Program-made: the position numbers and the translations under genes
The notes under the pieces: generated by a model
What the model was told of the DNA's origin: nothing
Databases searched by the model: none
Seen by the model: only the letters and a program-made list of their open reading frames with translations
Shown: positions 1 through 40,702 of the stretch, one piece after another
Layout of the letters: every line of letters begins with the position of its first letter
Position numbering within the stretch: the stretch's first letter is position 1
IMG/VR virus record: IMGVR_UViG_3300032212_000052
Coordinates: 1-40,702 of that record
DNA length: 40,702 nucleotides
Source: a virus
Lineage: Duplodnaviria > Caudoviricetes
Strand: one strand, 5' to 3'

Positions 1-127
1 AATCACTGCTGTAATCCATCATTACCCCCCCCTATGTTAGTAGCTCTATTATTTTTTCTTCGTTATTCATATATCTAGATCTTCAAATGCAGATTTTATT
101 GATTCGTACATGGGTTGAATATCATAT
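1..127. repeat. 127-bp direct repeat, left copy (circular assembly overlap)
   Basis: 1-127 is identical to 40576-40702. 127 is a common assembler k-mer, and the overlap cuts through the thg1/rep junction. Confidence 0.93.
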
Positions 128-747
128 CTAACATCAAGGCCATACGATGTATTTAAAATAAAAGATCCGTTTTTCTGTTGGTCGCTTAGGTCGATTGTCC
201 AGTTTTTACCGACTTTATGTAACATTTCGTGCATATCGGATCTGTTTTTACCATGAAGATCTTTATGCGAAAAGCTTGATCTTGAATACATTTGCAAGCT
301 ATTTCTTTCCCAGTCCTTCGCCCTCCACAAAAATACATTTATAACGTCTGTAGCAGGAACATTAAACGCCCTACTATCAAAAACAGGTGTTTTATCTGTG
401 TTTAGGTGCTTTATTAGTCTTACAGACATTAAAGCTGATGAGATAGAGACTACTTTTTGCAGATTATAATTAAACCAGCCTTGAGTTTCCAAAGAATCGT
501 AATCAGTCAGACAGAATGTAACCTCGTCTGACTGAATATAGGCAGCTTTAAATCCCTGCATCTCTTCTGCAACATCTTTAGCAGCGTCAACCATTGCGTC
601 CATAAGACTGCTATCGAACGGCCTCCCCATTCCTTTCGTAAAAGTATGGAAAGCCCTCCCATCAACTCGAATTATTAGCGGCGTTCTTTGTGTGGCAAAA
701 TTTCTCGTTACCAATTCATACCTTTTAATCCTATCACCAAGACTCAT
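67..747 (-). CDS. thg1: tRNA(His) guanylyltransferase Thg1-like protein (3'-5' polymerase)
   Basis: Motifs IIRVDGRAFHTFT, YIQSDEVTF, FDSRAF and WRxxDxxRNSL, with both catalytic Asp residues. SD GGGG upstream. Confidence 0.93.
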   Translation of the reverse strand: MSLGDRIKRYELVTRNFATQRTPLIIRVDGRAFHTFTKGMGRPFDSSLMDAMVDAAKDVAEEMQGFKAAYIQSDEVTFCLTDYDSLETQGWFNYNLQKVVSISSALMSVRLIKHLNTDKTPVFDSRAFNVPATDVINVFLWRAKDWERNSLQMYSRSSFSHKDLHGKNRSDMHEMLHKVGKNWTIDLSDQQKNGSFILNTSYGLDVRYDIQPMYESIKSAFEDLDI

Positions 748-812
748 TTTTTAACCCCCTTCTTTATTTACCTAGATATTAACTGATGAAGTATAATAAT
801 GCAAGGTTTATT

Positions 813-998
813 TTAATGTAGTCTGCTAAATTCACTGCATTTAACAATCATCACACTTAACCCATCCTTCCTATAGTTCTCCACAATAGGTAGCATTTTA
901 TAAAATTCTAATTCGCTGCAATCATTTTCCTTTTTGTAGCATGCTGAACACATGCTCCCTTTAGGCTGGAATCGTAACTTCATTTCTTTATCGCCCAT
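813..998 (-). CDS. Small Cys-rich phage hypothetical protein
   Basis: QPKGSMCxxC...C motif; GAGGTG SD. Confidence 0.7.
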   Translation of the reverse strand: MGDKEMKLRFQPKGSMCSACYKKENDCSELEFYKMLPIVENYRKDGLSVMIVKCSEFSRLH

Positions 999-1035
999 AT
1001 TTCACCTCTATTTTTAGACATAAGCTACCCAAGGG

Positions 1036-1566
1036 CTACCTAAAATCATCTTCAAATATATTAGATTTCCCTAAATTACAGTCCTCACATAAAATCTGTA
1101 AGTTATTAATATCAAGCTCTAATTGTGGGTATTTAGACCTTGGTTTAACGTGGTCAACGTGCAATATTATTCCGTCTTTAGGTTGTGCTCCACAACACAT
1201 ACAAGCCCTTCCACATCTTAGTAAAGCCTTATATCTTAATTCTCTCCATTTCCTGCTTCTGTAAAACTCGTTTGCCGGTCTTTTTTTAAAGTCTCTGCCA
1301 TTAATAATAAAACTGGCGAATTTTTGTATTGCGTTTTTATTTGCTTTTTTTGACCTTTTGCTTTTCCATTTTGTTTTAAGCCTAACTAATTCAGCTAGTT
1401 CTACATTTCTTATATTTGGATCAACATTAAAATATTTAATACACGCTTTCCTTGCTTCTGTAAATCTAGATGTTGCCATTCTTACGGTTGATTTTTTGGG
1501 TATAAAAGTATCTTCTTCTTTCCATTCCCAATTCTTACTAAACCCATTATCTTTATTAGTTCCCAT
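1036..1566 (-). CDS. HNH endonuclease
   Basis: CMCCG...LHVDHVKP...NLQILCEDCNLGK. Confidence 0.9.
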   Translation of the reverse strand: MGTNKDNGFSKNWEWKEEDTFIPKKSTVRMATSRFTEARKACIKYFNVDPNIRNVELAELVRLKTKWKSKRSKKANKNAIQKFASFIINGRDFKKRPANEFYRSRKWRELRYKALLRCGRACMCCGAQPKDGIILHVDHVKPRSKYPQLELDINNLQILCEDCNLGKSNIFEDDFR

Positions 1567-1912
1567 TACTTTATTCCCTATAGTTAATTATTCCAGAAAG
1601 AGTGAAGGAGAAATTAAGGCAAAGAGTACCCAAACCCACTAAAAAGTAAGTTGGTCTCCTTGCCGTTTATTCCGTCAGTCGTTCAGTCGAATAGTCGGCC
1701 TATAACATAGTGATTTTAGTTATAGTTAGCGATTCAGGAAAATTCACTTCCCCTTATCTGGGTTCGCCTTTAGAGTTCCATGCTATTTTGATAAGTCCAC
1801 GTTGTAATAGCCTAACCACATTTAACGCAACCGAGTCGAAAGGGACGTATACATTAAATATGACCTAGCAGAAAAATGAGAGGGCGTAAAAATGATTAGG
1901 TGGTAAAAACTA

Positions 1913-1943
1913 TTGACATCTGTATAAATTACTATGTTATAAT
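1913..1943 (+). promoter_or_regulatory. Sigma70-type promoter, antisense to the leftward operon
   Basis: TTGACA (1913-1918), 19 bp spacer, TATAAT (1938-1943) with extended -10 TG at 1935-1936. Confidence 0.7.
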
Positions 1944-1948
1944 TCTTC

Positions 1949-2099
1949 CCGTCTAGTGTCCCTCTCAAAAGACAAGCTAGATAACTCAATCTTACCCCAT
2001 GTTGCGTTCACTGGCAACTAAGATTGTGCCGTATCCCCTCGGTTAATAGGGGAAAATTATCACCCCCACTCTTTACCGGCCTTGTGCCGGTATTTTTTT
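1949..2099 (+). ncRNA. Putative ~150-nt small antisense RNA
   Basis: Lies between the promoter at 1913-1943 and the terminator at 2074-2099. No credible ORF. Hairpin 1952-1981 with loop CCTCTCAAAA. Confidence 0.5.
2074..2099 (+). terminator. Rho-independent terminator
   Basis: TACCGGC-CTTGT-GCCGGTA followed by T7. Confidence 0.8.
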
Positions 2100-2355
2100 C
2101 TGTTATAATATAATTAATGCGAGTAATGGCCTTGCACAACCTTAATGGGGAAAATAAATAAAACATAAGATTGCACACTTCAAAGGTGCAGATAAAATCC
2201 ACCACGCCCTTGATTTGAAAAGTCAGGTAATACGAAAGGGGCGTGGTGGTAGCCAAACAAATAGAAAGAAAGCTTATTGCGTTGCTTACCTTATATCTTT
2301 GATATTATGCGATAGGCCGCTGTAATGGCGGCTTTATCAATTAAAGGGTAATATT

Positions 2356-2529
2356 ATGGAACCAACAGAAAAAGAAATTAAACAGGCAATAAAAGATAAT
2401 CCTGATTTACCGTACAGCTTTGTAAAAAATTCGCTAATAGCAATGAGCGAAGCAGAGAGCGACGCATTAACTGCATATAAGCGTGGAAGTGAAAAATATA
2501 ATAGCGCACTTGCCGAATTATCTGATTAA
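2356..2529 (+). CDS. 57-aa orphan ParD-like antitoxin C-terminal fragment (not in ORF track)
   Basis: MEPTEKEIKQAIKDNPDLPYSFVKNSLIAMSEAESDALTAYKRG...; NPDLPYSF is the hallmark of the ParD-like antitoxin family. SD AAGGG upstream. Confidence 0.65.
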   Translation: MEPTEKEIKQAIKDNPDLPYSFVKNSLIAMSEAESDALTAYKRGSEKYNSALAELSD

Positions 2530-2652
2530 TGTATAATAAACACGCACTGATATAAAGCGCAGCCTAATGGCCGTTGGTGTACCGCCTTTGTAGGTTCTAG
2601 GCGATCTAGAATAGGTTTTTAGCTGGACTAAAAATAAATAAGAGTAGCGCCT

Positions 2653-2703
2653 ATACCCCCTCACACCCTAGAATTAGACTAGGTAATGTCAGGGGTATTT
2701 TTT
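2653..2703 (+). terminator. Long hairpin plus U-tract
   Basis: ATACCCC (2653-2659) pairs with GGGGTAT (2692-2698); inner CCTAG/CTAGG stem; T-run to 2703. Confidence 0.6.
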
Positions 2704-2743
2704 CGCCTCCATAAAAATAAATAAACTTTTTTAGTAAATTAAC

Positions 2744-2771
2744 TTGCAATTATCCTAAATACGGCTATACT
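2744..2771 (+). promoter_or_regulatory. Early rightward sigma70 promoter
   Basis: TTGCAA, 16 bp, TATACT, preceded by an A/T-tract UP-like element. Confidence 0.6.
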
Positions 2772-2807
2772 GGATGTAAGTTAGAAATTAATTGAGAGGG
2801 TGAGTAA

Positions 2808-3080
2808 ATGTATCTATATCTACTAAAACAATTAGAAGAATGCGTTGAAACTAAAGAAGGTAATAACTGGAATATCACATTATGTTCAGATGGCAGTGGT
2901 GAATTGGTTCATCCAAACGGAGAAGCACTTCATGTGTTTAATAATGAAGAAGAGCTCATTATATATGTGAAATCAATCTGTAAATGCACAGAGGCTATAT
3001 TAACCTTTGGTAAGTGTATGGAATTAATACAGGAAGGGTGGGAAGAAATTAGTGATATTGATGTTGCCGAGTGTGGGTAA
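2808..3080 (+). CDS. Hypothetical protein, first gene of early operon; its stop codon lies in the first att site
   Basis: ORF with GAGAGGG SD; ends GGGTAA|C. Confidence 0.75.
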   Translation: MYLYLLKQLEECVETKEGNNWNITLCSDGSGELVHPNGEALHVFNNEEELIIYVKSICKCTEAILTFGKCMELIQEGWEEISDIDVAECG

Positions 3081-3135
3081 CGGAAAGATTAAAAAGCGCC
3101 GCTTTCCGGCGTCTTTTTTGAATGAATTGTTATAT
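3075..3135 (-). repeat. attC site A1
   Basis: Minus strand reads ATATAAC AATTC ATTCAAAA ..hairpin.. TTTTAAT CTTTCC GTTACCC, i.e. R''-5bp-L''(extra C)-L'-6bp-R'. TAACAATTCATTCAA is the aadA-type attC left arm. Confidence 0.88.
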
Positions 3136-3154
3136 TTTTATTTATAGGTGAGTT

Positions 3155-3349
3155 ATGAAGGCTAGTTTATTACTACAACAAAGCGCAGACCCGTTTGATA
3201 CGGCATGTATGCAAGTTAGAGAAATGGAAGAAGCACTGCAAGAGCTTGTAGATCTTAAAAACTATAAAGATGAACACGGCAAGGATGAATTTTATTTAGA
3301 GAATCAGCCTAAAGCATGGAAAAGAGCAAGAGCTGTTTTGGAAATATAA
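3155..3349 (+). CDS. Cassette A1 hypothetical protein
   Basis: AGGTG SD; stop in ATATAA|C. Confidence 0.8.
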   Translation: MKASLLLQQSADPFDTACMQVREMEEALQELVDLKNYKDEHGKDEFYLENQPKAWKRARAVLEI

Positions 3350-3401
3350 CGCAGAGTTAAACGGCGCGTTAAGCGTCCGATTTTTGAACGCCTTGTTATG
3401 T
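3344..3401 (-). repeat. attC site A2
   Basis: + strand ATATAAC GCAGA GTTAAAC GGCGC..GCGTCC GATTTTT-G-AAC GCCTT GTTATGT. Confidence 0.85.
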
Positions 3402-3419
3402 GCAGGGCTTGGAGGAAGC

Positions 3420-3626
3420 GTGAGAGATAAATTTACTATTGGTGACAAAGTTAGATTAACGGAAAACCCTTTTGATGAGCAAATACCAGAAGAGGCAATG
3501 AGATTTGCAGCCGTTAATAATAAAACACATGTGGTTACACGCACCAAAGACGTACCTAGTGGGCAATGGATAAAAACTGACTTAATTAACGAATGGATAA
3601 GCTTTGGATGGTTTGTTGCCACATAA
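3420..3626 (+). CDS. Cassette A2 hypothetical protein (small beta-barrel-like; GTG start)
   Basis: GGAGG SD at 3411-3415 favours GTG 3420 over the track start 3384; FTIGDKVRL motif; stop in ACATAA|C. Confidence 0.75.
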   Translation: MRDKFTIGDKVRLTENPFDEQIPEEAMRFAAVNNKTHVVTRTKDVPSGQWIKTDLINEWISFGWFVAT

Positions 3627-3679
3627 CGGCTTTAATAAAGCGTGAGCGTAGCGAGTCGCTTTTGATTTAATTGTTATAT
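3621..3679 (-). repeat. attC site A3
   Basis: + strand ACATAAC GGCTTT AATAAAGCG..CGCTTTT-G-ATT TAATT GTTATAT; 59 bp; extrahelical G and T. Confidence 0.87.
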
Positions 3680-3692
3680 TACGGGGTAACGG

Positions 3693-3911
3693 ATGAGCAT
3701 TATTACTATCGGTGAACATCAGCACTTAAAAAACGACTATGTGTGCAGCTTTTGCGGCGATGAAAACAAAAGAGTTGTTGGACGAGCATATAAACAAAAA
3801 CGGCATGACTACCCAAAAAAGCACTATATGTTTTCTTACTGTGCGGATTGTGCATTAAGGCAAGCAGAGGAGATGGTGAAAGTTGCCCACCCGAAGCACA
3901 AGGTAATATAA
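3693..3911 (+). CDS. Cassette A3 zinc-finger protein
   Basis: CSFCG...YCADC (ClpX-type C4 finger pattern); stop in ATATAA|C. Confidence 0.75.
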   Translation: MSIITIGEHQHLKNDYVCSFCGDENKRVVGRAYKQKRHDYPKKHYMFSYCADCALRQAEEMVKVAHPKHKVI

Positions 3912-3964
3912 CAGCCAAGCTAACCAGCAAGCGTAGCGAAGTCTATGTTAGCGACCTGTTATAA
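3906..3964 (-). repeat. Array-terminal attC-like site, copy 1
   Basis: ATAACAGCCAAGCTAACCAGCAAGCGTAGCGAAGTCTATGTTAGCGACCTGTTATAA followed by ATGAGG SD; near-identical to 9302-9360 and related to 7237-7292. Confidence 0.8.
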
Positions 3965-3978
3965 ATGAGGATTAAAAT

Positions 3979-4263
3979 ATGAGCTTATTGCTAGACGAGA
4001 ATTTAAAAATGACAACAAAAGAAAGTTTACTTGTAAAGCTAACAGAACGCAGAGTTTTAGATGTAAGAATGGGCGAAATTTTCGACCTGTTGCCCAAAGG
4101 TACTACGTTAGAACTAAAGACATTTAAAACATTATTCAGGCAAAAAGAGAAAATGGATATTGAAGCGTTTTATTCTGAATTAGGGGCTTTATTGTACATG
4201 ATGTTATTTAGAATAATGGAAGAAGAAGAACAAGTGAAGGTTAATAACTGGGAGGATGAGTAA
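3979..4263 (+). CDS. Hypothetical protein
   Basis: GAGG SD; translationally coupled to the next ORF. Confidence 0.7.
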   Translation: MSLLLDENLKMTTKESLLVKLTERRVLDVRMGEIFDLLPKGTTLELKTFKTLFRQKEKMDIEAFYSELGALLYMMLFRIMEEEEQVKVNNWEDE

Positions 4264-4577
4264 TGAACCATACAGAATTACCTTGGAAAATGGAAGAACA
4301 GAATATACATACTGGCTCAATCTGTACGTGTCACGGCGACAAAGACACATGGTTTGAGGTATGGACTCAAAATTGGTCAAATGGAATTGACGCAGAAGCA
4401 AACGCCGCCTTTATCGTTAAAGCATGTAATAACCATTACAAAATACTTGATTTGTTAGATGAAGCAAGACTACAAATAGAATATTTGCATAGCAAATTTA
4501 AAGAAACCGGCTCAGGAAATATTGTGCTGTATAGAATAGAAGAAGCAATAAAACAAGTGGAGGATGACAATGAATAA
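4263..4577 (+). CDS. Phage accessory protein (HTxxPW...EANAAFIVKACN family)
   Basis: Recurrent phage early-gene motif; GGAGG SD. Confidence 0.75.
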   Translation: MNHTELPWKMEEQNIHTGSICTCHGDKDTWFEVWTQNWSNGIDAEANAAFIVKACNNHYKILDLLDEARLQIEYLHSKFKETGSGNIVLYRIEEAIKQVEDDNE

Positions 4578-4887
4578 CCCACAAGAAATGATGCAAGCAT
4601 TAATAGACGGTGAAACCTTAGAATCGTTTAACTGTAAATTAGCTAAATTAGAAGATGGTAATTTTGTTTGTGATGAAGGTTATGAAGTGCCAAACTTTAA
4701 AAATCATACGAGCTGGGATGTTCGCAAAGAACCCGCGCATATACAGGGAAATTATGGGTTTATGTATGCTAAAAAAGCAAGATTATCAAATCTTATTTTT
4801 AACACAAGGGAGGAGCTGGAAAAATATTTTGAGTTAGAGATTAAAAATAACATAGGCAAGAGCGTAAAGCTTGGAGTAATAGAATGA
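4570..4887 (+). CDS. Hypothetical protein
   Basis: GGAGG SD at 4559-4563 fits ATG 4570; overlaps neighbouring genes. Confidence 0.7.
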   Translation: MNNPQEMMQALIDGETLESFNCKLAKLEDGNFVCDEGYEVPNFKNHTSWDVRKEPAHIQGNYGFMYAKKARLSNLIFNTREELEKYFELEIKNNIGKSVKLGVIE

Positions 4888-5174
4888 ATCTTATAGAAAG
4901 CTGGAAAGAACGAGCAAAGGAAAAATACGGCTCTATCGGTGAAGGTGTGCGTGAATTAAATATGATTTTAAATATGAAACTTACACCTAGCCAGATAAAC
5001 GAAATGAGCAAAGGGAAAAGGTCTGTTCCTGCCAGCGTACAAAATATGATGATTAACGATACCTTGTTGACATCAATGGCTGATGCTGGCTTAACAGATG
5101 CGATGCTAGTGTTAACAATGGATCAGTTTTCTGAATTAAGAGATAAATTGTCATTACCGGAGAGGAAAAAATGA
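4884..5174 (+). CDS. Putative HTH DNA-binding protein
   Basis: LTPSQINEMSKGKRSVP resembles an XRE/Cro recognition helix. Confidence 0.55.
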   Translation: MNLIESWKERAKEKYGSIGEGVRELNMILNMKLTPSQINEMSKGKRSVPASVQNMMINDTLLTSMADAGLTDAMLVLTMDQFSELRDKLSLPERKK

Positions 5175-5374
5175 AATATACAAAGGACTACTTATCAAGA
5201 GATGTGGCCGGAACGATGTTAATTGGGTATATGAGAAATGTTCTTAATATGATGAAACGAACGGACAATCCAACAGAAGCAGATTATAAGGCATATATTG
5301 GCGCGTTTGATTTTATGCTTAAATGTTATGATGAAACTATTGAAGAATTAGAGAAAATAGAAAGGAGAATATAA
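5171..5374 (+). CDS. Hypothetical protein
   Basis: GAGG SD; ATGA overlap. Confidence 0.7.
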   Translation: MKYTKDYLSRDVAGTMLIGYMRNVLNMMKRTDNPTEADYKAYIGAFDFMLKCYDETIEELEKIERRI

Positions 5375-5568
5375 TGGCTATTTATATTTGTGATGAGCGC
5401 GGAAACTATAAAGATGATGATTATTTTCCTTGCGTTGAACATCCGAAAGGCGGTGATTTTTGTTGCGAAGAATGTGCAGACGAGATTGAATACCAAATAG
5501 AGAAAGATGAACTTAAAAAGCTTGCATCAAAAAATCAAAGAGAAGTTGAGGCGGGGCTGAAAAAATGA
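5374..5568 (+). CDS. Small Cys-rich hypothetical protein
   Basis: AGGAG SD; CCEEC motif. Confidence 0.7.
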   Translation: MAIYICDERGNYKDDDYFPCVEHPKGGDFCCEECADEIEYQIEKDELKKLASKNQREVEAGLKK

Positions 5569-5741
5569 GCTTACATACACAGGAAGAAAATATAGCAATG
5601 GCTAAGATAATAATTAGAGAATTAATAGCCTTCGATAATAAATGTAATAATCAGGAGTTTCCAGATAAAGCGATTCAGTGTGAGGAGTTAAAGAAAATCA
5701 CGGCGCTGGCTCGTATTGTTGGGGCGGATTTGGGGGAATGA
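5565..5741 (+). CDS. 58-aa hypothetical protein (not in ORF track)
   Basis: ATGA overlaps on both sides and fills the operon gap. Confidence 0.6.
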   Translation: MSLHTQEENIAMAKIIIRELIAFDNKCNNQEFPDKAIQCEELKKITALARIVGADLGE

Positions 5742-6040
5742 GTTTCTTTAAAGATAACCCAGTAAGAAGCAAGAAATATCTTAAATGGATAGATGGGCTT
5801 GATTGTTGTTTATGTCACGCACCCGCAGACACGCATCACCATATTATTGGGATAGGTGACGGAATAATGGGTGGTAAGGCATGTGACCTGCTTTCTATGC
5901 CTGTTTGCACTGGCTGTCATGCACTTTTCCATCGGCAACACGAAAACCCAGAACTTAAACTTGAGCAATGGGAATACGTGGCGAAAACATTACAGAAGGC
6001 CATAAAGGACGGAATCATTAAGGGTATTAAAGTCGCTTAA
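5738..6040 (+). CDS. DUF968-like putative HNH/Zn nuclease
   Basis: RSKKYLKWI..CCLC..HHIIG..GGKACD..PVCTGCH pattern. Confidence 0.75.
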   Translation: MSFFKDNPVRSKKYLKWIDGLDCCLCHAPADTHHHIIGIGDGIMGGKACDLLSMPVCTGCHALFHRQHENPELKLEQWEYVAKTLQKAIKDGIIKGIKVA

Positions 6041-6248
6041 GCGTATCAGGGTTAAAGCCCTTATCAATCACATTTTGACGTTTAGAGGTTGGAACACCAC
6101 CATTTTTTAACCAGTTGTAAAGCGTGCATTTTTTATTCTTGTCGCCTAGCAACTTTTTAGCGGCAAATGAAATTGAGCCAAATTCGTCCAATAAGTTTTG
6201 GTGTAGCTCAGTTTGTTCTAATCGTTGTACTTGAGAACGCATATTCAT
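6027..6248 (-). CDS. Cro-like HTH regulator
   Basis: FGSISFAAKKL..TLYNWLKNGGVP pattern; divergent from the promoter at 6262. Confidence 0.65.
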   Translation of the reverse strand: MNMRSQVQRLEQTELHQNLLDEFGSISFAAKKLLGDKNKKCTLYNWLKNGGVPTSKRQNVIDKGFNPDTLKRL

Positions 6249-6261
6249 TTGAAAATAATCC

Positions 6262-6300
6262 TTGCATAGTTATACTATATGTGTATAATGTAACACATAG
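6262..6300 (+). promoter_or_regulatory. Rightward sigma70 promoter with overlapping palindromes (possible operators)
   Basis: TTGCAT, 16 bp, TATAAT (6284-6289); ATAGT-TAT-ACTAT and ATGTGT...ACACAT dyads. Confidence 0.6.
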
Positions 6301-6330
6301 AAAGTAAACATTCAATACGGAGATAGTTAG

Positions 6331-6462
6331 ATGATTCCAGAAGACGAGCTAAAAGAATTAATGGAAGAACGCGAAGAAAAAAGAATAGAAGATTTAGATT
6401 ATCAGGAAGAGTGTAAACAAGAGCGGTCTGATTGGGATATGAATGATAGTGATTATTTATAA
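6331..6462 (+). CDS. 43-aa acidic hypothetical protein (not in ORF track)
   Basis: GGAG SD; MIPEDELKELMEERE...; stop in TTATAA|C at the start of array B. Confidence 0.65.
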   Translation: MIPEDELKELMEEREEKRIEDLDYQEECKQERSDWDMNDSDYL

Positions 6463-6497
6463 CGGCGATTAAAGTTAATTAACTAGGGATAAAGAAA

Positions 6498-6785
6498 ATG
6501 TCCAAAGAAACCAAAGGACAAGGAGCAAACGCCGCGTTAGGCGGTCAAAAAGAGCGACTTTTTATACGTCCGATTAATTGTGATCAGGTTGCATGGATTC
6601 TGGATATTGCTGAAAGATACTTACCAAATAAGATAAATGTAGGAGTTTCCCAGCAAAGGGAGATGCAAAAATATGCAATGTTGTACGAAATAATGGAAGT
6701 AGCAAACCTTAAATTTGAGAATGATGAAGCAAGATGGAATGGTACGCCTAACCAAGCAAGGCTTTATGTCCGCGAGGACGTATAA
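6498..6785 (+). CDS. Cassette B1 hypothetical protein; N-terminus read through an attC remnant
   Basis: GAGCGACTT-TTTATACGTCC at 6552-6571 matches the reverse complement of the gene end GGACGTATAAC at 10 of 11 positions. Confidence 0.75.
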   Translation: MSKETKGQGANAALGGQKERLFIRPINCDQVAWILDIAERYLPNKINVGVSQQREMQKYAMLYEIMEVANLKFENDEARWNGTPNQARLYVREDV

Positions 6786-6855
6786 CGGCACTATTAACAG
6801 GCGCGCGGTAGCGCGTCCAAGCGAGGAACGAGCGATGTTGAATGATTTGTTATGG
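6780..6855 (-). repeat. attC site B1
   Basis: + strand GTATAAC GGCACT ATTAACA ..two hairpins.. TGTT-G-AAT GATTT GTTATGG. Confidence 0.87.
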
Positions 6856-7242
6856 CGTGATGCTTCCACATCTCCAGAAGATGGAACGGAGTTTCAAGGC
6901 TGGATAATTGCTGAGGATGGCGCTGGATTCTGGGAGCCGCGCTGCAAACTTGACGAAGACGGAACGCTTGGAATATACGGGCGTGTTGATTATGACAAAG
7001 ATGGCTGGGACTTTGGGCTATGGCATTTAAGAATTACACACTGGATGCCTCAACCAAGTGAGCCAGACATGATAGACATGATGAGCGAAGACGCATTGCG
7101 CTATGAACTGCGGGGCGTGATCACAGAAGTTGATAGTCTTAGAAAGGCTTTTGAACACACGCATGTTAATAATGGTGAAGATGACGCTTGCGCTGAGTGT
7201 GGGCTGGATATTAGAAACCCTGTACACAGGCGAGTCTTATAA
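6835..7242 (+). CDS. Cassette B2 DUF551-like protein with C-terminal Zn-binding extension
   Basis: GAGGA SD and ATG 6835 lie inside the attC; ITHWMPQPSEP is the DUF551 signature; CAECG..H tail. Confidence 0.7.
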   Translation: MLNDLLWRDASTSPEDGTEFQGWIIAEDGAGFWEPRCKLDEDGTLGIYGRVDYDKDGWDFGLWHLRITHWMPQPSEPDMIDMMSEDALRYELRGVITEVDSLRKAFEHTHVNNGEDDACAECGLDIRNPVHRRVL

Positions 7243-7292
7243 CAGCCAAGCTAACCAGCCGCGCAGCGGTCTGAATTATCGACCTGTTATAT
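7237..7292 (-). repeat. Array-terminal attC-like site, copy 2
   Basis: ATAACAGCCAAGCTAACCAGC...GTCTGAATTATCGACCTGTTATA shares both arms with 3906-3964. Confidence 0.75.
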
Positions 7293-7312
7293 AATAAATA
7301 GAGAGGGTAAAA

Positions 7313-8476
7313 ATGAATAATCAAGAATTAGTTATAGCAACACAAAATATTGATAAATCAGTTACTGATGCAGCCGCACAGTTTGTATCTACTATTTCAC
7401 AGTACAAGTGGGAGTTAGTACCTGACTCACAATTAGCGGCCGCTAAACAGACCCTAATGAAAAATGACTATATTATGGGTATTGCGTCTAGCAGCCCAGA
7501 ATCAGTACAAGAAGCTTTAGTTCAGGCCGCTATTCTTGGCCTTGATTTAACAGAAGGAAAGCGGCAGGGCTGGTTGTTACCGCGTAAAAACCAATTTAAA
7601 AAGACGGTTATCCAATTACAAGTAGGTTATAAAGGTGTAGAGGCCATTCATCAAAGAATGGGTGTTATTGACCGCTTAGTTATTCGTACAGTGCGCGAAA
7701 ATGACGAGTTTGAATGGTCTGGAGACGATCAAGAAAAGCCAATGCATAAAGCAGATTGGTTCGCTAGCAATGAAAGTCGAGGAGCAATATCAGGTGGTTA
7801 TGCAATTACCTATTATCCTGATAAATCCATAAATGTGGTTGTTGCACCTATCACCACTATTTTTGAAAAGCACCGTGACCGATCAGAGTCTTACAAGTCA
7901 TATAAGGCTAAAGTGGATAAGGGTGAGTGGGCTTATGAACCACCTTGGGTATCTGATGAGCAATCAATGGTCGAGAAAACAATGGCCTATATCGCAGCTA
8001 AACAATGGCCTGCTAATATTCGTAATGAGGACAGAGCATCAAAAATACTTGAAACCTTGCACGAAACAGACGTAGCAGATTATACATACGGTTACACTCA
8101 GGAACAGAAAGAATATTTTTATAAATTTATAGACGAAAACGATCCATTAGGCATGTATTTGTTTAGCAAACATGTATTAACAGAAGTTTATATTGCTTTG
8201 TATCAGGGGCTAATTGCGTCCATTCCAAGAGGCGGCAAAGGTAAGCGGAGAGAAGAACACGAAAAATTTATGCAGCAGGGAGATGATATATTTCATAATA
8301 TTATAACCGCAATTTCTTCTCATGACGTAGGTTTATTGACTGAGAGCGTAGAAGGTATATTAGTCATAACTGAAAAATTATTGCTTAAAAAGTTAGACGA
8401 AAAAGACCAAGATGAATACAAATCAATGATGAAAGATTCTGAAGCAATAGAAACAGGCTTAGATGAAAAAGTGTAA
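7313..8476 (+). CDS. recT: RecT/Redbeta-family ssDNA annealing protein with long C-terminal extension
   Basis: AAILGLDL..GWLLPR..QLQVGYKG..VRENDEF..PW...MVEKT motifs. Confidence 0.88.
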   Translation: MNNQELVIATQNIDKSVTDAAAQFVSTISQYKWELVPDSQLAAAKQTLMKNDYIMGIASSSPESVQEALVQAAILGLDLTEGKRQGWLLPRKNQFKKTVIQLQVGYKGVEAIHQRMGVIDRLVIRTVRENDEFEWSGDDQEKPMHKADWFASNESRGAISGGYAITYYPDKSINVVVAPITTIFEKHRDRSESYKSYKAKVDKGEWAYEPPWVSDEQSMVEKTMAYIAAKQWPANIRNEDRASKILETLHETDVADYTYGYTQEQKEYFYKFIDENDPLGMYLFSKHVLTEVYIALYQGLIASIPRGGKGKRREEHEKFMQQGDDIFHNIITAISSHDVGLLTESVEGILVITEKLLLKKLDEKDQDEYKSMMKDSEAIETGLDEKV

Positions 8477-8678
8477 GGATACAGAGTCAGTCAAAGGCTG
8501 CGGAGATATTAAACCTGATACCGAATTTAGGATTATTCGCACCAATAAAACAACAGGAAAAGCATATAGAGAAAGGTTATGCAATGAGTGCAGAAAAAAG
8601 AGCCGGAGAACAAAAAAGAAAGGTATTCCAGTAGATGAAGCGAATCTTTATAATAAGTTTAATCAGCTTATGGGATAA
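8463..8678 (+). CDS. Zinc-finger hypothetical protein
   Basis: KKC..GCG..K...EF...LCNECRK. Confidence 0.65.
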   Translation: MKKCKDTESVKGCGDIKPDTEFRIIRTNKTTGKAYRERLCNECRKKSRRTKKKGIPVDEANLYNKFNQLMG

Positions 8679-8696
8679 AATTATAGGAGCAAAACA

Positions 8697-8795
8697 ATGA
8701 ACCAACACGAAGAAATAGCCAATAAGTCATTAAAGCAAGGCTTTATAGCTGGGTTTATATGCTGCGCCCTATTAGTGTGGATTTTTATTTTATAA
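8697..8795 (+). CDS. 32-aa membrane peptide (not in ORF track)
   Basis: AGGAG SD; MNQHEEIANKSLKQGFIAGFICCALLVWIFIL; stop in TTATAA|C. Confidence 0.6.
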   Translation: MNQHEEIANKSLKQGFIAGFICCALLVWIFIL

Positions 8796-8822
8796 CGCAA
8801 CTATTGAAGAGAATTGTTATGC
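8790..8822 (-). repeat. Internally deleted attC site C1 (33 bp)
   Basis: TTATAAC GCAACT ATTGAAGA GAATT GTTATGC: both R boxes and spacers kept, central stem lost. Confidence 0.7.
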
Positions 8823-9022
8823 AGTTACAAGATATTGAAGACGCATGGAACAAACAAGCAGATGAATACAACCAATGGTTCGATCTTGGTTCAGATGAAA
8901 AAGTGGAATTCACTATTAAGTATGTTCGTGAGGTAAGCGCGGAAATCTGTCGCGAAACTGGAAAGTACAGCGATTGCATTGATATGGCGCTAAGGTGTGC
9001 CGATGCTATTGTTGATGCATAA
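8819..9022 (+). CDS. Cassette C1 hypothetical protein
   Basis: Probable ATG lies within GTTATGC; ends TGCATAA|C, complementary to GTTATGCA. Confidence 0.7.
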   Translation: MQLQDIEDAWNKQADEYNQWFDLGSDEKVEFTIKYVREVSAEICRETGKYSDCIDMALRCADAIVDA

Positions 9023-9088
9023 CGGCGCTGCTCAGTTGTTGCGACTGAGCGCAGCGAAAGAGCAATCAACTGGGACAACTTGTTATAA
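9017..9088 (-). repeat. attC site C2
   Basis: + strand GCATAAC GGCGCT GCTCAGTTG...CAACTG-G-GAC AACTT GTTATAA. Confidence 0.8.
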
Positions 9089-9103
9089 ACAAACGGAGAT
9101 ATT

Positions 9104-9307
9104 ATGCAAAACGAATTAATGAAGTACGACCCCGCATATGGTTATGAACGACCTTACCCATCACATGCTGAACAATGGCGAAGGTATCACGGCAAGACCG
9201 CATGGATTTTTAACCCGTGGACTGGCGCAAGACGAAACCCTAGTGCTATAGGTAGCGATACTTTTGGTAATGCGATTGTTGATAGTAAGCCGAGTACGGG
9301 GCTATAA
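9104..9307 (+). CDS. Cassette C2 hypothetical phage protein
   Basis: GGAG SD; Trp/Pro-rich YPSHAEQWR..AWIFNPWTG; stop in CTATAA|C. Confidence 0.8.
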   Translation: MQNELMKYDPAYGYERPYPSHAEQWRRYHGKTAWIFNPWTGARRNPSAIGSDTFGNAIVDSKPSTGL

Positions 9308-9360
9308 CAGTCAAGCTAAACAGCAAGCGTAGCGAAGTCTGTTTTAGCGACCTATTATAA
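9302..9360 (-). repeat. Array-terminal attC-like site, copy 3
   Basis: ATAACAGTCAAGCTAAACAGCAAGCGTAGCGAAGTCTGTTTTAGCGACCTATTATAAATGAGG; GTT changed to ATT at 9354. Confidence 0.8.
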
Positions 9361-9372
9361 ATGAGGTGAATT

Positions 9373-9672
9373 ATGACAACTAAAGAAACAAACGACGAAA
9401 TATACGAAAGGTTTGATTTTAAAATCGCGCTGTCTGAGAAGATAGATTTTAATATTGAGCTCGTTGGTAAGTATGCAAAAGCTGCAAAAGAAGCAGAAGA
9501 CGAACAAACAAGAAAAGAATGCAAGCGTATGGCAAGGAGAGGACGCAAGATTCTATCGACACAAAGAACAGAAAGACTAAAGCTATCATCTAGGGAGATA
9601 GCCAAGCAGCTAGGCTTAGATTTTTACAGGGTGAAATATTTATACCGTGAATATGTGGGCGGCGGACTTTAA
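9373..9672 (+). CDS. Putative HTH protein
   Basis: C-terminal LSSREIAKQLGL; GAGGTG SD. Confidence 0.65.
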   Translation: MTTKETNDEIYERFDFKIALSEKIDFNIELVGKYAKAAKEAEDEQTRKECKRMARRGRKILSTQRTERLKLSSREIAKQLGLDFYRVKYLYREYVGGGL

Positions 9673-9690
9673 AAAATAGGAAGAATTATT

Positions 9691-9966
9691 ATGAGTAAAG
9701 AATATGGAATAACGCCAGAACAGTACCACGCTGCGTGTAAAAAGTTATGGGATGCGCTAGATAATAAGGAAGATGGTGTAAATGATGTGTTTACTCTTTG
9801 CGCTAATAAAATCGAACAACTACAAGAAGTAATAAATATGTGTGACGAAACACTAAGTGATGATTTTAATTTAGAAAACGAAGATTTACCTCTTTATTCT
9901 GAGCAAGCCGTTAATCGGGTTCATCGTGAGCTGTCCGGACACGCGTGCTGGCAAAGTAAGGAATAA
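9691..9966 (+). CDS. Hypothetical protein
   Basis: AGGA SD; operon position. Confidence 0.7.
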   Translation: MSKEYGITPEQYHAACKKLWDALDNKEDGVNDVFTLCANKIEQLQEVINMCDETLSDDFNLENEDLPLYSEQAVNRVHRELSGHACWQSKE

Positions 9967-9968
9967 GC

Positions 9969-10307
9969 GTGAAGATTGACGTTAAACCGTTATCTATGAA
10001 TATGGCATACCGAGGTGGAAAAAGGTACAAAACGCCACGTTATAAGCAGTTTATTAATGATTGCTTGGTTAATTTAAAACCAATGAAAATACCTGATGGG
10101 AACTTAGAATTTCACATTCAAATCGGGGTTAGCAGCAAGGGTTTTGATTTAGATAATTGCTTAAAACCGTTTATTGATGTTTTACAAAAGAAATACGGGT
10201 TTAATGATAACCGCATTTATCATATCGGCGCATACAAGAGAATTGTGCCAAAAGGAAAAGAATATATAAGTTTTGATATATTTGAGGCGATAGAAAATGA
10301 CTGTTAA
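9969..10307 (+). CDS. rusA: RusA-family Holliday junction resolvase
   Basis: PLSMN..Y; DLDNCLKPFIDVLQ..FND catalytic motif. Confidence 0.85.
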   Translation: MKIDVKPLSMNMAYRGGKRYKTPRYKQFINDCLVNLKPMKIPDGNLEFHIQIGVSSKGFDLDNCLKPFIDVLQKKYGFNDNRIYHIGAYKRIVPKGKEYISFDIFEAIENDC

Positions 10308-10746
10308 ATGTACCAGCAAAACCAGCTACCGCAAAACAAAAGAAAGCGGCCAAGAGTCTACGCAAGCTGAGAAGATATTTAATATAATCGACTTAGGCGG
10401 CAAGCTAACAATGCAGCAGATATTGTCGATTTATCGCGGTAAGTGGGGAGATATTGAATACACATCAATTTCTGCTCGATGCAAATACTTAAAAGGTGAT
10501 GACGAGCTAGGAATACCCGCTAGAATTTTTGAAGTAGGTACAGGAAAGTGCCCGATTTCTGGAAAAACCGTTAACCTTTTATCGTCAACAAAAGAAAAAG
10601 GGTTTGGCGAATATCAAGCGTGGGTAGAGGGTGGTAAAACCAAAAAAGAACAGCTAGCCCGATTCGCAAAAGTACCCGACCATATGAAAAAGCGCGTCCA
10701 GTCTCACATGAAAACGGTTATTGCTTTAAAAGGGCTTAATAAATGA
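10297..10746 (+). CDS. Winged-helix-like hypothetical protein
   Basis: LTMQQI...SISARCKYL...KCPISGKTV pattern. Confidence 0.6.
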   Translation: MTVKCTSKTSYRKTKESGQESTQAEKIFNIIDLGGKLTMQQILSIYRGKWGDIEYTSISARCKYLKGDDELGIPARIFEVGTGKCPISGKTVNLLSSTKEKGFGEYQAWVEGGKTKKEQLARFAKVPDHMKKRVQSHMKTVIALKGLNK

Positions 10747-11075
10747 GCAACTTCATAACAGATAGCGAAATAGAAAAGGCGCTAAATTATCTTAGGGATA
10801 CATCAGAGAATTACGCCAAATGGAAGGGGCGCATGAAATACCTTGAGAGCCACAGAAAGAGCGTAAGAAGCTCGGAGGTTTTAAGGGCAACAGGTAAGAC
10901 AATAAGTGAGAATGTCCACAGAGGCGAAGCGTCCGAGGCTTACAAGGATATTTTAAAGGAGTATGAAGAAGCGGTTTACGAATACACGCTATTGGACGCA
11001 ATGAGAGCAGCAGCAGAGGCCAAGATTGAAGCATGGCGAACTCTGAGCGCAAGCTATAGAAAAGGAAATGTATAA
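10743..11075 (+). CDS. Helical protein, UvsY-like recombination mediator family (tentative)
   Basis: All-helical with AEAKIEAWRT C-terminus, typical of phage UvsY-like proteins. Confidence 0.5.
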   Translation: MSNFITDSEIEKALNYLRDTSENYAKWKGRMKYLESHRKSVRSSEVLRATGKTISENVHRGEASEAYKDILKEYEEAVYEYTLLDAMRAAAEAKIEAWRTLSASYRKGNV

Positions 11076-11370
11076 CGAAGCAATGGACAAACCACGAGCA
11101 AGCAAAATGTCATTAATAGAGCGCATAAAAAAGCAATCAAAGTTATTTATAGATGCTAACGTATGGGATGGAGAGGATAGAAGTGGGTGTAATAATGACT
11201 GGGTAAAGCATAGTCCTGATGATTTACAAGAGTTAGTTGACGACTTAATTGAGCATGTATTAATAAAAGAACTTGAAGCGCGGGATAAGATTCTAGACGA
11301 TATAGATTCAAGAATAGGCGAGGGCTGGACAGAAGGCTTAGCCAAGGCATTAATTAAGGCGGGTGAATAG
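11068..11370 (+). CDS. Hypothetical protein
   Basis: ORF in operon; start uncertain. Confidence 0.65.
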   Translation: MYNEAMDKPRASKMSLIERIKKQSKLFIDANVWDGEDRSGCNNDWVKHSPDDLQELVDDLIEHVLIKELEARDKILDDIDSRIGEGWTEGLAKALIKAGE

Positions 11371-11740
11371 TGATATGGGCAGCATTCGCTCTTTGGTATA
11401 AATAAATGAAAGAGTTTAAATGTGCAAAATGCACAAAGTATAAAAAAATAGAATCATTAGCCTATACTTATACAAGCAAACAAGGCAAGAGAAGGGTGTG
11501 CACAGCATGTGAGGAAGCGATAAGAGAGGCTGTAAAGAGATTAAAGGGCTAAACCCTCCAACAGCTTGCCGGTAGCTGTGCCCAGAAAACCGGCATTAAT
11601 TTAGGAGGTATAATTATGAATGCAAAAGTAATAAGCCTTACAAAGTACAAAGTAAATAAATTACTAAAAAATAGACCGAATCTAAGCGAAAAGGCCATAG
11701 ACAGGATTTTAGAGGTAATACGGAAGAAAGATAAGGCAAA

Positions 11741-11989
11741 ATGAACTTTGATAAAATGCTAAAACTGTATCAAGAAGACCCAAAACAGTTTGAGGCTGAA
11801 TCTGAGCGCCTGCAGCAAGAGAACATCAAAGATATGTGTAATGGGGACGAAAGGTGCGAATGGCGCTTAAATGGGCTGTTATTCCGTATAAACAAAGAAG
11901 CCAGCGAGTATATTAACCCAGTAGCAAGATTAAATTTCGTTATTTCACGATTCTATACATTTATAAGAGATAATTATGGAAACAAATAA
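11741..11989 (+). CDS. DUF3135-like protein
   Basis: FDKMLKLYQEDPKQFE...RLNGLLFRIN...NP..RL pattern. Confidence 0.65.
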   Translation: MNFDKMLKLYQEDPKQFEAESERLQQENIKDMCNGDERCEWRLNGLLFRINKEASEYINPVARLNFVISRFYTFIRDNYGNK

Positions 11990-12072
11990 ATACTTCTATC
12001 AGATAGTTAGGCAAGTTTACTGCACCAGAGCAAAACGCCAGAAAATAGACGTATATGCCTGATGCTTAATCC

Positions 12073-12252
12073 TTACTTGTTGTTGCAGCTTATAGAAGTA
12101 GCCTTAGCGGTGGCTTTTAGAGAGATATTTTTACAGTTTGAAAAAGCATCATGATCTAAAAGCGATTCAGGGTCATGTTTAGGTTTTAATGTACAGCCAG
12201 TAGATATAAGCAAGAGCATAATTAAAACGAATGTTAGTATTAAATATTTCAT
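12073..12252 (-). CDS. 59-aa predicted lipoprotein (not in ORF track)
   Basis: GGAGG SD; MKYLILTFVLIMLLLISTG-C lipobox. Confidence 0.65.
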   Translation of the reverse strand: MKYLILTFVLIMLLLISTGCTLKPKHDPESLLDHDAFSNCKNISLKATAKATSISCNNK

Positions 12253-12840
12253 TGTAAATCCTCCGGTGTTATATGTTCCGCATCAGTGAAGATGTCTTGA
12301 ATAAACGCCTCAAGGTCATCATCTGACAGCGTTTCGAGTAATGTTTCAGGTATTCCATACTCGACTAAAAAAGCAATTTTCTGTTCCCTTTTCATTTGCT
12401 TGCCTCCTTGTTACCTGTTAAACTAAAGAAAGTGTTATGGTGCATCACATTTTCTTTCAGCTTATCCCTATTTATAAAAATGATCTGACAACAACATCAT
12501 CATAAGAAGGCTTACAACCTGTGGCGAACCAATAAACAGTAGCATTTCCTGTTAGTTTATAAAATTCATCCCAGTTCATTTATTTAGCTCCTCATAGATA
12601 ACGATAGCGGCAGATATAAAAGCATCATCTTGAAAGCTCACAGGTTCTAAATCCGCCCACGTTAAACCCTCCTTCATAGAGTAGCCCTTCTTTCGTAATA
12701 GTGCGTTAATTGTAATTACATATTGTTCTAGCATGGTTCACCTCAAAGTTAATACAAGTAATATACAGACCAAAAGGCCAACGATAGGCGAGATAGTAAA
12801 CGCCCAGATTATTAGTGCTAATATGATTAGAAAGCCCATA

Positions 12841-13119
12841 TCAGTTTAAATCTGCCAAGATATACTCACCTGAATCAATCTTAGCTTGTGTTTCTTTCTT
12901 GGTCTCACCCAAGAACTGGTTACGGTATTTTCCCGTAGTGACTGAGTAATCCCATTTATTACGATCAAGCGTAATACTTGAGCCATTGCTGGGCTTAAAG
13001 GCAATAACAGAGCTGTACGATTGAAAAAACTTACCTTCTTGGCCGTAGTGTTCGCCCTGCACAATAAATTGATTGGCTACCTTGTTTCCACCGTTTGTTG
13101 TCATGTTTTCTACTTTCAT
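12841..13119 (-). CDS. Conserved phage early hypothetical protein
   Basis: VANQF..FQSY.S.IA..WDYSVTTGKYRNQFL family pattern; AAGGGG SD. Confidence 0.8.
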   Translation of the reverse strand: MKVENMTTNGGNKVANQFIVQGEHYGQEGKFFQSYSSVIAFKPSNGSSITLDRNKWDYSVTTGKYRNQFLGETKKETQAKIDSGEYILADLN

Positions 13120-13121
13120 TT

Positions 13122-13304
13122 TTATTCCCCTTGATCATCTTCAACATCTTGCGCCATTACATCATATTGCTCATCGGTAAAAAGAAACAACTCATTTACG
13201 GCCTGATGTAACGCTAAAAAGTTTGCCCTTAATGTATACAAATACTCATCATTAAAAACCAATAAAGATAATTCTTGATCGCTGTAGTCTCTTAAATCTT
13301 GCAT
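13122..13304 (-). CDS. Acidic hypothetical protein
   Basis: AGGAG SD; part of a leftward small-gene operon. Confidence 0.75.
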   Translation of the reverse strand: MQDLRDYSDQELSLLVFNDEYLYTLRANFLALHQAVNELFLFTDEQYDVMAQDVEDDQGE

Positions 13305-13698
13305 TTTTAGTTCTCCTAACGTGAAATTATGTTAAAATTAATACCAGCCTAAAAGTTCTTTTTGTCTTTTAGTGCCGTTTTTATCTCTCGATAACCTGAC
13401 AATCATGTTATTTACTCCTGTTTCGTTATTTGATGTTGTAACTATAGTTAAACTTTTAAAGTATAGCCAATTTAATGTTTTTATAAGGCGCATAAGTTTT
13501 GTTTATGGCTAATTTGTGCTATTCTTTAGAGTATGAGCAAGGTATATACAGGTGACAGGCCATTCAGTGATCACGTACAGGACTTGGTGAACCTGTACGG
13601 TATGAATCCAGAAGCAGTGAATAAACGCACAAGGCAAAAGAAAGAGCCAGATAGAAAACAATCTATACAAATAAGAAAGCTAAAGAGAGAAGCAGGCA

Positions 13699-14151
13699 TT
13701 GAATAAACAACAACAAAAATGGTTTAATTATTTCCTTGAATCAGGCGACTCAGTAAAAGCTGTAGAAGTTGCATATCCCGATGTTAGTAAAGCAAATAGG
13801 AGCTCTAAAGCCTGTAATCTGCGTAAACGATTTGCTCTAGAGATTGATAAAGCAAGTCGAGAAACTTACGGACAACATGCACCTACAATGCTGAATGTTA
13901 TCAAAACCATAGCCTTGGACTGCGACCAGCCAGCCGTCAAACTCAAAGCAGCTAGTGAATGGCTAACCAGAGCAGGACATGACGCAGCTCAAGTAGTCGA
14001 ACTCAAAGAGACCGCAACACATGAACAGCTACTAGAAAGACTCAAGATAGCTATGACAGGACTACCTCAAGAAGTGATTAATGCTGCTTTACCTAAAGAG
14101 CTACTTAATCAACTATCCACCGAAGAACCTCAGAATGAAACAACTCATTAA
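13699..14151 (+). CDS. terS: Terminase small subunit (putative)
   Basis: N-terminal NKQQQKWF..Y..G...KAV..AY HTH; VKLKAASEWLTRAG; first gene of the late region. Confidence 0.7.
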   Translation: MNKQQQKWFNYFLESGDSVKAVEVAYPDVSKANRSSKACNLRKRFALEIDKASRETYGQHAPTMLNVIKTIALDCDQPAVKLKAASEWLTRAGHDAAQVVELKETATHEQLLERLKIAMTGLPQEVINAALPKELLNQLSTEEPQNETTH

Positions 14152-14740
14152 CTACAGTAAAACAATCTCATTCACGTACAAGCAGCTGGATACACTTGAT
14201 AGTATTATTAAGTTGTCTTACGGGTTAAAAAAGGAACGCTAGAAAGTCTTTATCTAAAATACTAAACAAACAAAACTATCGTTGATTGTCTAGTCTTCAC
14301 CCTCTCCTCCCTCTCTCAAATAAAACCATAGAACGCAATTATTCACTGCAATAGCTAATTAACCGCATAACTAAGCCATTACACTTCATGTAAGCGACTA
14401 CTAACACGAACGGGATAATGCTTATTATGTTAAATTAGTACCCACTAACCTCTTGTTTTACCTGTATTCCTGCTGTCTTGCATCATTGGGTTATCGTTTA
14501 AGCTGCGCGTGTGAGCGTATGAGAGACGTTCTAGCTTGATGAATGGCATTGCATAGGTACAGTCATTTAAATGGCTTAGAGAGCGTTACAGCATGATGAA
14601 GTGTTTGTGGGGTATATAGTCGCGCTGTGAGGATCGACACCCCCCCTGCGGTATTGCATGATGTGTCTATACCACTCAATAATATCCCAAGAAAATAATA
14701 ATCCCGTAATGTGTTTATGCCCATATACACAGCGTAATAT

Positions 14741-15337
14741 GTGTGCTACTATATACACATGACTAGAACATGCCCTATATGCAATAAAGAACATTCAAGT
14801 CGATCTGGTATGAAGAAGTCTGATGGGTCTTTCTATCTAAACAGAAAATGTTATCAATGTGCTAGGACTCATAAAGGAAAAAGAACAAAGAAAGAACGGT
14901 TCTTTGAGTATGTCGAAAAAAAATCTTTTGGGTGTTGGGAATGGTCTGGAGGTTTAGATAAAGCGGGGTATGGAAGGTTTGGGCTTGAGAATGCCAAAGG
15001 CATTGGCGCTCACAGATATTCTTATGCGCTCCATTATGGCTCATTCAAAAAATCACTATTTGTACTGCATGAGTGCGATAACCCAAAATGCGTTAATCCA
15101 GACCATTTATTTTTAGGGACACATCAGGATAATATGGCTGACATGGTTAAAAAAGGCCGACAGAGGGCTTTAAGCGGCGAAGATAGCCCCGCCTGTAAGA
15201 TCACAGAGGGTATAGCTATAAACATACTTAATAGTCAGCTATCCTATAATGAGACAGCGAAAAAATACGGGGTGTCTAAATCAACCGTTGCCGCCATAAA
15301 ACAGAGAAGAACTTGGAAGCATTTAACGGAGACTTAA
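14741..15337 (+). CDS. HNH homing endonuclease (probable start 14759)
   Basis: GCWEW..GYG..AHRYSY..VLHECDNPKCVNPDHLFLGTHQDN plus C-terminal HTH. Confidence 0.9.
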   Translation: MCYYIHMTRTCPICNKEHSSRSGMKKSDGSFYLNRKCYQCARTHKGKRTKKERFFEYVEKKSFGCWEWSGGLDKAGYGRFGLENAKGIGAHRYSYALHYGSFKKSLFVLHECDNPKCVNPDHLFLGTHQDNMADMVKKGRQRALSGEDSPACKITEGIAINILNSQLSYNETAKKYGVSKSTVAAIKQRRTWKHLTET

Positions 15338-15338
15338 A

Positions 15339-15545
15339 ATGTTCGCTAAATTAAAAAGACTATTGGGTTCTGGGTATGCTGTCCATGATGCGATTGAGAA
15401 AGTGGCCTCTGAAGCCCATTCCACGACTTCCGGAGATACCCGCTTTCTTATCTATGACGTGGATAATGCGACTTTAGAAAGAGTAACGGTGGGTGCGGCA
15501 GATTCTGGTGGTGTGGGGTATAAAGTGTTGAGGATTCCTAATTGA
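15339..15545 (+). CDS. Hypothetical protein
   Basis: GGAG SD; C-terminus resembles a virion-protein tail motif (VTVGAADSGGVGYKVLRIPN). Confidence 0.65.
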   Translation: MFAKLKRLLGSGYAVHDAIEKVASEAHSTTSGDTRFLIYDVDNATLERVTVGAADSGGVGYKVLRIPN

Positions 15546-16519
15546 ATATTCAATCTGCAATGGAAACATTAATTAAGAAAGGGACGCAGGACTCTAACCT
15601 AAAAAAAAATTTCTTGCTTCGCAAATTGAAAAAAGACACGAAAAACCCGAAGTGGGAAAACTCCATGCGTAAGACTTTGAGTGATGAATGGATGCTCCGG
15701 TTGTGTATGGCGAATTTAATGAATCGGCAATATGATTGGGAGGGGTGGGGGCTTCGTGAACCTCGAGACGGACTAATCCCAAATGTTGCCCCTTGGTGGG
15801 ATGGGGGAAAAGTAGACCGTCTTTTAGTTCTTGGTGAGCAGGGGTTAGGCGATGAGATTCTTTTTGCTTCTATGTTTAATGATATTGATTGCCCGAATAT
15901 TACTGTTGAGTGTGACCGACGGCTTATGCCTGTGTTTGAGAGGTCTTTCCCGCATATCGAGTTCATTGGCCGCGTTCATTACAAAGAAGGGTTCTGGGGT
16001 ACTGACGACACTGAAATTGAAAGTCGTGAGTTTGACGCACAAACATTAATGGGAGATTTGCCAACATGGTACAGACGTTCTATAAAGGATTTTCCAAAAG
16101 AGATGTCTTATTTAAAGCCAAATCCTGAAATGGTTTATATGTATAAAACGGACTGTTTTGTTAATGGTTACGATAATGTGGGTGTTTCTTGGGTTGGTCG
16201 GCAAGGAAGGGATAATGGAATAATAAAAATGGGTGGAGTATCTTTACAGTATGGGGAAGAAAGTGACGAGCTACATTACCCTCCATTTGATGTAAAGAAT
16301 GATATTGAAGCTTTGTTTGCTTATATCTCTTTGTTAAGAAAAGTAATTAGTGTGCCAACAACTGTTGTGCATATTGCGGGGAGCCTCGGTATTCCGTGTG
16401 AGGTTGTTATGCCAAAACGGGGTATGGAGCATGGTGGTTTTGATAAAGTGAATAATTCGTTAAACTGGCGCTTCCACGATACAGGAAGCGATTGGCATCC
16501 ATCGGTAAAAATAAAATGA
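15542..16519 (+). CDS. GT-B glycosyltransferase-like protein (GT9/TPR-associated type)
   Basis: WDG...LLVLGEQGLGDEILFAS...RLMPVFERSFP...VISVPTTVVHIAGSLG. Confidence 0.8.
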   Translation: MNIQSAMETLIKKGTQDSNLKKNFLLRKLKKDTKNPKWENSMRKTLSDEWMLRLCMANLMNRQYDWEGWGLREPRDGLIPNVAPWWDGGKVDRLLVLGEQGLGDEILFASMFNDIDCPNITVECDRRLMPVFERSFPHIEFIGRVHYKEGFWGTDDTEIESREFDAQTLMGDLPTWYRRSIKDFPKEMSYLKPNPEMVYMYKTDCFVNGYDNVGVSWVGRQGRDNGIIKMGGVSLQYGEESDELHYPPFDVKNDIEALFAYISLLRKVISVPTTVVHIAGSLGIPCEVVMPKRGMEHGGFDKVNNSLNWRFHDTGSDWHPSVKIK

Positions 16520-16633
16520 GAAAACCACTAAAAGACAGAAACGGCGATCCTATTTACAGTTGCCCTCTTAGTAAAGAGTACAGAGAAAATTTTGATAAAA
16601 TAAAATGGTCTAAACCTACAAAGAAGAAAAAAC

Positions 16634-17251
16634 ATGAAACTAATAAGTAATTTTTGGTGGCCTGACTCTGATAATGATTGTCATAAAGCTGTTTTGGGTG
16701 AGGTGAGTAAAATCGACCTTTTGGACAAATATTTAAAGAAAAAAGACGTGGTTATTCAGGCGGGAGGGAATGTCGGGGTATTTCCGCGCCATTTAGCGAA
16801 TAAATTTAAAACGGTGTACACCTTTGAGCCGGATGGAGAGAATTTCGAGTGTCTTGTAAAAAATTGTCCAGAAGATAATATTAATAAATATTTCGCTGCG
16901 TTGGGCGCTAATAATGATGGTGTTGAGATTGGTGTTTCGAGAAAAGACCTGAAAAATAATTGTGGGGCTTATCAGATTTTAGGAGAAGGCGGTATTTCCA
17001 CGATAATGATTGATGATATGAATATTGCCCCTGACCTTATCTATCTTGACATAGAGGGGTATGAGCTTTTTGCATTGCAAGGCGGTGAAAAAACGATTGA
17101 AAAATACCACCCTGTGATAGTGATTGAGAATAAAGAATTACCCTTAATGTACGGTATTCGACCCGAAGAAGTCGTTGAGTACCTTGTGTGTTTGGGATAT
17201 GAAGTAAAAGAGCGTGTTCAGCGCGATGTGATTTTAACTTGGAGAGAGTAA
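16634..17251 (+). CDS. FkbM-family SAM methyltransferase
   Basis: VIQAGGNVG..VYTFEP..LIYLDIEGYE..ALQG..PVIVIE. Confidence 0.9.
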   Translation: MKLISNFWWPDSDNDCHKAVLGEVSKIDLLDKYLKKKDVVIQAGGNVGVFPRHLANKFKTVYTFEPDGENFECLVKNCPEDNINKYFAALGANNDGVEIGVSRKDLKNNCGAYQILGEGGISTIMIDDMNIAPDLIYLDIEGYELFALQGGEKTIEKYHPVIVIENKELPLMYGIRPEEVVEYLVCLGYEVKERVQRDVILTWRE

Positions 17252-17496
17252 TGGATAATGCGCACGAAAAAAGATACCGCGAAGAAGAAGCAAAGAAGAA
17301 TAACGCGCACGAAAAAGAGTATCTCAGAAAAGAGATTTCTATCGTTCGTGACGGAAAGGAGGGGGAGCCGAGCATTAAACAATTAGAAGGCATGGTAAAA
17401 GATACGAATTTAAGTGGCACTTCTCGCTCTGTGATTGAAAATGCCATAAAAGTAAGAAAGGCTAAATTACTTGAATTAGAGTCAAGATTAAAATGA
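17251..17496 (+). CDS. Hypothetical protein
   Basis: GGAG SD before ATG 17251; internal duplication NAHEK x2. Confidence 0.65.
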   Translation: MDNAHEKRYREEEAKKNNAHEKEYLRKEISIVRDGKEGEPSIKQLEGMVKDTNLSGTSRSVIENAIKVRKAKLLELESRLK

Positions 17497-17999
17497 AAAT
17501 AGTCAACCTTAAGCAAAAACAACTCAAAGAGATACTGTGTTATGATCCGTTGACGGGTATATTCACTAGACTCAAGACAACGCAGGGAGCTTGCGCTGGA
17601 GATGTTGCGGGACACAAAAACAGTCTTGGGTATATAGAAATCTCAATTTCTAATGAAAAGTATCTTGCTCACCGTCTCGCTTGGCTTTATATGACTGGGA
17701 AATGGCCGAAACACCAGATTGACCATGCCGACCATATTCGCAGCAATAATAAGTGGTTTAATTTAGAAGAGGCCACACATCAAGAGAACGGCAAAAATGT
17801 GTCGCTAAGGTCTGACAATAAAAGTGGAGTTGTTGGCGTTTATTGGAGCAAAGCAAGAGAGAAATGGGTTAGCAATATAGCTGTTGACGGAAAAACCGTA
17901 TATCTTGGGATTTCAGAAAAAAAAGAGGATGCGATAAAGCTAAGGGAGCGGGCCAACATTAAGCATGGGTTCCATGAGAATCATGGTAGAGCGCTATGA
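17493..17999 (+). CDS. HNH-AP2 homing endonuclease
   Basis: YDPLTG..YLAHRLAW..IDH...NN..NL; SGVVGV..W..I..YLG AP2 domain. Confidence 0.9.
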   Translation: MKIVNLKQKQLKEILCYDPLTGIFTRLKTTQGACAGDVAGHKNSLGYIEISISNEKYLAHRLAWLYMTGKWPKHQIDHADHIRSNNKWFNLEEATHQENGKNVSLRSDNKSGVVGVYWSKAREKWVSNIAVDGKTVYLGISEKKEDAIKLRERANIKHGFHENHGRAL

Positions 18000-18589
18000 A
18001 AGTGGTGGCCGTCCACTGGGGAACAAAGTATCCCGTTGAATATGTGAATATTTTAAACTCTATGGTGAAGCGCCACTCTAACGCTGAATTACTTTGTTTG
18101 TCTGATTCCTTTGAGGGAAAGGATTGTGAGGTACAAATGCTTGAGAAAGGTTTTGAGGGTTGGTGGAATAAGATACAGCTCTTTAACCCTGAGTTTATGA
18201 AAGGTGAGCGATTCCTTTATTTGGATTTAGATATAGTTATTACAGAAAATATCGACTCTATTCTTGAGAAAGAAGGCGATTTTGTAACAATTCAAGACTG
18301 GATTTATGATACCTATAATTCTTCTGCTATGCTGATGACAGGCGGATCTTTTCCGCACGTTTATAATTTATTCGTAAAGGATAAAGAAAAAGCTATGAAA
18401 GCGTGTCCTCAAGGAGATCAACAATGGATAACAAATTACGTGGATGGCACGACATTTAGCGATAATGAATTTGCCTCTTTTCGCATGAGTGGTTGTGAAA
18501 ATGAACCTAAAGGTAAAGTGGTGGTTTTTCATGGAAAGCCTAATCCGCATGAAATAAAGGGCACATGGGTGGAGGAGAATTGGAAGTGA
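17996..18589 (+). CDS. GT-A glycosyltransferase
   Basis: WGTKY..YVN, GWWNK..LF, YLDLD (DxD), NSS, GDQ.WI, VFHGKPNP. Confidence 0.85.
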   Translation: MKVVAVHWGTKYPVEYVNILNSMVKRHSNAELLCLSDSFEGKDCEVQMLEKGFEGWWNKIQLFNPEFMKGERFLYLDLDIVITENIDSILEKEGDFVTIQDWIYDTYNSSAMLMTGGSFPHVYNLFVKDKEKAMKACPQGDQQWITNYVDGTTFSDNEFASFRMSGCENEPKGKVVVFHGKPNPHEIKGTWVEENWK

Positions 18590-18680
18590 GCGATGAGACA
18601 GTGTATTTTGTATTGTGGATACCATTTGTGTTTGCTGCTGTTGCAGTAATTATTGATACTATATTTTTTGGTCGTCCAGA

Positions 18681-20171
18681 ATGAGTGATTTAGCTGAAAT
18701 TGTTAAAACACTTGAGGAGCTCTCTACTTATCGAGATACCCATAAGCTCGAATTTTATACCCCTTACCCCTTCCAGAAAGCCTTCCACCATGCCGAAGCC
18801 GGTAAAACCTATCCTTCAGGGCATTATGTTATCCCAGATACAGATTACACCTTAGCCGTTCAAAGAGCGTTAATGGCAGCAAATCAGTCTGGGAAAACGG
18901 CAAGCGCGGCAATGGAAGTTGCAATGCACGCCACAGGACAATATCCTGATTGGTGGAAAGGGCAGCGGTTTAATCGTGCGGTAAATTGTGTTGTTGCGGG
19001 TAAATCGAATGACTCTGTGCGCGATGTTGTACAGAATGAATTATTAGGCGATCCATTTTCTGAAAATTCTAAAGGTACAGGCGCAATCCCAATTGAATGT
19101 GTTGGCAAGACGACTCGTAAAGCGGGTGTTCCTAATGCATTATCTGCTGTTATGGTTAAACACGTTTCTGGTAAGTGGTCTAAAATTCGATTCATGGCAT
19201 ATGAGCAAGGGCCTGACCCCTATATGGGAATACGATTTGATGTAGGCTGGTTGGATGAAGAGCCACCACAGGATGTATGGACGCAGTTTATTCGTGGTAC
19301 GATTTCAAGAAAAGAAGGTGAATACACACTATTCTTAACCTTTACCCCAGAAACAGGCGTAACCGAAGTGGTATCAGGGTTTATGAATGACCTAACAGAA
19401 GGGCAGTCATTAATACGTGCAGCATGGACAGATGCCCCCCACATGACAGAAAAGCGACAACAAGAAATTCTTGCCCAACTTCCCCCGCATGAAAGAGATA
19501 TGCGCTCAAAAGGCATTCCTATGATGGGCTCTGGCCTTATATATCCTATCTCAGACGATGAAATATCTATTGAGCCTTTCCATATCCCTGCTTTTTGGCC
19601 TTGTATCTGTGGGATTGATTTTGGTATTGACCACCCTTTCGCGGCAGTTTGGATTGCATGGGATAGAGATAAAGATATTGTTTATGTTTATGATGCTTAC
19701 CGGATTAGTGGCGCTTTACCACCCATTCACGCGAGCGCGATTAAGAAGCGTGGAGGGTGGGTTCCTATTGTATGGCCTCATGACGGTTTGAACACAGATA
19801 AAGGCTCTGGAATCCCTTTAGCTTCCCTTTATCGTGAAGAAGGTCTAAACTTGCTACCAAATAAGTTTTCTAACCCGCCAAGCCCGAACCAAAAAGAAGG
19901 ACAAGGTGGCAACGGAGTTGAAGTTGGTTTGTTTGATACGCTAACTAGAATGAACGAAGGAAGATTTAAAGTTTTCTCTAATTTGTTTGAATGGTTTGAG
20001 GAAAAACGCCAATTCCATAGAAAAACAGTAAATGGAAAGAGTAAAATAGTAGATAAGAGAGAAGACTTAATGGCAGCAACGCGATACGCAAGTCAATCAC
20101 TCCGTTTTTCAGAGGTTAGACCAACACCTAGAAAAGTCGTTAACAAGCGGCAAGGTTTAAGTAACTGGTAA
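18681..20171 (+). CDS. terL: Terminase large subunit
   Basis: Walker A AANQSGKT, Walker B WLDEEP, TFTP coupling motif, nuclease GIDFG..HP, DLMAATRY. Confidence 0.95.
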   Translation: MSDLAEIVKTLEELSTYRDTHKLEFYTPYPFQKAFHHAEAGKTYPSGHYVIPDTDYTLAVQRALMAANQSGKTASAAMEVAMHATGQYPDWWKGQRFNRAVNCVVAGKSNDSVRDVVQNELLGDPFSENSKGTGAIPIECVGKTTRKAGVPNALSAVMVKHVSGKWSKIRFMAYEQGPDPYMGIRFDVGWLDEEPPQDVWTQFIRGTISRKEGEYTLFLTFTPETGVTEVVSGFMNDLTEGQSLIRAAWTDAPHMTEKRQQEILAQLPPHERDMRSKGIPMMGSGLIYPISDDEISIEPFHIPAFWPCICGIDFGIDHPFAAVWIAWDRDKDIVYVYDAYRISGALPPIHASAIKKRGGWVPIVWPHDGLNTDKGSGIPLASLYREEGLNLLPNKFSNPPSPNQKEGQGGNGVEVGLFDTLTRMNEGRFKVFSNLFEWFEEKRQFHRKTVNGKSKIVDKREDLMAATRYASQSLRFSEVRPTPRKVVNKRQGLSNW

Positions 20172-20176
20172 AATTT

Positions 20177-22135
20177 ATGGCCGTAAAAAAAAGACGTATT
20201 AGTAAAAGAGATTGGGAAAAAGTTGCTTCCTTTATTTCTGGCACGCTAAAAAAACGCAAAGACGGTAAGTACCGTAAGCAAGCGGAAAAAATGTGGGCGG
20301 AGACCGATAGACAGGTTGCAATGGAGTCTATGACTCGTACCGCTAATAATCCTGACGAGCAAAACTGGCGTTCAGCCTTAGAACTAGGTGAACTCTCAAG
20401 GGCTTCTGAGGTATTGTCTGCTGAAATACGCCGCATGGCCTTCCCTCAAAACCGCTCATGGTTTGATCCACATACAGAATTAGATCCAGAAGAAAACGGC
20501 GCGGTAAACGATAAAAAACAACAATTCGTTGATGGTGGGTTAAGGTCGTTAATGGCGCAACAACACCTTGACTTTGGCTTCAAGGCGCGACAAGACCTCT
20601 CTATTAAAGAGGCTCTTCATCACGGCGGCTATGTGGTTGAGGTTGAAGAAATAACCATGTTAGGCGCAAGGCCTGACGGAAAGATTAAAAGTATCTCTGC
20701 CCCTGTTTGGGTTCCTCATTCTATGTGGAATTGTTACCCAGATGACGCACCTTCTGCGACAGCCGGTGCATTATTTTATACGGGCAGCATGATTATTTGC
20801 TCTTATATGTCTCATCAGGCTTTATTGGGTGTAAGTGGCGAAGGATGGATAAAAGAAAATATTAATGATATAGAAGACCCAAAATCAAAAGACCACGAAT
20901 TAACGGCTTACTATGGCGATATTACCATTCAACGGAAGGGTGGGGATAATATTTACCTCCCTAATGTAAAAGCGATAGCGATTAAAGATAAACTTATCTA
21001 CTATAAACCAAACGACCTACCTTATTCACGCATTATTTATAATGGTTATGAACGATTAGACGTAAGAAACCCTTATTTTATCTCACCTTTGATGAAAATG
21101 AGTCCAACACAGAAAATCGCCTCTGTATTAGCAAATGATTTAATTGATATAACAGAAAGGCTTGCAGACCCCTCTATTATTTATGATGGAAACGATCCTG
21201 ATTTTGTGATGAATGGCGGTCCTAGCACTGTACCGGGCAGTAAAACACCCTCTAAGAACATGGCAAACTTTAAAGAGGTCGCGCCGGGCGACCCAACGGC
21301 TGTACTTACAGCCTTACAGTTTAATATTGCCGAGTTACAAAAAGGCACATCTGTTGATGCTATTCGCTCAGGTATGACATCATCGACTGAGCAAACGGCC
21401 ACAGAAGTCGAAAGGACACGACAAGGCGGTCAAATTAGAACAATAGACTTCTTGGATAAACATGAACTACAAGGTTTACGCCCTTTTCTTTACCTTCAAC
21501 ACGAGTCGAACAAAAAGAATTTAAAATCATACCAGTTTTACAACCCTGAAACGAACTCCCCTGACTTTGTAAGAGTAAAAAATGAAGATTTACAGCTCAA
21601 CGTACAGTTTGATGTTGTTGGTTCTAAAGGTTTGGTTGAGGAAGAACAACGCCAAGCAAGAACCATGAATGTAACTCGCTTCGCTTTTGAAACAGGAAAA
21701 GGTGACAAGATTGATTTTGACGCTATTATTAAAGAAATGTATCAAGATGCAGGGAATAAAAACCCAGAGCGATTCTTAGTTATTGGTGATGAGCAATCAA
21801 TGGGGGCAAAACTTGAGGAACTGACTACACAATTCCAACAGCTTCAAGAGCAAGCACAGCAAATGCAAGAGGAAAATCAAAGCCTAAAACAAAATGAAGA
21901 TTCCAAGATACAGGAAATTCAAGCTAAGGGCGCGATTGAAATGGCTCGCCAAGACAATGAAGAAGAAAAAATTAAAACCAAAGCAGCCTATGATATGGAA
22001 AATCTACAAAAAGAATACGAGCTAAAAGAAAGAGAGATGGATGATAAACGAGAACTTGAGATATTAAGATTAGAAACACTCAAAGAGATAGAAATGTTTA
22101 AAGAGAATCGATCTAAAGAAGAGAGTGAAGAATGA
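20177..22135 (+). CDS. Portal protein
   Basis: 652 aa immediately after terL; TATEV motif; coiled-coil C-terminal barrel. Confidence 0.85.
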   Translation: MAVKKRRISKRDWEKVASFISGTLKKRKDGKYRKQAEKMWAETDRQVAMESMTRTANNPDEQNWRSALELGELSRASEVLSAEIRRMAFPQNRSWFDPHTELDPEENGAVNDKKQQFVDGGLRSLMAQQHLDFGFKARQDLSIKEALHHGGYVVEVEEITMLGARPDGKIKSISAPVWVPHSMWNCYPDDAPSATAGALFYTGSMIICSYMSHQALLGVSGEGWIKENINDIEDPKSKDHELTAYYGDITIQRKGGDNIYLPNVKAIAIKDKLIYYKPNDLPYSRIIYNGYERLDVRNPYFISPLMKMSPTQKIASVLANDLIDITERLADPSIIYDGNDPDFVMNGGPSTVPGSKTPSKNMANFKEVAPGDPTAVLTALQFNIAELQKGTSVDAIRSGMTSSTEQTATEVERTRQGGQIRTIDFLDKHELQGLRPFLYLQHESNKKNLKSYQFYNPETNSPDFVRVKNEDLQLNVQFDVVGSKGLVEEEQRQARTMNVTRFAFETGKGDKIDFDAIIKEMYQDAGNKNPERFLVIGDEQSMGAKLEELTTQFQQLQEQAQQMQEENQSLKQNEDSKIQEIQAKGAIEMARQDNEEEKIKTKAAYDMENLQKEYELKEREMDDKRELEILRLETLKEIEMFKENRSKEESEE

Positions 22136-22359
22136 GTAAACTAGGTGGAATACGAAAAGATTTTCTTCAAATGGAGGCTTTCCGTATGATTCTTAGAGAG
22201 GTCGTAAAAAACTATCCTGAGATAGCAACCTATGACCCAAACAAAGATAATGAGACGCAAGTTGATTTATGGAAATCAAAATCCGCAGAACAACGTGGAT
22301 TCGATAATGCTTTTAAACTAATTACTGGAATTTCAGTAGGAGACATGAAAAATGAGTGA
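22132..22359 (+). CDS. Hypothetical protein
   Basis: Coupled between portal and scaffold. Confidence 0.7.
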   Translation: MSKLGGIRKDFLQMEAFRMILREVVKNYPEIATYDPNKDNETQVDLWKSKSAEQRGFDNAFKLITGISVGDMKNE

Positions 22360-23017
22360 ACAAGCACAACCTAGCCCTGAGCAGGAAGTAGCCGCGCCAC
22401 AAACTTTAGATGATGTTATTTCTGAATTTAAAGTGGAAGCACCCCAAGTGAGCCAAGAGGCTCAACCCGCGCAAGAGCAGACGCCAGCGCAACCATTGCA
22501 ATCTATTGATCCGTATGACGAGACGCAATTGAACAACTTTGCAAATCAGACATACAAAACTCAACAGGAACTGCAAAAAGAATTACAAAACCTAAAGGCC
22601 GACGCTGAGTCACAGCGACAAGCAGAAGCGCAGAAGGTTATTGATAGAGATATAAAGAAAGCTGTCGATACGATTACAGAAAAGGTGGAAGGTCTTGATC
22701 CTGATATGGCCGAATTATGGCTAGAGAAGCGAGCAAGAGAAAACGAAGGATTTAAAAACATTTGGTTAAATCGTGCAACAAATGAAAAAGCCTATACATC
22801 GGCCTTGAATGCGATTGCAAATGAGCTAAATGGTAAATTCGATTTTAAAGCCGACCCACAACTTGCTGAAAATCATCGTGCAGCACAATCATCTTTACAA
22901 TCAAATAATGCCCCCCCATCTACGTCATTTAATAATTCTCTCGAAGAAAAGCTGGCAAGTGCCGCAAACGAAAAAGAGAGAAAGCTTATCTGGCAAAAGA
23001 TTAAAGATGGAGGCTAA
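22352..23017 (+). CDS. Capsid scaffolding protein (putative)
   Basis: Acidic, Q/P-rich, coiled-coil; directly before the capsid gene. Confidence 0.7.
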   Translation: MSEQAQPSPEQEVAAPQTLDDVISEFKVEAPQVSQEAQPAQEQTPAQPLQSIDPYDETQLNNFANQTYKTQQELQKELQNLKADAESQRQAEAQKVIDRDIKKAVDTITEKVEGLDPDMAELWLEKRARENEGFKNIWLNRATNEKAYTSALNAIANELNGKFDFKADPQLAENHRAAQSSLQSNNAPPSTSFNNSLEEKLASAANEKERKLIWQKIKDGG

Positions 23018-23030
23018 CTAGGAGGCTATC

Positions 23031-24101
23031 ATGGCTACCGTAATTACAAATCTTATCTCCAACGTAACATCCCCCGTCAACTACATGTTGATGGAAGGCT
23101 TGTTAAAAACTGCTCGCGCAAATATGCCATATTTTAATGGCTCTTTAGCGGGCGAATTAACCGAAAACAACGGCGCATACTCTGTACGTTATGAGCGTAT
23201 TGAGAATTTAGCCGCTGCCACTACAGCTCTCGCTGAACCAACAGGCAACACAACTTGGGGTAACGGTCGAGACTCTGTTAATCCAACGGTAACTCGTGTT
23301 GATGTTGCTATGGCTAAATACGGTAATGCAATTACCTTAACGGAAGAAGTAGACTTGATCCAGGTTAATGTACGCGCAATGCGTTTCATGGATACATTAG
23401 GTGAAAACGCAGGTCGTTCATTAAACATGCTTCAACAAACAGCTATCCGCACAGGCGCAACCAATAAGCGTTACGCTAACGGTGTTGCAAGTGATGCTGT
23501 TTGTATCACTTCAATTGCTACTGCTGACATTAAGAAAGTTGTTAATGAGTTGAATCGTAATGATGCCATCATCTTTGATCCAATGAGTGATGGCTCTACT
23601 ATGATTGGCAGTTCACCGATTCGCGCAAGCTACTTTGGTACTTGTCATCCTGATGTAGAAGAAGACATACGTTCCCTTACAGGCTTTATTGCTGTAGAGG
23701 CTTACGCAAGCCATACTGCTACGTACCCCGGTGAATTTGGTGCTTTAGGTGGCGTTCGTTGGTGTCGCAGCTCTATCGCGGCGGTAACAAGTGCGGCAGG
23801 TACGACTTCTGTTGTTGGTTTCCGAGGCGCAGGCACAACCACTAATGATGTATACTCTTGCTTGATTTATGGTAAAGAAGCAATGGGTTCTGTTGGCTTA
23901 GGTGAAAACCACGCTAAGGAAATATATCAAGGCGGTGAACGAATCCCTGCGGTACAGTTAATCTCTCACAAGCCCGGTTCTTCTGGTGTTGGTGATATGT
24001 TTAACGAAGTAGGTTCGCTTGCTTGGAAAGCCTTTCATGGCGGTAGCGTACTAAACGCAAACTGGATTTATGAGTTGCGTGTGTTAGCGGCTGATATTTA
24101 G
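23031..24101 (+). CDS. Major capsid protein, N4-gp56 family
   Basis: KYGN.I.LT, CHPDVEEDIR, GEFGALGGVRW motifs; AGGAGG SD; followed by a terminator. Confidence 0.9.
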   Translation: MATVITNLISNVTSPVNYMLMEGLLKTARANMPYFNGSLAGELTENNGAYSVRYERIENLAAATTALAEPTGNTTWGNGRDSVNPTVTRVDVAMAKYGNAITLTEEVDLIQVNVRAMRFMDTLGENAGRSLNMLQQTAIRTGATNKRYANGVASDAVCITSIATADIKKVVNELNRNDAIIFDPMSDGSTMIGSSPIRASYFGTCHPDVEEDIRSLTGFIAVEAYASHTATYPGEFGALGGVRWCRSSIAAVTSAAGTTSVVGFRGAGTTTNDVYSCLIYGKEAMGSVGLGENHAKEIYQGGERIPAVQLISHKPGSSGVGDMFNEVGSLAWKAFHGGSVLNANWIYELRVLAADI

Positions 24102-24108
24102 GCTAATT

Positions 24109-24134
24109 AGGGGGAAGAAATTCCCCCTTTCTTT
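24109..24134 (+). terminator. Rho-independent terminator after the capsid gene
   Basis: AGGGGGAA-GAAA-TTCCCCCT followed by TTCTTT. Confidence 0.85.
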
Positions 24135-24145
24135 AAGAGGTTTAC

Positions 24146-24370
24146 ATGAGTAAAAAACCAAAGATCCAAAAACCAGTTTCTAAAAACGTGCAAGGATTGG
24201 ACGCTAAGATTGTTATTAATGTCTTTTCTCCCGACCACGAGCCACAAGAATTTAGATTTATCGTTCCTAATATTATAGGTGAGTCAACCCATCTTACTCG
24301 AAGCCCTGAGTATATTGCTTCTGCAATTGTTGCTGGATTACGGGCGAAATACGGTGAAAGGGTAGGATAA
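24146..24370 (+). CDS. Hypothetical protein
   Basis: GAGG SD. Confidence 0.7.
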   Translation: MSKKPKIQKPVSKNVQGLDAKIVINVFSPDHEPQEFRFIVPNIIGESTHLTRSPEYIASAIVAGLRAKYGERVG

Positions 24371-25080
24371 TGAGCACATTCTTAGATGTTGTAAATCGCG
24401 TAATGCGTATAAATACCATTATTGGTGCTGACGATGACGATTTAACGTCTTTCGATGATGTGCAACATGTCGCTACATTACAACTTGCTAAGATTGCGAT
24501 TCAAGCTACTTTAACAGATTTAACGGTAGACAGAATAATTCCTTATGAAGATGCAGACGGTACAATTACAGTCGCTACTGGCACAAGGACATATTCGTTG
24601 CCGGCAGATTTTATTCGCTTTAAGGGCGAAAAGCCGTTTTTATTAAAGCTAGATAGTTCGAGCAATTCTGCTAATACGACAATAGAAATGTATCACGGCG
24701 GAGAAGAAAGGCTACGCAGAGAAATACTTAACTACCGAGAGCAATCCGGTGAGCCAAGATACTTTTACAAGGTTAACTCAACTACAAAGAAGATAGGGCT
24801 TTTTCATGTGCCGGATTCGAGTGTAAATGGTGTTTCATATAGGTTTCCTTACGAGAAATCTATTTATGTTGCTGTTGCGAACGATACGATGCCGTTCATC
24901 ACAGAACAAGAAACAGACACCTTTTCTATTATGGCCGCAAGACGATTCCAGTTTATGTTTACTTCTCAGCCTATTGAGGGGCTACAGCAAGATTCAATTT
25001 ATAAGGTTTCAAAAGCAAACTTAATGGAGTTGCTTCGCACAACAAATCCAAGCAAAGGCTACGGATATACCTACAGATGA
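24370..25080 (+). CDS. Head-tail adaptor / tail tubular protein A-like
   Basis: TFLDVVNRV..; YSLPADF; G.PRYF; IGLF.VPD; position in module. Confidence 0.75.
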   Translation: MSTFLDVVNRVMRINTIIGADDDDLTSFDDVQHVATLQLAKIAIQATLTDLTVDRIIPYEDADGTITVATGTRTYSLPADFIRFKGEKPFLLKLDSSSNSANTTIEMYHGGEERLRREILNYREQSGEPRYFYKVNSTTKKIGLFHVPDSSVNGVSYRFPYEKSIYVAVANDTMPFITEQETDTFSIMAARRFQFMFTSQPIEGLQQDSIYKVSKANLMELLRTTNPSKGYGYTYR

Positions 25081-26873
25081 AATTAACCTTTGAAGGCGGA
25101 ATAAATGAGAATGATGGCACTATGATAAATGAGTGCCAAGAGGGGTATAACTTCGATCTTGTTTATGGCGATACTAACCTTACGCCAAGAAAGTCTTTAG
25201 ATTTAAAAGGAACGTCCCCTAATGCCGGCGCTATTGCCGGAATACTTCAACTTATTAAGCGTGACGACACAGAAACAACCCTTGTTTTTGATGATGACGG
25301 CGCTGCACCTGAGGTATTTTTATGGGATGGGTCGGACTCATTCACTTCTAAACGCACAGCGAACCTAGCGGTGGGATCTAAATTAAGAGACGTTTACTGG
25401 TCTTTGGATGACCGCCTAGCGATTGTTGATATTTCAAAATCAACGCCATTAATGACGTGGGACGGGACGACTTTTGAGCGACATAAAACCGCGTTAGTCG
25501 ATGGTGCTGGTGTTTCTGTTACGGGCATTACGCAAACGGCTGGTGTAGCCACAGTAACTTATGGAGCGGTTCACGGAAGATCTATTGGTGATTTAGTGAC
25601 CTTTTATGGTGCAGGTCAAGCAGGATACAATATCGAAGCAGAAGTTTTAAGTGTGCCAACAACAACAACTTTAACGTATGCAGTAGATTCAGGCACAGCT
25701 TCACCCGCAACCGGCACAATCACAGCCGATGCAGGGGTAGACCTCTATGCAGCCTATGGTGTTATTCATAATAATCGGCAATGGTTATTTAATGTAAAAA
25801 CAGTTAATGGGGCAACAACTTCCGATACACCACACTTAATGGTTGCGTCTGCTTTTGAAAATATTGAATCTTACGATACCGCAGCTAGAGCAGAAGATAA
25901 CACCTTAACGGGAAATGAGGCATTTTACATCCTTTCACCAAACCTAAAGCCTGTTAATGGTGTTGCTCAGTTCAATAAGGAGTTAATTATATCAACTGTT
26001 GACGGGAGATTATTCAGGCTAATAGGGAATGATGCGACAAATTATCAATGGGTAGATTATTATGCTGGATCTGCCGCTATTGGCACAGAGACAATGGTCA
26101 ATTTTGGTAACGATGTTGCTTTCATGCGTAAAGGCGGGAGAATTGACACTTTACGACAAACTGATGCTTCTGGTGATGTAACTTTAGACGACATATCAAG
26201 ATGGATACCGAACCTGACAAGAAACCTAACAGATGCAATCGCGGTTTATGACTCAGACAAGCAAAGAGTGCTTTTCTTTGTTCAGAATAAAGTGCTTGTT
26301 TTGTATAAAGAATATTTATATGGTAGCGACACATCTCCTTGGTCTGTCTTTACGACAGAATTATCTTTTAGATTTAACACGTCCGCAGCAGTAAGGATAA
26401 GAAAGCCGGGGCTTGCTGGTTACTCTGTATATCTTGGTGGCACATCAGGAAAAATTTATGACCTAAGTGGAACAGGAGACGGAGACGAAGGAACGACAGG
26501 TATTCAGGTTAAACGGAAAAGCAACCTTATTGATACATTAAGGACAAAAGAAGCAATACTCAATGGGGAAATCCATTACCGCAGAGTTGGTGAGGTTGAT
26601 GTTACGATGTATTGCGATTGGTCGGAGGAATATAATATAACTTCATCTATTGTTAAACTCAAAGGCCGTGGTGCGGGAGACACAGCTTCATCTTATTTTG
26701 GTGGAGCTGCTTATTTTAGCGGCGATTTTTACTTTAACGCGGGATTTCAATTTCAAGGAAAACCCACAACTCAACGATTTTCACCATCAGGAAGGGGGCC
26801 AGCTTTTTTCTTTGAGGTAAACACTAATTCAGTTTACAGTTTTCAAATAGACTACATAACATTGGGCGCATAA
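25077..26873 (+). CDS. Tail nozzle / stabilization protein (P22 gp10 / T7 gp12-like)
   Basis: F.GG.N start; beta-rich, 598 aa; small inserted beta domain (HG.SIGD.V); position in module. Confidence 0.75.
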   Translation: MKLTFEGGINENDGTMINECQEGYNFDLVYGDTNLTPRKSLDLKGTSPNAGAIAGILQLIKRDDTETTLVFDDDGAAPEVFLWDGSDSFTSKRTANLAVGSKLRDVYWSLDDRLAIVDISKSTPLMTWDGTTFERHKTALVDGAGVSVTGITQTAGVATVTYGAVHGRSIGDLVTFYGAGQAGYNIEAEVLSVPTTTTLTYAVDSGTASPATGTITADAGVDLYAAYGVIHNNRQWLFNVKTVNGATTSDTPHLMVASAFENIESYDTAARAEDNTLTGNEAFYILSPNLKPVNGVAQFNKELIISTVDGRLFRLIGNDATNYQWVDYYAGSAAIGTETMVNFGNDVAFMRKGGRIDTLRQTDASGDVTLDDISRWIPNLTRNLTDAIAVYDSDKQRVLFFVQNKVLVLYKEYLYGSDTSPWSVFTTELSFRFNTSAAVRIRKPGLAGYSVYLGGTSGKIYDLSGTGDGDEGTTGIQVKRKSNLIDTLRTKEAILNGEIHYRRVGEVDVTMYCDWSEEYNITSSIVKLKGRGAGDTASSYFGGAAYFSGDFYFNAGFQFQGKPTTQRFSPSGRGPAFFFEVNTNSVYSFQIDYITLGA

Positions 26874-26874
26874 A

Positions 26875-27429
26875 ATGAAACCGAAAGAACGCAGAGACCG
26901 TTTATTTAAAGCGAGTCGGCCAAACATACGAAAAATGTCATTAATTGACGAAAAAGGGTACTCTAAAGATATGGGTGTTTTGTGGGGTGCTTACAAATTA
27001 GGCTCTTTTGGGATACAAGAAAACGTACCGCAAGATCTGTTTGCAGAGTATATAACAGAAGAAGTTGAGCAATATACAAAAAAATGGATTATTGAGGATA
27101 AAAATGCACAGTTTTCAGATAAATACGGGCCAGTTGGAATGATGTGTGCTGTTTATAATGGGTGGGAGCTTGAGCCACATTTTGAGGCATTTAAGTGGGC
27201 AACAAAAAGGAATATTTTAAGGTCTGTTGTTAGCTTTCTTCAAATGATGCGTTATGACAAAAGCGTGGGGATAGTTAATGTTTACTCCAGAAAAGACACG
27301 AATAATTTATTTAAGCATGTCGAAAAATACGGTGTATTGAAGTATGCAGCAAAAATACCAAATGGTGATATAATGGGTGATAGATACATATATTATACAA
27401 GAGGCCGTAAAGATGGCAAAAGTATTTAA
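26875..27429 (+). CDS. Putative GNAT-fold virion assembly protein
   Basis: Position equivalent to P22 gp14; E.H and LF.HV..YG.L.Y pattern. Confidence 0.45.
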   Translation: MKPKERRDRLFKASRPNIRKMSLIDEKGYSKDMGVLWGAYKLGSFGIQENVPQDLFAEYITEEVEQYTKKWIIEDKNAQFSDKYGPVGMMCAVYNGWELEPHFEAFKWATKRNILRSVVSFLQMMRYDKSVGIVNVYSRKDTNNLFKHVEKYGVLKYAAKIPNGDIMGDRYIYYTRGRKDGKSI

Positions 27430-28462
27430 TTCAGTAACTGATGCGTTCGGCTTAACTGACTCTAAAGCCCCTGCCCGCTATGCCGAACAAGGTAGGCGTA
27501 CGGCAAAATCAATAACAGATACGGGAGCTCTAGAAGCAAAAAGAATTGCTGCCGCTGTACCTGAGTACACTTTTGGTTACGGAGACAGTGTATTAAGTGA
27601 TGATGGTGCGATTATTGATCCAGAAATCATAAGGCTAAAAGAAGAAGGTCGCGGGTTTTCAGAAAACACCCTCAAAAACATACAGGATGCACGGAAAGAT
27701 GTTGTTGGCAACAGGAACGACTTTATATCAAGAAGAACGTCTGGGCTAAGAAGTGATATTACTAAGGGTGGGAAAGCCTTAGAATCAAGATTAAATAAAA
27801 CAGGTGTTACTGGTGAGTTTGCCACTCAGTCAAAAGAAAACTATGTTACAACCGCGGCGCAAAAGCTCGCCACAGGGCAGCTTTTAGCATCCAATGAGCT
27901 TTTTGGGCTTGAGGGCGATTTTGATAAGCTGGAAGGCGGAGCCGTAGCAGTCCTAAAAGGCTTAAATTCTAATGATTTTGCACAAAAAATGCAGGCTGCT
28001 GGAATGGGAGACGATCTAGTTAGAAGTCTAACCCAAATACAGCAAAGAAAGGCAGAAGAATATACGCGAAAATACTTGGCGGAAGCTGGAGAGGCTTCTG
28101 CTGAGTCCGGATCTAGGGCGCAAGAATCAGCACAAGAAAAAGCATCTACACAAAGTCTGATTGGAAATATCGCTCTTGGTGCAGCTATGTTTTTTTCTTC
28201 TCGCTCATTTAAACATTCAATGGAGCCGGTGGACAATCAAGAAATTTTAGATTCGATGATGGAACTTGATGTTGAATTATGGAAGTATAATGGTGAAGAT
28301 GAAACGCATATAGGGTGTTATGCAGAGGACTTTAACGAGCATTTTGGTGAAAAAGGCGCAAAAGAAATAAAGGTTGTTGATATAGTGGGTGTACTTATGG
28401 CATCAATACAAGCACAGCAAAAACAGATAGATCGTTTGACGGAGAAACTAAGTGATCCTTAA
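27413..28462 (+). CDS. Putative ejection protein with C-terminal peptidase S74 chaperone domain
   Basis: GAGG SD before ATG 27413; Ala/Gly-rich helices, then SSRSFK..W.Y..HIG..AEDF and a coiled coil. Confidence 0.7.
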   Translation: MAKVFNSVTDAFGLTDSKAPARYAEQGRRTAKSITDTGALEAKRIAAAVPEYTFGYGDSVLSDDGAIIDPEIIRLKEEGRGFSENTLKNIQDARKDVVGNRNDFISRRTSGLRSDITKGGKALESRLNKTGVTGEFATQSKENYVTTAAQKLATGQLLASNELFGLEGDFDKLEGGAVAVLKGLNSNDFAQKMQAAGMGDDLVRSLTQIQQRKAEEYTRKYLAEAGEASAESGSRAQESAQEKASTQSLIGNIALGAAMFFSSRSFKHSMEPVDNQEILDSMMELDVELWKYNGEDETHIGCYAEDFNEHFGEKGAKEIKVVDIVGVLMASIQAQQKQIDRLTEKLSDP

Positions 28463-29225
28463 CAAAATTTTATCAAGAAGCGGGGTAGCTCGTCGTGCTA
28501 GTGATATTGAACCAGCCAAGCCTATTACTGTAGACAGAGACCACTTTCAGTCTGTTTTTAATTCCGGCTCAATTAATAAACCGCTTATTAATAACTTACG
28601 GGGCTTACGCTCGGAATCGTCAAGCAGATTGGAAGAATTACGCGCCTCAAAAGAGGGTAGGTTAAAGTCTGCGCTGCAACCCGGCTTGCAAAAAATATCA
28701 GAAGAACAGGGGTTACGTGAGCGAGAGCTTGCAAAAACTCCGATGGGATCAAGGTCTAGTGCATTAAGAACGTCTCTACAAGCGGAGGCGGGACTAGCAA
28801 GGCAGTCGCTTACTATAGACGCGCTTGGAAGCATCCTTAGTCAAGAAAACGGTGCTCAAGAGCTTGAATTTATGTTTAACGATATGTTTAATGAATCTGG
28901 ATCTAAGGCGTTTGCCCAAGAGCTTATAGGTTTAGGTGTTGAGGTTAATAATTACTTATCAGAGCAAGGGTTAACATTAAGTATGGAAAGCCTAATTAGT
29001 GGCGCAGAAAGAAGTGCGACAGCATCACAAGGACAAGCAGATAGGTTTATTCGTGGCTTACAAAGCCAGTCTGCCGCAGCCGCTAAAGAAATGGCTGGAC
29101 GATTCATATCAGCAGCATCAATGGAGTTTGGCCGCTATCCAGCAAACACGCCATCGGCAGGATATGAAAGTGGCGCGGCGGCAGGTGATGCTTATATGCC
29201 GGCATTCCAACAGAGGTTTATTTAA
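28452..29225 (+). CDS. Putative internal virion/ejection protein
   Basis: Helical, Ala/Ser-rich; position in module. Confidence 0.55.
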   Translation: MILNKILSRSGVARRASDIEPAKPITVDRDHFQSVFNSGSINKPLINNLRGLRSESSSRLEELRASKEGRLKSALQPGLQKISEEQGLRERELAKTPMGSRSSALRTSLQAEAGLARQSLTIDALGSILSQENGAQELEFMFNDMFNESGSKAFAQELIGLGVEVNNYLSEQGLTLSMESLISGAERSATASQGQADRFIRGLQSQSAAAAKEMAGRFISAASMEFGRYPANTPSAGYESGAAAGDAYMPAFQQRFI

Positions 29226-30406
29226 TGGGACAAAAACTAGAAGGTTTTTTAAGGGTATTGGCTAGCGGTTTAAGCCCTCAGGCATTTCAGGCTAATGTTG
29301 GCTTATACAACCAAGAAAAAGCAAGGGAGTTCGCGTCTGCAAAAGAAGGGCGCGATATTGCGCGTGAAGACGCACAACAAGACTATGCTCAAACATTAAA
29401 ACAGATGGGTGTTTATGCCACAATAGCAAAAGAAAACCCAACAAACCCTAAGATTCAACATGAAATGGGGTTAAAGATCCGTGAAGCTGCCAAGGGTGAT
29501 ACAAGACTCCTTAATGCTGCAATGGGCTACATTCTTGAGGATAATAGCCCTCCTTCTGAATTAGAAAGTTTAGGTGGCGGCCCACCTTCGGAAGAAAAGT
29601 TAAGCACTGTTTTTGAGAGGGCAAGAAAAGACAAGATTAAAGGGAGCGCGTTTTCGGCTATTGATGAAAAAGGCAATCAAGTCATGGCAGTTGAAAATGA
29701 AAAAGGCCAGATTGTCGATGCCTCAACATTCGAACATAAACCTGAATGGACTAAAGCGCCGACCAAACAAGAGACGGGCGTACCGGGTTCATTTACAAAA
29801 AGCCAAGCTGGAAAAGTAAAATTAAAAGGTATTGAGGGTGAGCAAAGCGTAGCTAAAAATGTAATAGAGATAGACAATCTTATCAAAACAATGTCCTCAG
29901 AAGACTTTATCGGCGGTGTTGCCGGACAAGCAATACAAGGTCTTGATAGCGTTGTTTCTCAGGTGCAACAATTAACAGGAGGGCAAGACTTCCTTAGAGA
30001 AGATGGCTCAATTAATCGTGATGCGCTCGATTTAAGTAAAAAAACAATAAGCAGATTGGAGAAATCTTCAGGACAATACGGCTTAGCTTCTTCTCAGGTT
30101 TTACAGCTTGCCTATGTTATCGCTAGAGCAAACGACCCAAGCGGTAGATTATCAGATCGAGATGTAAAGGTTGCAGAAGATATGCTTGGTGATAGCGCGA
30201 ACCCAAGAGTAAGAGCGAAAGTGTTAGAAGATGTACAGAGAAGATTGATCAACAACTATAATATTGAGCAGAGAATAATTGCTAAATCAATCGGCGAAAA
30301 ATTCATACCCTTATCGCTTGACGGATTAAGAAAAGCACATAGTGAAAAAGTAAAGTCTGACAAAAACACAAGAAAAGAAAACCGAAGAAAGAGGTTTGAA
30401 TACTAA
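29225..30406 (+). CDS. Putative ejection protein (P22 gp20-like position)
   Basis: DPSGRLSDRD motif, common in podovirus DNA-transfer proteins. Confidence 0.6.
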   Translation: MGQKLEGFLRVLASGLSPQAFQANVGLYNQEKAREFASAKEGRDIAREDAQQDYAQTLKQMGVYATIAKENPTNPKIQHEMGLKIREAAKGDTRLLNAAMGYILEDNSPPSELESLGGGPPSEEKLSTVFERARKDKIKGSAFSAIDEKGNQVMAVENEKGQIVDASTFEHKPEWTKAPTKQETGVPGSFTKSQAGKVKLKGIEGEQSVAKNVIEIDNLIKTMSSEDFIGGVAGQAIQGLDSVVSQVQQLTGGQDFLREDGSINRDALDLSKKTISRLEKSSGQYGLASSQVLQLAYVIARANDPSGRLSDRDVKVAEDMLGDSANPRVRAKVLEDVQRRLINNYNIEQRIIAKSIGEKFIPLSLDGLRKAHSEKVKSDKNTRKENRRKRFEY

Positions 30407-33114
30407 TGAGTCAATCGGAAGACTTAAAAGACATGATGGCCGATACATTATCAAGAAATAATCGGACAAGATTAATGTCGCTTCCTGAAAACGAAAGACA
30501 GGCCATGATCGACCAGATGACAGAGGATATTGAAACAGCTTCTGATTTTGAAATAATGTCTTATTTGTCTGAGAATATAAAAGAAGTATCTTCTGATGTT
30601 GCTGCTCGCCTAAACCAAATAGACATAAATATAGAGCGCATGACCCCTGTTCTTGGAGAGGCGGGTATGGCAACCCACTCCATTCTGACAGAAAAGAAAA
30701 ACCTACAACGTAAAGCAGGCCTCCAAGAAGCAGGGGTGTCCCTTGATGACGATCTCCCCGCCGGGAGTCTTGAAATGGGGTTTGGCGTTAATCCTGTCAA
30801 GGCAATGAAAGAGGCGCTATCTGAGCATTTTAAAACAGATGTCTTTGTAACAGAAAAGGACGGTGAGTTGTTTTATTTTAATCCTAAAGATAGAAAAATG
30901 AGATTAGCAAACCCTAATATATTGGGTGCTGCGGGACATTCCTTGCCTGTTATTGGAGATATAACAGGTACAATCGCGGCAGGTTTAATGGGTAGACGTT
31001 TAAATGTTGGAAAACAAATAGGTGCGGAAGCAACCGGATCTTTTGTAGGAACAACGGCAGGTGAGCTAACAAGGCTTACTCTTGGTAGGATTATGGGTGT
31101 TCATGATCTTACTGGTAATGAAATGCTAATTAAAGCAGGTGCGACCGGTGCGGAGGCTGCGGCGTGGACAGGGGCTGCGGGCGGATTAGCTGCTACTGCT
31201 AAATGGATGAAAAACTGGCAGGAGGGCGGCATATTTACAAAGCAATCCGCAATTGACGCAGGCGCAGGCGCAGAAGAAGCCGAGATTGCAGTTAAAGAGT
31301 TCAATCGACTAGCAAATGGCGGGAAAGAATTTAAAGGGACAACTGGGAAAATGTCTCCGGACGTTAATATTCAAGCAGATGAAGCAGCCGTTAGAGAATT
31401 AAAAGAATACAAGCAAAAGTTTATTGATAGAGACCTAGAAAATCAATCCGCTATTTCTGAAAAATTAGATGTTGTAACAAAACCAAAACCAAAACAAGAA
31501 GGCGTGTCTGGAATTAAAGATGTAGCTAAGAAAGACGTTATGGAGAAAACAACAATAGCTGACAAGGAATTAGCAACCGTTGAAGAAAACTTTAATGCGT
31601 CTATGAAGGAATTAAGTTCAACATCAAGTAAGACCGTTGGCAGACCTACCAGAGAAACAATTGACGCTATGAAGGCGGCGGAAAACAAAGCCCAAGTAGA
31701 TACATGGACTAAAATGAAAGAGAAGCATGGCTTTAATGAAGAAACACAAACCTTTGGAATAGATATACCAAAGGGAGAAGGCGCAACAAGGCTAGAGAAG
31801 ATATTTACCCGTAGGGCAGAAACAGCAACAACGGTGAGCGCAAAAAGGGCAGCTTCTAAGATATTTGTTAGGGATAAAAAAGCAAGCAAGCTGCAAGACC
31901 TTAATGATTATAACGACCAATTAAGTAAAATAAGCAAAGATATTCGTGCGCTCGAATCTAACCCTTCCGCAGGACAAGCGGCTATCAGGGATCTAAATGA
32001 AACGAAAGCTGCCTTAAAAGCAGATAGAGCAGAGGCGCTTATATCAACAGGGAAAGAAGATCTACTAAAAGACATCACCGAAGCGGAGCTAAAAACAGCA
32101 AAATACTATGAGAAGTATTCAGAAGGTGTTATTGGTGAATTAACTAAGAAAGTGAACGGCGTGCCTAAATTAAAAGATTCTAAATTTATATCAAGAATAC
32201 TAGAAGGCACACCAGAAGAAGCGGACGAGCTTATTGAGATAGTTGGAAAGTCACCAAAACTAATGAACATGTGGAAAGAAGGCGTTGCTGACGTTTACAA
32301 ATCAAAAGTATTTACCGGGAAAAAGTTTAATCAAGAAGCCCACGATAGATTTCTACAGGAGAATAGGGAGATTATGTCTAAATTTATTCCTGATATACAA
32401 AATATCGGGAAGGCTGGTAATCTCGCCATTAAGCTAGAAAACCAAGTGGCAAAACATAAAGAGACTATTGCTAAAATAAATAAAGATTGGAGCGGAAAAC
32501 TACAATCAATGGACTCAAGAGATGTTGTCGACTTTATAACAACTAAAAAAGGCGGGTTCACTTCTTCTGGGGAAGAAATACAACACCAAGTATCTAAAAT
32601 TAAAGCTATTAAAAATGCATTAAAAGACTACCCTTCACAATGGAGAGAGATACAAGAAGAATACTCAACTAAAATCCGTAACTCTGTCCAAGATTTAAAA
32701 AACAAACAGGTAAATAATATTGCTTTAAATAAGACGCTCATTGAACAAAAAGAAGAACTCATTGAAATGATGGGTAAAAAGTATTATGACGACCTAGAAA
32801 AAGTGAATAAGGTTGCAGAAATAGCAGCCAAGAAACTCAAAAAAGAGCCGGATACAGAGGCTTCTGGGGTTATTAATGCCCTACTAAGGATGTCTATTGC
32901 GCCACCTTTATCAAGAGAAGGTCGTGGCCTCACTGCATTGAAAAAGTGGACAAAGAAGTCAACACACAAAATTATAGCTGATGCTTTCCTTGATGTTAAA
33001 ACAATTAGCGAGGTAGCAAAAAGATCTGTTCATAGTAGGCCAGCAAGAGAAATGCTTGAAATAGCTGTTTCAACCGGAATGATAGATATAGAGGAAGAAC
33101 AAGATGGGAACTAA
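30406..33114 (+). CDS. Large internal virion/ejection protein
   Basis: 902 aa, helical with Gly/Ala-rich membrane-like segment; last of the ejection cluster. Confidence 0.65.
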   Translation: MSQSEDLKDMMADTLSRNNRTRLMSLPENERQAMIDQMTEDIETASDFEIMSYLSENIKEVSSDVAARLNQIDINIERMTPVLGEAGMATHSILTEKKNLQRKAGLQEAGVSLDDDLPAGSLEMGFGVNPVKAMKEALSEHFKTDVFVTEKDGELFYFNPKDRKMRLANPNILGAAGHSLPVIGDITGTIAAGLMGRRLNVGKQIGAEATGSFVGTTAGELTRLTLGRIMGVHDLTGNEMLIKAGATGAEAAAWTGAAGGLAATAKWMKNWQEGGIFTKQSAIDAGAGAEEAEIAVKEFNRLANGGKEFKGTTGKMSPDVNIQADEAAVRELKEYKQKFIDRDLENQSAISEKLDVVTKPKPKQEGVSGIKDVAKKDVMEKTTIADKELATVEENFNASMKELSSTSSKTVGRPTRETIDAMKAAENKAQVDTWTKMKEKHGFNEETQTFGIDIPKGEGATRLEKIFTRRAETATTVSAKRAASKIFVRDKKASKLQDLNDYNDQLSKISKDIRALESNPSAGQAAIRDLNETKAALKADRAEALISTGKEDLLKDITEAELKTAKYYEKYSEGVIGELTKKVNGVPKLKDSKFISRILEGTPEEADELIEIVGKSPKLMNMWKEGVADVYKSKVFTGKKFNQEAHDRFLQENREIMSKFIPDIQNIGKAGNLAIKLENQVAKHKETIAKINKDWSGKLQSMDSRDVVDFITTKKGGFTSSGEEIQHQVSKIKAIKNALKDYPSQWREIQEEYSTKIRNSVQDLKNKQVNNIALNKTLIEQKEELIEMMGKKYYDDLEKVNKVAEIAAKKLKKEPDTEASGVINALLRMSIAPPLSREGRGLTALKKWTKKSTHKIIADAFLDVKTISEVAKRSVHSRPAREMLEIAVSTGMIDIEEEQDGN

Positions 33115-34303
33115 GTACACTACAGAAGCGATAAGCGGTTATAACGCAAGCCCTCCGCCTGATGATGCAACAGAGTCAGAAGCCAATAAAATTAAGTGGT
33201 CAACGATTAAAGAGAAGCTAGACGACCCTATTAAGACGCAGGTCGAAAACATAGACACAAAATTAGTTGCTATGGCTGATATTGGCCCTGATGCAAAAAT
33301 TGCCGCTTATACCACTGTTGCTGGAGACCACCAAAAAACCATTGAGATGACCGCTGATTTTGACGTTACTTTATTAGCGGTTGCGTCAGCTCCAGATGGG
33401 TACACTATTACCGTTAAAAACAGTAGTGGTGCAGCCATAGAGGTTAGCGCGACAGGAAGCGAGACCATAGATGGTTCGACGGGCGCTATTATGTTGGCTG
33501 ATGACGAGATAACGAAGGTTCAGTTAAATAATGACGGTACGGGCTATATTACCCTCCAGCAAACCGCTTCTGAAATTACTTCGGCCGCACAAGTGTATAA
33601 AGGCACAGCAGCCGGTACAGCTGATGTAATAACGGTATCTTTAACCCCAACATTAACTGCTTTGACCGATGGTACGGTTATATTTGTTCGCGCCTACCTT
33701 GCAAACGCAACGACCACGCCGACCCTTAATCCAGATGGCTTAGGCGGCAATACAATTGTTAAAAATGGCAATCAATTATTATCTGCTAGCGATATTCCTC
33801 GTGTTAATTATGAAATGGTATTAAGATACAGCTCCGCTAATACAGCATGGGAGTTAATGAATCCTGCACGTCGATCTTCTGCGGCACAAAGAACGAGAAC
33901 AACAACGCAAAATATCAGTAATGCCACTATAACGATAATAGATTATGAAACATTGGTTTATGATAATCTGTCTGAATTAGACAATACGGGACGTTTTACA
34001 GCGACGACGGCTGGAAAATATCACATTTCAGCCCAAGCAACACTTGGGTCGGTAGCATGGGATTTAGGGGAGTATGTAATCCTGTATATCTACAAAAACG
34101 GCTCAGAAGAAAAGCGTGGTGTATGGTGGTCATCACAAGCAGTATCAACCACAGCGCAACAAGTCGGCGTCAGTATAAGCGTCGATGTAGATCTGGATGC
34201 TAGCGATTATATAGACATAAGGATTCAACATAACCAAGGCGGCACGCCCGTGATAGTAGCAGATGGATCCTATAATTTCTTTTCTGTTCATAGTATAGAT
34301 TAA
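33104..34303 (+). CDS. Tail fibre with C-terminal C1q-like domain
   Basis: Thr/Ala-rich; FTATTAGKYHISAQ...LDASDYIDIRI. Confidence 0.75.
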   Translation: MGTKYTTEAISGYNASPPPDDATESEANKIKWSTIKEKLDDPIKTQVENIDTKLVAMADIGPDAKIAAYTTVAGDHQKTIEMTADFDVTLLAVASAPDGYTITVKNSSGAAIEVSATGSETIDGSTGAIMLADDEITKVQLNNDGTGYITLQQTASEITSAAQVYKGTAAGTADVITVSLTPTLTALTDGTVIFVRAYLANATTTPTLNPDGLGGNTIVKNGNQLLSASDIPRVNYEMVLRYSSANTAWELMNPARRSSAAQRTRTTTQNISNATITIIDYETLVYDNLSELDNTGRFTATTAGKYHISAQATLGSVAWDLGEYVILYIYKNGSEEKRGVWWSSQAVSTTAQQVGVSISVDVDLDASDYIDIRIQHNQGGTPVIVADGSYNFFSVHSID

Positions 34304-34315
34304 GAGGATTACAAA

Positions 34316-34762
34316 ATGAGAATTGCACAGATAGATAATGGTATTGTTACGGAAGTTTGTGAGATTAACAGACCTATATCAGACTTCCCCGAAGTTCGTT
34401 ATGTTGAGTGCGCTGAAACCGTTGCTGTTGGATTTGCTTATGATGGGGTGAATTTTACCCCTCACGCAACATACCAAGATGAGCTAGACGCAAAGGCGGT
34501 CAAGCAATCAAAAAAAGCTAGGGACGAAGCATTAAATAATCTTACTTACGATTTTGGCGATGGACGAATCATACAAACCAGACCTAAAGACGAGCTTAAT
34601 ATCCGTAACGCTATTGAGGTTATGATAGACAACAATATCCAATCAATAGGATGGGTAATGCTTGATAACAGCAAAAAAAGTATTACGGCACAAGAGCTAA
34701 CTACAGCTCTAAAGTCCGGACAACTTTCTGCTTTGTCGATATGGGAAAACTATAGCCCATGA
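34316..34762 (+). CDS. Tail fibre assembly protein (DUF4376-like)
   Basis: IQTR..D..N...W...DN...IT..EL pattern; follows the fibre gene. Confidence 0.7.
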   Translation: MRIAQIDNGIVTEVCEINRPISDFPEVRYVECAETVAVGFAYDGVNFTPHATYQDELDAKAVKQSKKARDEALNNLTYDFGDGRIIQTRPKDELNIRNAIEVMIDNNIQSIGWVMLDNSKKSITAQELTTALKSGQLSALSIWENYSP

Positions 34763-34852
34763 TATTTGTCAGCGCAGGACACAACAAAGATGCTCAAGGT
34801 GAAAGGTGGGTGTTATGCGATAGCGTCTACCCTTTTAGAGATAAACAAATAG
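34759..34852 (+). pseudogene. Relic of an Amidase_3 endolysin (ends retained, middle deleted)
   Basis: MIFVSAGHNKDAQG from an ATGA-coupled start, then in the +1 frame KGGCYAIASTLLEINK*. Confidence 0.6.
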
Positions 34853-34891
34853 TGATTACTGTCACAACAAAAAAAACTAAGGACTGATAAC

Positions 34892-35254
34892 ATGATCGAA
34901 AACACACTAGAGCAAGAAACGAGGTCGTGGCACTTGAGTAAGACAGTCTCATTAACATTTATAGCGGGTATTATTATTGCTTTGGTGCAGGGCACATGGA
35001 ACACAGCATTTATAATTAGGACGGTTGATACTACGCCGCCACTGCCTGAGCAAGTACAGCGCATAAGGTGGGAAGTTGAGCAAAATAAAGTGCTTATCGA
35101 CCAATTAGCCGCATTAAATAAAAAACAAGATGCACATAATGCAAGTGTTTATGCGTTAATGCGGGCTTTTACCACAGAGGTAAACAATGTAAAAGTTGAC
35201 ATAAAGGTAAACGAGACTAATATTAAAGCTATTAAAGAAAGCGGGCATAAATAA
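34892..35254 (+). CDS. Single-TM coiled-coil protein of the lysis module
   Basis: AAGGA SD; WHLSKTVSL, TM segment, coiled coil. Confidence 0.65.
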   Translation: MIENTLEQETRSWHLSKTVSLTFIAGIIIALVQGTWNTAFIIRTVDTTPPLPEQVQRIRWEVEQNKVLIDQLAALNKKQDAHNASVYALMRAFTTEVNNVKVDIKVNETNIKAIKESGHK

Positions 35255-35445
35255 TGACATATAAAGGTATAATCAAAGGTAGTAGAACAATAGATTTTAG
35301 CGTCCTTTTAGGGATTTTTGGTATGTTGGAGCAGAATTTACCGATGATAAAAGACCAAATAGGCGATAATTACGGGTTGGTCTTCATTGGTATTTCTGCG
35401 ATTACCATTATTTTACGCAAACTAACCACTAAACCGCTAAAATGA
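35254..35445 (+). CDS. Holin (putative)
   Basis: 63 aa, two hydrophobic segments, basic LRKLTTKPL tail. Confidence 0.7.
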   Translation: MTYKGIIKGSRTIDFSVLLGIFGMLEQNLPMIKDQIGDNYGLVFIGISAITIILRKLTTKPLK

Positions 35446-35669
35446 TCTTTATTAAAAAATACGCTCTAGCCGCATTAGGTATTCTTACAGCATTCTTTGG
35501 TTTTATGTGGCAAATGACAAGAGCAAAGCATGAAAAAGCCGTTAAAAACGGCATCAAAGAGGCTAGAAAGACAGAAAAGAAAGCCGTTGAGTCAATGATT
35601 GAAGGAATGGAGAAAGAGGATGAAATTATACAAGATACCACTTCTGTTGATCGCAATCACTTTAGCTAG
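35442..35669 (+). CDS. Inner-membrane spanin (Rz-like)
   Basis: N-terminal TM plus periplasmic helix; overlaps the lipoprotein gene. Confidence 0.7.
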   Translation: MIFIKKYALAALGILTAFFGFMWQMTRAKHEKAVKNGIKEARKTEKKAVESMIEGMEKEDEIIQDTTSVDRNHFS

Positions 35670-35859
35670 TTGCGGGGCGATACCGACACAAGCAAAACTT
35701 GTTCTGCCGCCCGACTTAGCTGTCCCCGCCTCACTTAAAATACAGGCAAACGAGATAGAGTGTTTGACCGATGAAACAGTAAATAAATTCATTAAGCGCG
35801 ACAAACTAAAAGATGCGCGAATAAATACATTATCCGATATTATTAGAACAACACACTAA
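35620..35859 (+). CDS. Outer-membrane spanin lipoprotein (Rz1-like)
   Basis: ATG 35620; MKLYKIPLLLIAITLAS-C lipobox; Pro-rich. Confidence 0.75.
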   Translation: MKLYKIPLLLIAITLASCGAIPTQAKLVLPPDLAVPASLKIQANEIECLTDETVNKFIKRDKLKDARINTLSDIIRTTH

Positions 35860-35869
35860 GGAATAGAAT

Positions 35870-36115
35870 ATGGCAACTTTAGATGTAACCAGCGTAATAG
35901 CAATCAGCTTTCCGACAGACACGGTTGTAACGGCTCCAGACGGCAACACGTTTACAGCAATAGCAAATCAACGATACGGCGTACCTAAAGGGCAAACGTC
36001 TATAACAGTTAACCTAACAGGCGGTGTAATGTGTCAAACATCCTCTGTTATTGGGTTTTCAACTGGACACGTAACACAAGTCTTTACCGTTGATGAAGTG
36101 CGGACTCCTGCATAA
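35870..36115 (+). CDS. Small beta-rich putative virion protein
   Basis: AAGGA SD; Thr/Val-rich. Confidence 0.6.
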   Translation: MATLDVTSVIAISFPTDTVVTAPDGNTFTAIANQRYGVPKGQTSITVNLTGGVMCQTSSVIGFSTGHVTQVFTVDEVRTPA

Positions 36116-37446
36116 TGGAGATGGATTTAAGTTTAGCCGCTGGAGACAATCACGGCGTTAGACTCATCCCTGCTCTATCAGGCACGCAATACGGCACACT
36201 TGGATCTGTTTTATCCTTCACAGCCGGAGACACGCTAACAAGAGAGTTTTCTACAGCGAACTCAGGCGCAAGAATGTTTTTCTTCGGCCATAGCGCTACA
36301 CCGATGTCTGCTGAGTTTGATGCGGGCAATTTATTACAATTAGTTGGTTGTACTGCTACTATAGACGGTACAGCGGTCGCAGATGGCGCAAGTATAGCTG
36401 CTTATCAGGACGGAAAAAAACATACACTTATTTGTACCGCTACAGGCTCATTATCGGTGGGTTATTTAAACCAAAACGGTGCTGGTGCTAATTTCTTTGT
36501 TGGACAAGATTTCTCTTTTTCCTACACTATTTCAGGTGTTACAACTAACATCGTTTTTGATTCAGGCTCTAATCTTTATCAGTTAGCGCGCGGGACTACA
36601 ATAACAAGTATATATACAGATACATTTGACACAGATTATGCTAACTGGACTGAGAATTTTGGTGCAGGTGATTCCGCCTCGGTATCTGGTGGGCTTCTTA
36701 CTTTAACGCGCGGAACTAATGTAAACCTATTAAAAAAGACCTTCACTACAGTTACCGGAAAAAGCTATGCGGTTAAATCTAATGTTTCTACAGGAACGCA
36801 ATCCCCGCAAATTACGGTAACAGGAATATACTCAACAGGTGCGTTAGCATCCGGTGAAGCTGGCTTTTCTTTTGAGGCTACCGGAACGTCCACCGAGATA
36901 ACTCTTGACGTTGCTGGCGGGGCTGGCACAGCTTCATTTAGTGATTTTTATTTAGAAGAATTGCCAGATTCAGCTTGCCTCCTTAATAATTTCGCCACAA
37001 GCGATTGGTCACGCTATACACTGCAAAGAAACATCACGCATGATGCTGGTACTGTTGCTCTTGGTTGGTTGGGTGATGACGATGTTACTAATGGCGAATT
37101 TAGCTCTGATGTAAGCTGGACAAAAGATGTTGGTGCTACAATTTCAGGCGGTAAGGCGGCATTAACCACTGTAGCGCAAAATGCTGGCTTATACCAAACC
37201 TCAACCAACACAATTAAGCCAGGCGATTACTTAACGAAAGGCGCTGTGTCGGGGTATTCAACAGGCAGCCTTAAATTAGTTGTTGGCGGCGCGAAGTCTT
37301 CGGCTCTTTCAGCAGATGGAGCCGTTACAGAAATAATCACTTCATCAGCAGCAACACAGTTAATAGAAATTGAAGCACAAGATATAACAGCCACCACAGC
37401 CAATGTGGACGACTTCTTAGCAAGACACTTAATCGAGGTTGTATAA
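36115..37446 (+). CDS. Putative fibre/adhesin with lectin- or CBM-like domains
   Basis: Gly/Ser/Thr-rich beta protein; VTNGEF...W and FTTVTGKSY repeats typical of CBM-like modules. Confidence 0.6.
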   Translation: MEMDLSLAAGDNHGVRLIPALSGTQYGTLGSVLSFTAGDTLTREFSTANSGARMFFFGHSATPMSAEFDAGNLLQLVGCTATIDGTAVADGASIAAYQDGKKHTLICTATGSLSVGYLNQNGAGANFFVGQDFSFSYTISGVTTNIVFDSGSNLYQLARGTTITSIYTDTFDTDYANWTENFGAGDSASVSGGLLTLTRGTNVNLLKKTFTTVTGKSYAVKSNVSTGTQSPQITVTGIYSTGALASGEAGFSFEATGTSTEITLDVAGGAGTASFSDFYLEELPDSACLLNNFATSDWSRYTLQRNITHDAGTVALGWLGDDDVTNGEFSSDVSWTKDVGATISGGKAALTTVAQNAGLYQTSTNTIKPGDYLTKGAVSGYSTGSLKLVVGGAKSSALSADGAVTEIITSSAATQLIEIEAQDITATTANVDDFLARHLIEVV

Positions 37447-37793
37447 TGTATATCGCGTTATTCTACCTACCTAATTTAACGGTAAGACAGCAAGCAGAAA
37501 TATTAGCTTTGTCTAAAGTAGGTAACGCGGTATTTGTTGATAACACAACTCCATTAGGAATTACTTATAGTCGATTAAGAAATATTGAATTAGCTGATTT
37601 GCAAGCAAGCTTTAATGTATGGACGTTTCCGGCACGTACAGATGGTGAGCTCACAGCAACCTATAATCCAAGAGTCAAAACTGTAACAATACAAGCTTTT
37701 GAAGATTTAAGACTAGGATTACATGATGCAATATGGCTAGACGAGTCAAGAGGTTTTCAGAATCTAAATAGACAGCCGGAGTTTCAATCATAA
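37446..37793 (+). CDS. Hypothetical protein
   Basis: GAGG SD; TAATG coupling. Confidence 0.7.
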   Translation: MYIALFYLPNLTVRQQAEILALSKVGNAVFVDNTTPLGITYSRLRNIELADLQASFNVWTFPARTDGELTATYNPRVKTVTIQAFEDLRLGLHDAIWLDESRGFQNLNRQPEFQS

Positions 37794-38344
37794 TGCTGCC
37801 ATCTAATTGCTACTCTAAAAATAGAATCACCGTAGATGGTGCGGTGATTCATTATATTAGTGCGAAAAATGTAAATCCTAATGATCCATTTAATGTAAAT
37901 ACCGCTATTGATATTTTAAAAAATATTAGATTATCGTATAAGGGATTAATAACCCGTGAAGGCGAATATATAGAATTAGTGCCGGAGAACTTTAAACAGT
38001 ATCATGCTGGCTATTCAATTATGAACGGCCGTGAAGATTGTAACAGCTTTACAAATGGGTATGCATTGATAGGAGGCTCTGCATGGGAATATGAATACAA
38101 TCAAATACTAAAGTTAGGCGAAGTTTTAGCGCAAGATATGACTGCTAACAATTATTCTCTAGATTGGATAAAAGGCCATGACGAAGTACGGGCAGAATGG
38201 CGCGAAAATTATCCTGACAGGATTAAATATTTTCAGGATAAAAACGAAGGTTACAAAGTTTCAAAGAAATATGATCCGGGCGCTCATTTCAAATGGGGAA
38301 TTTTAAAAGACATGCTTCGAGGACTATCTAAAGTAAGCCAATAA
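37793..38344 (+). CDS. N-acetylmuramoyl-L-alanine amidase (Amidase_2) endolysin
   Basis: VIHY, YHAG.S..N, IKGH, K.DPG..F.W Zn-ligand motifs. Confidence 0.85.
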   Translation: MLPSNCYSKNRITVDGAVIHYISAKNVNPNDPFNVNTAIDILKNIRLSYKGLITREGEYIELVPENFKQYHAGYSIMNGREDCNSFTNGYALIGGSAWEYEYNQILKLGEVLAQDMTANNYSLDWIKGHDEVRAEWRENYPDRIKYFQDKNEGYKVSKKYDPGAHFKWGILKDMLRGLSKVSQ

Positions 38345-38802
38345 AACCCTCATAAACTCACAATAATTTGCATTTTGCAATCTCATAACCTATTATCTAT
38401 ATAAGCATTACTAACTATAGAGGTATAGTTATGATTATTCACGATTACCACGACATAGACGGCCTTATCCGTGCAGCTAAATTACACCCTACTGAGTCGC
38501 TTATTCAAAAATTAATTGATAAGCATATTGACCCTACGGGGAACGACTGCCAGCCTCAGTTTTGCGCTTATTTATGGCGGAAGGCCGTGAAAAAAAATTA
38601 ATTTCTTGTTTCAAAACAGGAAACGCTAGGTTGCGCGTTAAATAAAAAAGTCAAGGACATTTAACCCTATGCATCATGCTTAATGTTTCTGTGGTGTATT
38701 TAAAACAATGTACTTTAATCTCTGGCTTAGGCTGCATTAAAACGACTTGACCGCCGATAATAATCCCTAGACCGAAGATAACTAATTTTTTAAATTTAGC
38801 TT

Positions 38803-38994
38803 TCATTTCTTTTTTGTACTATTCGATACTTTAATCTCATATAGCGGCATATAATAATCACAAATAACGCCCACGGTACTTAATTCATAAATAAACGTTG
38901 AATAACTTTGATGTTCACTAGGCTTAGCCTGAACTCTATAGCAACTGTGTGAGTTAGGGCATAAGCTTTGTGTACACATATTAAAGTCTGGCAT
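38803..38994 (-). CDS. Small Cys-rich phage protein
   Basis: MPD..MC....CP....CYR..A.P..Q.Y motif. Confidence 0.75.
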   Translation of the reverse strand: MPDFNMCTQSLCPNSHSCYRVQAKPSEHQSYSTFIYELSTVGVICDYYMPLYEIKVSNSTKKK

Positions 38995-39000
38995 TTTCCC

Positions 39001-39318
39001 TCACCTCAAAAATTGACTTAATAAACCACTAAACATATTCATCATTGTTTCATGCTGTTTATGGTCGTAAGAAAACAAATAATCACTATCACAGTCAGGC
39101 CGTCTAAATCTAACATTCATTTCAACAGCGCAAATCTCCATGAGCTCGTGACAAATAAGCATAAGCAATTCATTATCATTACGGTTTTTCGTTCCTATTT
39201 CTATCGTTAAATCATAACAATTAAAGCTTGCGCCGTCATGCTTGCTTTCCCATTTCACTGTAAAGTCATAACAGTTTACTTTTAGCTTTTTTATTCTTTT
39301 AATCTTCATCGTAATCAA
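39001..39318 (-). CDS. Putative metallopeptidase-like protein
   Basis: LICHELME (HExxH variant). Confidence 0.5.
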
Positions 39319-39502
39319 TCACCCCAGCATGTTTAACTATTTCAGATAGCTCATGAAACGCTTTTACAAGCTTGTTATGCTCGTCTATTAATGTTTGAAA
39401 GTTATCTCTGGTTAAATCAGGGATAGTTTCTAAGTCGTACCCGCTAGGAACCTGTAATGTATCTCTAAAGTCATAATCTGTTAATTCGTTTGGCTTTTCC
39501 AT
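39299..39502 (-). CDS. Hypothetical protein
   Basis: AAGGG SD. Confidence 0.7.
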
Positions 39503-39528
39503 TTTCTTACCCTTTTAATTGTTTCCTG

Positions 39529-39828
39529 TTAGTTTTCATTATTATTTAACAGTCTCGCTGCCTCACAATTATCACAAGCACATTCACCCAAAGGACTGCA
39601 TGCAAAATATGAGAATGGTCTTAGTGCGTCCTCAAGCTTAGCTATACGGGCTCTTAGCTCAATAACTGTGTTGTCAGAGGCAATATATTTAGCTTGAAAT
39701 TTACGCATATCATCATAGTCTTTTTGCGCTTCTTTATCTTTCTGCTCGATTTCTTTTTGTAATCCACCAAACGCATCAGCTAACCTAACTATTGCGGTTT
39801 CATACATTTCTTTATATTTAGTCATCAC
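39529..39828 (-). CDS. Coiled-coil hypothetical protein
   Basis: AGGAGG SD; RIAKLEDALRPF motif. Confidence 0.7.
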   Translation of the reverse strand: MMTKYKEMYETAIVRLADAFGGLQKEIEQKDKEAQKDYDDMRKFQAKYIASDNTVIELRARIAKLEDALRPFSYFACSPLGECACDNCEAARLLNNNEN

Positions 39829-39876
39829 TTACCTCCTAAAATATCATTAATTAACCAGCATTAAACGAAGCAAGTA

Positions 39877-40149
39877 TTACACCTCTTTCTTTTTTGTTTT
39901 GCCTAAATATTCAACTTTAATGCAATCAATATCACAAAATCTAACCCAAGAAGATGTTTCGGTTTCGTATTCTTCACCAATATTATTTCCGCCTGAGTAA
40001 GTCCACATCCATTTACCATCTTTAACGTGGGTAACAAATTCAGAAGGGCTTATCTTTCTTGCGTCGCCTTCTGACTTCGCGGCAACAACAGCGGAATCAT
40101 ACGTGTCATAATTATCATTTACGTCTTGCGATATTAAATATAAATTCAT
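39877..40149 (-). CDS. Conserved phage hypothetical protein
   Basis: LYLISQ..N..YDTYDSAVVAA.SE..AR family pattern; GAGGTG SD. Confidence 0.75.
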   Translation of the reverse strand: MNLYLISQDVNDNYDTYDSAVVAAKSEGDARKISPSEFVTHVKDGKWMWTYSGGNNIGEEYETETSSWVRFCDIDCIKVEYLGKTKKKEV

Positions 40150-40192
40150 ACATCACCTCTTTAAAATATCCTTAATGCCTGACATACCCAAT

Positions 40193-40597
40193 TCATACGC
40201 TTTTTTGTGTGCTTCTTTCATATTCACGCCACGCTCTTATTTTGCAAGCCTCCATCGACTCACCGCTGCTGCATTGTCTTGATGGGTCGAAGCCTTGCGG
40301 GAACCCACTTCTATCTTGTTTTGGTTCTTCTGGCTTTGGTAATTCCCACGGCTCTGTCCAGCTTTCAGTGTTCGCGCTAAAGAATGTCGCTGTCTGCATT
40401 ACGTAAGGAGAGCCGATTTGCGCCATTCCTTTGCAGTAATTATAGTAGCGCAGTACCCCAGCCTGTAAGTCGCTGTATAAGACCTTCTCCTTAAGCCTCG
40501 CTTGAAATGCTTTGTAGGCTCTAGGTTTAGGATTGCCGCCGCTTCTGCGAGGGTATATCTTCCACAATATTTCAAAATCACTGCTGTAATCCATCAT
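40193..40597 (-). CDS. Stand-alone replication-initiator C-terminal-like domain
   Basis: FE.LW..YPRR...K..AYKAF...YV.Q.ATFF...W pattern of phage replisome-organizer C-termini. Confidence 0.6.
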   Translation of the reverse strand: MMDYSSDFEILWKIYPRRSGGNPKPRAYKAFQARLKEKVLYSDLQAGVLRYYNYCKGMAQIGSPYVMQTATFFSANTESWTEPWELPKPEEPKQDRSGFPQGFDPSRQCSSGESMEACKIRAWREYERSTQKSV

Positions 40598-40702
40598 TAC
40601 CCCCCCCTATGTTAGTAGCTCTATTATTTTTTCTTCGTTATTCATATATCTAGATCTTCAAATGCAGATTTTATTGATTCGTACATGGGTTGAATATCAT
40701 AT
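40576..40702. repeat. 127-bp direct repeat, right copy
   Basis: Identical to 1-127. Confidence 0.93.

Follow-up and report, generated by a model that had tools for sequence, protein, structure and literature searches.

A likely array of mirror-image integron cassettes without an integrase in the small-gene region of a phage genome

The small-gene region of the phage genome IMGVR_UViG_3300032212_000052 (Duplodnaviria; Caudoviricetes), a complete genome of 40,702 nt that was analysed at its full length and is called the window here, raises the question of what the sites between its small genes are and how these genes arrived. Ten integron-type attC sites (S1 to S10) lie on the minus strand, the small genes on the plus strand. 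The array is a phage CALIN of a mirror-image variant; attC clusters in phages have already been published (Qi 2023), and no published description of the mirror-image variant was found in the literature. We regard the region as a likely case of an integrase-less array of integron gene cassettes, the mirror image of bacterial cassettes. The small genes likely came as circular cassettes placed directly after stop codons, and the enzyme behind the insertions was probably the integrase of the bacterial host. The features of the region are the following.

2808..3080, plus strand: 90-aa gene, likely the original landing place of the array; its TAA stop is the first crossover and its end, GGGTAAC, pairs with no site
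3075..3135, minus strand: S1, attC, canonical on the minus strand, aadA7-like, with an extra C in L'' (CM 49 bits, E 1.4e-9; pattern match)
3081..3349, plus strand: unit 1, S1 interior and 64-aa ORF (3155-3349); ends complementary over 9 nt
3344..3401, minus strand: S2, attC with an extra C in L'' (CM 51.6 bits)
3350..3626, plus strand: unit 2, S2 interior and ORF from GTG 3420 (after GGAGGA) to 3626, with the reading frame open through S2; 8-nt complementary ends
3621..3679, minus strand: S3, attC (CM 32.6 bits)
3627..3911, plus strand: unit 3, S3 interior and 72-aa ORF (3693-3911); 10-nt complementary ends
3906..3964, minus strand: S4, attC type lacking the extra base in L''; over 64 nt, leader TATAAATGAGG included, it shares 92% identity with S10
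3912..6462, plus strand: multi-gene block from S4 to S5 (2.55 kb), candidate unit; ends match over 9 nt
6457..6567, minus strand: S5, long decayed site, core G changed to T (no CM match); contains a predicted ribosome-binding site as well as ATG 6498 and codons 1 to 21 of the following gene
6463..6785, plus strand: unit 5, 95-aa ORF (6498-6785); 10 of 11 end positions match
6780..6855, minus strand: S6, attC with an extra C (CM 43.8 bits); contains GAGGA and ATG 6835, in frame with the following gene
6786..7242, plus strand: unit 6, ORF 6835-7242, a fusion in which the end of the first cassette persists as GAGCCA (7063-7068)
7237..7292, minus strand: S7, S4-type, partly decayed, preceding RecT (CM E 0.25)
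7243..8795, plus strand: 1.55-kb block with RecT (7313-8476) and two small ORFs, candidate unit; ends match at 12 of 13
8790..8822, minus strand: S8, 33 nt, central hairpin deleted
8796..9022, plus strand: unit 8, ORF from ATG 8819 to 9022; 8-nt complementary ends
9017..9088, minus strand: S9, attC-like, boxes pairing only in part (CM E 0.49)
9023..9307, plus strand: unit 9, 67-aa ORF (9104-9307); ends match over 6 nt only
9302..9360, minus strand: S10, S4-type, core broken (G to A), last site of the array (CM 24 bits)

A 3' end for an S10 unit at 11075|11076, in a gene ending TAAC, gave a loose match only and is not claimed. Pfam and PADLOC assigned no function to the cassette proteins (PADLOC matches, 0 of 13).

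The sequence-only reading had paired the box before each of five genes with the 3' end of the same gene, and these pairs are present: 3129 with 3342-3350 (9 nt), 3395 with 3620-3627 (8 nt), 3673 with 3903-3912 (10 nt), 6561 with 6776-6786 (10 of 11 nt) and 8816 with 9016-9023 (8 nt). They represent five of nine inter-site segments; the pairing test was run on all nine segments between the ten sites. Its further claim that the boxes pair better across genes than within sites was borne out, with 36 nt beyond GTTA (mean 4.0) across genes and 13 nt (mean 1.3) within the ten sites; permuted pairings, with composition kept, gave a mean of 18 nt (exact p = 20/362,880). Ranked against all 48 TAAC ends in 2-12 kb, the cognate end comes first in each of the five chosen units; the four other segments do not convince when taken by themselves (p from 0.04 to 0.54 with four scores). 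The run from S4 to S5 finds an equally good match in S10, and the segment 6849 to 7243 pairs poorest (1 nt) because it is a fusion of two genes.

Restored pairing on the excised circle, which the sequence-only reading had named as established for cassettes, was found when units 1 to 3 (3081-3349, 3350-3626 and 3627-3911) were circularised in silico and folded as the plus strand, which is the attC bottom strand: the paired probability of the AAC/GTT core rose from 0.27, 0.58 and 0.10 in the integrated form to 0.98, 0.98 and 0.97. The circle folds better than the integrated form in seven of nine cases, and as in cassettes the R boxes are complementary on the circle and hybrid in the array. Bacterial arrays display an equally strong footprint (mean 5.07 nt across genes versus 1.84 nt within sites, 55 segments); such a footprint is ordinary in cassette arrays of any kind, and what it shows is that the units once passed through a circle, not that they are mobile at present.

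Terminators or REP-like repeats, with end matches arising by chance in AT-rich DNA, are a very improbable explanation of these hairpins. The hairpins in S1, S2 and S3 pass a terminator scan and the ambiguous S4-to-S5 match would fit chance, but a composition-keeping permutation p of about 5e-5, the fit of R and L boxes, spacers and extra base to attC, and a total of 12 terminator-like matches against 7.2 +/- 2.7 in shuffles all speak against it, as does an Rfam scan of the window that placed no family on the sites (one weak match, at 21293). A side role of the sites as weak terminators may nevertheless exist. Promoter-like matches are no commoner than in shuffles.

Bacterial attC sites and arrays, according to the available text of Nivina 2016 (PMC5027507), Loot 2017 (PMC5371416) and Cury 2016 (PMC4889954), have in common with this locus the R''/L''/L'/R' boxes, spacers of 5-6 nt and an extrahelical base, as well as the bottom-strand 5'-AAC-3' cut, hybrid array sites and complementary circle ends. 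Inverted R boxes with conserved AAC/GTT are intact at eight of the ten sites, the core being changed in S5 and S10. Read on the minus strand, S1, S2, S3 and S6 possess paired L boxes with spacers of 5-6 nt and, in L'', an extrahelical base; the extrahelical base is absent from S4, S7 and S10, and three of the ten sites (S5, S8, S10) are broken. The minus strand of S1 equals the top strand of attC aadA7 over the first 15 nt from TAAC. A CM built in this analysis from 17 bacterial attC sequences matches nine of the ten sites, all on the minus strand (six at E<0.01, three at E 0.25-0.49, S5 missed), the matches on S1, S2 and S6 being partly circular because the pattern was written after the minus strand of the window had been seen; it also gave one stray weak match. 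The canonical attC pattern has three matches, all minus, and none in 100 shuffles. Structure is conserved over sequence: in an alignment of eight sites (S5 and S8 left out) 93% of cells are paired, compared with 25-59% in slid controls, four pairs are changed on both sides, and none of 500 shuffles reaches the score. S10 differs from S4 by a compensatory L-box change. TAAC..GTTA hairpins elsewhere in the window are without CM support, and a model (R1) made from the window's own sites contained no base pairs and was not used.

The crossover AA|C lies inside the in-frame TAA stop of the upstream gene at all ten sites. The proposal of integron-type cassettes with hybrid sites and a crossover at AA|C on the plus strand is supported, and AA|C is correct on this strand because sites and genes have opposite orientations, which makes the plus strand of the window the attC bottom strand. 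This reason was absent from the sequence-only reading. With ten sites on one strand, a largest gap of about 2.5 kb and no intI, the array corresponds to a CALIN (at least two attC sites on the same strand, within 4 kb and lacking intI); a complete integron has an attI site, a Pc promoter and an intI gene, and no match to the last occurs in this record, which is classed complete. Unlike typical bacterial cassettes, in which the ORF is on the attC top strand and ends before R'', the ORFs are on the opposite strand, the site precedes the gene and can hold its start, and the cargo consists of small phage genes. On the canonical strand the seven single-gene units have no ORF of at least 40 codons with an RBS-like motif.

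Each site travels with the gene downstream of it. Canonical polarity, in which the sites would run forward on the plus strand, belong to the preceding gene and recombine at G|TT before the next gene, is disfavoured and very improbable. Cross-gene pairing is the same for either polarity, and the S4 type is without the strand-selecting base, a loss that according to the available text of PMC5027507 favours top-strand recombination. Yet CM and pattern matches are all minus, S5 and S6 furnish the start codon of the following gene, these codons are in frame only with that gene, and no partner exists for the first end, GGGTAAC, which is what a bare target would show. Copies, moreover, have the site and the following leader in common: a site with its downstream leader recurs before different genes in S4 and S10, and in S7 and a locus (L280) where it precedes NinB. 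Close copies of S9 occur with other neighbours on other contigs of the sequencing run X1, which holds this DNA.

The expectation that homologous genes elsewhere carry the cognate upstream site had a mixed outcome: one of six homologue loci keeps it, and five, at 45-66% identity, have none. The unit 9 ORF belongs to a phage gene family that is without sites elsewhere. An unfused homologue of the fused unit 6 (locus L286, 64% identity) starts GTTATGGC and ends GCCATAAC, as predicted for that unit; it has other neighbours and sits behind its own minus-strand site, the interior of which is unlike S6, and gene and interior are therefore not fixed partners. The exact S4-type motif had no occurrence in viral contigs, and a looser motif had one, at L280. 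A blastn search with 3050-4000 and 6400-9400 found no match among 50,697 phage records. For RecT and for ORF 8819-9022 no related loci were found.

The mirror layout is common in sampled phage contigs and rare in sampled bacterial genomes. With a single attC pattern (128 loci from about 520 viral stretches, 149 from about 5,200 bacterial ones), inverted to canonical records number 26:9 in viruses and 10:61 in bacteria (Fisher p 1.3e-9), the ORF-based call being undecided in 22 of 57 viral and 26 of 97 bacterial records. None of 66 bacterial inter-site segments is inverted.

The phage genome has no tyrosine recombinase and no match to PF00589 or TIGR02249. An integrase was likewise absent from 34 viral records with such sites, only five of which are at least 90% complete. 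Assembled contigs of run X1, which drop rare variants, hold no circle junction or empty site; a joint 3132-9014 in this run comes from another contig bearing two similar sites and not from excision. RecT and a RusA-like gene sit within or next to the array.

These observations bear on an explanation that we consider unlikely, namely that the units were once IntI cassettes but reached this phage lineage either as a block or through illegitimate or RecT-type homologous recombination. No integrase would then be involved in the phage, and the sites would serve only as shared boundaries and translation leaders. The missing integrase, the RecT and RusA-like genes, the broken S5, S8 and S10, the coding role of S5 and the S4/S10 identity over 64 nt agree with it, and Qi et al. 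(PMC9892861) in their available text suggest off-target and illegitimate recombination as a route into phages. A block from a bacterial integron, however, would be canonical, given the 66 segments without inversion, and the cargo homologues are phage genes; all junctions fall exactly at the IntI cut triplet and within a stop codon, and the extrahelical base is kept in S1 to S3 and S6.

For insertion by a host integrase the following course may be proposed. A host IntI would act in trans during infection, cut the folded plus strand at AA|C and place the circle either in a site already present or at a bare stop codon of the form TAA-C, which reads GTT on the other strand and would thus agree with the GWT consensus for attG targets. 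Where phage genes are densely packed in an operon, such a stop would allow landing without disruption of any gene, and a cassette would have to be backwards to arrive there co-oriented with transcription, bringing a start codon or ribosome-binding site with it. The older units would have decayed afterwards, as in the broken S5, S8 and S10 and the one fusion. Insertion by IntI at GWT triplets outside integrons is described in the available text of Loot et al. (bioRxiv 10.1101/2022.09.11.507474) for random targets in E. coli; the first junction here, 3080|3081, likewise reads GTT on the minus strand and lacks a partner box, the target in this case being a phage stop codon and the route a putative one.

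If true, phages keep a largely separate cassette pool and shuffle their own early genes with a host enzyme. Bottom-strand selectivity is understood as the means by which genes are oriented behind the integron promoter, and the host integron integrase is known for storing anti-phage genes; reversed cassettes would be silent in a bacterial integron and expressed once placed behind a phage stop codon. The short intact sites S1 to S3 and S6 make the mirror layout testable by standard assay.

Beyond this, it is possible, and offered tentatively, that phages maintain a mirror-image cassette pool of their own, served by borrowed bacterial integrases, and make new cassettes themselves, an attC-plus-leader module being copied before any phage gene at its start codon, with the downstream TAA-C stop as second crossover. 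Even core modules such as the RecT block would then become excisable, and a route for cassette genesis, to our knowledge a still unexplained step in integrons, would become visible. Examples cited for module copying are S4/S10, the site ahead of RecT (S7), a site of the same type ahead of NinB in L280, and the chassis of phage PH101.

The phage CALINs of Qi, Rajabal, Ghaly, Tetu and Gillings 2023 (PMC9892861) are likewise attC clusters without integrase, sometimes with several ORFs between sites; the available text of that report contains no account of genes placed on the bottom strand of attC, of stop codons at the crossover or of pairing across genes, all of which are present here. According to the same text IntI1 recombined five of six phage attC sites, including both of PH101. 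The PH101 sites resemble S3 and the S4 type; PH101_attC2, which recombined, lacks the extra base in L''. In contrast to the layout here, site 1 of TJE1 is canonical. PH101 has three pattern sites on the plus strand and all annotated neighbours on the minus strand, but is not a pure mirror case because one unit carries in addition, on the canonical strand, an ORF of 82 aa that is not annotated. It contains two near-identical chassis around unrelated ORFs.

Read on the minus strand, S1-S10, the ten sites that bound the array, can be identified by sequence as canonical attC sites. They run from TAAC through a 5-nt spacer to L'', whose position 4 carries an extra C, then through a hairpin to L' and across a further spacer of 5-6 nt to GTTA; the extra base is absent from S4, S7 and S10. 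The segments between them (first nucleotide: the C of TAAC of the preceding site; in brackets the match beyond GTTA across the segment) are:

3081-3349, +, unit 1 behind S1 (5 nt)
3350-3626, +, unit 2 behind S2 (4 nt)
3627-3911, +, unit 3 behind S3 (6 nt)
3912-6462, +, 2.55-kb multi-gene block behind S4 (5 nt)
6463-6785, +, unit 5 behind S5 (7 nt)
6786-7242, +, unit 6 behind S6 (1 nt)
7243-8795, +, multi-gene block with the RecT gene behind S7 (2 nt)
8796-9022, +, unit 8 behind S8 (4 nt)
9023-9307, +, unit 9 behind S9 (2 nt)
9308, C of TAAC of the last site, S10

A canonical attC pattern matched three times in the window, always on the minus strand, and never in 100 shuffles. A covariance model built from 17 bacterial sites, selected for canonical gene orientation, found nine of the ten sites, always on the minus strand. 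Since the window had been seen before the pattern from which the training set derives was devised, the matches to S1, S2 and S6 are partly circular. E values were 3e-10 to 2e-3 for S2, S1, S6, S3, S4 and S10 and 0.25-0.49 for S7, S8 and S9; S5 was missed, and one stray match occurred elsewhere at E 0.88. In an alignment of eight sites, pairing holds in 93% of the pair cells, and both sides have changed in four L-box pairs. The first 15 nt of S1 from TAAC are identical to the top strand of attC aadA7 (sequence from the Qi supplement, PMC9892861), which fixes the polarity independently of our covariance model.

The integron integrase IntI acts on the folded bottom strand, which it cleaves within 5'-AAC-3' (PMC5027507). 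The attC bottom strand is here the plus strand of the window, so that the crossover falls at AA|C, as the sequence-only reading had proposed, and coincides exactly with its unit boundaries. At all ten sites the crossover TAA is the in-frame stop codon of the upstream ORF, and each site thus belongs to the gene that follows it, the mirror image of the usual bacterial layout. TAAC ends 15 of the 60 plus-strand genes, ten of these at S1-S10. S5 and S6 each include an ATG preceded by a purine-rich motif; each ATG is in frame with the gene downstream of its own site, and the phases of the two differ. The seven single-gene units contain no canonical-strand ORF of at least 40 codons with an RBS-like motif.

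The same reading had held that the box before a gene is the reverse complement of that gene's 3' end in five units, as in circular cassettes. All five pairs are exact. Over all nine segments the matches sum to 36, whereas the sum inside the ten sites is 13 and permutation predicts 18 (p = 20/362,880; three other scores 4e-5 to 3e-3; the four segments outside the original five, taken alone, 0.04 to 0.54). Rebuilt circles fold better than the integrated hybrid sites in seven of nine cases, with core-pair probabilities rising to 0.97-0.98 for units 1-3. The cross-gene pairing is real, yet it is the usual mark of cassettes, since the same is seen in 55 canonical bacterial segments (mean 5.07 nt across vs 1.84 inside sites) and in 17 inverted viral ones (3.12 vs 1.35). 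The cassette interpretation is supported overall, with polarity now added. The first end, GGGTAAC (gene 2808-3080), matches no site, as would be expected of a bare target; read on the minus strand it gives GTT, which the attG target consensus includes (bioRxiv 10.1101/2022.09.11.507474). The 9-mer GGGTAACGG of this junction (3075) recurs in the unit 3 leader (3684) and once more at 23258.

The worst-pairing segment is 6849-7243. The unit 6 protein extends beyond PSEP, where its homologue P0002 (87%) ends; the DNA at this point reads GAGCCA, complementary to the GTTATGGC start of unit 6; and in locus L286 (64%) an unfused gene starts with GTTATGGC, ends with GCCATAAC and has other neighbours. 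Unit 6 is on these grounds a fusion with one site lost, and the unfused homologue has the ends predicted for it. The L286 gene follows a long site on the minus strand and takes its start codon from it; a cognate upstream site is present at this homologue. Two observations count against a fixed bond between gene and site: the interior of the L286 site differs from S6, and five more distant homologue loci (three at 45-66%, two at 49-50%) hold ordinary genes or domains and no site. The core is broken in S5 and S10 and the hairpin is gone from S8; these three broken sites and the fusion point to partial decay of the array.

Block 3912-6462 has a 9-nt end match, equally shared with S10, and the ends of block 7243-8795 match at 12 of 13 positions; both may be whole excisable modules, or the matches may be due to chance. 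A site with its leader recurs before different genes (S4 and S10; S7 before RecT and, in locus L280, before NinB), a hint that cassettes are created at start codons. In L280 (1100-1552) the NinB gene behind the S7-like site and leader reads through a TAT AAC junction in the asparagine frame; its ends match over 7 nt, and no site follows. The main rival, that RecT-type recombination moved the cassettes and the sites are now mere boundaries and leaders, is improbable. The most likely mechanism, which we hold with good confidence, is that host IntI acts in trans and puts mirror cassettes into existing sites or TAA-C stops; landing at TAA-C would break no gene and would leave the cassette co-oriented with the operon. 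In contigs of one public run that contains this DNA, and may be its source, no circle junction or empty site was found; sites resembling S1 and S9 occur on other contigs of that run, beside different neighbours.

Run over 15 of the 64 parts of the viral contig collection, the same attC pattern gave 128 loci; over 2 of 64 parts of the bacterial and archaeal genomes it gave 149. Once duplicates, weak folders and sites lying close to a locus end or within a long ORF had been removed, there remained 68 of 122 viral sites (29 inverse, 14 canonical, 7 both, 18 neither) and 172 of 192 bacterial sites (17, 110, 20 and 25). By record, 26 of 57 viral ones were inverse, 9 canonical and 22 undecided, versus 10, 61 and 26 of 97 bacterial ones (Fisher p 1.3e-9, decided records only), the classifier being a crude ORF-length rule with self-chosen thresholds applied to one attC type. 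Between adjacent viral sites 17 of 52 segments were inverse, 9 canonical and 26 ambiguous; none of 66 bacterial segments was inverse. An integron-integrase model had no match in 34 viral records with such sites, only five of them at least 90% complete.

The array is a phage CALIN, an attC cluster without integron integrase, in a mirror-image variant. Phage CALINs are already known, with 17 among 10,705 phage genomes and IntI1 recombination demonstrated for five of six sites (Qi et al. 2023, PMC9892861). The part of that paper's text covered here mentions no inverted genes, which its figures and Dryad annotation file may show, and a literature search, most subscription journals lying outside its reach, returned no paper on the mirror layout in phages. 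In the Qi phage TJE1, site 1 is on the same strand as its own genes. Three pattern sites of PH101 lie on the plus strand and all 17 annotated genes of the stretch on the minus strand, but one unit has in addition an 82-aa ORF, not annotated, on the canonical strand. Two PH101 units (3460-4100 and 4870-5500 of L281) have a near-identical site, leader to ATG and tail (some 90 nt) in common, while their middle parts are unrelated; one of the two contains two convergent ORFs, one of them unannotated.

The phage record that makes up the window is complete and circular; its terminal repeat measures 127 nt, and it is classed with direct terminal repeats. It encodes terminase, portal, major head, tail fibre, endolysin, RecT, a RusA-like gene and a replication initiator; tyrosine recombinase models (PF00589, TIGR02249) had no match in it. 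The array sits within a run of small plus-strand genes. Sigma-70-like promoter matches lie at 2744-2771 and 6249-6278, upstream of the genes preceding S1 and S5, so each cassette run may begin one gene after a promoter; matches of this kind are no commoner than in shuffles. A tRNA-His guanylyltransferase (Thg1) gene is present at 67-747 on the minus strand (PHROG E 2e-80), and four HNH-type endonuclease genes at 1036-1566, 5738-6040, 14741-15337 and 17493-17999. Ahead of the terminase lie a methyltransferase gene (16634) and a glycosyltransferase gene (17996).

What the first reader, a model, noticed from the sequence alone, without database searches (positions are those of the whole stretch)
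3906..9366. Every array ends in the same conserved phage 'docking' site, placed where attI would be
Seen in sequence: the internal attC sites all differ, but the right-most site of each array (3906-3964, 7237-7292, 9302-9360) belongs to one family, ATAACAGYCAAGCTAAMCAGC...GTCT...TTAKCGACCTRTTATA. Copies 1 and 3 differ at about five positions and share the downstream AATGAGG SD. They have T rather than G at the L-box extrahelical position, and are followed by backbone genes (including recT) that do not end in TAAC. In canonical attC orientation (minus strand) they come first in each array. Removing array C's cassettes rejoins TTTATAA|C with (A)TTATAAA, a matched pair apart from the G>A change. 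Inference: these are resident acceptor sites, an attC-like substitute for attI, dispersed through the early region.
Basis: partly seen in the sequence, partly recalled or inferred. Interest (0 to 1): 0.8.

Follow-up and report, generated by a model that had tools for sequence, protein, structure and literature searches.

The report
Phage hairpin anchor for gene cassettes
Each of this phage's three rows of swappable one-gene cassettes ends at the same short, predicted DNA hairpin, which stays with the phage backbone while related phages carry different cassettes in front of it, so it likely serves as a fixed docking point for an integron enzyme that would be borrowed from the host.

Summary
Confirmed and extended. 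The window is a complete 40.6-kb phage with no tyrosine recombinase and three attC arrays whose genes run backwards to the sites. Each array ends in the same 56-59-nt hairpin. Collection scans gave 12 copies in 8 viral records from about six lineages. All 12 close an array, none is internal, and none was found in 185,579 prokaryote genomes. Relatives keep the flanking genes and the hairpin but carry wholly different cassettes, with breakpoints at the AA|C crossover. The hairpin is an attenuated attC: it never has the G16 bulge (0 of 12; ordinary sites 13 of 23), has a covarying stem and an invariant spacer, and is predicted to fold well on both strands. It likely works as a backbone-fixed partner for host IntI in attI's position, but it is neither attI nor a canonical attC. 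Against: no empty site was found (0 of 12); one relative ends only 1 of 3 arrays this way; published G16 mutants are poor attC x attC partners, so it may be a stopper rather than an acceptor. This scan found inverted phage arrays before on other DNA, ending in attI-like sites; a hairpin dock was not among those notes.

The parts
2808..3080 (+). Backbone gene left of array A; its stop codon supplies the left junction
   Evidence: 90% nucleotide identity to L009 up to the junction, unrelated after it
3075..3135 (+). attC A1 (bottom strand on +, G16); travels with cassette 3081-3349
3344..3401 (+). attC A2 (G16); cassette 3350-3626
   Evidence: same site type twice in G002 with other genes
3621..3679 (+). 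attC A3 (G16); cassette 3627-3911
3906..3964 (+). Dock A: R' box 3906-3912 (crossover 3911|3912), spacer 3913-3918, L' 3919-3925, loop, L'' 3945-3952, spacer 3953-3957, R'' 3958-3964
3979..4263 (+). Backbone gene right of dock A
   Evidence: 90% amino-acid identity to the gene after the dock in L009
6331..6462 (+). Backbone gene left of array B
   Evidence: homologous in L009 up to the junction, then a different cassette
6457..6567 (+). attC B1, damaged (G of R'' changed); holds the start codon (6498) of its cassette gene; cassette 6463-6785
   Evidence: sequence; predicted R-box pairing 0.03
6780..6855 (+). attC B2 (G16); cassette 6786-7242
7237..7292 (+). Dock B (short-loop type, one L-stem mismatch)
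7313..8476 (+). RecT-like annealing protein, backbone gene right of dock B
   Evidence: phrog_148, E 1.3e-31; replaced by ERF + YqaJ in G002
8697..8795 (+). Backbone gene left of array C
   Evidence: 283 of 300 nt upstream of the junction identical in G002
8790..8822 (+). attC C1, internally deleted (33 nt); cassette 8796-9022
9017..9088 (+). attC C2 (G16); cassette 9023-9307
9302..9360 (+). Dock C (G of R'' changed to A; crossover triplet on the left intact)
9373..9672 (+). Backbone gene right of dock C
   Evidence: 93% amino-acid identity to the gene after the dock in G002

Best explanation
The three sites are one family of backbone-fixed, attC-like hairpins that close inverted cassette arrays and likely act as the standing recombination partner for an integron integrase presumed to come from the host, in the place that attI holds in a bacterial integron. 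Shown: each cassette is [attC hairpin + gene + stop codon] and joins the next unit at AA|C; the dock stays with the downstream backbone gene; different cassettes sit in front of it in relatives; the phage encodes no tyrosine recombinase. Inferred: an excised cassette circle recombines its folded bottom strand with the folded gene-sense strand of the dock at the left AA|C, so it lands just before the dock and inside the early transcript. Inferred: the dock is short and folds almost always (extra pairs inside the R box), which would make it available from double-stranded phage DNA. Inferred: it lacks G16 while keeping T23, which would weaken synapses in which it takes part and weaken dock x dock synapses most, so the last cassette is rarely lost and the backbone between docks is protected. 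Inferred: docks reach new places by ordinary mosaic exchange of array-plus-dock modules, not by IntI.
For: Terminal in 12 of 12 arrays, 8 records, about 6 lineages with next to no shared DNA. Same flanks with different cassettes at locus A (3 versus 3 other cassettes, L009) and locus C (2 versus 1 other, G002); divergence starts within 1-4 nt of the crossover. The outer three bases of each R'' match the NEXT site's left arm in 18 of 23 cassettes versus their own left arm in 1 of 23. Twelve different cassettes abut a dock, 8 with a perfect junction. L stem: 5 of 6 pairs show compensatory change, 0 of 500 shuffles reach the covariation score. Position 16 is G in 0 of 12 docks and 13 of 23 internal sites (Fisher p 0.0009); T stands at 23 in 11 of 12. 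Predicted R-box pairing: median 0.96 (sense) and 0.98 (antisense) for docks, 0.49 and 0.19 for internal sites. Array sizes are 1-4 with five arrays of one cassette and none of zero, as expected if the last cassette is hard to excise. Damaged attCs lie away from the dock (B1, C1, second site of G001a), none next to it. No PF00589 or TIGR02249 match in the window.
Against: No empty dock among 12, and no skipping joint in the single run laid, which may be the source sample. In Bouvier 2009 (PMC2727003, sections 12 and 20) G16>T cut attC x attC deletion 68-fold, loss of all extrahelical bases in one site cut it 130-490-fold and full spacer pairing cut bottom-strand recombination 27-fold, so the dock should also be a weak partner for insertion. 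The antisense strand is predicted more stable in 12 of 12 docks, opposite to ordinary attC (Nivina 2016). Dock-side junctions are no cleaner than the others (8 of 12 versus 10 of 11 perfect). Conservation of the spacer sequence is not explained by IntI chemistry as published. The host and its IntI are unidentified. The family was collected with spacer-based patterns, so the spacer signature and part of the folding result are circular; position is not.
Confidence: 0.58

Rival explanations
1. Stopper, not acceptor: the dock is a crippled attC that only pins the end of the array. New cassettes enter mainly at the stronger internal attCs, the dock-side cassette is the oldest and changes rarely, and the family is kept because it resists deletion.
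For: Loss of G16 and partial spacer pairing are the changes that suppress attC x attC recombination. No empty site. Dock-side junctions are slightly more worn (8 of 12 versus 10 of 11 perfect).
Against: All 12 docks have a different neighbour cassette, also at orthologous loci of close relatives. A dead site would not need a covarying, highly foldable stem. Damaged attCs are distal, not proximal.
Confidence: 0.2
2. Homology linker: the conserved ~55 nt is a landing pad for RecT/ERF annealing that swaps whole arrays between co-infecting phages; IntI acted on it only once or a few times.
For: RecT in the window and ERF + YqaJ in G002. Loop types are shuffled among loci: the docks of L009-A and G002-C are 47 of 49 identical while orthologous docks differ more. 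G002 has a dock at a locus where the window has none.
Against: Annealing needs sequence identity, yet the L stem has diverged with compensation across lineages. It does not explain 12 precise AA|C junctions.
Confidence: 0.08
3. An RNA hairpin of the early transcript (processing, pausing or translation control) whose 5' foot happens to offer a secondary (attG-like) IntI target.
For: It lies on the sense strand just before a ribosome-binding site. The invariant internal loop suggests a sequence-reading partner. The two wobble substitutions in the L stem are valid on the sense strand.
Against: Such an element should mostly occur without cassettes, yet 12 of 12 have one. Box spacing and T23 match attC exactly. 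No Rfam match at any dock. In G003 no sense gene follows it.
Confidence: 0.08
4. Ordinary attC of an old or giant cassette: dock plus the downstream backbone block up to the next TAA|C is one large multi-gene cassette, so A, B and C form one array.
For: R'' of dock A is the exact complement of the left arm of B1, 2.5 kb on; the G001a dock has its exact complement near the end of the following NinB-like gene.
Against: These 7-mers are the commonest R boxes here. B to C1 and G002 C to D match only 2 of 3 outer bases. The last docks have no partner. Blocks keep their order in relatives and vary inside by ordinary mosaicism. It does not explain why one family always leads such blocks.
Confidence: 0.06

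Closest known systems
attI of integrons (attI1, attIA of Vibrio cholerae)
   Same: Fixed, non-mobile site at the head of the array in canonical orientation; crossover in the AAC triplet; no G16; published as the preferred insertion point (10.1101/2020.11.24.395434, passages).
   Different: attI is recombined as double-stranded DNA and lies beside intI and Pc. The dock is a covarying hairpin, has no integrase beside it, occurs three times per genome, and lies downstream of the cassette genes in transcription.
attC sites (attCaadA7, VCR; anatomy in PMC5027507 and PMC2727003)
   Same: R-L-loop-L-R hairpin, 6/5 spacers, far extrahelical T23, length 52-59 nt.
   Different: No G16 in 12 of 12; spacer conserved in sequence and partly paired; antisense strand predicted at least as stable; belongs to the backbone, not to a cassette.
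Phage CALINs (Qi et al. 2023, PMC9892861)
   Same: Clusters of attC sites in phage genomes without an integrase; phage attCs there recombine with IntI1.
   Different: In the parts read (section 3.4, part 2 of the text, passages) the arrays are called typical or divergent; no genes inverted to attC and no resident hairpin acceptor are described.
attG secondary sites (10.1101/2022.09.11.507474)
   Same: Cassettes can be inserted by IntI outside an integron; probably describes the non-hairpin ends of most inverted phage arrays.
   Different: attG is a three-base, double-stranded, unstructured target; the dock is a conserved 52-59-nt hairpin reused across phages.

Membership tests
attC | Imperfect palindrome with R and L boxes and 6/5 spacers, AAC/GTT core | tested here: met
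   12 of 12 aligned, 93.8% of cells paired; dock C has A for G in R''
attC | Extrahelical G16 in L'' | tested here: not met
   G in 0 of 12; 8 fit only an unbulged stem, 3 only a T or A bulge, 1 either (registers read by eye)
attC | Far extrahelical T23/24 | tested here: met
   T at 23 in 11 of 12, at 22 in the twelfth; bulged in most predicted folds shown
attC | Unpaired spacer of free sequence; bottom strand more stable | tested here: not met
   Two extra pairs in 12 of 12 (selected by the search) versus 0 of 23 and 0 of 149 other sites; bottom minus top +1.24 versus -1.16 kcal/mol
attC | Part of a mobile cassette | tested here: not met
   Stays with backbone genes at loci A and C while the cassettes change
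attC | Bottom strand recombined by IntI | not testable with these tools
   Needs a recombination assay; 12 precise junctions are indirect support
attI | First, non-mobile site of the array with crossover at the core triplet | tested here: met
   12 of 12 arrays
attI | Adjacent intI gene | tested here: not met
   No TIGR02249 match over cut-off in 5 records; PF00589 absent from the window, G001, G002, G005, G006 and present only as 405-417-aa proteins in G003, G004
attI | Unstructured, recombined as double-stranded DNA | tested here: inconclusive
   Covariation shows a selected hairpin; which form recombines needs an assay
attI | Pc promoter expressing the newest cassette first | tested here: not met
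   Genes face the dock, so promoters lie at the far end; promoter-like matches at 2744 and 6249 are within chance (19 found, 31.8 in shuffles)
attI | Preferred insertion site; empty form exists | tested here: inconclusive
   0 of 12 empty; no skipping joint in one run
CALIN | Two or more attC sites without an integrase | tested here: met
   Seven cassette attCs (two damaged) in three clusters; no integrase

The most novel reading that the evidence does not exclude
Phages have evolved a portable hairpin substitute for attI: a one-way acceptor whose invariant spacer is read by a host IntI or a helper, which captures cassettes but resists excision and dock x dock deletion, so that unrelated phages plant several integrase-free mini-integrons in their early operons and draw on a shared, phage-specific pool of backwards cassettes.
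Probability: 0.33. Interest if true: 0.85.

Novelty: new variant of a known kind. Interest (0 to 1): 0.66.

Why it matters
Integron substrates are taught as three kinds: double-stranded attI, folded attC and loose attG. A natural, recurring, backbone-fixed hairpin without G16 would be a fourth, and it gives a ready test of what G16 and the spacer do in directing insertion versus excision. It would also give a concrete mechanism for part of phage mosaicism: small early genes swapped at fixed points by a host enzyme.

Tried and rejected
Exact 21-nt consensus in IMG/VR: 0 hits. RecT as bait in IMG/VR: no relative. Window 2700-9700 against 50,697 GenBank phages: no match. Three single docks against GenBank phages and one against plasmids: only partial matches of 18-31 nt; the one inspected lies inside a Vibrio phage gene. 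Two dock patterns in 185,579 prokaryote genomes: 0 hits; exact patterns miss variants. Dropped as chance by fold and context: 2 of 6 metagenome loci (L010, L011; 3 more were the window's own contig), 17 of 23 loci, 3 of 10. The weak look-alike at 36001 is inside an ORF and is not found by the model. Sequencing runs: one holder, possibly the source; its one joint (3132 to 9014) comes from another contig with attC-like pieces and is not an empty site. Rfam on 1500-13500: one sub-threshold match at 2034-2099, none at a dock. Promoter scan within chance. Idea that the dock is an attC facing the other way: rejected, because spacer lengths and T23 put the bottom strand on +, like the internal sites. 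Idea that genes travel with the downstream hairpin: rejected, because the left-most hairpin differs between relatives and several genes start inside the upstream hairpin. Earlier scan notes by place and by sequence: nothing.
Full report
What the window is. A complete phage of about 40.6 kb with a 127-nt terminal repeat. PHROGs on 58 chosen ORFs gives terminase, portal/adaptor, major head protein, RecT, a RusA-like protein and several HNH proteins, and no integrase. Six-frame searches for PF00589 and TIGR02249 find nothing in it. The best terminase matches are 51% to an unclassified phage, 49% to a Pelagibacter phage and 43-44% to Vibrio phages, so the host is unknown.

The observation. The sites span 3906-3964, 7237-7292 and 9302-9360. 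Seven other attC-like sites precede them in three clusters (A: 3075, 3344, 3621; B: 6457, 6780; C: 8790, 9017). On the gene-sense strand they show bottom-strand geometry (a 7-base L box after a 5-6-base spacer, an 8-base L box with G at position 16, a 5-base spacer), so genes are inverted relative to canonical cassettes. B1 has lost the G of R'' and C1 is cut to 33 nt.

The family outside the window. Pattern scans found 12 copies in 8 records: the window (3), metagenome contig L009 (1), and IMG/VR records G002 (2), G001 (2), G003, G004, G005, G006 (1 each). True hits were told from chance ones by fold and context; the dropped rows are counted under Tried and rejected. G001, G003, G004 and G005 share 0-120 aligned bases with the window, G006 1,260, L009 and G002 about 2,500, so there are about six lineages. 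Two exact patterns gave 0 hits in 185,579 prokaryote genomes. A covariance model of the 12 scores them at 52-78 bits (by construction) and the best ordinary attC at 19-21 bits.

Position. All 12 close an inverted array of 1-4 cassettes (3, 2, 2, 3, 1, 1, 4, 1, 2, 1, 3, 1); none is internal and none is empty. If the family took a random place in its array, one array per lineage would give about 1 in 960 (hand arithmetic). Downstream neighbours differ: unknown genes, recT, a NinB-like gene (weak Pfam match), and in G003 a convergent gene that stops at the other end of the hairpin.

Same flanks, other cassettes. At locus A, L009 keeps the left gene (245 of 270 nt identical), the dock (46 of 52) and the right gene (90% amino acids), but holds three unrelated cassettes. 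At locus C, G002 keeps the left flank (283 of 300), the dock and the right gene (93%), and holds one unrelated cassette. At locus B, L009 keeps the left gene and diverges at the junction; its dock end is outside the locus. Divergence begins within 1-4 bases of AA|C. No cassette gene of the window recurs in the seven other records as held. The outer three bases of each R'' match the next site's left arm in 18 of 23 cassettes and their own left arm in 1 of 23. Since the left-most hairpin changes between relatives and several genes start inside the hairpin before them (window B1, G001a, G003, G006), the unit is hairpin + gene + stop, and the dock body belongs to the backbone. Twelve different cassettes are joined to docks, 8 with perfect junctions, so the left AA|C of the dock is a repeatedly used crossover. 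At a fourth locus G002 has an array and dock where the window has neither; homology starts some 15-20 nt right of the dock. That points to mosaic exchange as the way docks spread (inference).

Anatomy. In the alignment the R core and two further pairs inside it are constant, the internal loop is nearly constant, and the L stem varies with compensation: 5 of 6 pairs change on both sides, 0 of 500 shuffles reach the score, and slid registers pair 24-47% against 94% (these controls do not remove relatedness). The unbulged register pairs 89% of L cells, the bulge-at-16 register 79%; by eye 8 docks fit only the first, 3 only the second (T or A bulge), 1 both. Position 16 is never G (10 T, 2 A) against 13 of 23 internal sites; T23 is kept in 11 of 12. 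The two extra pairs occur in 0 of 23 internal sites, and that spacer signature in 0 of 149 sites from an independent sample. Docks are 52-59 nt, are predicted to pair the R box with median 0.96 and 0.98 on the two strands (internal: 0.49, 0.19), and the antisense fold is the more stable in 12 of 12 (internal up to 100 nt: sense more stable in 17 of 19). Caveat: the searches required the spacer, so its conservation and part of the folding contrast are built in.

How general. An independent scan with an ordinary attC arm gave 99 loci. Of these, 53 distinct loci with a scored anchor were walked; 23 reached a final junction. I tested 22 (one ran off its locus): 15 showed no bottom-strand hairpin, of which one is a canonical top-strand attC and one probably a long attC, and 7 looked like further attCs. 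The model found no dock in the 99 loci. G005 has three arrays: one ends in this family, one in a different short hairpin with T16, one in a non-hairpin junction; it also has a solo hairpin at a gene boundary. So the dock is one uncommon solution among several.

Mechanism. IntI cleaves the folded bottom strand in AAC; G16 is bound in trans to hold the attC x attC synapse and the far T in cis to block the L box (PMC5027507, passages). In PMC2727003 (sections 12, 20 and passages) G16>T barely affects attC x attI but cuts attC x attC deletion 68-fold, and loss of all extrahelical bases on both sites abolishes it. High folding probability allows recombination from double-stranded DNA (PMC5371416, passages). 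Insertion into attC sites is documented though attI is preferred (10.1101/2020.11.24.395434, passages). The dock combines high foldability with the loss of G16. I infer a site that is always presented but a weak synaptic partner: it takes cassettes, gives up the last one rarely, and hardly recombines with another dock. This fits arrays that shrink to one cassette but not to none, and a genome that tolerates three docks in direct repeat around recT. The same data allow the stopper reading, in which growth happens at internal attCs; sequence cannot separate the two. The invariant loop is unexplained.

Literature and novelty. Seven searches listed no paper on inverted phage arrays or a hairpin acceptor. 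Qi 2023 (PMC9892861; part 2 of 7, section 3.4, passages) reports 17 phage CALINs. Its supplements were not read and could hold such sites. Also seen: PMC11641012 (passages), PMC12614218 (abstract), 10.1101/2022.09.11.507474 (passages). The library lacks most subscription papers. Unchecked notes of this scan already describe inverted, integrase-less phage arrays ending in attI-like sites; the part that is new here is the conserved hairpin terminus.

Verdict. Real feature; observation confirmed; interpretation partly supported. New variant of the integron system. Interest 0.66.

Noticed in passing
G005:C1:10221-10272, 12821-12871, 14011-14290 (+): A solo short hairpin at a gene boundary with no cassette before it, a second array ending in another short T16 hairpin before an ssb-like gene, and a one-cassette array ending in a non-hairpin junction. 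The solo site may be an empty dock of another family.
   Followed up: partly
window 6457-6567; L001, L017, L048 first sites: Long attC sites that contain the ribosome-binding site and first codons of their cassette gene, so the right arm of the site is translated.
   Followed up: partly
window 6457-6567, 8790-8822; L009 4792-4830: The attC that follows a dock-led backbone block is damaged in 3 of the 4 cases seen (intact in G002 D); this may protect the block from excision.
   Followed up: no
L051-L149: Inverted attC cassettes are common in viral contigs: 23 of 53 walked loci reach a matching downstream junction and several more chain 2-5 sites.
   Followed up: partly
L112 about 3490-3550 (+): An inverted cassette ends at a canonical top-strand attC, as if inserted into the wrong strand.
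   Followed up: no
G003:C1:41058-41112: A convergent 368-aa gene stops exactly at the antisense AAC of the dock; no attC was found at its start.
   Followed up: partly
window 7313-8476 versus G002: RecT is replaced by ERF plus YqaJ in the block between arrays B and C.
   Followed up: partly
window 67-747 (-): The phage encodes a tRNA-His guanylyltransferase-like protein (phrog_4717, E 1.8e-80).
   Followed up: no
window 2034-2099: Sub-threshold Rfam match (SorX, 29.6 bits against 46.6) over a hairpin and T run in an intergenic stretch.
   Followed up: no
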